Source: Lytechinus pictus (Eukaryota). From it: DNA of 64,000 nt. A program made the translations under genes and the position numbers. The notes beneath the pieces are model-generated. The model saw only the letters and a list, made by a program, of their open reading frames with translations. It was not told the DNA's origin and made no database searches. Shown piece by piece: positions 1 to 64,000 of the stretch (position 1 is its first letter; each line of letters opens with the position of its first letter). The stretch covers positions 6,572,001-6,636,000 of the forward strand of contig NC_087247.1 of the NCBI RefSeq assembly GCF_037042905.1, read 5' to 3'.

Positions 1-39
1 AGGTGTTTCTTTCCCTTTCCTCCTTCCTTTCTTTCTTTA

Positions 40-445
40 TACTGGGCTCTCATTCCGCATGCCAGAGGACGTGACAGAAAGGTTATCCGCCTTTCCAATT
101 TTCTTATCATCAGTCTAAAAAGTACTATTTATTCTATGTATCGCACCTCAACTTTCACTGATCCACTAATTGTTTGGCTACATCGTCTAAAAAACAGAAT
201 TCTGCATGAATTTTCTTATTACAGATTATGCTCCAATATCGATGCCTTACGGAAATGGTGCATGAATGAATTACTTTTTACCATTAGCGAGGGCAGTATT
301 GCATGGCTTATATAACATTTGGTTTTACTTCTGTGTTTATAATCAACAGTTGAAAAACTGTGCTACCTGATTTCCTTTGAATACTCATGTCAAATTATTC
401 TTTTATTGTATACTTGACTTTTGTGATTATAATTTGTAAATAAAA
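40..445 (+). mobile_element. 3' end of Tx1/L1-like LINE ORF2 with AATAAA
   Basis: Open frame YWALIPHARGRDRKVIRLSNFLIISLKSTIY...NRILHEFSYYRL...KWC..* resembles Tx1 ORF2 C-termini. It is followed by a T-rich 3' UTR and AATAAA near 438. Confidence 0.45.
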
Positions 446-582
446 TTTTCATTTGAAAAGTCAAAAAGTCTTTCTTTCTCTCCCCTCCTCCTCTTCTTCT
501 CATTATATATATATATATATATATATATCAAGACTATCCTAGTGCACATAGGTCTCTGATAGAAAGGCATTGTGTGCTAGAG

Positions 583-2692
583 CAGGGCTCCACACTAACC
601 CTTTTTTTCTACTGGTCCAACCTATTCATGTCGGACCAGTAGATACCCAGTTTTTCCATTTTTTACTGGTCCGAACCTAAAATCTACTGGTCCCCAAAAT
701 AAAGAAAACATTTAAAAAAGGCGTGAGTTTATTTTGCTGTCCTTTCTTGTTACCCCCCCCCCCCAAAAAAAATGAAGGAATGAAAGACAAAAAGAAAGCA
801 AGACAAAAAGAAACAAAGGAAGAAATAATAAAAGAAAGGAAGGAAGAACAAATAAAAGGTAAAGAAAGGATAGATGTGAAGGAAGGAAAAAAGAAAGAAA
901 GAAAGAAAGAACAAAAGAAAAAACAAAAGACAGAAAGTAATGAAAAAAGGAAAGAAGCAATAAAATAAGAAAGAAAGGGTATAAGGAAAGATGCAAAGAA
1001 GGAAAAAAGATAGAAAGAAAGAAAGAAAGAAAGGAAGGAAGAAAAAGGGTAAAGAAAGGATAAATGTGAAGGAAGGAAAAAAAGAAAGAACTGAAGAGGG
1101 AAAGGAAGGAAGGAAAGAAAGAACAAAAATAAGAAAGAAAGAACAAAAGAAAAAGAAGAAATAAAGGAATGAAGGAAAGAAAGTAAGAAGGAAAGAAATG
1201 AAGCAAGCAATATAGAAAGAAAGAACAAAAGACAGAAAGAAGGAAAGAAGCAATAAAAAAAGAAAGAAAGGGTAAAAGGAGAGATGGAAAGAAGGAAAAA
1301 AGAAAGAAAGTATTGAAAGAAGGAAGAAATAAAGAAAGGTAAAATGATAGATAGAAGGAAAGAAGGAAGCAAGCAAGCAAGCAATAGAAAAAAGAAAGAA
1401 AATGTAAAATAGATGAAAGTAAGAAAAAAAAGAAAGACCGAAAGACAAAGAAAGGAAGGAATGAGGGGAAAAAAAGAACGAAAGAAGAAAGGAAAGCAAG
1501 CAAGCAGTAAAAAAAAAAAAAAAAGGTAAAAGGATAGATGGAATGAAGGGAAAAAAGAAAGAACAGAAAGGAAGGAATGAATGAAAGAAAGAGAGAAAGG
1601 GCTGAAAGAAGGAAGAAATAAAAAACAAGAAATGGTAAAGAAAGGATGGATGGAATGAAGAAAGAAACAAAGAATGAAGGAAAGAAAGGGTAAAAAGAAG
1701 GAAAGGAAGAAAGAAAGAAGAGATAAATATAGGATGGATGGACTCAAGAATAAAAGAAAGAAAGAAATAAAAAAAGAAAGAGAAAAAGAAATAGAGAAAA
1801 TGGTTAAAAGGACAGAAAGAATGAAAGAACGAAAGACAAAGAATAATTAAAAAAGAAAGACAGTAACAAAAAAAATTAAAGAAGAGAGGGAAGAAACAAA
1901 GAAAGATTGAAAAGAAAGAAGGAAAGAAAGATAGGAAGAAAACAGAGGAAGAAAGCTAAAACTATCATAAATAAATTATCAGTTTCTTTTTGGCTCAATT
2001 AAGATATAGCTACGAAAGAAACCAAGTGTATCAACACACACACAAATGCATATGTGGGGCTATCATGTATTCAGACGATATCACTCGAAACCCGATCTCT
2101 TTGAACTAAAACAGAAGTGAAAATTTCTCCTTTTACTGCTTACAAATGACAGTTACCCCAATTTTTTGGAAATATGGACATTATAAGAGCTTTTCATTAG
2201 TGTGAAATGTGAATTTTGACCGTTCTGTGAGAGATTTCTGCCAGAGGTTTGCCAAGCTTCGCCAAGCTTCGTTCGTGCAGCCAGTAGAAAATTCACCATG
2301 TGGGCTGTGTGGCTGGCTAGCCATATGTACACTGTATGTTACCCTAGTAAAAATTGCATGCGATTCATTCTGTGTGTATTCTGTGTGTGAATGACCAAAT
2401 TTAACGGGAGGAAAATGGTTTACAATTTGAGTCATGGAATATTTTTTATGTTTATGTTGGACTAGTGAATTTGACCATTTCTGGAAAAGTTACTGGCCCA
2501 ACAATGGTTTTTATTACTGTTTATGTCGGACCCATAAATCTTGCTATTTTTGGAAAAATTACCGGCCCGACAATGATATTTTCTTACTGGTCTTGTCGGA
2601 CCAGTAAATCTTGCTATTTCTGAAAATCTACCGGCCCGACAGTGATTTTTACCGGTCTGGGACCGTCGGACCGGCGCTAGTGTCGAGCCCTG
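583..2692. mobile_element. Non-autonomous TIR DNA transposon (P/hAT-like, CAGGG termini)
   Basis: TIRs CAGGGCTCCACACTA / TAGTGTCGAGCCCTG, flanking direct repeat GCTAGAG (7 bp), and subterminal ACTGGTCC/GGACCAGT repeats. Confidence 0.75.
760..1960. repeat. Purine-rich (GAAA/GGAA)n low-complexity tract
   Basis: Almost exclusively A/G on the plus strand. It produces the spurious F/L/S-rich minus-strand ORFs. Confidence 0.95.
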
Positions 2693-3257
2693 GCTAGAGC
2701 CACTTGGGAGTTCAGTTCTCCTTGAGGTGAATAGATTCAGTCTGTTTTATACTGTCGACCACATATAATAGCAGGCGTGACAGCTCAGATTATAAGAATG
2801 GTCCTGTAAGCTTGCAACACAGATACCTAATATTATAACAAACTGGCATTCATTAGTTAAGCATTAATCATCAACGCCAGGAACACGTTCCTTACAGAGG
2901 ATTTAAAACCATTGGTCCTCTGGTTTTGCTTGAAAGCAAACATGCCTTCTTATAGGAGTAAGGTATAATAACCACTTCAAGTTTTTAACATATGTCACCC
3001 TTACTATTAAAGAGTCTTCAATAGCGCCTCTTAGAAATTGATTTCTGTAGGAAGAGTACAATGTAGGGGCCGTGGAAACGAGGGAAGGGGTCAGCTTTCC
3101 ACTTTTTTTTTTCAATAAATGTGTTCATTTTAAATGGTCAGCTCCCCCCCCCCCCCCACTTCAACACCATTCCACTGCCCTTGAAATGCACCTGTCTCCT
3201 GGCATAATTTACAAAATCACCTTTCCTTCTTTGGAAGCACACGCATCTCTTTTATGA

Positions 3258-3267
3258 AAAAGGATAT
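3258..3267 (-). promoter_or_regulatory. U12 (minor spliceosome) 5' splice site ATATCCTTTT
   Basis: The minus strand reads ...GCTCATCA|ATATCCTTTT at the end of AP4E1 coding exon 10, an exact U12 AT-AC donor consensus. Confidence 0.85.
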
Positions 3268-6200
3268 TGATGAGCTAAAGAAATCATCCTGTGTATATGT
3301 TCACTGTGGTCAAGCTCATCCACGCCAGAATTCAGATGATCTAAGACCTTGTCAAAAATCACACTTATATTTTCCGTATTGCACATCTCATAGAGTAAAT
3401 TCAGTGTCTGAAAAAAAAATAGAGAAGTGATTATTTCACTTTGTTTTGATTTAAAAAAATTAATTTCGGTTCTTGAAAATGGGCTAAACATTAGGCTTGT
3501 AGTGTAAAAATACCATCCCAAAAGTTTCAGAGTATTATGTATACAGAAATATTTAAAAACTTGGAGATGTAAACCAAAATTTGAAAATAATTGGGGGTTG
3601 GTTTCAATGACTATATTTATACAGCAAATCTCTACACTACAGCACATAAACTCGAGATGAACCCAGCATGACCTACACACAGTGCATACAATGTACATGT
3701 AGGTACACTGAATGTACAGTGCAACTAATACTAGTGTGTGTATAGGAGATACACACAACAGAAGGCAGCCAACAAAGCCAACAGACTTTTTGAATTTGAG
3801 AAAACTGGTCATAAGCTGAATGCATCTTACGGACGGTTCTCAAAATCAGGCTAATAAATTGCCACTTGTGTCTAAATTGTAGTTTCTCATCCTATATTGT
3901 GGTCTGTTTCAGGGTTTTTGAGGGCAAATACAGGCACTCATACACATGTTTCATCTTAGTTTGAGAATTTGTTAAATCAGCTGCTCACAAATTAAAATAA
4001 TCCCTTCAATCAAATTGATAATCAAGATAGAACTAATGTATGCCATTTTATTTCTAATTCCTAATAATAGCAATAAGTGAGATTAAATATCTTGAGTACA
4101 AAACTATTCAGAGAGCCTGGAAATGACTGAAGATATATTTCTATAAAATACATTATATTCAGCATTGTGCTCCTTGAGGCTAGACCTGGCCTCAAGGAAA
4201 ATTGTTGTGGTCTTGGCCTTGTCCTCGGCTTCAGATGATCTGCCTTTTCTTTGCATCTAATGGAATTTAAATCAAAGAGTACGGTAAACATTGCCATATC
4301 TTTAACTTAGACCAAAACAGATATTTACTTCAGTATTTGGTATTCTTTCTTACAACATAGATGCAACTTTATGATATGGACAGAAATATTAATGAAACAC
4401 GATGGAAAAAATACATAATTTTGTTGAAATAGTTCAAAGACTCACAGCTTGTTTTATTGTTGGATCCTCATCTTCTAAGCATTCTACAACAGTCATCTGG
4501 TGTTCTATACTGAATTCAGGATGAACTTTATGAATGACGCCTAATGCATTCACACCTAAAACAACAGAAACAAATCAGGATGTTCTCATATATATTCTCA
4601 GACATACATGCTTCACTGATTTATCCAAACGGTTTCATGAATCTTACATGGGTTTCACTTAATTATTCAAATGAACAAGAAAACCCTGGCCTCTTTAGTT
4701 TGGAATGAAAAATAAAAATCAAATGCAGCCCATTAATGATCATTTTCAATACAAGATATTCATGCATACATAGTGCATATATGTCAAATGGAAAGAGAAG
4801 AACATTATCAAACATAAGAGAGAGAGAGAGAGAGAGCTTGACGACTGAAAATATTTGATAATTTGTCCCATTTTATTGGGACCAGTTATTGGGAGGTTTT
4901 GGAGAACCAACTTCAAATACATACCACTTCCAAATATGATATTAAGCACATACATGTATCAACAAACAGCATTTCTTTAAGATTGATATGTCTAGAGACA
5001 AAAAAAAATCTATGGCAAGAAATACAAGACCACGTGGCAACCTACCTAGGTATCTGAGATTGTTGCTTTGTGATTTCAAGAACCTTGTTATACAGACAGA
5101 AGCCTTCTTCAACAGGTCCAGTTTGGGATGGATTTTTGCAATGGTCATGATGCATTCATACTGGACACCTAGAATCATTAAAAAAAAACAAATGTAAAAA
5201 AAAAAAAAAAAACATTTATTTTTGATCAAGTTGATACAAAACAGTTCATTTGCTTATGTTACAATAGCTCCTACTGATAAAATCCACATATTCAGCCAAA
5301 CATAAAGCCCGACTTCAAACCTCACGTCAACCTTGATCCCAATCCTTACATGATCCGAACCAAAACCCTATCACAACCCTAACCTTCACATTATGTATCT
5401 TTGGATAACAGCGGAGGAGCAATTGTCGCAGGGGTGAATGTGATACCTACAAAACATTCAATTCGATTTGAATAAAATGAGTTTTGCAAGCTTATTCAAA
5501 AGAGCATAAAAATGGAACAGGGATTTTTCAAGAGAACATGATTTGCATCAAATTACAATGGTTATTTTCCATATAACTCAGATTTTCAAAACCACTTGAT
5601 ATATTTCATGTACATAAAAGTAAAAAGATAAAAATTTGGTGTCTGATTTAATAGCCAGCATATCGTGCCTGGTGTGACAAGACTTTGGATCTTGAATTTT
5701 TGGGGGAATCCCCCTTTTTATTTAATGAGCGAATAATATATCAAGTGATGTCCTTTTCGGAATCCAAGCTCTCTATCTAAAACAAATGAAGCCCTTACAC
5801 CAGGGTTCTAGCTGGGATCAATTTAGTGATGGATAGAAAAATAAAGAGGCAAAGCGACAAAGAGGGATTTTACAACAAAACTATTTTTGCTCAAGATCGA
5901 TGGTGAGTGTCTTTGGCAAAATAATGTATGCAGAATTTGCAGTGTGCAAAACTTGTGAATTTGCTAGCTTGACATACGATCGAATTGGTATATATTCAGG
6001 ACATTTTAGTTCTATTTTTCAGAAAATTTGCGCTGAACGGTACATCCTAATTCAACCCAAGAGCCAGCCGGTAATTTGCCTGCCAGGCGACCGAAATTAA
6101 ATACTATTCTATAGAAATATAATTTTCATTTTCATTCTCCAGAACAATGATTTTGGGGGAAATACAAGATTTTTCTCCGCAGCATTGATACATCATGCAT

Positions 6201-9200
6201 CATAACACAAGTATTGATCATTGATCTACATAATAGGATTGGTAAATGGTTAGATGTCAAAAACACAAAATTGCTCTTACCTAAGGATATCATGGATAAC
6301 GTGTTGGAAGACTCCAAAACCTCCTCTAAAACATCATACATCATTAGACTTGTTCTGAAAATAAAAAATTAAAAAACCCAAGAAAATAAAGAATAAGCCC
6401 AGGCCTTTAATTTCAATATTTTTAGGGCAAGATCACCCATTTTAGGCACATTTTTAAAAGAGAGTACAAATAAGAAAAATTTAAATGAGCACACCATATC
6501 TTCAAGGCAAATGAGAGGGGCATTGAGGCCAAACCATAGGGCTTCCATGACCATTGCCTCTAGATGTCCATGTATTACTCTGAGCCCAGTAAATCTATCA
6601 AATCTTTTCAAATATACTTCACAAGACCTTTTCTGAAATATCAAGGAACTCATAATTGACTTTTTTATACAGCTTTACAAGATGAAGAAATGGTCAGAAG
6701 ATAGAATGTGTATTATTTTGCAAATGACTTGCATATCAAGTGCTCAATAGTATTTAAATTGCACAATTATTATTACAGGTAATTTCGAGACAACTTAAGA
6801 TAAAAACAAATAAGTGGAAGACGTTTTGGGGGCCACCAATGACATTACAGGAAATACATACATTACATGTAAATTGCTTCAGTTTCAGGAAATCTCTATG
6901 AATCACATTTGACTATTCATGATTTATATTACAGTCTATGGAAAACCCCACATTGGTGTCTTTTGATAATATACAAAGAAGCATATTTAGAAAAATATTT
7001 TGAAAAGTCATTTATCTCACAGGTTACTGGTTACAGTAATAAAGAAGGGCAGCTCCCTGGAAGCTGTACTGGGATGTCATGTGTAAATGGAGGTGACGAG
7101 GTGCAAGCTTCAAATCGCTAACATACATGTACTTTAAAAATGAGTATGCAGGGATGCAAGTAAAAACATGCATTTATTCATTTATAGCATGTTAGACCAA
7201 ACTAGAGGCTGCGTTATGCTGATGGGGAGAGCAGCCTGTCTGGAAGTAGTTGGGTCCCACATAAAGAATGACATGACCTGGCTATCTATTCCAGTACCCA
7301 ATGCCTGGCAAGAGCAGTCTATAGTCTATCAACTTCAATTGACTCGTGGTTTTCAAGTGTCATTCCATTAGTCTGTTCAATCAAGAGGTTTACTGAGAAA
7401 AAGAAACTTACTTGGGATCATTGAACCCCAATCTTGCAAGCATCTTCAGGATTTGAATCTGCAACCAAGGGGCGGGGACTCCTCGAAATTCATACTCCTG
7501 CGACAGTTTCCTCTGCACGACCTGTTTCAGAATACTGGTTAGAGGACGCACCAATGACTTGTGATGCTCAGGGTGTTCCTATGAACCAAAGTCAAAGGAA
7601 TTAGAGATTTTCAAAGACCAGGGTTCCCAGCTTTTCAAGAAAAAAAATTTACCTGATTTTTCCCTGATGAAGTTTAAAAATTCCCTGATAACTATTTAAA
7701 CCCATTCCAAGTTTTGCATGTTTTCTAAGTTGTTGCAATGAATTACATGTATTTTCAGTATAAAAATAATAATGTAAAACTGATTAGTACCATCATAACC
7801 AGTCATTCAATGGATGTTGTTTTGATATGCAACAAAATATAACAGAGTCTGACTGACTTCCGTGCTTTCGACTTTTGGGCTGATCAAAATTCCCTGATTT
7901 TCCCTCATTTGAGGCATTTTCCCCTGATTTGAGGTATTTCATATCAAATTCCCTGATTTTTCCCTGACTGGAAAAAAGTAAAATAATTTTCCCTGATGGG
8001 CTGGGAACCCTGAACACATATATATCGCCTCTTGGGCGATAAATGGTGAATCTATAGAGAGTCAAATATTTAAGACAATTATCAGCACGGCAGCCATGAT
8101 GAGAGTCGACTACAACAGTAGTCAGCAATAAACACATTCAAGTTTTGAAAAGCATATCCAAAGCTTTAAATTTAGATACAACTTGTCAAAATTGATCAAC
8201 TATATTTCCACACAAGTGCTTGATTCTCGAATACCATCAACATCTACACGTCTGCATCCTCTTAAATCACAAAAAGATAAACAAAACCAAAATACCTTAA
8301 CGAGGGTTTGATAGATGTGTAACGCAGCAGTCATGACTCCTGGTGACCTATCACACAAAGCCTGTTGAAAATATTCTTTCATGTGACCTATGAGATGAGG
8401 ACACTTCACTACAAAGCTGTGAAGAACCAGCACTGCTTTCCTTCTGACGATTTCACTGTTAATCAGAACACAAGATTACAACATCTTCAAAACTCAACAA
8501 ACAATTCATCTTATTCTTGGCAATGATTTCATTATAAAAAGTTTAAGCATGCTTGGTCAAATTTTTTTAAAGTCTAATTTCAAATTGGGCAGACCTTCTT
8601 TATTTACTTCATTTAGACGTAATCATTTTTGTTCATATTTCATCTTGTCTGACTGGTACTTGTCTTGTTTAATAATAACTTTGGCTTATTTATCACTTAG
8701 TCTAATTACTATTAGGTCTAAGCCAAATTGAAAATCAGTGCCAAGGACCGAATTATGTCAAACTAAACAGGTTTAGCAACATTGATTTTCAGTTTGATCA
8801 TTATTGTTAACACACTGTGGGTGTTGTGCATTCTTCTCAATAGAGAGAACCAGTAGAAATATATCAGGTCCAAGATCACAGTATGTGTAAAGGCCACCGC
8901 ACACCTTACAACCCGACTGGTCTACAACTGGTCTGCGACTGAGTGAGGGGAGATGAATCGCAAGGTAGTCATAAGCTTCAACACCGCACATCTTACAATC
9001 CAACTACCCTGCTGTCTGCGACTCACCCATGCGCTTTTTGATCTTTGCCATAGCAACTGAGAAAATCGCGCTTACTACTGCGTATGCGCGTTGTATATCA
9101 TATACGTATAGTGCAACTCTGCTGTCTGATTGGCTGGAAGTTGGATTGAGTTTGCGATCCAGTCATGAGGATTCAACATGTCAAATCCTAACGATTTTCC

Positions 9201-12200
9201 TTGCGATTTGTCTCGGACCGATCGCGACTCTCAAGCTGACAAGAGCTGTGACGTCACATCTCCCCTCACTCAGTCACGAGCCAGTCGTAGACCAGTCGGG
9301 TCGTAAGGTGTGCGGTGGCCTTAAGTACTCCAACCACGCAAAGAACACTCATCACCACCATCATCATGACCACCACTACTACCCCCACCATGATCATTAT
9401 CATTAACTCACTGTTGATGTTGTACATTCTGTTCTATCAGTGGTAGTACAACCAGAAGCATCTCAAGTCCAATAAGATTAGAACATGCAGACAATCCTCC
9501 AAAGTCACCAAGAATACTATCATCATTGTCATCATCATCATCATCATCACCATCACCATCATCATCATCATCAGCACCACCACTACCACCACCACCATCA
9601 TCATCACCTTCCATCATAAGCTCCCAAAATCAATACCATCACCATCTTTAAGAAAATTAACACTGTACCACCATCATCATCTTTACCATTACGTATAACT
9701 CACTGTTAATGTAGTTCCAACTGCTTTATCAGGTGTAGTACAACCGGAAGCATCTCTGGTACAATGAGATTACAACATGCTGTCAATCCTCCANNNNNNN
9801 NNNNNNNNNNNNNNNNNNNNNNNNNNNNNNNNNNNNNNNNNNNNNNNNNNNNNNNNNNNNNNNNNNNNNNNNNNNNNNNNNNNNNNNNNNNNNNNNNNNN
9901 NNNNNNNNNNNNNNNNNNNNNNNNNNNNNNNNNNNNNNNNNNNNNNNNNNNNNNNNNNNNNNNNNNNNNNNNNNNNNNNNNNNNNNNNNNNNNNNNTTAC
10001 CACCATCACCAACAGCACCACCATCATCTTTACCATTACGTTTAACTCACTGTTGATGTTGTACATTCTGTTCTATCAGCGGTAGTACAACCGGAAGCAT
10101 CTCAAGTCCAATGAGATTACAACATGACGACAATCCTCCATATTCATCAAGAATACTATCATCATCATCATCATCATCATCACCAGCAACACCAACACCA
10201 TCACCATCAAGAAAACTAACACTGTACCACCACCATCATCATCTTTATCATTATGTTTAACTCACTGTTGATGTTGTACATTCTGTTCTATCAGCGGTAG
10301 TACAACCGGAAGCATCTCAAGTCCAATGAGATTACAACATGACGACAATCCTCCATATTCATCAAGAATACTATCATCATCATCATCATCATCATCACCA
10401 GCAACACCAACACCATCACCATCAAGAAAACTAACACTGTACCACCACCATCATCATCTTTATCATTATGTTTAACTCACTGTTGATGTTGTACATTCTG
10501 TTCTATCAGCGGTAGTACAACCGGAAGCATCTCGGGTCCAATGAGATTACAACATGCTGTCAATCCCCCACACACATCAAGAACATTGGTGCTATTCAGA
10601 TCCTTCTGAATGGTGTTGATCAACAGCAGGATCAGCTCATGCTGACTGTTCAGGAACAGACTGACTCCCAAATATCCTGAAATTTAATAAAATACTAACT
10701 CTTTGAAATCAAAACTGAAAAATGTTTGTCATGAGAGAATATATGCGATGATTAGTTTGAGAGCAAAAAGGAAAATCAAACTAGCAGATAGGTGAAAATA
10801 AAACAATATTAGAGAAACAATTAGAAAGTATTGCGCTACTTTTTAAAAGATGTAAAAAATTGTAATCACTGTATCCCCTGGCGGATCCAGGGGGGGCAAT
10901 TTTGAGAGGCACAACTTTGTAATGTAAAAATGCTGTTAAAACAGACGTGTGCACCCCCTTTTAAAAGTGAAGACCTTTATTTTATTTTTTTATTTTTTCG
11001 TGGACGAAATACCCTTAATTTTTGGTTGAAACCCTCTTTTTTCCCCCTTTTGTTTGCTTGTCAAATTTTTCATCGGGAAAATGTGCCCCCCCCCCTTTTG
11101 AAAAATCCTGGATCTGCCCCTGACTTTACCTATGCCAATAGGGAATTCAAATTGGCTGCATTGGTGATGTCATAGTAAATAAACATAAAGACTATTCTTG
11201 CTCCAATACATAAAATGGCTAAAAAAAAAAATTTTAAACCACAAATCCCCAAGGGGAAAGTTGTCCGTACCACTTGTTATTTACTTACTGAATTGATATT
11301 TTGTCCTATTGATCTCATTTTTAAACAGCCACTTCCTTATTCCTTGTCTGATTTCTTTCAAACTGTCACCATCATGTTTTTCTTATTTCAATCCTTATAA
11401 ACTATCAAGGTTGGATAACATTTTTAGTAAGGACACAGAAAGTAATAACACCCACAAAGATTTAGGTAAATATGTTAGGACTGGATACATCTTACCAGTG
11501 GTATAATGAGCCAAAAATTTTGAGGGGGCAAGATATGGTGTATCAGGCAAAATTTTTTTTTTTTTAAGTGAGCGAAGCGAGCGAGCGAAAGTTTAGCCTT
11601 TTTAATACAAAATTCCGATTTGGTGATATATTTTTACATAACATTCAGAAAATAATACCTGTATGTTTCACTTTTCTCTCTTCCCTTTTCATTCCTATTT
11701 CTTTTCTTGGTCGAGATTTTTTTTTCGGGGGGGGGGGGGGGGGGAAGAGCGTCTAAAAGCCCCCCCCCCCCCCACCCATCTGTACACCACTGTATCTTAC
11801 CAACTCTCTTGTTGAGAAGCACACCTTGCTGGGCCATCTTAATGGCATGGATGTAAGAAAAGGTAGCGGGCTGACCCAGCATCTCACAATAGATGAGTCG
11901 AACCATGAATTCTTTCATCTTTTTCTACAAGAAAACACAAAAGAAACAAAATTGATCATGAATATGAATTGTTAGTATCTATGCCATATTTTATGATTAA
12001 TGTTAATAAATCCTGTGCATTAATCATAATTAAAAATTAGGACGATAGCCTAACAAACAAAAGAGACGATTTTAGGTTATGCAGTTGTAATCAATACCTT
12101 CCCTGTTGCCATGTCACAAATAGATGTAATTCATAAATGAAGGATGAAAATGTTTGTTTTGATGATCATATCAAAATGGTATTATTCCAGAACAGAATAG

Positions 12201-13495
12201 GATTTGTTAGGTCAAACAAAAGATAAACAACAAACTTACCATAGAGATGTCAGGTTGGGATAGGTTTTGTCTAATGAGTTCCAGCTCCTTTTGCACAATA
12301 CGTTCCTCTTCCTGTACCAGGGAAATTATATTTGAAAATAGTGATTTTTTTTTATAAACAATTTATGTTCTGCCCTTTCCTGATCTTAAAGGGGAATCCA
12401 GCCTTGGCCATAAAATGTTTTGTTGGGAAGGAGAAAAATAAATTAAACAGAATGGTGAAAGTTTGAAAGAAATCGGACAAGCAATAAGAAAGTTATAGCT
12501 GCTTTAAAATTGAGATCACTAATACTATGTAGATTTCAAATTGGCAACTGGGTAAGTAAATTATGACAAGGGGCAAGGACAACTTTCCCATAGGCCATGT
12601 ACTTTATTATCAGGGATTTGTGGTTTTCTCGTAAGTACCCATTCCCCTGGGGCAGTAATCTAAATATAACCCAGGTAGTACATTGTTTTATGTCCTCATG
12701 AAAGAAATATAATTTGAAATAAAACTTTTGGTAAAATTTGTTTAGCCATAATATGTATTGGAGTACATGGAAGAGTAGTCCTTGCCTTACATCACTATGA
12801 CATCCCATATGCGACCAATTTAAAGTCTCCATGGGTATACTGATTACCAATATTTACAACATTTAAAAATTCATAACTTTCTTGTTGTTTGTCCAATATT
12901 GTTCAAACTTTCACCTATCAACTTGTCTGATTTTTCATTTCCTTATAAAAACAAGTTTTTATTTGGGTTGGATTCCCCTTTAAATGGATTTCATAATAAA
13001 AAATTCATGGAAAAATATCTAGAACTTTTGATTTGAAATATGACTAAAGAATTTTTTTGTCATAATGTTAATGAAATCATCTGAAAAAAAAACTGTGGCT
13101 TTTCCCCCCACCCCCCTCCTCCGAAAAAAGGCCTGAGAATTGTTTTTATACAGTAACAAAAAGATTTTTTTAAACTTGAATTTCACGATCCAGACATTTG
13201 ATTAAGAAAGTGTTTAGATTTTGAATGGCATCTTTCGCACAACATGTGTTTTTATGATACCTTTATCCTTTCATCTTATCCTCGAATGAATTTTAAAAAA
13301 ATAAAATAATAATCGTTATATGTTTATCCAAATTTTAATGACTTTAATGATAGGTTCAAGTAACGAGTATGACTTGAAATTTACCCCTTTTGAGTTGGCC
13401 CTTTTGATGGCTCTGAGGAGGCTGTAGAAACCACTCGATATGGTCATGTTCCTTGGTCCAGCTATAAGACCAGAATATGACAATGCCTTTTCCAT
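3268..13495 (-). CDS. AP4E1: AP-4 complex subunit epsilon-1, N-terminal adaptin region (10 coding exons; gene continues beyond window start)
   Basis: Phase-consistent exons: 13495-13385 (MEKALSYSGLIAGPRNMTISSGFYSLLRAIKRANSKG), 12311-12240 (EEERIVQKELELIRQNLSQPDISM), 11924-11801 (KKMKEFMVRLIYCEMLGQPATFSYIHAIKMAQQGVLLNKRVG), 10676-10481 (YLGVSLFLNSQHELILLLINTIQKDLNSTN...), 8455-8296 (EIVRRKAVL...ALCDRSPGVM), 7578-7412 (...GVPAPWLQIQILKML), 6354-6281, 5168-5046 (...NNLRYLG), 4555-4446 (EHQMTVVECLEDEDPTIK), 3407-3268 (TLNLLYEMCNTENISVI). Introns between them are GT-AG. Peptides follow the vertebrate AP4E1 N-terminus in order. Confidence 0.95.
7619..8012. mobile_element. Non-autonomous TIR element (CAGGG termini)
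   Basis: TIRs CAGGGTTCCCAGC / GCTGGGAACCCTG and internal TTCCCTGA repeats. TSD is unclear. Confidence 0.65.
8810..10480 (-). repeat. Tandem array (215-bp period in the youngest units) of the 3' half of AP4E1 coding exon 4 plus donor site and CAT/CAC microsatellite
   Basis: AACTCAC (donor GTGAGTT) recurs ending at 9411, 9703, 10050, 10265 and 10480, each next to exon-derived sequence. An older copy at ~8815-9350 is split by the MITE. Assembly gap at 9794-9996. Confidence 0.9.
8891..9321. mobile_element. PIF/Harbinger-type MITE
   Basis: Long TIRs AGGCCACCGCACACCTTAC... / ...GTAAGGTGTGCGGTGGCCT with TAA on both sides. Confidence 0.85.
11496..11792. mobile_element. hAT-like non-autonomous element
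   Basis: TIRs CAGTGGTATA / TACACCACTG; 8-bp TSD CATCTTAC / TATCTTAC (one mismatch). Confidence 0.75.
12390..12979. mobile_element. Kolobok-like non-autonomous element
   Basis: TTAA|AGGGGAATCC ... GGATTCCCCT|TTAA. Confidence 0.8.
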
Positions 13496-14059
13496 GATGG
13501 TACGAGTCTTGACCTACAACTCCGACTAAATCATTGGAAAAGAAGATAGAAAAAAATGTAGTCAATGACACATTAATAAAGTCCAGATTCTTGCAATGTG
13601 TTCAACAAAAAACAGTTAGATATACAGGACCCACAATATGGAACTCATTACCAACTTCTATTACGGAGAATGTCTTTTTGAATACTTAAAAAAAATCTTA
13701 AAGTTTATTTGTTATCATATTAATTTCATTTCAATTTAATTTTAGCCTATATTAATTTCGAATTCTACCTGAGAGAGAGATGGGGTAGGGGGAGTGGGGG
13801 ACAGGGAGTGGGGAAAGGGTGGCAAGACGTTGAATTCAAATATATGCGCCATCTAATATTATCATTATCATTATTATATTTGTATTTTGTTAACTTTTGG
13901 ACTCCTACCATTTACAAGCTTTTAAAAAAAAGCTTTCTACAAGTGTTCAATTTTCCATTTATTTCTCTTATTTATAATATTCATTTGCTATGCTTATTTA
14001 TTTGATCTATTTTTTTGTACATACATACCCAAAGTTCTTCTGACACTGATCACACAACA

Positions 14060-14815
14060 CAGCTTTTAAGCTAGCTAACAAGCATGTTAACGACCTCATA
14101 GTTAAGGCTAAGCAAAAATACTATACGGACTTACTCTGTAGAGCTAATGTCAAAACAGTTTTTAAAGTTGTTAATAATCTGCTCCACAAGAATGTTAAAG
14201 GACAAGTCCACCCCAACAAAAAATTGATTTGAAGAAAAAGAGAAAAATCCAACAAACATAACACTGAAAGTTATGGCATTTTAAAGTTTCGCTTAATTTC
14301 ACAGAACAGTTATATGAACATCCTGGTCGATGTGCACATGAGGAGACTGATGACGTCATCCACTCACTATTTCTTTTGTATTTTATTATATGAAATATTC
14401 TAATTTTCTCCTCATTGTCAACTGAAACAACGATCAATTCCTCTCTGAACATGTGGAGTTAGCATTGTTTAATACTATATGGTTCAGTCAAGTTTGTCCT
14501 TATTGTCAAATCTGTAAAAAATGAAATATTGTATAATTCAAACAATAAAAAACAAAATAGTGAGTGATGGACATCGTCGGCTGTCTCATTTGCATGTCAC
14601 TGAGTTGTGCATATCACTGTTTTTTGAAAAATAAGCGAAACTTTTAAATGTCATAACTTTCTTATTTTACATCCAATTTCGATGAAATTTTCAGCGTTAT
14701 GGTACTTTGAGTTTGATTTTCTCTATTTATTCAAATCAACAATTATCTGGGGTGGACTTGACCTTTAAATTTCTCCCTGTGTATGATATTCCTCTTGATC
14801 TAGCAAATCATTTTA
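14060..14815 (+). mobile_element. L2/CR1-group LINE ORF2 fragment split by a Kolobok-like element (14199-14764)
   Basis: TTAA|AGGACAAGTCCACCCC ... GGGGTGGACTTGACCT|TTAA. Removing it restores the frame LANKHVNDLIVKAKQKYYTDLL...FKVVNNLLHKNVKFLPVYDIPLDLANHF. Confidence 0.75.
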
Positions 14816-16552
14816 CTTGAATTTATTTGTCTGGGATACCGAGTGTGATATTTTGACGCGAGATATGGTGATTTAGGTAAGAAAGTTTCACCTTTTATAA
14901 TTTATTCGAGATTTTGCCCATGTTGCCGGATGATTTTGTAGTTGGGAGTGAGCTAGTGAATGTGTGGTGTACATGTCTAGAGTGTGTTGGTGATTTCAGT
15001 GGTATATTGCTGAGTCTGCTTAACGTGCCGCACACCGAACCCTGGCTACGCACCAACGCAGTTACTCTAGTCTAGATTCTATTCTTGATGATCAAGTTTT
15101 AATAATTTGTCTGATTGCTCTTTTGCCTTGGAGCTCTTGACTAGCCTGGAGGCGTCTGGGGAGTGAAAGTAATGTATACAAACCATGTATACCATGTATA
15201 CAAACATGGTGCAAAATGCTCATCAACAGTTTTTACTCTTTCCTTTTTAATAGTTACTCCAACAGAAAATAAAGCATATTACATTCATTCAACTGTTACA
15301 AAAATTATAAATAAATGAATTAATTATATTTCATATTAAATGATGTACTGCACAGGTTCTTGTAAACCCCCAAAGATTACACTATACAGTAGTATGTGTG
15401 TTACTGTACTGTTTTTTTTTGCAAGAAATTCAATTAAATCTAACATTCATAAACTTTTCCTTTTGACCTACATGTATTAGAGACCTGCATGTCGGAAGAA
15501 ATACTCCTCTTTGATGTTTGATGTTAGATTTTTCACCTTTGATATAACATATTAGACTTCTTATTAATATATATGTACATGTATTATGTTATTAATGTAT
15601 TATGTTATTAATCACAGTAAAATGTGCGACACATGGATAAACAATTATCCAGCAACCCTTAGGTGGGCAGAGGCATAACATGGAATGTAATATCCAGTCC
15701 AGCATGGGTGCACCAATGGCAAATAAGGTTTTGGCCATTTCCCATACGGTTAATCTCTAATTTCTTTGCTCTATTGCAGGATTTCGAATTACCTATGACA
15801 ACACACAAAAAATATTGTGAGGCGGCATGAAGGTAGCAAGAAGGCCCGAGATGGGATTAATATATGGACGACCATATTTGCGGCCGAAGATATGGTACCA
15901 TTTACGGATACTTGTGATGATAGTGATACCACAATACCTGCATCACAAATCCCATTGGAGCACCTCCTCCAAACACAACAGGATCTTAGTGCACTGCATA
16001 AAGCCATGCTGTTTCAAATACAGAGAATACTAGCTGAGAATTTTGCGACATTCAGAAGGCCCAAAGCTCAAGATCGACAACATCAAAATGAATCCTCCGA
16101 GAAAACCAAACTGGTAGGTGATCTTCTTATAATAATGATATTGGTCATGCATCTATATGAAGTCATATGTAGATGTACTGTAGAGGAAGAGGTGAGGGGT
16201 CCAAAACATGCAAAAGGAAATGGTACTAGGAACTTATCTACAAAGAAATTGAAAAGACAACTACCATCATCCCATCAAGCTTGCCGCTCCCACCTTTCTT
16301 TACCTTTCCTTCTCCCAAGTCCCTACCCTCCTCTCTCCCGTCTTACATGTACATGTACATGTATATGTGCAATATGCACAATCATAGCTTACTAATAAAG
16401 GGAACAAAGATGTCACATTCTATTTCTAATTCAAAGTAATATAAAAACTTTGTTTTTTCTCCCAACGATGATTGACTTAACCTTCAACAGCTGAAATCCT
16501 CACTAACTTACGATGATCCAATATGAGCAAAATAATGAATTATTCAAAATAA

Positions 16553-16916
16553 TTCTAATAATAATAATAATAGCTTTAGTTTTTATATACATGTAGCACT
16601 TTACCGGAACGACTTGCTTTACAGCATACATGTATCATTGCCTTTGCCATTGAATTCATTTCAATCCCACCCAAAAAATGCACAATTTCTACTCTCTAGG
16701 GAGCATTCCTTGCATTTATCGCACCCTCATAATGCTGGCAAATTCAAATACACAACTTTCGCATCCTACCTGATATACATTTAGCACCTGAGTCAAGATT
16801 GGCAAACTGGGGATTACATGTACCGCTTTCCAAAGGACGCTAGACCGCGGTGGGATTCCAACGTACGACCTTCTGTTTGCAAGGTGTGAGTCAGAAGCAC
16901 TACACCATGACTCTTC
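16553..16916 (-). mobile_element. tRNA-derived SINE
   Basis: Minus-strand head with A-box-like TGGTGTAGTG and B-box-like GTTGGAATCC, ending in a (TAT)n tail. Confidence 0.6.
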
Positions 16917-17999
16917 TACAATTAATAATTTCTTGAAATAAAATACAAAAGAAAAAAAATGTCTTCCTAATTTTCATACTTGCTTTATTGCTCACTTCAT
17001 TGCTTTGTATACCTACAGTACATGTAAAAAATCTTGCATTTATACTTTACATTTGGGTTGGATAAAACTTTGTGTAAAATATGCTTTTTATTTATAACAT
17101 CCACATGTACTTATTGTTATGGTCAACTTGGTTTTTCATCAGTTCAATGTCAATGAAGAAAAAAGGTTCTTTAGGCCTTCACAAAAAAAAGACAGGGAAG
17201 ATGGACTATAAAAGACAGAAGTATGCAAAAATCAGATCATTCTTACATGCCTTAAAAACCCTCTAATATTTCTTTATCAAAAATCTTCAGGCCCACATTG
17301 GTGCAATGGAGGAGAATCCTTCTAAATGTGGAGGGGTCATTGCAGTGATGAAACAAATCAACAAGTATGTTCCCCAAAGAGAAGATGACATCTACCCAAT
17401 TATTCTACACAGCGATGGAGGCGCATTCATTCATGGAGTAAATGGGAAACGAGCGCTGGCACACCTGGCAAATTCTATGGACAGGCTTGATGGCCTCATT
17501 CCCACTGCGCAAGAGTTCCATAAACGAGGAATTTTGATAACGGTAAGTACATGCATCAGTAAGAAGATTCACCAACTTTTTTTGGGGGGTTAACTCCAAA
17601 GCCTAAGTTTTACAAAGTGAAATATTCATATTAATACAATTTAGTGACTTTTTTATATTAAGACCTACCATAAGAATTTCAAAAATAATGTTTGTTTTAC
17701 ATTGGCTGCTTCATTCACATTTAAGTCCTTACATTGGACTTAAATGTGAATCAAACCTTGTATAAATGTTAAAGTATTTTGTATAAAAGTAGAAAATATA
17801 CACAAGAGAGGTGAAAGTTATAAAACAAATCTGACAAGAGGAAAAAAGAAAATGTTGTGATATGCAACAAATACTTGACCAAATTAAATTAGATTTTTTA
17901 TTATTTGCAGGTCAACAGATCAGACAATAAAAACAATTATCTTACATATCTTGAAGAGTCAGTACTGGTTTTTCCTGAATTTAATCAAAAGAAAATCCA

Positions 18000-20900
18000 A
18001 CTTGGCTGGCAAGTGGCAATGATTCCTTAAAGTCCATAATGCTGGCGATGATGAAATTGATGTTGAAACATGATGGATAATTGCACTCACTGTAGTGATC
18101 ACTGACGTCGGGATGAACGGACGTGTGTGACGAAGCCTCCGCCAAGCATACAATTAACAATTGTCCAGATAATCTTGACCATTATGGGTGGACCCGATAG
18201 ACCAAGACGAGGAAAGGGGGGATCGTTGGCCGATAACTCCCCTAAGCCCAAGCGTCCCTCTCCCGCTGACAACTCTGCTGCCCAAAATGACGACACTGAC
18301 GGCGACGACTCCACACTATCCAATGCTATCCAAGCAGCCATCAATAAACTACTCACCAATGAGAATTTTATATCTAAGCTGGTTTCGGCTATCAAGACAA
18401 AGCTGCTGGATGAGATATGTGAATCTCTGAGATCGGAAGTGAGAGACTCGTTGAAATTTGACATTGACAACGCCAACGACAAAATGGCGTTGCTCGAAAA
18501 ACGAGTAGATGTCGTCGAGGACGCCATGGACGAAGCAGAGCAGTACTCTCGAAGAAACTGCCTAATCTTTGCTGGTATCAACGAGACGCAAGACGAGGAC
18601 GTGGAGAGGAAAATAGTGAACATATGTAAAGAGGACCTCGGGGTAACCATCAATGAAAGCGACGTCGACAGATGCCACCGACTCGGGAGCCCAAACAACA
18701 AAGGACAGAAAACTCGCAAACAACATCGGGACGTCATCGTAAAATTCACGAACTATCGGAAGAGAGACTCCATCTACAAGGCTAGATTCAACCTGCGAAA
18801 GTCATCGAGTAAGTCAAAGCATATTTATATCAATGAAAGCCTAACACAGAAGCGGAATAAACTATATTGGAAAGTCAAGAAAAGTCTCAGAAGCAATGAT
18901 TACAAACTCTGGACACAAGATGGTAAAATAATTGTCAAAAAACCAAACGGCGAAAAGGTGTCTATTGCCAGTGAAAAGGACCTGTCCAAAGTAAACTGAA
19001 CACTCGAACTCTATACAGACTGTCAAAGCTAGAGGTAAATCGTGGTGTTTATTGTCATATAGCTTTGTCTTTGTTGAATGTTGTTGTTTTCTTTATTTTT
19101 AAAGTATTGTTATTTTGTTTTATGTGATTTTGGTTAACGACGCTCATTCTTCGTTATTAACCTTCTTGTTTCATAGTATATTTCATGTTATTGCATGTTA
19201 TAGATTATCCCAGTACCGAAGAGTGGTGAGTCAAGTGACATCGGCAATTATAGACCGATCTCACTTTTGTCATGTCTATCAAAAATACTTGAAAAGGCAG
19301 TACATGCCCAACTTTACGATTATTTACAAGAATACAAACTGCTGTCACAGCGCCAATCGGGTTTTCACCCCAAGCACTCAACCGCAACTTGTTTAATTGA
19401 AATAACTGACTACCTGTTAAATAATATTGATTGTGGCTCAATAACAGGTGCGATATTCCTTGATCTGAAAAAAGCCTTCGACGTAATATCTCACGAAATA
19501 TTGTTTAATATCAAAAATGCCATATTATGGTATAACATCGGTCGAATTAGACTGGTTCTCATCATACCTAACAGATAGACAGCAATGTGTCTCGTTTCAA
19601 GGCGTCCAGAGTGATTTTTTACAGATCTATTCAGGTGTGCTGCAAGGGTCAATTTTGGGCCCCCTGATGTTTTGTTTATTTCTAAATGATATTTGTAACT
19701 TGAAATTTAGTAATCAAATCAAGATTGCACTTTACGCTGACGACACGGCTCTGTTTTGTAAAGGAAATAATTCAAAAAGCACTCAGAAAAAATTACAAAA
19801 ACATTATGATTTACTGTGCAAATGGTTTGAAATAAATAATATGGAAATCAATGCAAAGAAAACCAAAGTGATGGTTTTTGGGACGAAACATAAAACTAAG
19901 AATCTAAGTATGAATATCTTTCACGGAAGAGAATACCTTGAGAATGTTTCTGATATCAAATATTTAGGGGTAACCCTTGAACAAAGTCTAAGTTGGACAC
20001 CGCACGTCTTTAATCTAACTAATAAAATCAACCGGGCTATTTCATGCATTAGAAGGATTAAATGTTACTTGAATCGACGCATTCTCAAGCACCTTTACCA
20101 TGCTCTTGTTCTCCCACATATAGATTATTGTTCAGTTGTTTGGGGTAAGTGTAAAAAGAAAGATTTGCTCAAATTACAGAGGACGCAAAACAGATATGCT
20201 AGATTAGTCATCAATGCAGACTATCGTACCACAAAGGATTTCCTTTTAAACAATCTTCAATGGCAAAGTATTGAAACTCGCATCAACTACCACTACTCTA
20301 TTTTCGTATTCAAAATACTCAATAATCTAGCCCCACACTATTTAGAATCTTTTGCCTGTAAACGACCACTCTTTTATGTTACTCGTCATTCTACCCTAAG
20401 TCCTCTATTTATTCCGAAACCTAGGACAGAATTTAAAAAGCGATCTTTTTCTTACATCGCTCCAAATATCTATAATAATCTACCGACTCATATACGTACG
20501 GCAACTTCACTCCAAATGTTTAAAAGTCAAATCAGGCCACTCTCTTTATTGTTTTAATGCATGCACTGGTCCTATTTATAATGTCTTTTGCCATGATGTT
20601 AATATATTTTGTTTTTGTTTTAATGTTATCGTGACGTTTTTTTTTCTTTTTGGTTTTATATATTTGTGATACTTTACGTATTTTTTGTTTGATTCATTTT
20701 ACCTTTTGTTCTATTATTTGTCCTTATATGCTACCTGCTTTATGCCATTTTATATCAATAATTTTCAAAGTCTTTTAAATTGTCAATTTTATAACTTATT
20801 TATAAATATAAATTTTACTTAGTTTAATTTTAGTCACACGTTATTAAAGTAATTTCCTTTATTTCTATGATTTTGTCTTGATTTTAATCTAGGTTTTTAA

Positions 20901-21109
20901 TTTTTGTTTTGATTCATTTAATGTGATATCATTGATATGTCATGTAATTTTGATTGTGTATTGTATTTTACTTTATATTAATTGTATTTCATTTATTTTG
21001 TAAATCTTTCTATGTCTACAGGGCTCTTTTGTAAAGCAGGCCTTTGGGCTCTGAAAGGACTACCCTGTTTTTAAATAAAACTGAATAAATAAATAAATAA
21101 ATAAATAAA
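18000..21109 (+). mobile_element. L2-group (Crack/Daphne-like) LINE with intact ORF1 and internally deleted ORF2
   Basis: ORF1 18184-18999 has a coiled coil followed by EQYSRRNCL, DRCHRLG, IVKF, IYINESLT and WTQDGKI. RT remnants at ~19220-20557 include GNYRPISL, QSGF, DLKKAFD, QGSILGP and YADD, with a frameshift near 19510. Tail is (AAAT)n. The 5' boundary is approximate. Confidence 0.85.
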
Positions 21110-24100
21110 TGTCTGTGAAGATGAAGTTGTTGATGATAAACACTCAATTTTAGCAAGCCATTAGTTGACAAATATTGTTTACAACAGGCTGATGATCTGG
21201 ATGAGAACTGAGAATTCCTGTCAAAATAACTGCAAACAGTTAATTTATGGTGTGCAAATATTTCCACAGAAGTTAATTTTATATTCTACGTGAAAATAAG
21301 CTGTGCTCTGACATGAAGTCTACCATTAATTTCTGAGTTCTAATCTGATATGATCCTTGAAGAAAATGCAAGCTTTCATTTATAACTTTCCACTATTCTG
21401 AAAGCTTCTAGTTTTGTCTTTAAAAATAACACTCTCTTTTTTTTTCTAGAGCATTACCTTTCTAGAAGACTCTTGGATGACCTCAGTGAAATTAATGCAA
21501 ACAGCATTTAACCCTACAATGTATTGTCCTTTTTTTTCCACTGCTGGATCTTTATTGTAAATTACAGAAATAACAGACATCATTACACTGTTCTCATTAC
21601 ATATGCCTGCACATAGCAAAGCAAAGCTTAAAGGGACATTTAGACTTTGTGAACAGCTGATTTTAAAACATTCTCAAACATAGATGAAACATGTATGAGA
21701 ACCTGTATTTTTCCTCCTAACCCCCCCCCCCAAAAAAAAAAAAAAACGATAAAAAACTCTGCTTTAGACAGAAGACAGTAGCAATTTATTAGCCTCATTT
21801 TAAGAACCATTACTAAGACACATTCAGCTTATGCCCAGTTTTCCTCAATTAAAGAAGTCTGTTGTATGTAGGCCTACATCTTCCTTTTCTCTTACGTATT
21901 TTAATAGGACTCGATGAAGATGCTCTACTCGGAGGCATCAGCGAGGTGTCCAGGTACTCTCGCGAACATCAAAGAGGAGTATTTCTTCAGACATGCAAGC
22001 AAGGAAGCGATGAAAAGCTTCAACCACACAGAGGAATTTCTGCATTTCAGTGTGGAAGCCTTCATTGTTCTCCTCGCAATGGACATCATGGAAATCAAGA
22101 CGGTAAATTGTGAAAACAAATGAGTACCAAAGGGATGATGTCACAAATATGTTATTTCTTCAATTTCTGCATTTTTGATAGCATATTTTGGAAGTCAATG
22201 TACTGTCGGCATGATTCCAAAAATTAAAAATCAGGCCAATGATTGATTTTAATGGGGCTAATCATAATATAAAAGCTCCTTCAGCACCTCGCAAGAATTA
22301 TTTGTGTGCTATATACAAATCCTATATTATTATTTACCAGCAGCAATTACACATGGCAGCGCAGCACAGGGTATATCATTTTTGTTTATCAAGGTGTGGT
22401 ATAAAAGTATAACGTTAACATGCAAAGAGGGAAATTTGATGATGTCCCATTTGAAAAATAGAGAATTCTTTATTTCCAACAAAAAACAAAATTATAAATA
22501 CATGTGTATGGGGTAGCACCATTCGTATGGCACGATTTCTAATAGCTGCCACTTGTTGACAATATCATAACAACTTTTAATGAGACAAGTACAGGGCCTG
22601 GTGAAATCAAGGTTTGAAAACTGTGATAATGCTACAATGTAGGCCCCGAGTCATTAAGTTTGTTATGAAAAAAATGTTAAAATCCTATAAATAAACAGGT
22701 GGCTGGTGGTGGTTAGAAAAGAGAAACCCTTCCTTGCTGAAATGTCACATTTAGTACATGTACCTTCACATGGATGAAATAACCATCAATGTTCTATATG
22801 ACGTGCATTATGGATTTTAATATACAGTACGACATAAATAGATTCATTATTCATGATTTCTATCATTCTTGGGCCATCAATTGGTATAGAATTTATAACT
22901 TTTCTAAGAATTTTGTAATTTGTGCATAGCCCACTGTTTATTTCTTAATTTATTCTTAATGTGTACCCACAGGTAGATTTTCATGTTAATTGACCGAGTG
23001 TGACATGAACTGAAAGTACCATCATCTTTCATCAACTTTTAAGGAATTATTTCCTTACTTCCACCAATAGGGTGCCAAAATCGATAAATTTTCATGCATT
23101 TAAAAGGCATGTACATATTGACTCAGCCCTAACCTGTAATAACATGCACACTTGTTCACTTTCTTCATCCAGATTGATGAAATTCCCAAGGGATATCCCA
23201 CAAATGGCCCACCACACACAAAATCAGCATATCAACTGAAAGTTGCCATGGAACTACTCCAAAGGATATGGAATCCTATTCCGCAGGATGCCATAGACTC
23301 GGTCACTTCAACACCTAGTAACTCTTCAAAAGTAGTTGCAGCAAATCAGCCGTATCCATACTGCTTTTGCAAAAAGGGTAAATTTGCATTATGAAAAGCG
23401 TTTTGTAAAGGTGGAATAAGAATAAGTTACATATACATGTAGCTTGCCTTAGAAAAATCCCAACTTTATTTAACAGATGATTTAGGTAGAATTTTCAGCT
23501 ATATGCTTGTTTGATCATCTTTTTTCAACTCTTTTTGTTGGCTTAGTACAGGTATTTCTTAGTTCTACGAGTTCATACTTGCCAATCAGACCAATCCCAA
23601 TTTAGACAAATGATAAGTTTTGATGTCAAACTGGTTCTAATAAATGCAGAAAAAAATTCATTACATGCTAATATAGTTTTAAAAAATAAATCCTTGGAAA
23701 GATACAAGAGCTATTACTACCTTGGTTATATCAAATGAAACATAGTCTGTGATTACTTCATGTATATTCAACAAACCTTCAATAATAAATTTATTTTGGG
23801 AACAAACTTGACATCAGGGAAAACTCTTTTTGACACAGAAAATATATAGAAATTATATGGTATTTTCATTTCCCCCCCCCCCCATTTCTGACATCTGTCA
23901 GAGACAGATGAGCCTATGGTAGGCTGTTCGAACGACATGTGCCGAAACGGGCTATTTTTTCATCTCAGCGAAGTTGGACTGACCCCACAAACCGTTCCAC
24001 AGAAAGACGATTGGTATTGTTCCGCTGAGTGTCAACAGACCAAAAGATCGCCCCTCTGCATCTGTGGAGTCAACAAGAAGGGCCACCCAAAAGTGGTGTG

Positions 24101-25130
24101 CTCTAACAATAACTGTCCCTATGGAAAAGTCTTTCATCTCAGCTGCCTGAGATTAAGACAAATGCCAGGTATTTCTTTCTAATTGTAGAATTGAAGTAAA
24201 ATTAACCATGAAAACTTTGTCTTGTCCCATAAGAAGAGGCCTACAGCAAAGAGTTTGATTTAATCTAAATGCAACTAAATTAAGCAAATGCTGCTTCTGG
24301 TATGTTGAAATCAAGTTGCCTTTAATTAATATTAATATCGAAGTAGTTGCAGGAAGCACTGATTTCATGAGAAAGTCTGTAAACCATTGTCATAACATTA
24401 TCCAAGAGATATATAAGGACACATAAATTGAACTAAGATTCAAATCAAGCACATTACGCAATCAATCATTCAAGAATCCTTTTGGCACATATTTTCTCCA
24501 TACAAAGACACTTCATCATTTAACTGGAATCGGTATGAGATTTTACCACAACTGGAATTTGTGTGTACAACTGCAACTCTTTATGTAACAGTTACCTCAT
24601 CATGGATTTGTATGGACATATTTTACTAGTGCTGTGTCATCAACGTTCAATCAAATAATCAAAATCCTTGGGGGAACAATAATTATGTTTAGAGGTATGT
24701 ACAGCTGAGATGTGAAATAACCAAAAATTCTGATATTGAAGAACATTTCAGAATTCAACAGTACCTTTCTAAAAATATATAGAATATCACTCTTTATTAC
24801 ACTAGATGTAGAACTACTAAAGGAAAAGGAGTTACATGTATCTCAATAAATCCCTCCTTTATACTCATATTTCATGTACAGACCCTGATTGGGAATGTCC
24901 AGTATGTACAAACGACACGCCAGAAGCAAGACGAGATGGAATATTACAGTATTCCTTGTGTGTTATATGGGAGGGTCTGCAAGACCTTGTTAGAAGAGAC
25001 GCCATCAGGCACAATAATGGGCCACAAATGTTGGCATTCTGGCAAATAGACATGGGTCAGTTCTGGTCTGCTGGCCATAAGAATTACCTGCTCATGGGCC
25101 ACAGATTACTCACAAGTAAGTTACATAAAA

Positions 25131-26700
25131 CACAATCATTCGACTGAAACAGCCTTGTTAAAGGTTGCAAACGATCTCTTGTTAGCAGCTGACAGTGGAC
25201 TTGAAGCATGTCTGGTACTATTAGACTTCTCGTCTGCATTCGACTGCCTGGATCACAAAACACTCTTCAAGCGACTTGAAACCACTTACGGCATAAATGG
25301 ATCTGCGCTTGAGTGGATTAAGTCTTATCTGTGTGATCGTCTCCAGAAAGTAACAGTAAGGGGTTCTTTGTCACAGACATTCCCTCTCCGATGGGGTGTC
25401 CCACAAGGGTCGGTTGTGGGCCCTTTGCTTTTCACCCTCTACACTGGACCTCTTTGCGATGTGATTGCTTCCCATTATGGCATACATCACGTTATGTATG
25501 CTGATGATACCCAGCTGTATCTTGTTATGAGAGCAGATGACGACGACAGAAATGGTGCCATATATAGACTCACAGAGTGTTTACGTGATATCAAGTCTTG
25601 GTCCGTAACCAACAACTTGAAGCTCAACGAAGCAAAGACTGAAATGCTGCATATATCATCCCGGTTCAGGCAGCAGCGTGATGATCTCTCTCCCCTTGAT
25701 CTGTCGGGAACGTGCGTTCAGAATTCGGATTTTGTCTGTGATATCGGTGTGATCTTAGACAATCACCTTTCTCTTGCACAACACATCCGCAACAAGTGCA
25801 GGACTGCTTCTTGGGGTATAGCTAGAATTGGCCGAATCCGCAAGTACCTCAACACTACATCTACTGAAAAGCTCATTCATGCATTTGTTTCTTCCCATCT
25901 GGATTACTGTAATAGCCTCCTAGCCGGTCTTCCCCAATCCCATATTGCTCCCCTCCAACGGATCCAGAATACAGCAGCCAGATTGGTTACCCGGACTAAA
26001 AACCATGAACACATCACCCCAATCCTGAATTCTCTACATTGGTTACCAGTTCAGCAACGCATTGTCTACAAAATTCTCCTTCTAGTCTACAAGTGTATCC
26101 ATAATCAAGCTCCCTCTTATCTACAGAACCTTGTCTCCCTCCGATCCTCATCAGTTTCATCCGCATCCAGACATCTCCGCTCCCACACCACTGCACATTT
26201 TCAACTGCTGCCCGGACCAAGAACTAAAACCAACTACGGTGACAGATCCTTCTCAGTTATTGCCCCGAAGCTCTGGAACAATCTCCCCATTAATGTACGT
26301 GAGGCATCATCGTTAGAACTGTTTAAGTCTCTCCTTAAAACCCACCTCTTTTAATAAGTTTCACTTGCCTATTTTTCGCTTCTTTTGTTCTGAATGAAAT
26401 TATCCCCCTTAGTTAATTGGCATTATCATATTGTGTTCAGATTTTTAAGTCGGATTGTAAGCTTAGTTATTAGGATTATTTAGATTTACATACATGATTA
26501 TCAACCCGTTATATTTAAGTTGTGTATTACCGATTATCTCTTTATTTGTACGTATAATTAATTTTTCGTAATTTTGTTTTCACTTTCAGTTCCTTTGTTG
26601 TTCTTTTTCTGAGATATCTTGTATTTTCCCCCTTCTTTCTTAGCGCTTTGAAACTTTTGTATAAAGCGCTCTATAAATTTGGTATATTACTATTATTATT
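25131..26700 (+). mobile_element. 5'-truncated L2-type LINE (RT C-terminal half, open frame)
   Basis: Motifs HSTETALLKV, DFSSAFD, GVPQGSVVGP, YADDTQLY, LHWLPV and GDRSFS, with a (TAT)n tail. Flanked by ATAAAA on both sides. Absent from the duplicate copy at ~33960. Confidence 0.9.
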
Positions 26701-28182
26701 ATAAAAAAATGTTTTGTAGTGTGCACAATAAATAATGTGCATGCTTTTTTATGCTTATAATATTTAGAACACATCTTCAATCAAGCTTATTCCAGAGAAC
26801 TAATTCCACAAAATAGACCCTACAGGTGCATTTATATTTGAGCATACATTATCTTTTAATTCAAGCTCTTAAAAACTAGAATTATCACTGAAAGTGACTT
26901 CACCAGCCCACCTTTAATTGGCAGGGGTATGAAATACATGTACTTGTATGCTGCGTTCACAAAAAGAACAAACTCGTCTATTCCCAGCCAGTTTACTATA
27001 TCTGCTAAACGGACTGGGACAAATTAACGAGTGTTGGTGTCTTTCTATCTATGTGATCTTAAGCCAAAGGCCATGGATTATGCACATTATCTAGATACTT
27101 TACTTTATTTAACTCATAAGAAAGGTGTTTATATCTACTGAAATTTGTACAGAGACCACCTCATATAAGTTAAAGATGAAACATATTAAAAAAAAAGAAT
27201 CTGATGGGTTCAAAGTAAAGAAATGTTCAGATTTTGGATTTCTATGAAATTATCTGAAAAGACATACACTTCTCATGCATTTTCATTTTTCAAAGGTATG
27301 GCAGGCTGGGAGAAGGCCAGAATAAGACACGACCTTCAATGGAACCGAACCGCGAATCTCCAAGGGATCAAGGGAAAGTGTCTCCCACTTGACAGAGTGT
27401 GCGAAATCCTTGACAAATCATCGAAAGGTATGTAATACACATACATTTTGGTAATGTTCCCAGACTGAGGAACTACATGTACATGTACTACCAAATTTTC
27501 TTGTCAGATATTTGTAAATAATCACATATACTGACCATATCAATTCAACATATATCAAGACTGAAGACAGCCCCTGACTGTACACCTCCAACAGACTTTC
27601 ATAGAAGCCAGCGTAGGAAGTACATGAGGCTGATGGGTGATTTTGCACTCATGACAGCCCAATAGCCCCTAAAATTCCCCCAAGATGCATGCTTTGGTGA
27701 GACCATTCTTTCTAGAGTCACTCCAAGATCCATTCCAAACAATATTCAAGATTTAGACAAATCAATAATCTAACTGCGGCAGAAGAATATCTGTTTTTAT
27801 TGCACAATTTTCACTCCTAAAGGTAACCCTTCAAAAGAAAGAAATAGCACTCCCCCCCCAAAAAAAAAAAAAAAAAAAAAAAATCAGAAATCACCCTGTG
27901 TGGAAAAGAAAAATGGCCCTTTCAAAGTAATTATTATTTCCTACCATAAAAGAAGGTCATGCTGAAAACACCAAACTTCCTCATCATTTTATGGCTCTTT
28001 AATCCAGTTTATTTTATGTGATATACATTTTAAAATTTCAACATTTGCTACAATGACAGGCAATTTGGCAAGATCAATGACACCAAATTTAATGAAAATA
28101 CATGAATTTAGTATGGGATAATGGGTCCATTGTACAAAGTAGTGCTCTCTTTCTATACCTTTCATTAATATTAAACATGTAT

Positions 28183-28940
28183 ATTTGGGCGTAATTTTTG
28201 ACAAGTCTTTGAACATGGATGCACATATTTCGTCTACCTGCAAAAAGTGCTTTCTATCACTTGCGAAACATAGCGAAGATTTGCAGATTCTTCTCTGAAC
28301 CAGATGCTGCAAAAGTCATCCATGCCCTTGTCACGTCGCGAGTGGACTGCTGTAATGCCCTGCTTGCTGGTCTACCACATTCTTCGGCCTCAAGACTACA
28401 AAGAATACTCAACAACGCTGCCCGAGTTCTTAAAGGAGTGGGCAAATACAAACATATTACTCCAACCCTAAAAGAACTCCACTGGCTTCCTGTGTCGAGA
28501 AGAATTGAATACAAGATCCTGACATTAGTGTTCAAAGCTCTTCACGATGCAGCACCTACTTACATCAAGGATCTCCTTGTCGTGAAGCAGTGCCACTATT
28601 CTTTACGATCCTCCACATCTACCACCCTTGTGATTCCGCGTAGCAGGACCAAGCATTATGGAGATCGGGCTTTTAGCTATGTGGCCCCAGTTATGTGGAA
28701 TAGACTGCCAAGTACTATCAGGAATATGAACACTCTGAAGACATTCCAATCAAGTGTCAAATATTACCTATTTTTACAATCATATTAGTGAAGGCCATGT
28801 CTTTTCCTCATATGAATGTTATGTTTGATGATTTTAATTGTGATTATTTCCAATGTTTTTGTTTATTTAATATGTAGCGCCTTGAGTAATGATCCATTAG
28901 AAAGTGCGCATTAGAAATACTTATTATTATTATTATTATA
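28183..28940 (+). mobile_element. 5'-truncated L2-type LINE 3' end
   Basis: LGVIFD..., LHWLPV and YGDRAFS motifs with a (TAT)n tail. Confidence 0.85.
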
Positions 28941-30029
28941 TCACAGAAGAGGTCTTATACCCTGAAAGATTTCACTGGACATAACTTTTTATAAAGTACA
29001 TGTATCACATTGACTCTTTTCAGTGTGCGATTCAACAACCAATGACTTTTTTATCAGAGTTTGTAAAGTTCTTCTACTTTTAATAGGGGAATTTGAGAAG
29101 ACATTGACACCTTCCCAATTGCTCAAAAACATACAGACATGTGAACTGTATACCAACATTAAAAAGGGAAGAAGCATCATTACAAATATGGTGGATTCTG
29201 AAAGAGATGAGAAACATCTTAAGAAATAAAGACCTGTCACTTTGAAGAAATCACATCAATTTCAGAATCATCATAGAAAGATTTATAAAAATAAATAATA
29301 GGATTAATCTTCACACTTTAATGAATTCATACAACTTCAAAGAGATTCAAACAAAAGGGAAAATCATCAAGAATTTGCTGTTTTTATAGTACACACAAAA
29401 TATGTGTTTTCTATGGCAAAAAAAATTGCATCAGACGTTACCAATTTTACTTTTGTCTGAAAAGTGACATCCCTAAAATTGTGTTCATTGCTTTAAAAAA
29501 TATATTCCTAATACATGTACTACTAGTTACTAGTATATAATAGGCCTAATCGTATAAGCAATTTAATTCTGATTTTGACTCTTACAGGTGTCCTCTCAAA
29601 CAGTACAAAATACTCAGGAAAGAACCTCATCAGAGCCGGTGCTCTTGGAGGTCCAGAGTCTAGTCGATTTGATCAGTCCAAACTGTTGGCCTCAACTTCA
29701 AGAAAACACACTATCAGTACCACATACAACAAGAGGAAGATGAAGACCAAAAGAGAGCTTATTCCACACTTTGTTAAGTTAATGTCTTCAAAAGGATTGT
29801 TCTCTGTGAAAGCGGGAAGGTCTCACAAGGCGTTTCCAAACTTCAAGCGAACGCAACCTCTTGAACGCTTGGGGAAGCTAAAGTCAAGTTTAATGGAAGC
29901 CTCCGTGAAATTAGACTGGGAACGGCCAGACATTCAACTAGAGGAACAGGTAAAAGAATACTTATTGACCAAGTATTAAAGGGAGTAGAAAAATCATCAC
30001 CATAAAGAGTAGAAAAATCATCACCATAA

Positions 30030-33000
30030 AATGTGGATGAAAATTATATGGCATTATATGTTGAAACTCAATGAATACATGTGCTGATTGGGAGTCAAAT
30101 GTCATCGTTAAAAGATTTTATTTTGCCTGTGAGACTGCATTTTGCTTTCCTTCATGACAATTTATGAATACTCCAAAGGACAGGCGAGAACACGTTTACT
30201 AAGCTACATTTCGAAAGATTCGAATGAAGTCTTTATGTTAAGCAGTCATGCTCTATACATCTTGATATTTCTTTTCCATATCATATGTGTTAAATGTGAT
30301 AAACATGCATATAAAGATTTTCTGATGGAACAGGTTGCTGAGGTTAGTTTATATATAGGTTCCAAACAATTGTCTCCAATATTTTTTCATGGATACATTT
30401 GCTCATTGCAGTTAGTATGGTTACATGTAAGTCAGGATCAATATTATATCCAATTGTGGCTATTACAAGCAGCAACAACAGAGATATCTCAATACTATCT
30501 CTTTAATTTATACTTCCAAACAATATTGATTCATGATATTAAATGTTTTTATTTCAAAGGAATGGATAGTAATACATGTACTCTAATTATTCATTTATAC
30601 CTGGAATACAGTAGCTTAGTACAAATTTACTTTACAAGTCAGGTTTCAGAAGGTCAATGTTTTGTTCAATATTTGGAGTTAAAAGCAAGGAAGATTGAGA
30701 AATCTCACATCTGCCATTTCAGATATTTTTTAAAGTCATGGTTCCAAGTAATGTTGATATTACTCTTTCAGAGTCAGGGTTCAAAATCTCAATGTCATAT
30801 TCTATGCTCGGAATCAGAAACAAATATAATGGAGGAGTTTCAAAATTACTTTTCAAGGCTTTCATTGAAGTCATACCTTCAAGCAATATTCAAAGTTTTT
30901 CTTCAAAATGTGAATTTTTTTATATTTTGAAAGGATTGAGAGTAACCTTTTATTAGAAAATGTATACTTAAAAAGGTATGCTTGTGAAATTAAAACCAGA
31001 ACAATATATTTTTCTAAGTTGTACGGAAGTTCTAGTATTTACAATTGGAATACGTGTATCCCTACATTATGTGATGAAGTTTAGCTGTAGCCATTTCCAA
31101 TGCACTGGTATGCCTGCCTGGTTGTTGAACATTAAAGCTGCCTTTGTTATGCAAAGTCCTTGTGAAATTGACATTCTGAAATATTTGGAGCCGCGAAACA
31201 TCTGTGTTAACTTGCCTTGCTCCCTTACTCAATTCAAAATGAATCAAATGAATTATCCAACCACTCTCTTTTATGATAGATTTTGTATGGGTGTCTTCAT
31301 AATGTTGTTGTCATTTGTTGACTGTAGCTATTTACGAGTGATTCTATGACTGTGAAAGTATTATCTTTTAACTGCCGTGGACTAGGAAATGCTACGAAAC
31401 GAAGAGATATCCTTGCATATATAAAATCTAAAGGAGCACAGATATATTGTTTACAAGATACTCATTTTGTTCCTGAAATATGTCTTTCAGTGAAGAGGGA
31501 GTGGTTGGGTAAATGTTATTTTTCCTGTAACAATTCTCGCTCGAGAGGAGTAGCTGTTATGTTTGACAAAAATTTTGTTGTAGAAGTAAAAAAGGAAAAA
31601 ATAGATGAGAAAGGTAATTTTATTATACTGAGTCTTTGTATTGGAACGTTGCAAGTAACATTAATTTCATTATATGGTCCAAATGACGATACTCCTGGTT
31701 TTTTTGATGATCTAAAAAGATATACCATTGAGTTTGATGACCCGCACATAATATTTTGTGGGGATTGGAATCTGGTGCAAGATTTTGATCTGGATACAAA
31801 GAAGCAAGGAAGAAGGTGATAGAATTGAAAAATGATTTGGATTTGGTAGACGTTTGGCGTGAACATAATGTAGGGATTCGAAGTTATACATGGAGACAGC
31901 CTACTCCATTAAAACAGAGTAGGCTTGATTATTTTTTGGTTTCCTCAGATCTCTTTTCTTTAATCACAAAAACAGAACATTTGTTTGGATATAAATCTGA
32001 TCATTCTATAATCAGCTTAGAATTTGAATTAGATAAGTACCAAAAATGTTTTACTTATTGGAAATTTAACAATGTTTTGTTGAAAGATGAGGAATATGTG
32101 GACGTTATTAAAAGAAAGATAAGAGAAGTAGTATTACAATATGCAGACGAAGAATCTATACAAGGTAAAGAATATGAAGAGATGAGAAAGGAAGATATCT
32201 TGTTTTCTATCAATGAACAGTTGTTTTTTAATACTCTTTTCATGGAGTCGAGAAGTTCTACTATTCTATATTCGGTGAGAAGAAAAAGAGAGAATAAGGA
32301 AGAAAAAAACAAGATTGAGAAGGAAATTTTTAAATTAGAAACCAATATGATATCAGAGGAAAGAACTTCAACTATTGAAAAGATACGTATTTTGAAAGAA
32401 CAATTAGAAAGCATTATTGAAAATGAGCAGCAAAATTCGATTAAGTATAACAGGATACAAGAAATGCAATTTGGAGAAAAGCCTTCAAAATATTTTTTGA
32501 ATTTAGAAAAACAGAGATCAGTGGAAAAGACAATTATAAGATTGATCGATAAAAACAACTGTTTAATTGATCAACAAGAAGATATTTTACAAGAAGTATA
32601 TCTTTATTTTAAGGATTTGTATACATTTCAACCAGCAGTATCAGAGGCCGAAAGATTGTTTGCTATGATTCCTTTGAATAAAGTAAGGATATTTACACCA
32701 CAAGAAAGTGAGGTTTTAGAAGGGGATATACGTTATTCAGAAATACTTGATGCAGTTAAACAGATTAAAATTGGTAAATCGCCCGGTCAAGACGGCTTTA
32801 CAGCAGAATTTTTAAAGTATTTTATTAATGATATAGGAATTTATTTGTGGCGAAGTGTCAAAAATGCTTATTTGACTGGTGAATTATCTCCTTCACAAAA
32901 CTTAGGTATTATAACTTTAATTCCTAAAGGTAATAAGCCCCGTCGTTTTATTAAAAATTGGAGACCGATATCTCTTCTTAATGTTGTATACAAAATTTTA

Positions 33001-33154
33001 TCTACATGTCTTGCAAATAGGTTACGAAAGGTATTATCAGTAGTCATTCACACAGATCAGAAAGGATTTTTACCTGGTCGTTTTATTGGGGAAAATATTA
33101 GAATAATATACGATATCATTGCTTTAGCGGAAAAGCAAAATTTACCTTGTACTT
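30030..33154 (+). mobile_element. Tx1/L1-like LINE fragment (APE endonuclease and start of RT), 3'-truncated
   Basis: 31346: SFNCRGL, LQDTH, SRGVA, YGPN, GDWN. Then SRLDYF, SDH, WKFN, GEKPSKYF, KSPGQDG, NWRPISLLN and DQKGF. Frame break near 31800. The upstream ~1.3 kb is assigned tentatively. Confidence 0.85.
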
Positions 33155-35131
33155 AGTAGTTGCAAGAAGCACTGATTTCATGAGAAAGTCTGTAAACCAT
33201 TGTCATAACATTATCCAAGAGATATATAAGGACACATAAATTGAACTTTGTGAAATCATTCAATCTAAGATTCAAATCAAGCACATTACACAATCAATCA
33301 TTCAAGAATCCTTTTGGCACATATTTTCTCCATACAAAGACACTTCATCATTTAACTGGAATCGGTATGAGATTTTACCACAACTGGAATTTGTGTGTAC
33401 AACTGCAACTCTTTATGTAACAGTTACCTCATCATGGATTTGTATGGACATATTTTACTAGTGCTGTGTCATCAACGTTCAATCCAATAATCAAAATCCT
33501 TGGGGGAACAATAATTATGTTTAGAGGTATGTACAGCTGAGATGTGAAATAACCAAAAATTCTGATATTGAAGAACATTTCAGAATTCAACAGTACCTTT
33601 CTAAAAATATATAGAATATCACTCTTTATTACACTAGATGTAGAACTACTAAAGGAAAAGGAGTTTAACATGTATCTCAATAAATCCCTCCTTTATACTC
33701 ATATTTCATGTACAGACCCTGATTGGAAATGTCCAGTATGTACAAACGACACGCCAGAAGCAAGACGAGATGGAATATTACAGTATTCCTTGTGTGTTAT
33801 ATGGGAGGGTCTGCAAGACCTTGTTAGAAGAGACGCCATCAGGCACAATGATGGGCCACAAATGTTGGCATTCTGGCGAATAGACATGGGTCAGTTCTGG
33901 TCTGCTGGCCATAAGAATTACCTGCTCATGGGCCACAGATTACTCACAAGTAAGTTACATAAAAAAATGTTTTGTAGTGTGCACAATAAATAATGTGCAT
34001 GCTTTTTTATGCTTATAATATTTAGAACACATCTTCAATCAAGCTTATTCCAGAGAACTAATTCCACAAAATAGACCCTACAGGTGCATTTATATTTGAG
34101 CATACATGTCAAACATTATCTTTTAATTTAAGCTCTTAAAAACTAGAATTATCACTGAAAGTGACTTCACCAGCCCACCTTCAATTGGCAGGGGTATGAA
34201 ATACATGTACTTGTATGCTGCGTTCACAAAAAGAACAAACTCATCTATTCCCAGCCAGTTTACTATATCTGCTAAACGGACTGGGACAAATTAACGAGTG
34301 TTGGTGTCTTTCTATCTATGTGATCTGAAGCCAAAGGCCATGGATTATGCACGTTATCTCTCTTACTTTTCTTTATTTAACTCATAAGAAAGGTGTTTAT
34401 ATCTACTGAAATTTGTACAGAGACCACCTCATATAAGTTAAAGATGAAACATATTAAAAAAAAAAAGAATCTGATGGGTTCAAAGTAAAGAAATGTTTAG
34501 ATTTTGGATTTCTATGAAATTATCTGAAAAGACATACACTTCTCATGCACTTTCATTTTTCAAAGGTATGGCAGGCTGGGAGAAGGCCAGAATTAGACAC
34601 GACCTTCAATGGAACCGAACTGCGAATCTCCAAGGGATCAAGGGAAAGTGTCTCCCACTTGACAGAGTGTGCGAAATCCTTAACAAATCATCGAAAGGTA
34701 TGTAATACACATATACATTTTGGTAATGTTCCCCGACTGAGGAACTACATGTACATGTACTACCACATTTTCTTTTCAGATATTTGTAAATAATCACATA
34801 TACTGACCATATCAATTCAACATATATCATGACTGAAGACAGCCCCTGACTGTACACCTGCAACAGACTTTCATAGAAGCCAGCGTAGGAAGTACATGAG
34901 GCTGACGGGTGATTTTGCACTCATGACAGCCCAATAGCCCCTGAAATTCCCCCAAGATGCATGCTTTGGTGAGACCATTCTTTCTAGAGTCACTCCAAGA
35001 TCCATTCCAAACAATATTCAAGATTTAGACAAATCAATAATCTAACTGCGGCAGAAGAATATCTGTTTTTATTGCACAATTTTCACTCCTAAAGGTAACC
35101 CTTCAAAAGAAAGAAATAGCACTCCCCCCCC

Positions 35132-35163
<32 letters not shown>

Positions 35164-37133
35164 GAAATCACCCTGTGTGGAAAAGAAAAATGGCCCTTTC
35201 AAAGTAATTATTATTTCCTACCATAAAAGAAGGTCATGCTGAAAACACCAAACTTCCTCATCATTTTATGGCTCTTTAATCCAGTTTATTTTATGTGATA
35301 TACATTTTAAAATTTCAACATTTGCTACAATGACAGGCAATTTGGCAAGATCAATGACACCAAATTTAATGAAAATACATGAATTTAGTATGGGACAATG
35401 GGTCCATTGTACAAAGTAGTGCTCTCTTTCTATACCTTTCATTAATATTAAACATGTATATTTGGGCGTAATTTTTGACAAGTCTTTGAACATGTATGCA
35501 CATATTTCGTCTACCTGCAAAAGTGCTTTCTATCACTTGCGAAACATAGCAAAGATTTGCAGATTCCTCTCTGAACCAGATGCTGCAAAAGTCATCCATG
35601 CCCTTGTCACGTCGCGAGTGGACTGCTGTAATGCCCTGCTTGCTGGTCTACCACATTCTACAAAGAATACTCAACAACGCTGCCCGAGTTCTTAAAGGAG
35701 TGGGCAAATACGAACATATTACTCCAACCCTAAAAGAACTCCACTGGCTTCCTGTGTCGAGAAGAATTGAATACAAGATCCTGACATTAGTGTTCAAAGC
35801 TCTTCACGATGCAGCACCTACTTACATCAAGGATCTCCTTGTCGTGAAGCAGTGCCACTATTCTTTACGATCCTCCACATCTACCACCCTTGTGATTCCG
35901 CGTAGCAGGACCAAGCATTATGGAGATCGGGCTTTTAGCTATGTGGCCCCAGTTATGTGGAATAGACTGCCAAGTACTATCAGGAATATGAACACTCTGA
36001 AGACATACCAATCAAGTGTCAAATATTACCTATTTTTACAATCATATTAGTGAAGGCCATGTCTTTTCCTCATATGAATGTTATGTTTGATGATTTTAAT
36101 TGTGATTATTTCCAATGTTTTTGTTTATTTAATATGTAGCGCCTTGAGTAATGATCCATTAGAAAGTGCGCTTTAGAAATACTTATTATTATTATTATTA
36201 TATCACAGAAGAGGTCTTATACCCTGAAAGATTTCACTGGACATAACTTTTTATAAAGTACATGTATCACATTGACTCTTTCCAGTGTGCGATTCAACAA
36301 CCAATGACTTTTTTTATCAGAGTTTGTAAAGTTCTTCTACAAAGTCTCAGAATTCATGCAGTGCGTGTTTTAATAGGGGAATTTGAGAAGACATTGACAC
36401 CTTCCCAATTGCTCAAAAACATACAGACATGTGAACTGTATACCAACATTAAAAAGGGAAGAAGCATCATTACCAATATGGTGGAATCTGAAAGAGATGA
36501 GAAACATCTTAAGAAATAAAGACCTGTCACTTTGAAGAAATCACATCAATTTCAGAATCATCATAGAAAGATTTATAAAAATAAATCATAGGATTAATCT
36601 TCACACTTTAATGAATTCTTCAAAGAGATTCAAACAAAAGGGAAAATCATCAAGAATTTGCTGTTTTTATAGTACACACAAAATATGTGTTTTCTATGGC
36701 AAAAAAAATTGCATCAGACGTTACCAATTTTACTTTTGTCTGAAAAGTGACATCCCTAAAATTGTGTTCATTGCTTTAAAAAATATATTCCTAATACATG
36801 TACTACTAGTTACTAGTATATAATAGGCCTAATCATATAAGCAATTTAATTCTGATTTTGACTCTTACAGGTGTCCTCTCAAACAGTACAAAATACTCAG
36901 GAAAGAACCTCATCAGAGCCGGTGCTCTTGGAGGTCCAGAGTCTAGTCGATTTGATCAGTCCAAACTGTTGGCCTCAACTTCAAGAAAACACACTATCAG
37001 TACCACATACAACAAGAGGAAGATGAAGACCAAAAGAGAGCTTATTCCACACTTTGTTAAGTTAATGTCTTCAAAAGGATTGTTCTCTGTGAAAGCGGGA
37101 AGGTCTCACAAGGCGTTTCCAAACTTCAAGCGA
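33155..37133 (+). repeat. Segmental duplicate of ~24342-29850 (three transposase exons: 33716-33949, 34566-34697, 36871-37133)
   Basis: Near-identical sequence including introns and the L2 fragment (35460-36200). It lacks the 25131-26700 LINE. Confidence 0.95.
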
Positions 37134-37158
37134 AGTTTGGAAACGCCTTTTTATTACA

Positions 37159-37386
37159 GAGAGTGCTGCCTCTATCTCATTCAGGCCAATCAACATCAGC
37201 CCCCCATAACCCACCACGGATGACAATTTTGAAGATGACACACTGCTATCAGCCTCGGGTTCAGATGCCTCTGGCTCAGAGGATTCAGACACCAACACCA
37301 TGACCACTCTGCCATATCTGGATCTAAATCATTTAGATGACTGTGACTCAAGGTCTGATTCAGAATCTCACTCCGATTCTCACTAG
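37159..37386 (+). pseudogene. Probable terminal exon with acidic/Ser-rich tail; partly duplicated at ~38900-39040
   Basis: TTTATTACAG acceptor, then SAASISFRPINISPP*PTTDDNFEDDTLLSASGSDASGSEDSD...DSESHSDSH*, with one in-frame stop. Confidence 0.45.
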
Positions 37387-37473
37387 ATGTCACGTTGAAA
37401 ATGCAATATCTTTGATTTAAATGACTAAAATCTATTAATTACTTTTACAAAAAAGTGTAAGTTGAATCAAAGT

Positions 37474-37515
<42 letters not shown>

Positions 37516-40329
37516 AAGTTATCTATTGAGTGTGCCATTGACGGTGAGGAGTTATTCAGCTGTGCAAGACATAACTGTCTTGGCCTAGCATTGTGTCTCT
37601 TGAATAGGAGGCATAGCAATACACCTAATTGGATGTTATACATTGTATGTGGATTGCCAGTGTACAGAGAGTGGACACACCTCAACTTGAACGCCATGAG
37701 GAAAGGAGAGTTGGTTCTGGCTGCTCTGAAAACGCAGTTGAAGATAATTTGTATTTTTTGAACTTGCTATTATTATGCAAGAACAACTAATTTTTCTAAT
37801 CCAAGGGCAGAAGAGTTAGCCTGTTACATCAGTGTAAACTTAACAATTTTTCAAGCCTGTGAAACTCAAGCCATCGGTAAGCGAATGGCACTTTTGTAAT
37901 TCAGCTACTATAATTAAGTTAGTTTCAAATGCTTTAAAGAACTTGTGTTAAACCAGGATAGAATAGTGTATTTGATTTGTAACAATTCAAACTTGAAATG
38001 TATTAAAATAAGCAAATGCTTTGTTTTGTTAAAGACAATTAAGACATGTAAGTAATTGTTAACTGAATATGAAGTTATGTATGTCAATTATATTCTCCAC
38101 ATGTATAAAATAAATGAATGCATACTAGAGAATATGTTATGTGCATTCTCAAAATGTAGATGGCACGTGATGTTGGGACTTAGGACGAAATACATAATCT
38201 GGATGACTGAGTTGGCGGTTTGAACTACATCAAAGTCAAGTCACCCGCACGGCAGTTCCAAACCTTCGATTTAAAGGCAGACTGTCATCAATCGTTGAAC
38301 TAGTGAGCTGTATCAAAGCCAGATAATGCTTGAAATGAAACTGTTATACAGAGAAAAGATGTCAATTTTATGAAGAAAACCTGAACTGAGACGTTATAAC
38401 TCTTCGATTGTCAGTTAAGACAATGTTTTTAATAAATTTTTTTCGTCGATGCTTTCATTGTTGAAGGGCGAGTGGCCCAGGCCAGAAGGCCTATATATTC
38501 GAGTTCGTGCACTGAACAAATTGTAGAAGTTGATTGTAGAAGTTGATTGTAGGAGTTAAAACTCGACACAGTTCTGGTGTCCGTTTCAACTCGTTTATTG
38601 ACCGGTGTAGAGAGCTTATAATATTCGAATTGAGAGTTGACTGACAGTATAGGATGGTATGAGAAATACTAAATACTAAAGTGATATCTAAACAGTCCTA
38701 TAGGTACAAGAATTATATGCCAAGTGGTGAAGGATAGATAGGCTAATTCAGGGCCTAATCCCATCATTGTTGGAGTGAGGTATATGTATGGATAGTGAGA
38801 CAATATATTCACTTAATGCTAATTGTGCTAAATAAACACTGATGATTGTTCTTTATGCTAAATGGCATGTGTTGAATCTCTATCATTTGAGTCTCCATGT
38901 GACACACACTGCTATCAGCCTCGGGTTCAGAGGATTCAGAGACACCAACACCATGACCACTCTGCCATATCTGGATCTAAATCATTTACATGACTGTGAC
39001 TCAAGGTCTGATTCAGAATCTCACTCCGATTCTCACTAGATGACAGCAAGAATTTCAATGCATAAACTTTCTCTTCACTGAATTATCTGACTGGGCCGGG
39101 GGTATAGGCCTTGCCTATAAATGTGGTGTCTCCAACAAGATGCTAAATGCTTCATAAAGAGTCTATAGCAAGTGCAGGCATTGACATCAGGAAATTTCAT
39201 AATTATAGAACTCTGCATGTAGTTTCCTGATTAGAATAAGGACATGATTGCATTTTAGTTGACTCAAACCAATCAATCAAGTGATAGGCCCAAATAGACC
39301 TCCCAGGCCGAGATCTAACGTTAGGCATACAAAGATTGACACAAGAACATGACAACCTTTAGTCATGTCTACACTACTACTACTACTAGTCCTGTCAATA
39401 TCCATAATCCAGTCAGACTCTTTGAGTCTTGGTCGAAGACAGATTGATAAATTTATAGACCCCTATTGCCCTACGACTACTTTTTGACTTCCAATCTTGT
39501 ACTTGGCCTACTAGTACTATAGTCATGGTACTGTAATCTAGACTAGATTAGAATCTGGGCCCTAAACATTCCAATTCAAAACTAAAAGGCCTTACATTGT
39601 AGTTCGATTCTAACATAATCTGCTACCTGGTTCTGAATCTAAACCCTAGTCTAGACTATGTCAGACTATCACTCAGTATCACTACAGGGTTCTACACAGT
39701 TTCTTTCAGACTAAGTTACATGTAGACCTATCTTGCATAGATCTATATGATTATCATCTAGGACTAGGGCCAGACTAATCTAAAATTATGCTAACGTTGC
39801 CATAGCATTGAGCCTACTCACCGAAACTTAGTTGGTGTCCTAAGTCCAAACCTCGAAACGAAGCAAAAGCAAGGTCCAGAACAGGGATGCTAACATGAAC
39901 TAGATGCTAAGCCTAGGCCCTAGGCTACATGTACATAACTCCACTCCTCTCTCTAGCCATTGACATTCACAGTCATTAAAGTTAAACCGTCCATGTGGTG
40001 TCAGATCAGAATTCCTTCTGTAATACGGAAGTCCTGTAATGTAAATACAAAAAAAAAACATCCAGAGACATACCAGATCCAAAGATACATGCAAGCATAA
40101 CAGGAAAATTCCAAGTTCCAGTTAAACTACGGGGAAAAACTAACAAGTTAGTTAGGAAGACTGCACATAAATTGTGTGTACCGTACCGATCTTCAAGTTC
40201 TGGGGTCTGACTCCGGGCCAATCGCCTCCTGTTCCAAGTTACGTTAGATCTCCTCGCCCCAACTCCCTGCCTGGTTTGTGAGAGTCCGATTCTGACTCAT
40301 GTCACTCAGACAACGGCTCGATGTCAAAT

Positions 40330-40740
40330 AAATAATTTCATTTTTTTCATTTCGTTTATTTCCATTTTCAACAATTACAGTTTATTTTGTACATTTTAAC
40401 ATATAAATAACAAAACATATTTCAAGTATTCCTGTACAAAAATTATATTCAAGATTATTACATATCAGGTTGGAAATGGAGGAGGCTGCTAAAAAGCGGA
40501 GCTTGTAGAGTGCAGCCTCCTAATAAATATTCTTGTAGTTGCATAACATATAAAAATCAAAATAACAACTAGAGCATGAACCAGTTAAATTAAAAGGAAA
40601 TAGGGGAAATTAAAATAGAAAAGGAAATAAGAAAAAGAGAGATTAAAGGTCTCCAGAATCCAGCCCCAGCACTCACAGACAGACCTCGTTGATCAACAGG
40701 AAAACAAAAGAGATGGAAAAGCGTATGTGACATGATAATC
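40330..40740 (-). mobile_element. LINE 3' UTR remnant
   Basis: On the minus strand: T-rich UTR, a stem-loop (GGAGGCTGC...GCAGCCTCC), AATAAA and an AAATG-type tail. Confidence 0.45.
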
Positions 40741-41543
40741 ATGTTTGATTAAAAAAAAAAATAATGTTGAACAAGTGATCTAAATATTGATTACCGGTAC
40801 CTAGTTGAAAAATGATATACAATATCTGATCTATAGAATTATGCTGAACACCAATTGGTTTGAATTCGATTATAAAATAAGCTAGCTCTGATTGAATTGG
40901 GCAAATTCTGCGAATGAAACTCGATTGTCCACCATGCGGTCGCTCGCACATACTGTATGCAGCGCAGCGCAGGTACGTATATCATATCGGTATACGAGGC
41001 GACCTAAAGTACGTACTATATACATGTAGTACGATGGATATGTATGTGTGTGTGTGTGTGTTGATCATAGATCATGTGCGTAATCATCATCACCAGCTGA
41101 GTGTGTCTGCGCTGCTAAACCAACATGATTGCAGCAAATGGCGTTATTCCGTACGTGTAAACCTGTCAATACAAAGCGAAAGAAAATTACGGTACTGACC
41201 CTCGATCGACTAGCCGGGTTGATGGATTGATCCAATCGATCGTAACTCTATGAAAATCCATTAGTGTCATAATTTTTCTACAGGAAATTTGCAAAATGTC
41301 CTTTGTAAATGAAGGAGAACACACCAAATTGTCAAGAAATCAATAAAATCATGGATATACATCCCCGGGATACATTCATATCTAGAAATATCTGTTAAAC
41401 AAACATGCATCTTACATGTTGACTTTCCATAGTTCCGATTGATTGGATCAATCACAACTCTTTGTAAGACTAGACAGGGCCCAGGTCTTGTTATATAGGG
41501 GTTTTATGCCAAAATGGTAGGTAGTTCCCGGAGGGCATAATGC

Positions 41544-42416
41544 CGGAGGGGGGAGGGGGGGGGGGCACTTCCATTGACTAGTGGATCCCATGCGCGACAA
41601 TAGCATTGGCAAACCAACTCCTTGGGCAAACTATATTCTCTGGATTATTATTAGGCCTATGTCACGGAGAACAGTCCTCGGTTTTAGATTTTACCTACAT
41701 AGGTCGCGGCCCCACCTCCCAAACCTCCTGCACATGTATGCACATTTGACTAAATGGTTTTGAAAACCAACGCCCGAGTCCACGGTTAAGGCAGATTTCC
41801 AGTATAAATTACGCTTAATTTAGCGCGTATCGGGCGCGTGTATGAAAAATGTCCAATCCTGATGCGCGCTTTTGTCACAGTGCGCCAAGTTGACGCCTGT
41901 TGCCGTGGTTATCAACGCTATTTTATTCATGAGTCCACTGTTTTTATTCATGAGTCCACTCTTCAAACAGTGTACTCATGAATAAAATAGCGTATATAAC
42001 CATGGTAAGAGGCTAGCGCGTATCGGGTGCGTGTATAAAACATGTCCAATGCTGATGCAATTAAGCGTAATTTATACAGGAAATCAGCATAAACCATGGA
42101 CTCAACTGTGGGTTTTCAAAACCAAATTTGTGAATTCGGGCCGTAATGTTGACTGTTCGGGCAAAAGTACATCCATCATAATATTTTAGTCTTTTTTACA
42201 TCCTCGCAAATTTGACCCTAAACACGTAGGCTTGACTTTCCTATCGTAATAGATAACATTTTGTTTTTATCATTATTCACTGTTTTCGACACCCTTTTGT
42301 ATGTAACGGGCTCTACCTTGAAAAATACATAATTTTACTTGTTCTGTTATTGTTGAGTCTGGTCGCGCGCTGTATCCACTCGTCAATACATGTGCCACCC
42401 CCCCCCTCCCCGCGGG
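41544..42416. mobile_element. TIR element with poly-G/C termini containing a nested foldback MITE (~41756-42124)
   Basis: Outer arms GGGGCACTTCCATTGACTAGTGGATCCCATGCGCGAC / GTCGCGCGCTGTATCCACTCGTCAATACATGTGCC. Inner arms TGGTTTTGAAAACC... / ...GGTTTTCAAAACCA pair over >150 bp. Confidence 0.65.
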
Positions 42417-42427
42417 AAGTCATTTAA

Positions 42428-43010
42428 AGGAGAATGAATCCCTTGAAACCAGCTGAATCCATATCAAAGAGAAAAATCAAAGAAACATATTGTTGAAAGT
42501 TTGAGGAAGATTGAATGAATAATAAGAAAGTTATGAGCATTTGAATATTGAGATCACTATGCCATGTAGTTCCTTCTGTTGGCAATGCGACCAAGATCTG
42601 TGAAGTCATACACGTACAACTCCCTCATTACTCTAGTACTTATTTCACTTATATTCTCACTTTTATAGAGTCTATCACAAGGTGAGGTTTTTTTCTTATG
42701 AGAGGACAAGTACAGAGGTTTCACAACATTATATCATTGATGAATCGTTTGTCATTATGATTAGAATGAGCAAAAGAGATGTTTTGGGTATATTTTCAGT
42801 GTCCAAAAGGGGAGAGTTGTTCATCTGTGACATCATAGATCTTGGTCGCATCGCCAATGGGAGGATCTCCATAGCATTAGTGATCTCGACATTCAAATGC
42901 TCATAACTCTTCTATTGCTAGTCCTATTTTACTCAAACTTTTGTTGATCTGATTCTTTGATTTTTGTTGCTTTCACAAAAGCTAACTTGCTCCAAGAGTT
43001 TCATTCTCCT
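42428..43010. mobile_element. Kolobok-like non-autonomous element
   Basis: TTAA|AGGAGAATGAA ... TTCATTCTCCT|TTAA. A diverged relative lies at ~43310-43885. Confidence 0.8.
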
Positions 43011-44966
43011 TTAAGTTCAAACAGACAAAAGAGCTGTGTTTGAAGCTCCTTTAGCTCATCAAGAGGCAAAATTTTGAAATACAAAAATATTAAAGGTCCT
43101 TTATTCTTGGAATAATCCTACTTGGACTACATGTACTACAAACTGGAATAGGTAATAATGAAGGATAAGTCGTACTCGCCCTATACTCGTTCGTCATTAC
43201 AACTAACTTAGGTTATAGGGGAGGTCTGATGTGACACTCATGTTATCATTGTCATCATCATTACGCCCTGTCATCATTATCACCACCACCATTATTATAG
43301 GACATGTTCAAGGAAAATGAAACCTTTGAAACAAGTTAACATGTGTTAAAAACAATAATAAAAGAAACAGATCAAAAAAAGTTCGAGAAAAATTGAATAA
43401 ATAATAAGAAAAGTTTTTTAGAATTTGAAGTTAAGATCATTATCAGAATGTAGAACCTCCAGTTGGCAATGCGACAAAGATGTGTGATGTCACTTGTGAA
43501 CAACTTTCCCATTACTTTTATGTATATTTCACTTAAACTACCTCTTTTATGACATATGTCAGTAGATCATGTATTCTTTCTATAAGAGGGCATGTAATAC
43601 AGATTTTTGAAGAAAACATTATGGATAAAGAGTTTGTATCACTATAAAAAAGAGCAAAAAGAGACATTTTAGGGGTCTTTTATAGTCCCTCACAGGGAAA
43701 GTTGTTCACATGTGACGTCACACATCTTTGTCGTATTGCCAATGTGAGGATCTCCATAGCATTAGTGGATATTCAAATGCTCATAACTCTCTCATTATTT
43801 GTCTGATTTTTCTAAAAATTTTAAATCTTATTCTTTGATTTTTCTCTTTTCACAGAAGCCCACTTATTCCAAAAGTTTCATTTACCGCTACCTTTAGCGG
43901 GGACAAATCCAATCCTTGTATACATTTTGTAACATGTTTTGTAAAGCTATAGGTCAAAATCATATACAGATACAGAGGTTTACCCGGAGGCTGAGGCTAT
44001 TATGTAGCATTTGGTGATACCTCAAAGTGATGCTATTTCGTGTAATTTATGGGTATGAAAATAGTTCAATTTGTGCTATTTTAGACACCCTGGGTGAAAT
44101 GAGACTGCCGGGGAGAAATGTGTCAGACATTTGCAAATTGAGGATCTACGAGATCTTTGTAGTATACCTGATATTTTACTTACAACTTGTAAAATAGAAA
44201 AATGGCATGGCTTTTGAATGAAGTGCAGCATTTAATGTTAATACAAATGCAACTTTTTTATACGTTGTGTAATCTGCATTGTTTAGAATATGAGGTGACG
44301 CTAGTATAGCTTTTTCTTAAAAGACCAAACGAATAACAATATAAATTGAAGCTGTACCTTAAGATTACATTCTAATTCAGTTCTACACTGTAAGATTTGT
44401 TGAAAGTTATATGGATTTGACGATATCGAGATAAGCTCAATCAATGTATTGATCTGAGCTCCAAAAGAAATTCTTATATATGTATGCAAATTCTCGACAA
44501 CTCTGTTAACTTCAAAGCTTGATCATGAAGAAACAATCAAGCAAAAACAAGCACAAAATCCCATTAAGATAGGCCTATTGTAATTGTGTGCAAAATTTGT
44601 TGAAAAAGACATAGATTTCATTTAACTGTGGAACGTTTAAAGAAAAATTGGTTACAGCAAAACGATTTGAATATAACTAAGACTATAAGGCCTACATAAT
44701 TATTTTTGTGAAGGTAGAGTAAGCAAGTGTCATCAAAGTGAACAAGTAACCAATTATGATAAATTTATAATGACATTGATATTAATGAAGAACTGTTTTG
44801 CACGTCACAACAAAACTGCATGGTGAGAGAGAGAAAGAACAAATTCAGGTTATGTCTCCAACGTCAACGATAATATGTACACGTCATGATCATGAATGTG
44901 TTATGAGTACATAATTTATGCTACAAGCTCAGACCCGGTCGCCTCTCAAACGTTCTAGTTATGATA

Positions 44967-46079
44967 CAGGCCCATAACAAGGGTTGAGGTTCCTGTGTTC
45001 CAGGCCCGCGGAACCCGGCCGCTTGCCGACATCTAAGAAAAAGAAAATGGGAAAAAAAGGAGTAAACGAAAAGGGGAATAGAAAAAGATAAAAAGTGATA
45101 AGAAGAATCAACGATTTAAAGGTTGTATTGAAAGTTAACGTTTATTTTAAAAATTCTGCTCGTACATCTGTCACGCTCGCATTAGTTGTTAATTGGGTTA
45201 CACATGTGTTCTTAAAATGTTTTTCATTTTGTTTTTCAATCAGAATATAAAATAATTTTGGCTCGCGATCTATGTTAGTGCCATTAATTTAGTGAAGAAA
45301 AACATTTTATTCATTATTACAGAAGGACATAGTAATGTCCCAGTTTGGGGTCTAAATGTAAAAGAAAAAAAGACTCGCGCTTTGCAATCGCATAAATTAT
45401 TGTTCAGACATCAATCATAATATGGGTTAATATGTCCGGTTTTCAGGTCAGAAAAAAGGTCCTCTTTAATAATTCAACCAGAAACCCGTCCTGTTGATGA
45501 AAATGTCCAGTTTCTAGTCATGAAATCAATAAAATTCAGCTAGTTGTTCGCCCTCATATCAGTTTTAGATAATTCCCTATTATGGAGTACAATAATGGTT
45601 TATAATAGCCAGTCTTGTAGTCGGAAAATCCAAAACCTACTCCAAACCGTCAGTAAGACGTCCCTTTATAGTTTAAGCTCGAGCTTGGCGCTCGTTATTA
45701 TTTAGGTTGATACGCATCTTCTTCATAATTATAACAAGTGCTCAAAAAAGTTCTTGTTAGTTGATATACGTCAATATATAGTCCGGGATATAGTCACAAA
45801 CTTTTAGCTCGAGTTTCGCGCTCGCATTTAGTCATTATTATATCATACACATGTTTGTCATAACAAAGCTATTATAAGATGTAGTTTGAAAATCTTTAGT
45901 TAAGAATTACTCCCTTAAAATGATATTTTAAAAAAGGGGGAAAAAAGCGGGTGAAAATTCTTTTCCAGCTCTGTTCCTATTTACAAAAGCTGGATCAACA
46001 CCTGGGTATGCAAGTTATCATAAAAATGTACCCTTTTTTAATTCAGAACCTCCCACATGAATTCCTTGTTACGGGCCTG
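44967..46079. mobile_element. hAT-like non-autonomous element
   Basis: TIRs CAGGCCCATAACAAGG / CCTTGTTACGGGCCTG and internal GCTCGC-type repeats. No clear TSD. Confidence 0.5.
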
Positions 46080-46439
46080 CAAATGTGGTGCACACATGCG
46101 ATATCGTTGAAAACGAAGACAAGAAATTATTAATATAAAAGCGTTAACAAAATGTTACTCTGCGACTTCAGTGGCAGATCTGGGGGAAGGGTTGGTGGAA
46201 TGAAAATAGACAGAAATACGGAAAGAGCGGAGAAAATGTGTTGTGCATAAAATTTCATAAGAAAGGTAATTTATTCGATTGGATTCTTTAACAACAACCA
46301 AAAAATTACTTTTTTTCTTTCCAGGGCTCTTTTTGGAGAAACTTAAAAATTTTCCAGGGCTACTTTTTCATTTTCCAGGGCTCTTTTTCCACTTTCCAGG
46401 GCTACAATTTCTGGAGCTATTTCGTGGCTTTTTTGCGTT

Positions 46440-46473
<34 letters not shown>

Positions 46474-48894
46474 CACGGTAGCTAGCATATACCAGGGAAG
46501 TATAACACTTCCCTGGTTTGACCTTCGCATTGTTTCTTCGAAGTGTTTTAGTGTTGTGATGATAGATTGATTTTGATGCTTGAACGATATCTGAGTTGAT
46601 TCATGGACCTAATACAGACCTATTCAGATTAAATCATGGAGGTAGAACCTCCATGAATTAATCCAAGTTTGAATGTTTGATACTTGGTTGACGTGAGCTT
46701 TGCGTGTTTACTATTTAGTGTTATAGCTAGCCCATTTGCCAAATTAATCTAGAAAGATCTGTATTCGTGTCTAAAGACAATGTAAAAGAAAGAAAGTTCT
46801 GAATTTGTACAATTCTGAGGTAATTTATTTTATCATACAATACAGGTACCTGCAAATTTTATGAAGTTGAACAAATATCCTTCGTACATATTTGACTGAA
46901 AGTTATTTAAATGACACTTTTTAAAAAAGACTTAAAATTATTCATACAAAATAATGATATATGTCATAAAGGTCATTAGTTACACAGATTCATGACAAAA
47001 AGGCCTACCAGAACCAAAACTTGCAATTTCCATCATCCATCATGAATGCCTAGCCTTGCACGGCCTCTAATTGAAATGAACTTATCCACGTCTTTGCAAA
47101 TTTTACCTGACCTAATTTCTCCACACAGTGAGAGAGGCCATGTGGCAGCCAAACCAAAACAGAATGAAAAGGGCGGCAATCTCGTACCCCCCCCCCCCTC
47201 CACCACCACCACAAGAATATCAGATTTCCAAACATGTGCTTCTCAAGATTGTGCAATACATGACGGAGACAAAGAAAGTTATGTAAACAAATTGCCGAGG
47301 GTTGATGTCCCTGAATTAAGGGGCTAGTCTACATTTTCAGTCACTTAAGAAAATGGCGAACTGGCCAAAGGTGAAATACATCATTGAGAAAAAAATGAAT
47401 GTTTGGATTAAAATAACGAAGATTAAATGAAATATGACTGAAAAATATCCATAGTTGAATCTCTACTTTTATTACTGACAGAACAATAACATCATTTTTT
47501 TATTAACTTCTTGCCAATATTCCAATAAGGCAAGACTCCCATTTAAGACTAGCAAGCAAACGTTATCAATGGGATTTGGAATGAAAGAAAAAAAATCAAA
47601 GCGTGATTTTTTTTAAAGGGATAGACAAGACTCTTGTTTTGAACAGAGATATAAAAATATTTAAAAACAAACAAGAGGTGATAAACACTTTATTAAAATT
47701 ATAATGAAGTTCGTAGTGAATTACAACTTGTAAAAGGAGAAATTAACAAGAATAATAGGGAAATAAAGTTTGGAAGAAAAGAAGGAATGAGGAGAGACAA
47801 GCTTTGGGGGGAAGGATCAAGATGGGTGGCTGCAGCTCGACATATAAGTTAGAGTGTACATAAATGGGAGGGGGAACAATCATCTATCAAGTCGCCCAAA
47901 ATCTTACACCTTCACCAAACTTCTCACACAATCCACACACAAATCCCAGTTCATGATACCATGGACCTAGTAGGTCCATGATGATACAATCACAAGTGTC
48001 GCTCAACACATGACACATGCGCACGTGGTCTCTACTGGCATTTTACAGTCACACACACAGAAATACACACTACACACAATGCACACGATGCATCCCCATA
48101 CCACATGCAGTCACACTGAGCCTAAAGCACACAAGCAGAGAAACGTTCTGCTCGAAGTATATGACTCTGGCATTGAGGATCGGGTAGACTCGATTACCCG
48201 GCGCTGGCTCCGATCCCAAGCCTAGTTGACGGGGGCGATTATGAGTTTTGCAGTCGCCCTCGTGTGAATGTTTTTAGCCCTTTTCCGGGGCTATTTTTGG
48301 ACTTTCCGGGGCGAATTCGCCCGCCGCCCCCGTGTATTTTTTTGGTTGATTAACAACATACTTATATCACTTTTGACGATACTTATAAGTTTGCTTATTG
48401 TAATAACGTTCATTCTATTTGGTCTAATGAAGGCCACCGATATTATGAGCGAAAGCTCTATTATTTGAATAAAGATAAACATTAATTGAAAAAGTTTTGT
48501 CTCACTTATGTCTTGATCGTGAATCTGTCCATTTATTTAAAAAAAACAACAGCAAGAAATTTATTATGTTTCATATTCACAACTCAACAGCGTTTGGTAT
48601 AGAAGTAAACTTATCACACTATAGAGGGAGAGAAAGAGAAAGAGAGAGGGAGTGGGAGAGGGAGTGGGGGCATGAGAGGGGGGGAGAGAGATTGGAAATG
48701 TTCTGCTCGGAGTCGAAGAGAAATAGAAACTCCGTGATGAAAGTCTTTCACGAATTTTCACCCATATATAGGGCTTTGTCAAGTGATATTGATTAAGATC
48801 CACTTTGAAAATGCGTCATGACCATAAACAGTAAAGTGCACACTCTCTCAAGGAGCGCCCTTGATGTTAGGCGCATCCAAGAGAGGGGTACTCT

Positions 48895-49200
48895 TACGTA
48901 ACAAAGAAAGGGAAGGAGGCGAGGAAAAAAAGGAGAGGGGATCAGAGAATAAACGAAATAAATGAAAAGAAAAGGAAAAACGGGAAAGCAGAAACATGAG
49001 GGAAAGAGAAGAACAGAAAATTACTTAATAGAGAGAGGGGGGGAAGGAGAGGGGGAAATAGAGAAGAGAAAGAGAGAGATAGAAGAGAGAGAGGTAGGAG
49101 ACACAGAGAAGGGGTGAAATAGAAATAGAAATAGAAAAACAAAAAGAATAAAAGAAAAGAGAGACAAATATAGGGGCGGAGTGAAAGAAAGAAAATTATA
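48895..49200. repeat. Purine-rich low-complexity tract
   Basis: GA/GAAA-rich sequence. A similar tract lies at ~58980-59330. Confidence 0.85.
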
Positions 49201-52200
49201 TCTCAATAAATAGAGTAAAATTCACGTAGCAAAATGCTAAAAAATTAATCAAAATCGGAAAACAAATAACAAAGTTATTGAATTTTAAAGATTTGCATTA
49301 TTCAGGTTGAACAGTTTTAGGGATGTCTTTATGAATATTCATTAAGTGGGCTAATGGTGTCATATCCCCATTTAATTTTTCTACCAAGAACTAAAACAGT
49401 TTGATTGACAACTGATTAAGAGCGTTAGTTATTAATTGCCGCAACCTATTTCATCATAATAGAAACACATCATTGACATTATGAAAAAAATGAAACAAGA
49501 ATGATTTCATGAAATAACGTAAGAAAAAAAGGAAAATGCGGAGGTGACACCATCAGCCCTCCTAATGAATATTCATGATGCTGTGCATCTAACGGTTTTC
49601 ACGAAATATTGATAAAGCTTATAATTCAATAACTTTGTTAATTTTTTATCAGATTTTTATGAATTTTCAGCATTTTGCTCTTTGAATTTTACTCTATTTA
49701 GATATAATTTTTTAATAGCCCGAACCATCCCTTAATTAATAACCAAAATGTACCGGCATATTGCTATATAACTGCGCATTATGGTAATAAATAAAATCCT
49801 GTCAGGCATGGGTGCACTATCGGCACATATTTGATAACAAATTTCGTTCATTTCAATGTAACATAACACTGGGGGGGGGGGATTGAAATCATCAGAAAAG
49901 ATTTTTTTTTTTTTTTTTTTTTTTGGGGGGGGCATATAGGTCGTCTGATACATGTGTATAGTAACCGACAAGAATGGTGGAACTCAATTGCTAATCAAGA
50001 ACACGGTTGTCGAAAACATTGGGCACAGTCCTGTCACCCGAAAGATTATAATTTCTTCCCTAACAGGCAACAATAAAAATAAATAAAACATTTCAACTCC
50101 GCATCTATTACACCAGCACATCGATAGATAACTTCGGCTGCCCCGTCTACTCATCTTTTTTTTTTTTCTTTTAATCTTTCCTTTGAGTTTTGCCTTGATT
50201 ATAGTTTCCTTTTGTTTTCACCTTTTTACTTTCTTATTTTTCAATTCCTTCTTTATCCTTTCTCTTCTTCTTTTGGCCTGTTTAATTCTATTGACGTGAT
50301 TGAGGGATAGACTATACAAACTTTCATACTTTTCCCATTCTAATCTATAAAATGTTGATAGTGCTTTGAGGCTCCGCGATTTATGTTTCTGCCTCCCTTC
50401 TCTCATTTTTATTTCCCTTATCCCTTTGCTTTTGCCCCTTCCTCCCCCTCCCCCTTCTCTCTCTCTCTCTTTCTTTTTTAGAGGGGAGTTGGGGTCCGCG
50501 TCCCGGTTTTGGCAATATCAGTGACCGTGGGGCAGGCAGGTCTTGTACACTTAAATGTCACAGAGGGCGCTAGACCAGTTGAAGCAGAGTTGAAGCAAGT
50601 TCAAGCGGGACATTTTAGCACTTTTTAATCTAGAACCGCTCACGATTTTGCCGCCCTCTATACGCGTCACGTAACTAGGTTGCAATTACAAAGGATCAAA
50701 GACGGCGATGTCAACAAGTGTAAGTAAACTCTCTTCTACTTTTATTACTTCATATAATTTATTCATCATTTTGTAACCATTACTATCCATTTTTTGCCAA
50801 ACGTTGCCAACCAATATTGTTACCCATGTACAGGACTACAGCAGTCGTGACCTCAGATTCTAAACATAACTAGCAGTTTGGCGCATTTTTATAGTTGCCT
50901 TTTCCCTCGGTACGTAGGAGCCTATACATCACAATGCCAGGCGTTAGGGGAGCTCGGAGTGACCATACGTACAGTATATTACTTTCACTCCCCAGACGCC
51001 TCCAGGCTACTCTTGACCCAGAATTAAATTATGAGGAAAAAAGTACTAAAGTAACTTTTGTGGACATCAAAAATAAATTCATGACTAATTTAAGTCCAAT
51101 TTTGGGTGAGCATGATAGGAACCATTCACTGACACAGCAAGCTGAGAAGCGAGATCATCACTGACAGTGACACAATCACTGATTAAATTCAAGATACAAA
51201 ATAGACTAGACCAAAAGCTTCGGTCTCTGTTATGTTGGTTGTTCCGCTGAACTACGTTGGCTCCACTCACCAAATAGACCGAAGTTAAACCGTCGTCTGT
51301 ACAGGGGCTCAATGGCCACCGCTAATTTCTTGTTTTTTCTACCGCGATATTTTCCACCAAAAGTTCATACATATGCACCTATAGCTGAAAATGTATAAGT
51401 AACGACAGTTTCTTACCCTAAATTCCCGCTATAAAACTGGCAATCAGGGGATTAACTCTGAAAGTTGACACTTGCGACTCGGACTAGTGGGCAGTGGCCG
51501 ACGAAAGTCAGACTCCGCCCCATGACCTTTACGTCACACATTACAGAAGGGGAAAAGAAAGGAGCAGTTAAAGAAACAAAAGAAAAAAGGGGAAATAAAA
51601 AATAAAAATAAAAGTAAAACAAAAAAAGAGAGAAAACGAAAGAGAAAGAGATAAAGGAAAAGGGAAAAAAACCGTCTAGAATTTTAGTATTCATAAACCC
51701 GACGTAAAAGAGATGATCTGATTGGTTAATGGTTTTGATACGCAGTTGACCCGGAAGTTCTTCCAACGGCATATGTTTGTGTGTTATATCGACTTCGGAT
51801 GAACGAGTGAACTAGGAGCTACACGACAGCCGAGGTAAGTCGCTGTTTTTTTCCTTTTAACTTTATTTTTTCCCTTGTTTTTGGCAATTAATGCCAAGAG
51901 GGAATATTATTATTAATTCGCATTTTTGTCCATTTATTTTCATATAGGCCCTATATTTATGAAATAAAGACAAAAATCGATGAGCCCCGTCGGGGGGAAT
52001 TTGCATTGTACCTCCCCTAATGGCGGCGACACGCTAGCGAGCCGTCTGTGTATGAGGAGAAATTTAAAAAGTAAAAAAATGTTGAAAAACTCCTCGAAAC
52101 AGACGGCTGCCAGCTGTCTAAAAATAGACTGACGTTTATGTTAATACGTGGGACTGAACAAAAGTTAATGAGTAGGAAAGTAGACACAAAACAAAATATC

Positions 52201-52592
52201 GGTTACTAGATTTCTACGTGAATACCATGATGTTACCTCTATCTTTCTGCCATTCCATAGATTAGCTATTTGAAGAAAAAAAATACTTACCGTACCGGTA
52301 GTCGGTACGTACCTCCACTGAGTCCACTCTACTCTTGCCCCGGGAACCTCGACACGACGTCTTTAGACAGTGTCGAGGTCCTGAACGCTCCCACTCGCTC
52401 TCACCGGAGTGCACTGATGCACTAGATTAATCGCTAAATTACAAAAACATGGATGATAAAACGAAACCAAAAATACGACAGTTAGGACTGACCTTACCTA
52501 AACAAACTGAGTTCAAGATACGTTCTCCTTAAAATTACGAAAATTCGATGGAATCGTACAATAGAGGATCAATTTTCGGATTTCGTACGAAT

Positions 52593-54257
52593 AGACCTTA
52601 TCGCAAATAGCGTCTGTCGCGTGAGAGGGCGTCTGTCATCGCAGAGGATCACGGGATGCGAAAGGGGGCAAACGCGGAATCGGCTTTCGGGAAGCCATAC
52701 AACGCCATATGTTTTGTGTAGTGTCACTCAAAATCCAACCTTTTTTTAAAGTCTGATTTCTTCGTATCTAAATTATTTTGGATACTTGAATGTGGATTTA
52801 TATAACAATCTTTGTATCATGATTGCCCAGTGAAAGTATGAACTCAATACTCACCGTATTTTCGAAGTTTTCTGGGGCTAAACTTGGGAAGATTTTGTGG
52901 GAAAAGTGAGACGGTGATCGTGGGTCACTGCCGATCGACTTTAGAAAAGAGCACATCGGCGATCCAAATTAGATAGCATATTTTTTCATTAAAGAATATT
53001 CATGAGAATCATAATGTAGACCATATATCTTCAAATAAATTTAGCTAGTTTTTGTTATTTTGGGGAAATATAGTCCTTTTTTGCAACTCGGGCTGTTTAG
53101 TTTGATCATTCAAGTTTTATATAGGGGGTGCATGATCGAGACAAATTTAAAGCCCAAAATACGCTAGTGTATATATATATATATATATATACATGTATAT
53201 ACATAATATTAAGGACATATAAAATAATAGGCCTAAATGACATGCAGAATAAAGATTAAATAAATCACTGACTATAAAACGTTTTATGATCCCGTATAGG
53301 CCCTATCCGGCCTCTCTGTAATCTTATTTTGTCTGAAACTTAGCAGATGATGGATATTTAATTCACATAAATGATATATATATATTCCATTCTTTTGATA
53401 AAAATCTTATTTCAACATTTACATCTTCAATTAAGTTCATCGCATTCAGTCACTTCTCTTTCAAATCACATTAATTTCTTTTTTGCTTATTTTTCTCTCA
53501 ATATACTTTCATCTATTCTCATTTGTTTCGATTTCATTCATTATTTTGTCTATGCATGCCACTAATAAAACTTCTGAATGTCCGACCACGATAATATGAA
53601 ATAATATTATGTAGCCTATCTGTGGAGAGAAAAAGAAAACACAGCTCATTTTATACTAGGCCTACTCTGAATAAAATCATGATTGAGATAATTATTTATG
53701 AAACATGTATTCTTGACTATCGATTGATATTACAAAAATATAAAACTAGAATAAAGTAATCAAATCTACTGCAGAGTTTGTTTCATTGATCATCATTTTA
53801 TTATTGCTTGGAATTCCGGGAGCAGTTTCCTCCACTGCCTCGCCGACGTACCCCTGGGCCGAGAGTGCATGCCCGCTGTACGTGCATACAAGCACACTTT
53901 GCACAGCAGCTGCACAGCTCAAAATACGCACAGACAGTGCGCGAAAATGAAAGAAAATTGCACTTGTCTTCATGAAATCTGTGGTAATTCTTGCAGCTAT
54001 AGACAGCACATCTATCTCTGCCACCCATGATTAAGAAGAAAAGTGATGTTAGACTCTGGAACAAATATGACGAGGCGTTTACTGGAAGTTAGCAAAATGT
54101 TGGCTGCGGGCGTCTAACGTATTTTGATACACTATGGAAATCGTACACTTTATTGTCGGCTGCTTGCGCTCGCATGGTCGCATCCGGACAACAGCGGCGC
54201 TATTGCCCCCTTTGCGATCCCATGATCCTTTGCGTGAATCTATTTGCGATAAGGTCT
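52593..54257. mobile_element. ISL2EU-like (PHIS group) non-autonomous element with THAP-like remnant
   Basis: TIR AGACCTTATCGCAAATAG / CTATTTGCGATAAGGTCT flanked by AT on both sides, with further subterminal inverted similarity. Minus-strand MGGRDRCAVYSCKNYHRF near 54029 resembles a THAP N-terminus. Confidence 0.7.
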
Positions 54258-54259
54258 AT

Positions 54260-54345
54260 CGCCATGTTGAATTAAATGAAAAACATGTATGCGCATGCGC
54301 AACATGAATATTTATAAGATGTCGTCACTGTTAAGGTTAATGAAT
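54260..54345. promoter_or_regulatory. Promoter-like motifs upstream of helicase exon
   Basis: CGCCATGTT (YY1-like, reverse) at ~54260 and GCGCATGCGC (NRF1-like palindrome) at 54291-54300. A TGACGTCA (CRE) lies at ~54617, just before the ATG. Confidence 0.45.
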
Positions 54346-54647
54346 ATGCATTACAAGAAGAGATAAGAAAACTTCGGTCGAATCACGAACTTGCTTTTCA
54401 AATAAATCGCGATTTAGGTATTTCAGTAATGGATATCAATCTTGCTTGCATTTAACATAGAAAAAAAAACATTATTTAAAGAAGAATTCATTTCATTAAA
54501 ATTATATTTATCCCAATCTGTATATTATGAACAAACATGACTGCGTTTACAAAATACATTTTTTTTTAAATTAGAGATGTAATAAGTTAGAATCAAGGTC
54601 AATATTGAGTCGACATTGACGTCAGAAACGTAGTTCGCGTTGCAAAT

Positions 54648-54803
54648 ATGGAGGAACTTGAAGAAGAATTTGCAATAAAATTAAAGGTGCCTCAAAAACA
54701 GGCCCTGGAAGAGGCCCAGATAGGAAACGACAGTCTCGTGATTCTCCCAACGGGTTACGGAAAGAGCACGTGCTTTGCCCTCCATCACAAACTAATGGAG
54801 AAA
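54648..54803 (+). CDS. First exon of RecQ-like superfamily II helicase (orphan; AcademH-type)
   Basis: MEELEEEFAIKLKVPQKQALEEAQIGNDSLVILPTGYGKSTCF contains the Q motif and Walker A (LPTGYGKS), followed by donor GTAATA. No downstream exon was found. Confidence 0.7.
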
Positions 54804-55737
54804 GTAATAAATCACAAAGAACCAGTTTAAACTGACCAGTCTGACCAGTAGAATTTCAACTGGTAACTCGATCTGGAAATTGCAACATTGGTTACTTGTC
54901 TTACTGGTTCAGTGCTGCGCGTATATTTGTCCATATGAAATTAGACTGGATCAACTAAGCTAGACCAGTCAATTTAAAAAGTTACAAGTTGAAATTCCAC
55001 TTGTCAAACTGATCTTGAATTACTAACTCGAAATTAAAGTGGTCTTAATATAATATTAGTCTACTGGAGTTTGTTACTGGTCACAATATTATTACTTGTG
55101 TCCTAATCTAGTAGTACTCAACTGGATTCCATACTGATCTTTCTTGGTCAAAATGCAACACGTCTTTTTTAATTATTTTTTAAAGAGATTGGGTGGTCCT
55201 TTTCAGGACCAACACTTGCCCAAGTAAAGAAAAATACGTCATGGCGTACGGTACCGTGAAGCTAATTCTAAATGAGATGGAATAGATGGTTCATAAATTA
55301 ATCTTTCTGCTCTAATTTGAAATATAGGGCCTATTCTAAGTCTCTACACATACTTCTTCAGAATCTTTTGCATTGTCACTCTAAAGTATGATTTATTGCT
55401 TTTAAAAAATGCAAATAACTAAACCACGTAAACAGCACCATCCAATTTTGTTAGTACTGGTCCAGTTGAAAATCAAGTGGCCCAATTTATAAATCTAGTA
55501 CTGGAGTCTACTAGATAAAAAAGGGCATGATGAAATATCTCCACATCCAAACATGGTGGGAATCGGTCCGTAGGCATATAGGCTGATAGGGGCTTTAAGA
55601 CCTAATGAATCCCGTTACATTAGGCAATAAAATTAGGTATACATAATTAGCCCCATTGAAGTCAATAAATCATTGGACTGGTTCCTAGATTACAAAGGGG
55701 CAAATCATGTATTCATATTTCATGAGGTCATATCTAA

Positions 55738-56132
55738 GGTAAATTTCCAATTCGTCTACTGCCAACTCGTTCACTTCCCACATGGTCTACCTTAATTTAG
55801 TCTAATTAACATTCCATCTAAATTTCGCTCCAACCGTTTATTCCAATCATCACTTCGTCTTATCACCTGTTCGTTTATGACAATTTCCTCTCATAACCTT
55901 TTGGTCTAATATCCATTTTAGTTCCAATAATTTTAACCGATTAACACTTAGTCCAATTAGACCAAATGGTTAGGACTAAATGGTTATTGGACCAACTGGT
56001 TGTTAGACAAAATGGTGAGTGGACGAAATGGCAATTAGGCCATGTGGGTAGTAGACTGATGGCATACCAATGATAGTAGACGATTTGGTAACTGGACGAA
56101 ATGGCTAGTAGACCAGTCCAAGTGAAAATAAA
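55738..56132. mobile_element. Foldback MITE built of TCGTCTA/TTGGTCTA and TAGACCAA/TAGACGA short repeats
   Basis: The left half and right half carry reverse-complementary ~18-bp-period repeats. Confidence 0.55.
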
Positions 56133-56260
56133 CGACAAGGCACCATGGACCAATTCCCACCAAATTAGTGTTTCAGAGGGATTTCATCGTGCTCTACCAA
56201 AATACACATGGTATGAAAAATGCTCGTAAACATACAAACAATGGGAATTGATGTCACACT

Positions 56261-57877
56261 CAGTGGCGTACCGTGGGTCACGGCATTGGGGGGGGGGGGT
56301 CACCAGCAATTTTTGTTTAGTCAATTAGTGTGCGCGCAGGTATACTGACCTAATAAAGACATTTTAAGGACAACGCTACTGAGCGGAAAATTTGTTATAT
56401 TCAGACCTAAAAGAGGGAGATTTTAAAGACTACATTTTAGGAATCTATGAGGCTGTTCACACCGCAAGGGGGGACCGTGGGCGGACCGTGGATCGCGCTA
56501 TCGTAGCGCGATCCACGGTCCGCCCATTGGCATTCGCCGGATTCACACCGCAGTGAGATAGCGCGGTCTATCGTAGCACCCCCTTTTTTGAGAGGTCCTG
56601 TTGCCATGACGCGTGACGTCATGAGGTCAGAGCGGTCAAAGATTTCGCGCGCTATTACGAACCCGTACTAGTTAGTTGAGAGCTCGATATCGCTGTGCCT
56701 ATTATGCTAGCCGGCCTACGTTTATTTCATGGCGTTGTATACATTGTGCATGTACCGGTATTTCTAATTTGATTAATCTAGATTCTAGACTCTTGTATTT
56801 TAACTGTGTTTGTGGACGTGATCACAGCAGGATCGCAGCACGATGACTTCCGGCGTGCTATCGTAGCTCGGGTTCACACCGGCAGAGATAGCGCGATCTA
56901 GCGCGCGCTAGACCGCGCTATCTCTCGTGGACCACCCCCAAGAGGTGCTCCAGTGGCACGCCGTTTTGGCTCGCCGTGGCTCGCTGTTGGGCGGACCGAA
57001 ACGACGTTGTACCTTCCACACCGCAGAGATAGCGCGATCTAGCGCGCGCTAGATCGCGCTATCTCTGCCGGTCTGAACAGGCTCAGTGATGAGTATAAAT
57101 CTCATCATAGTCATCTAATGCGAGTGCCAAGTGCTTGCTGATTTTGTTATAATTACATCTGAACACATGAAACACTTTTTGTAGTCATTGTAATCATGAT
57201 TATCATATGCATCTCACTAATCAAATATTATGAGCACGAAGCGCGAGCTGAAAATTTAGATAATTCAGACCTGAAATGGGGCATTCTCAGGCTTGTTTGT
57301 AGGAATTCATTAAGACCATACGTATTTCACTGACCAAATGTGGCGAGCGAAAAGCGCGAGCTGAAAAATTTTTATATTCAGATCAGAAAAGGGGACATTT
57401 CAAGGACTGATTTTAGGACTTCATGGAGAGTAGACAGATCTCAACAATCCAATAATGAAAATCACGGATAGGAACTGTCTTATATTAAGACCATAACATG
57501 GGGAAATCACTTAAAGTGGTCATGAAAAAGAAGCATGTGTCACTAAATAAAACAATAATAACCCGAAGTGCGAGGAAATATGTTTGGTGTATATTGACTT
57601 GATAACAGGGGGGGGGGATACAGGATTATATATCTCGTTAAACAGACAATGCTAGCACCAGGAACAGAGAAAACATAGGCCCTGAGCAAATTAATTTTCA
57701 TTAAGTTATGATAAAAAAAATTCTCATGTAATGTTACATAACACAATTATAATGAATAATTTCTTTTTGTCCCTCTACGTTTCTCTTCATTTCTCCCTCT
57801 TTTCTTGTTCCCCTTTTTTGTCAGTCGATGGGATGAGGTGCACGTGCCCCCCCCCCCCCCCCATAGTTACACCACTG
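56261..57877. mobile_element. hAT non-autonomous element
   Basis: TIRs CAGTGGCGTA / TACACCACTG with a perfect 8-bp TSD GTCACACT (56253-56260, 57878-57885). Confidence 0.9.
56450..57083. mobile_element. GC-rich Harbinger-like MITE nested in the hAT element
   Basis: TIRs AGGCTGTTCACACCG / CGGTCTGAACAGGCT and internal GATAGCGCG/CGCGCTATC palindromes. Confidence 0.7.
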
Positions 57878-60269
57878 GTCACACTTCAGTAATTAAGTGC
57901 AACATGTTATTGAAGTCCATGTGGTAATAAAAAGAAAGATACTCGAGAAAAGAATCATAATTCAACCCCATGATCCTACTGGCCCCATCATCTTTATGGA
58001 CAAAGATGTGCAGGGGTGAGAGAGTTCAGATTTTTATCTGATTTCAGATTTTTTTGTTTTGATTTTCAGCTTAATTTTAGCTATTTCTGGCTTTCCTCTG
58101 TACAAAAAAAAATGGGAGCTCGTCAGTCTATTTCAGACTTTTTCACCACTCCTCAATTTTTTTTCAGATCTTTTTATTTGTGACCACTCACTCCCTGCAT
58201 GTGGAATTACCTAAGGGTCATGCATATGTAACAAATTTGATCATAGTTGATGTGGAAATAAATGAGAGCATGTTGAACCAAAACTTCAACATTTTTGTAA
58301 AAGACAAAAAAGGAGAAGTGATTACCATGTCTCTGCCGGGTTCTATAACATTTGATTGGGCGACAATTTCTTTGCTATAATTTCCACACATAAATGGAAT
58401 TACCCACATCAACCCCAGTTTTAACACTATCTATTCTAAACCAAACATAAAATGCTATTACAAACCCAACCATACATATCTTCGAAGAAATAAAGCCGGA
58501 TCATTATCACCAAAGCAGATGCTGCGTCACCCTCTGTCGAAGATGGTTCAGGCAAGACAAAAATTATATGGAGTTGAAAGGTGTAAGCATTCATCAATAG
58601 TGACAAATAAAAAAGAACACACAAAAGAATCAAATTTTCTTTCAACTGATTTATTTAATTACCGCAAGAAATTACAATACATTATTGAAGGCCATGTGGT
58701 AAAAAAAAGACACTAAATACATATAATTATTTTGTACAACAATTTACAACAATAGAATAATACTCAAATACAAACATGAAATGATATCAAATTACTAGTA
58801 CTTCTTAATATAATACAAGGAAATAAATTATTTGCAAAGAATAGGCTTCATCATTTCAAGCGTCAATACAAACCACATAAAATAGGCTATCAAATTATCT
58901 TTTTACTCACAAGGTGTATCAATTGTTTTCAATTATGCATATTAAAAAAAATGTGCGACACCACGTGCATAATCTCTCTCGAAAAAAAAAAGATGATAAA
59001 GAAACTAATTTAAATATAGAGACAATAGGTAGAAAAGTAAAGAAAGAAGAATAAAAAAGAAAACGAAAGGGAAAAGAAAAGACAAGAAACGAAGAAAAAA
59101 AGAGCAAAAGTAAAAAAGAAAAGAATGAAACAGTAAAGAAAGGAAAAGAAAATCAACTACGAAACGAAAAGTAGATGAACAAAATATGAAAATAATAAAA
59201 ACAAAACGGAAAAGGGGATAAAAAATAAAGAAAGTGAAAAGAAATCACGAGGGAGAACTAAGAAATAATATTAGAACACGAGAAAAGAATGAAGAAAAAA
59301 ATTACATGAAAAGAAGCTAATCGAATAAAAACAAAAGGCCGTTAAAATAGTGATTTATTCACTGGCTGCCACGCAGCCAAACCATCGAAAAAGAAATTAC
59401 GCCACTAAGTTAGACTTATGAATATTCATATTACCCTTTCTCGCATGCCTCATACGATAGCCTTTTGTCAAAGACTTCTAGTATATTTCTATAGGATCCT
59501 CAGTGAATAAACAGGGTGAAATTAATAGGAAGAGCGTATTATAAACGTATTATAATCGATTATTATTTTTTTTTTTTTATAAGGATTAGGCTATTATTTA
59601 TCTTTTGTTTTTGTTTTCTGCTAGCACGAAGATAAAAATTAATTTATCTCGTTGCCTCGTCAAAAGGCTATATCGATCCTCCATTGCTTCCTGTACAAAC
59701 GACTTTTAATGCACACCGGCAAATATTTCCGACGTTTTTGCTTCGTTTTGGGGAATTATTTCGAAGTTTTGAGTGCCGCCCATATTGCGCCTTAAGTTGT
59801 AAGTATGTATTGATTCCTTTGTAACAGTTTTGTGCAATTTTATGTATTTTTGATTGATTCCCGATGCTCATCTGGTTTGATCTGGTGAGCCGGGGTGAAT
59901 CACAACGCAGCCCGAACACAGTACGTGTTCGGGCTGCCGCAGTAAACTCTACTCCAGCCTCTGGCTCTGCGACACTCACTTTCTCTTAGCTCAGCTATCG
60001 CGGCGATATGATCGGGATCGACGTACCGGGAATCGGGGCCAGGTAGCCCAGGTTGCGGCGCGCGTGGATGGGAGGGTCGGGGAACGGGGTGTAAGGTTAT
60101 AGTGATTGCGATAGTCATGAAAAAGAAGCATAGGCCTATGTCACTACAAATATTTTGTGCATATTGACTTGAAAACGGGATGTTTTAGTATAAGTATTCT
60201 TGTTAACTTAAAGGACAAGTCCACCCCAACAAATTGTCCAATTGTCCTTTTTAGAGATGCTTCAGCTAT

Positions 60270-63200
60270 GTAAGTAAAAACTCCTTTTACGTCTAGACGT
60301 CTCCTCGGAAACAGTTTCGTCATGGCTGAGGCTGAAGGTAGACCACACCGTGAAGCCAAAGCAACGGAAAAGGGACTCTTATGGCAAATCGAGATCAAGT
60401 CAAAGGAGTTTGAAAGCCTCATCAAGACTTGGAGGCGCACAGCAAATAAACTTCGAGTGCTGCTGGGTGACGAGAGTGCTACCTCGACTATCCAAGAAAC
60501 TAGAGATTGTCTACAGACCAATGTAGACAAGTTGATACTGACACAAGATGAGTTGATGGCACTTCGTGCCACTGCCAAGATTGATGACGACAGTGTCGGT
60601 AAACTAGATGAAGTAGAGGAAGAGCACAGCAACCTGATGAAACAAACTCTTGAGGTCTTGATCGCACAAAGAGAAGGAACTGCCTCATCACGGACTTCGA
60701 CAAAAAGGTCTAAGAAATCTCATGCTGTACGTGTGGTATCAGAGAAGCAGCAAGATTGTCAAGATTGGGTGAATGGCATCCGCGACGTTGAACCAGAAAC
60801 CCACCCGAATGTAAATGACCTTCAAGGTGACGCAGTTAAGGTCTTGATAGAACAGATGCGGATGACAAGGCTCCCATTGCCCGAACCAGTGACATTTGCA
60901 GGAGATCCTATGTCCTTTCCTGCGTGGAAGCAGTACGCGTTTGATGTTTTGATCCAACAAAGCGGCATTCAGCCTATGGATAGGTTTTTCTACTTACAGA
61001 AATACTTAAGAAGTCAACCTCTAGAACTTGTTCGAGGATATGCTCTAGTTGGAAATGATAAGGCGTATGGAGAAGCCATGACGGCCCTCACCAGTAGATA
61101 TGGTGATCCCTTCATCATAGCAAATGCCTTTCGCGATAAATTGGAACGATGGCCGAAGATATCTCCGAAGGATGCCATCGGTCTGAGGAATCTGTCAGAC
61201 TTCCTCCATCAATGTGTCAGTGCCATGGACAAGATTGGCAACCTTCACCACCTAAACGACGAAAGGGAGAATCAAAGGATCTTGTATAAATTGCCAGACT
61301 GGCTCGTTGCACGATGGTCACGCAAGCCAAGGTTATCGATTGGAGAGATGTGAATGGACAGTTTCCACCCTTTCAGATATTTGCGAAATTTATCGAAGCA
61401 GAAGCTAACCCAGGACCAAAATCCAATTGAATTAAACCAGTTGGATTTCCAACTGGTTTCAATTGGTTTCAATTGGTTTTAACTGGTTTCAATTGGTCTT
61501 AACTGGAATTTAATAATTTCCAGTTGAAACCAATTGAAACCAGTTGGGCAACTGGAAATCCTAACTAGAACCAGTTGGGTAACTGGAAACGACTTCCAAT
61601 TGGAAATGATTTCTAACTGGAACCAGTTGAGTAACTGGAAATCCCAACTGGAACCAGTTGGGCAACTGGAAATCCTAACCGGAACCAGTTGGGTAACTGG
61701 AAATGACTTCCAATTGGAAATGATTTCTAACTGGAACCAGTTGAGTAACTGGAAATCCCAACTGGAACCAGTTGGGCAACTGGGAATCCTAACTAGAACC
61801 AGTTGGGTAACTGGAAATGACTTCCAATTGGAAATGATTTTTAACTGGAACCAGTTGAGTAACTGGAAATCCCAACTGGAACCAGTTGGGCAACTGGAAA
61901 TCCTAACTGGAACCAGTTGGGTAACTGGAAATGAATTCCAATTGGAAATGATATCTAACTGGAACCAGTTGAGTAACTGGAAATCCTAACTGGAACCGGT
62001 TGGGCAACTGGAAATCCTAACTGGAACCAGTTGGGTAACTGGAAATGACTTCCAATTGGAAATGATTTCTAACTGGAACCAGTTGAGTAACTGGAAATCC
62101 CAACTGGAACCAGTTGGGCAACTGGAAATCCTAACTGGAACCAGTTGGGTAACTGGAAATGACTTCCACTTGGAAATGATTTCTAACTGGAACCAGTTGA
62201 GTAACTGGAAATCCCAACTGGAACCAGTTGGGCAACTGGAAATCCTAACTGGAACCAGTTGGGTAACTGGAAATGATTTCCAATTGGTTTCCAATTGGAA
62301 ATTTTCCAGTTACCCAACTGGATCCAATTGAAACCAGTTAATTTGCATATTATCTGCCAGTGTGCACAGATTAATGTTTTATGAGATTCATCATCATTAA
62401 CAATGTATCTATTTTTCTCTTTTCAATTACAAGTACCACACTTTTTAAAGATAAGTATTTAGAATACTTTGCAGAGAAAACCATGTCCATAAATGTTATA
62501 GATTATGATTAAAACAGATTAAAGGATAATTAGTACACCACTAACTGTTACCAAATTACATCAAATGAAAATACATATATTTGAAGATCTTCCATATAAA
62601 TATATGTACATATGAAAGTCTGTATTTTATCAATGCCCTTTACATTGGTATTAATAGACATATAACACTGCTTCTGTGTTGGCATGAGCAATAGTTAGTG
62701 CAAATGCTAATTAATTTGTAACTAATTAAGTTCATTCCAACTGGAAGTTCCAATTGGATCCAGTTGGAAACCAATTGGTTTCAACTGGTTCCAGTTGAAA
62801 CCAGTTGCCTCCAATTGGTTTCAACTGGAACCAATTGAAACCAGTTGCCTCCAATTGGATTCAACTGGTTTTAATAGGGAAATTGGAACAACTGGAACCA
62901 ATTGACACAAATTGCCAACTGGTTCCAGTTGCTCAATTGGTTTTAACTGGAACCAATTGGCAACTGGTTTTCAATTGGAACCAATTGGTTTTAACTGGAA
63001 CCAATTGGCAACTGGTTTTCAATTGGAACCAGTTGTTCCAATTTCCCTATTGAAACCAGTTGGCCAACTGGTTTCAATTGGTTTTACCCTAATTGGTTTT
63101 AACTGGATTTTGGTCCTGGGAAGGTAGCATGCTACCCTGTTACCTCCCTCCATGGCAAAATCGATGGACCATCTAACAAGACGAAGTCTACATCAGATGT

Positions 63201-64000
63201 CAGAACCCTCTCAACCAATGTGACGTATCCAAACTCAGGCAGCAGGGAAAGGGAGAAGAGAGTTAAACCACAATCATGTTCATGCTGCAAGAAAGACCAC
63301 TCCCTACAAGAATGTACTGAGTTTGCGTCAAAGAACATGGCAGATCGTAAAAGCCACATAAGAGAGAAAGGTCTATGTTACGGCTGCCTAAAGTATGGTC
63401 ACATGTCTAAGGCTTGTAGGCGACGAAGTACCTGTGACATCTGCAAAGGACGACATCCATCTCTACTACATGAAAACAGAAATAGACCAGAACCAAAGAA
63501 GGAACTAGAGGTAGATCCAAGACCCAATGAAACTCAGTCGTCATGGTCTCATGCTTCATTTAGCCAACACTCTGACGCTGGATTGACCATTACGAAGAGT
63601 ACAATGATAGTTCCTGTCTGGCTTTCTCACTCAACCACATCGGATGAGCGAATGATCTATGCATTACTTGACACTCAATCCGACACCACGTTCCTGCTAG
63701 AGAAAACCAAGAATGAGATGAATTTGCATGGAACTCCTGTAAGTCTCCTTCTTTCAACGATGTCAGCTATGGATGAAAGAGTACCAAGTGAACGCATTGA
63801 GGGTCTTTCTATCAGGTCATTTGATGGAGAACAGAGGATAGCTTTACCATCAACCTATACCAGACAGTTCATACCAGCAAATCATGATCACATACCCACT
63901 CCAGAGATGGCGACCAGTATCCCTCACCTTTCCAAGATTTCACATAACCTATTGCCCTTACAAGATTGTGAAATTGGTTTGTTAATTGGGTACGACTGTG
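60270..64000 (+). mobile_element. BEL/Pao LTR retrotransposon gag-protease region, interrupted
   Basis: ORF from 60322 has LPLPEPVTFAGDP, RYGDP, WPKI and KLPDW. It resumes at 63121 with KVACYPVTS, three Cys/His knuckles (CSCCKKDHSLQEC, CYGCLKYGHMSKAC, CDICKGRHPSLLH) and the protease motif YALLDTQSDTTF. Frameshift near 61330. Confidence 0.92.
61409..63120. mobile_element. CCC..GGG DNA transposon (EnSpm/CMC-like, 2-bp TSD) with 114-bp tandem array
   Basis: TIRs CCCAGGACCAAAATCCA / TGGATTTTGGTCCTGGG with AA on both sides. About 6.5 copies of a 114-bp unit at ~61535-62290. AACTGG/CCAGTT/CCAATTGG subterminal repeats at both ends. Confidence 0.88.

Follow-up and report, generated by a model that had tools for sequence, protein, structure and literature searches.

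A probable dead copy of a PHD finger-bearing, AcademH-type transposase gene in Lytechinus pictus

The AcademH DNA transposons reportedly include an animal sublineage with a PHD finger in the transposase itself. In V(D)J recombination, the PHD finger that reads H3K4me3 is found on the partner protein, RAG2, and not in the recombinase. Within the Academ elements, AcademH is distinguished by a TSD of 9 or 10 bp and a helicase, and AcademX by a TSD of 3-4 bp and a nuclease (PMC10045372). The locus described here was found in a stretch of 64 kb (C3:6,572,001-6,636,000 of the 811-Mb Lytechinus pictus genome; hereafter, the window), and is probably a dead and incomplete copy of the transposase gene from a DNA transposon of AcademH type, in the sublineage that bears PHD fingers. 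Like that sublineage, it specifies a DDE transposase with an inserted PHD module, resides in an animal host and has a low copy number, while in relatives of the gene the element also contains a helicase gene and has a TSD of 9 bp. It differs in that the window copy is without helicase, TIRs, TSD and N-terminal region, possesses two PHD fingers, and belongs to a lineage whose identity to the retrieved proteins is only about 30%. Only the part of the gene from the catalytic core to the C-terminus survives. By itself such a fossil matters little, and an earlier reading of the sequence (the preliminary description), which spoke of a probably uncharacterised family, overstated the case, as a PHD-bearing AcademH sublineage was reportedly described by Kojima in 2020; the window copy is a dead relic of a known lineage and not a new system.

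Gene model and homologues

Short plus-strand ORFs between 15.8 and 30 kb of the window are recognisable pieces of a single protein. Exon borders were set by homology first, with the DNA inspected afterwards, and this gave eight exons over 15780-29979 (Table 1), each junction bounded by AG and GT, with the seven introns in phases 0, 0, 0, 1, 1, 1 and 1. The joined exons comprise 669 codons, and exons 2-8 provide 558 codons without a stop. The preliminary description had eight exons splicing in phase into about 660 aa, and the GT-AG borders and matching phases bear this out, but the span it gave (15780-37390) stands only up to 29979, and the sequence at 33155-37134 is a tandem duplicate rather than further exons. 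The candidate catalytic residues were placed exactly, and all three fall within conserved motifs of the family. The extra A that it required in exon 1 is also needed: the window is one base short in this A-run, because the paralogue at C2:49.25 Mb reads the exon 1 peptide FRITYDNTQKNI in one frame.

A profile HMM was made from 70 foreign proteins (from other loci and species; rows of the window were excluded), and matched all eight exons colinearly, with E values from 1e-27 to 6e-7. At the splice sites, each HMM range adjoins the next (141-243, 244-327, 328-394 and so on). Against Pfam, no single window exon reaches the cut-off, the best being a DUF6589 (PF20231) match of 15.5 bits (E 0.007; gathering threshold 27) and a PHD-like match (E 0.005), whereas the DUF6589 scores of homologues and paralogues are 30-134 bits (cut-off 27), with the PHD module interrupting the domain. 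PF00628 is about at threshold (22-25 bits, cut-off 24) in P0002, P0011, P0028 and the C2 paralogue. Pfam matches of single exons to Olduvai, HECA and MIZ were rejected as spurious.

Residues 1-649 of the joined model align end to end with proteins of 740-1000 aa, including those of Branchiostoma, Patiria, Saccostrea and Pinctada (28-30% identity, E 1e-94 to 1e-98; 1e-94 with the amphioxus protein P0019), and in the alignment the end of exon 8 coincides with the end of the homologues. An exhaustive protein search retrieved 1572 relatives at E <= 0.001. Homologues with both DUF6589 and PHD are present in amphioxus, hemichordates, echinoderms and bivalves, and have intron positions in common. At least five of these positions coincide between the window gene and that of P0019 from the amphioxus Branchiostoma lanceolatum, which is among the closest full-length homologues: before NLGV/AHIG, after CxCxx in PHD1, before DPW in PHD2, after HxLLx(G/S), and after xxFK(E/G) following the catalytic Glu. 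The position at the end of exon 4 (after CxCKx) recurs in the amphioxus and Diadema genes. The match to the P0019 gene indicates that the introns are old and are not gaps left by nested insertions, and LINE fragments now fill three of them in the window gene. A tree inferred by a quick method places the window sequence within the PHD-bearing clade, apart from intronless DUF6589 ORFs of the same genome, with 100% support. An XPG nuclease, the mark of AcademX, was not detected in the long intronless DUF6589 ORFs by Pfam or by a PDB sequence search. The product of one L. pictus paralogue is 100% identical to XP_054769935.1.

Table 1. Features of the locus (window positions) and of related copies elsewhere in the L. 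pictus genome; HMM, positions matched in the foreign-protein profile.
Feature	Position	Strand	Remarks
Exon 1	15780-16113	+	First catalytic Asp (YDN, 15797); 1-nt frameshift in A6 run, 15807-15812; acceptor cag at 15779, donor gtaggt at 16114; HMM 141-243, E 1e-13
Exon 2	17291-17542	+	Second catalytic Asp (HSDGG, 17414); GT-AG borders, phase 0; HMM 244-327, E 1e-19; Pfam DUF6589 E 0.007
Intron 2	17543-21907	+	Swollen by LINE: ORF1 18106-18996, RT 19204-20554; RVT_1 E 2e-17 and 4e-16
Exon 3	21908-22102	+	Start of alpha-helical insertion domain; HMM 328-394, E 3e-20
Exon 4	23173-23377	+	Linker and first two Cys of PHD1 (YCFC); HMM 392-462, E 6e-7
Exon 5	23902-24168	+	Remainder of PHD1, most of PHD2; HMM 465-545, E 7e-24
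Exon 6	24882-25115	+	Last two Cys of PHD2; most conserved helices of insertion domain (RRDAIRHNNG...); HMM 537-627, E 1e-26
LINE RT fragment in intron 6	25131-26700	+	RVT_1 E 3e-24; in duplicate A only, absent from copy B
Exon 7	27296-27427	+	Catalytic Glu (DRVCE, 27403), aligned with DLxxExxN; HMM 615-672, E 2e-13
Exon 8	29588-29979	+	C-terminal domain and TAA stop; HMM 705-781, E 1e-8
LINE 5' part between duplicates	31328-33153	+	Endonuclease, Exo_endo_phos E 8e-7; start of RT, RVT_1 E 3e-8
Duplicate B	33155-37134	+	Copy of 24342-29851 (exons 6-8); two blastn segments
Exon copies in duplicate B	33716-33949, 34566-34697, 36871-37134	+	98.7%, 97.7% and 100% identical
Copy	C7:40.16 Mb		Exons 5-8 only, about 50% identity; one in-frame stop in PHD exon
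Copy	C2:49.25 Mb		Exons 1-2, with stops
Copy	C3:40.93 Mb		DNA 79-81% identical including introns; without 23390-24444; frameshift
Copy	C4:10.2 Mb		PHD exon only

Predicted fold and PHD fingers

The family alignment contains three conserved motifs, WDNVQ, GDGLSxER and DLxxExxN, the second and third of which are separated by one or two fingers that follow the ING pattern (YCxC..M.xC..WFH..C..W.C..C). The amphioxus homologue P0019 was modelled with AlphaFold from 78 sequences (pLDDT 88.8, pTM 0.84). In the model, D100 lies in beta1, the first long strand, D249 directly follows a strand, and E621 lies in a helix after an insertion of about 300 residues that holds the PHD fingers. This is the layout of an RNase H-like DDE enzyme, and D15797, D17414 and E27403 of the window align to the same columns. 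An exhaustive structural comparison with the P0019 model ranked the P element transposase highest (Z 8.6 over 351 aligned residues), followed by Hermes (8.2), ISCth4 (7.6), Tn5 (6.5), RAG1 (6.0) and retroviral integrases; the Z values are only moderate, yet the list is of one kind throughout, the top neighbours all being DDE transposases or integrases. The enzyme of the PHD-DUF6589 family is therefore predicted to be a DDE transposase of the RNase H fold, in agreement with the preliminary description, and in the model a large domain of helices is inserted after the second Asp and ahead of the Glu helix, an arrangement also seen in the P element, hAT and RAG1. The resemblance to P element, Hermes (hAT) and RAG1 proteins resides in the RNase H-like core and this helical insertion; sequence identity to them is only 7-10%, and none of the three has a PHD finger in its insertion domain. 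In this way DUF6589, which Pfam lists as 'unknown', is tied to a transposase core with a fold closest to those of P element, hAT and RAG1.

The insertion domain of the family enzyme contains one or two PHD fingers of ING type. In the window gene, two fingers of C4HC3 pattern are encoded by exons 4-6 and lie between D17414 and E27403, just where two PHD fingers had been noted at the outset. The finger region of P0019 was compared with the H3K4me3-bound fingers of ING1, ING2, ING4 and ING5, and matched them with a Foldseek probability of 1.0 and 36-42% identity; the C4HC3 finger of the family homologue shares the YCxC...M.xC...WFH..C pattern of ING proteins. The WFH..C segment of PHD1 supplies the cage Trp and the sixth zinc ligand (Cys6), and is retained by all 11 aligned homologues. 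The window copy departs from this, its PHD1 having FFHLSE instead, with Phe for the invariant Trp and Glu for Cys6, while its PHD2 keeps the eight zinc ligands but is without the Tyr, Met and Trp residues of the cage. From fold and sequence, the PHD fingers of the family may tether the transposase to histone H3 tails, with H3K4me3 the most probable target because the ING-type cage is kept in most family members. Docking on H3 tails could then bias excision and integration towards active chromatin, and the RecQ-like helicase encoded by a convergent downstream gene (see below) may assist cutting and joining. With ING-type fingers located within the enzyme's insertion domain, the idea of histone-guided transposition becomes concrete and testable.

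Decay of the window copy

In homologues the first Asp is preceded by 95-450 residues, which form a folded helical domain in the P0019 model. No N-terminal exon was found in the 64-kb window by tblastn or by two profile HMM searches, and no remnant of a helicase was detected there with the amphioxus, Diadema and L. pictus C16 helicases as queries. TIRs are likewise absent from the window, where inverted matches between upstream and downstream sequence are weak and confined to dispersed repeats, and no TSD can be read because no termini were found. Together with the frameshift and the two mutated invariant sites of PHD1, these losses agree with the original view of a decayed copy, and its present function is most likely none.

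It is unlikely that the locus is instead a living host gene, that is, a domesticated PHD-DUF6589 protein whose frameshift arose in assembly and whose first exons have escaped detection further upstream. The frameshift is in a homopolymer A-run and could indeed be an assembly error, and canonical splice sites, a long open frame and intron positions conserved between phyla are what a host gene would show, but the two profile searches mentioned above found no N-terminal exon in the window. At near-invariant columns of the family, the window keeps 52 of 62 residues (84%), inside the range seen in annotated homologues (82-97%); of the ten departures, however, two hit PHD1, and these remove the Trp and the zinc ligand. 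With its 558 open codons, the window copy has decayed less than fossils usually do. Its terminal branch in the quick tree is very long, at 2.31 against a median of 0.52 (about four-fold).

Relatives of the gene are annotated as ordinary genes with isoforms, in Patiria five family ORFs, intact and intronless, stand in tandem without a helicase, and the C2 paralogue of L. pictus is an intact, annotated protein even though Asn replaces its second catalytic Asp. That this paralogue has stayed intact despite the Asn suggests that co-option does occur in the PHD-DUF6589 family, and all three observations would suit a host gene in the window. Against this, the protein of the window locus was not found in two protein database searches, the exhaustive one and an exon-alignment search, which gave relatives of P0019. 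A word-based search with a paralogue gave one match. Nor was an RNA run holding the locus found; the contigs from two runs, neither of them recorded as RNA, contained repeats and a paralogous deleted form, that of C3:40.93 Mb (23389 joined to 24445), and no splice joints.

Elsewhere in the genome, where the preliminary description proposed a search for intact copies, a helicase-paired copy is present at C16 and there is the intact C2 paralogue, but the closest copies of the window gene are all fragments with stops or deletions (Table 1); they lie on other chromosomes, with intron DNA about 79% identical, which argues against a host gene. In the copy at C3:40.9 Mb, exon 6 is 76% similar, compared with 86% for the flanking intron. 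Exon 6 has 97 matches in the L. pictus genome, mostly a derived satellite.

The 3' third of the window gene has recently been duplicated in tandem. Duplicates A and B are about 96.7% identical when gaps are included, with about 1% substitutions, and the last exon copy of duplicate B is cut after FPNFKR. Substitutions are equally frequent in exons and introns, and of the six in the exons four are non-synonymous, a pattern that looks neutral and is again contrary to a living gene.

A broader form of the host reading, and a quite improbable one, is that some PHD-DUF6589 genes of deuterostomes and molluscs form a conserved host family with introns, the window gene having been alive until recently and its frameshift being an assembly error. 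If true, such proteins would be chromatin-guided recombinases or nucleases that read histone marks in cis, and would be a parallel, independently arisen, to RAG1 with the PHD finger of RAG2.

Mobile relatives and AcademH hallmarks

The evidence for a transposon of AcademH type comes from relatives of the window gene. In B. lanceolatum, a convergent DEAD/Helicase_C (RecQ-like) gene lies about 240 bp or less beyond the P0019 gene, and the two genes together form an element (L044:8177-20076) with perfect 380-bp TIRs at 8177-8556 and 19697-20076. The 9-bp TSD TGTGTTCCC stands directly outside both ends, and matches the TSD length of 9-10 bp given for AcademH (PMC10045372). The element is apparently young, and with its perfect TIRs and TSD it could serve as an experimental system. 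In Diadema antillarum, the same transposase-helicase pair, with P0030 as the transposase, is contained in a 20-kb block that is found at two loci with 99.7% identity and different flanks. The termini of the Diadema unit begin TAACC, much like the TAGCC of amphioxus, and no TSD is visible at its ends. The L. pictus copy at C16 has a convergent helicase fragment beside the transposase. The TIRs and TSD that the preliminary description proposed to define are missing from the window but present in the amphioxus element, and its assignment to an AcademH-like group agrees with the helicase partner, TIRs and TSD of this relative.

The transposase core to which DUF6589 is tied is most probably that of Academ. 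A relic transposase of some other superfamily with DUF6589 and PHD (P-like, Kolobok-like or unnamed) that is also paired with a helicase is very unlikely. The Academ assignment made here depends on hallmarks, among solved structures the P element transposase is nearest in fold, and KolobokH elements carry helicases too (PMC10799480), in the supplements of which neither DUF6589 nor Academ is present. However, a 9-bp TSD, a helicase and a PHD-bearing animal transposase match the reports of AcademH jointly. In addition, the Academ nuclease had no Pfam model in 2017, and the groups in which DUF6589 is reported to be enriched (rust fungi) or in which homologues of the window gene are numerous (bivalves) are groups with abundant Academ, rust fungi being those with the most (PMC5751038) and bivalves having also been reported as rich in it. 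That the exons are chance open frames is scarcely credible: the individual ORFs are short, but eight colinear profile matches, with E down to 1e-27, have their borders at GT-AG sites.

For genome annotation, the locus and its relatives carry a warning, since PHD-DUF6589 transposon genes keep conserved introns and have been filed as ordinary genes, in one case under the name ING4.

Transposase and helicase units in amphioxus and Diadema

The amphioxus element (B. lanceolatum, L044), which carries the transposase homologue P0019, is bounded by perfect TIRs of 380 bp that begin TAGCCGTGGCGAC and is flanked by a 9-bp TSD (TGTGTTCCC). It encodes a 746-aa transposase, with introns and two PHD fingers, and a convergent gene for a 378-aa DEAD/Helicase_C protein. 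The element is apparently young and complete. A second family member from the same species, P0156 (561 aa), shares 57% identity with P0019 and is entered as 'ING4' in its source database; this name is probably mistaken and owed to the ING-like finger. In the sea urchin Diadema antillarum, the block found at two loci is 99.7% identical between them, the flanks are unrelated, and the terminal sequences are TAACC... and ...GGTTA. At neither locus (L045, L046) could a target duplication be seen.

Coordinates of features in the window, elsewhere in the L. pictus genome (G000; C, chromosomes) and in stretches of DNA fetched for comparison (L)
Feature	Location	Description
P0002 (XP_054769935.1)	L. 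pictus C2:53.05 Mb	annotated, intact, 957-aa paralogue, single PHD
Exon 6 satellite	G000:C10:13,050,000-13,154,000	tandem repeats about 1.4 kb apart, spanning about 100 kb
PHD-exon tandem array	G000:C4:22,403,300-22,407,900	period about 758 bp
PHD-exon tandem arrays at both C16 copies	L023:8863-9344; L043:3582-5152	121-bp units repeating the second finger
PHD transposase + helicase block	L045:6698-26766; L046:6724-26762	Diadema antillarum, 20 kb
Element with transposase + helicase	L044:8177-20076	complete-looking, 11.9 kb; Branchiostoma lanceolatum CM068861.1, about 66.9-78.9 kb
DUF6589 array	L047:1025-21906	Patiria miniata, five intronless ORFs, 1054-1137 aa
Long DUF6589 ORFs (L035-L038)	C12:11.73, C11:9.11 and 9.28, C2:69.72, C5:12.28 and 13.59, C20:3.21, C9:5.12 Mb	L. 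pictus
High-copy repeat	window 14195-14768	about 575 bp, matches other copies on both strands
Open frames	window 8203-8475; 11637-11924	- strand, e.g. ..KAVLVLHSFVVKCPHL.. and ..LIYCEMLGQPATFSYIHAIKMAQ..

Intact paralogue and intronless DUF6589 reading frames

In the intact L. pictus paralogue P0002, the site of the second catalytic Asp is occupied by Asn (YSN, where the family has YGD), and the WDN motif is missing from the protein in the alignment; it may be retained though catalytically dead. The long L. pictus DUF6589 ORFs are uninterrupted (1450-1854 aa) with the DUF6589 domain in mid-protein, and most have a C-terminal CXC (TCR) domain, which is absent from the 1689-aa ORF. Since several copies have identical scores, the ORFs probably represent Academ-type elements that lack introns and are active. 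No XPG nuclease was detected in them by sequence. An ORF with the look of a GDSL/SGNH protein lies upstream in L035. The Patiria miniata ORFs lie head-to-tail, one about every 4.4 kb, without a helicase, and may represent a co-opted gene cluster.

Tandem arrays, window repeats and duplication borders

Judged from its repeat units, the C10 array is a satellite derived from a transposase exon, as every unit contains a 45-residue piece of exon 6 of the window transposase (76-80% identity). Within the window, the high-copy repeat resembles a foldback element or a MITE and has dozens of copies, 85-93% identical. The left border of duplicate A is also the exact start of a 42-bp stretch (window 24342-24383) that has very high depth in public contigs, and the tandem duplicate B (start at 33155) directly follows the LINE 5' fragment, so the duplication borders coincide with repeat ends. 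When window 24445-25115 was compared with the copy at C3:40.93 Mb, the intron upstream of exon 6 was 86% similar and exon 6 itself 76%. The minus-strand open frames look like candidate exons of an adaptin-type host gene.
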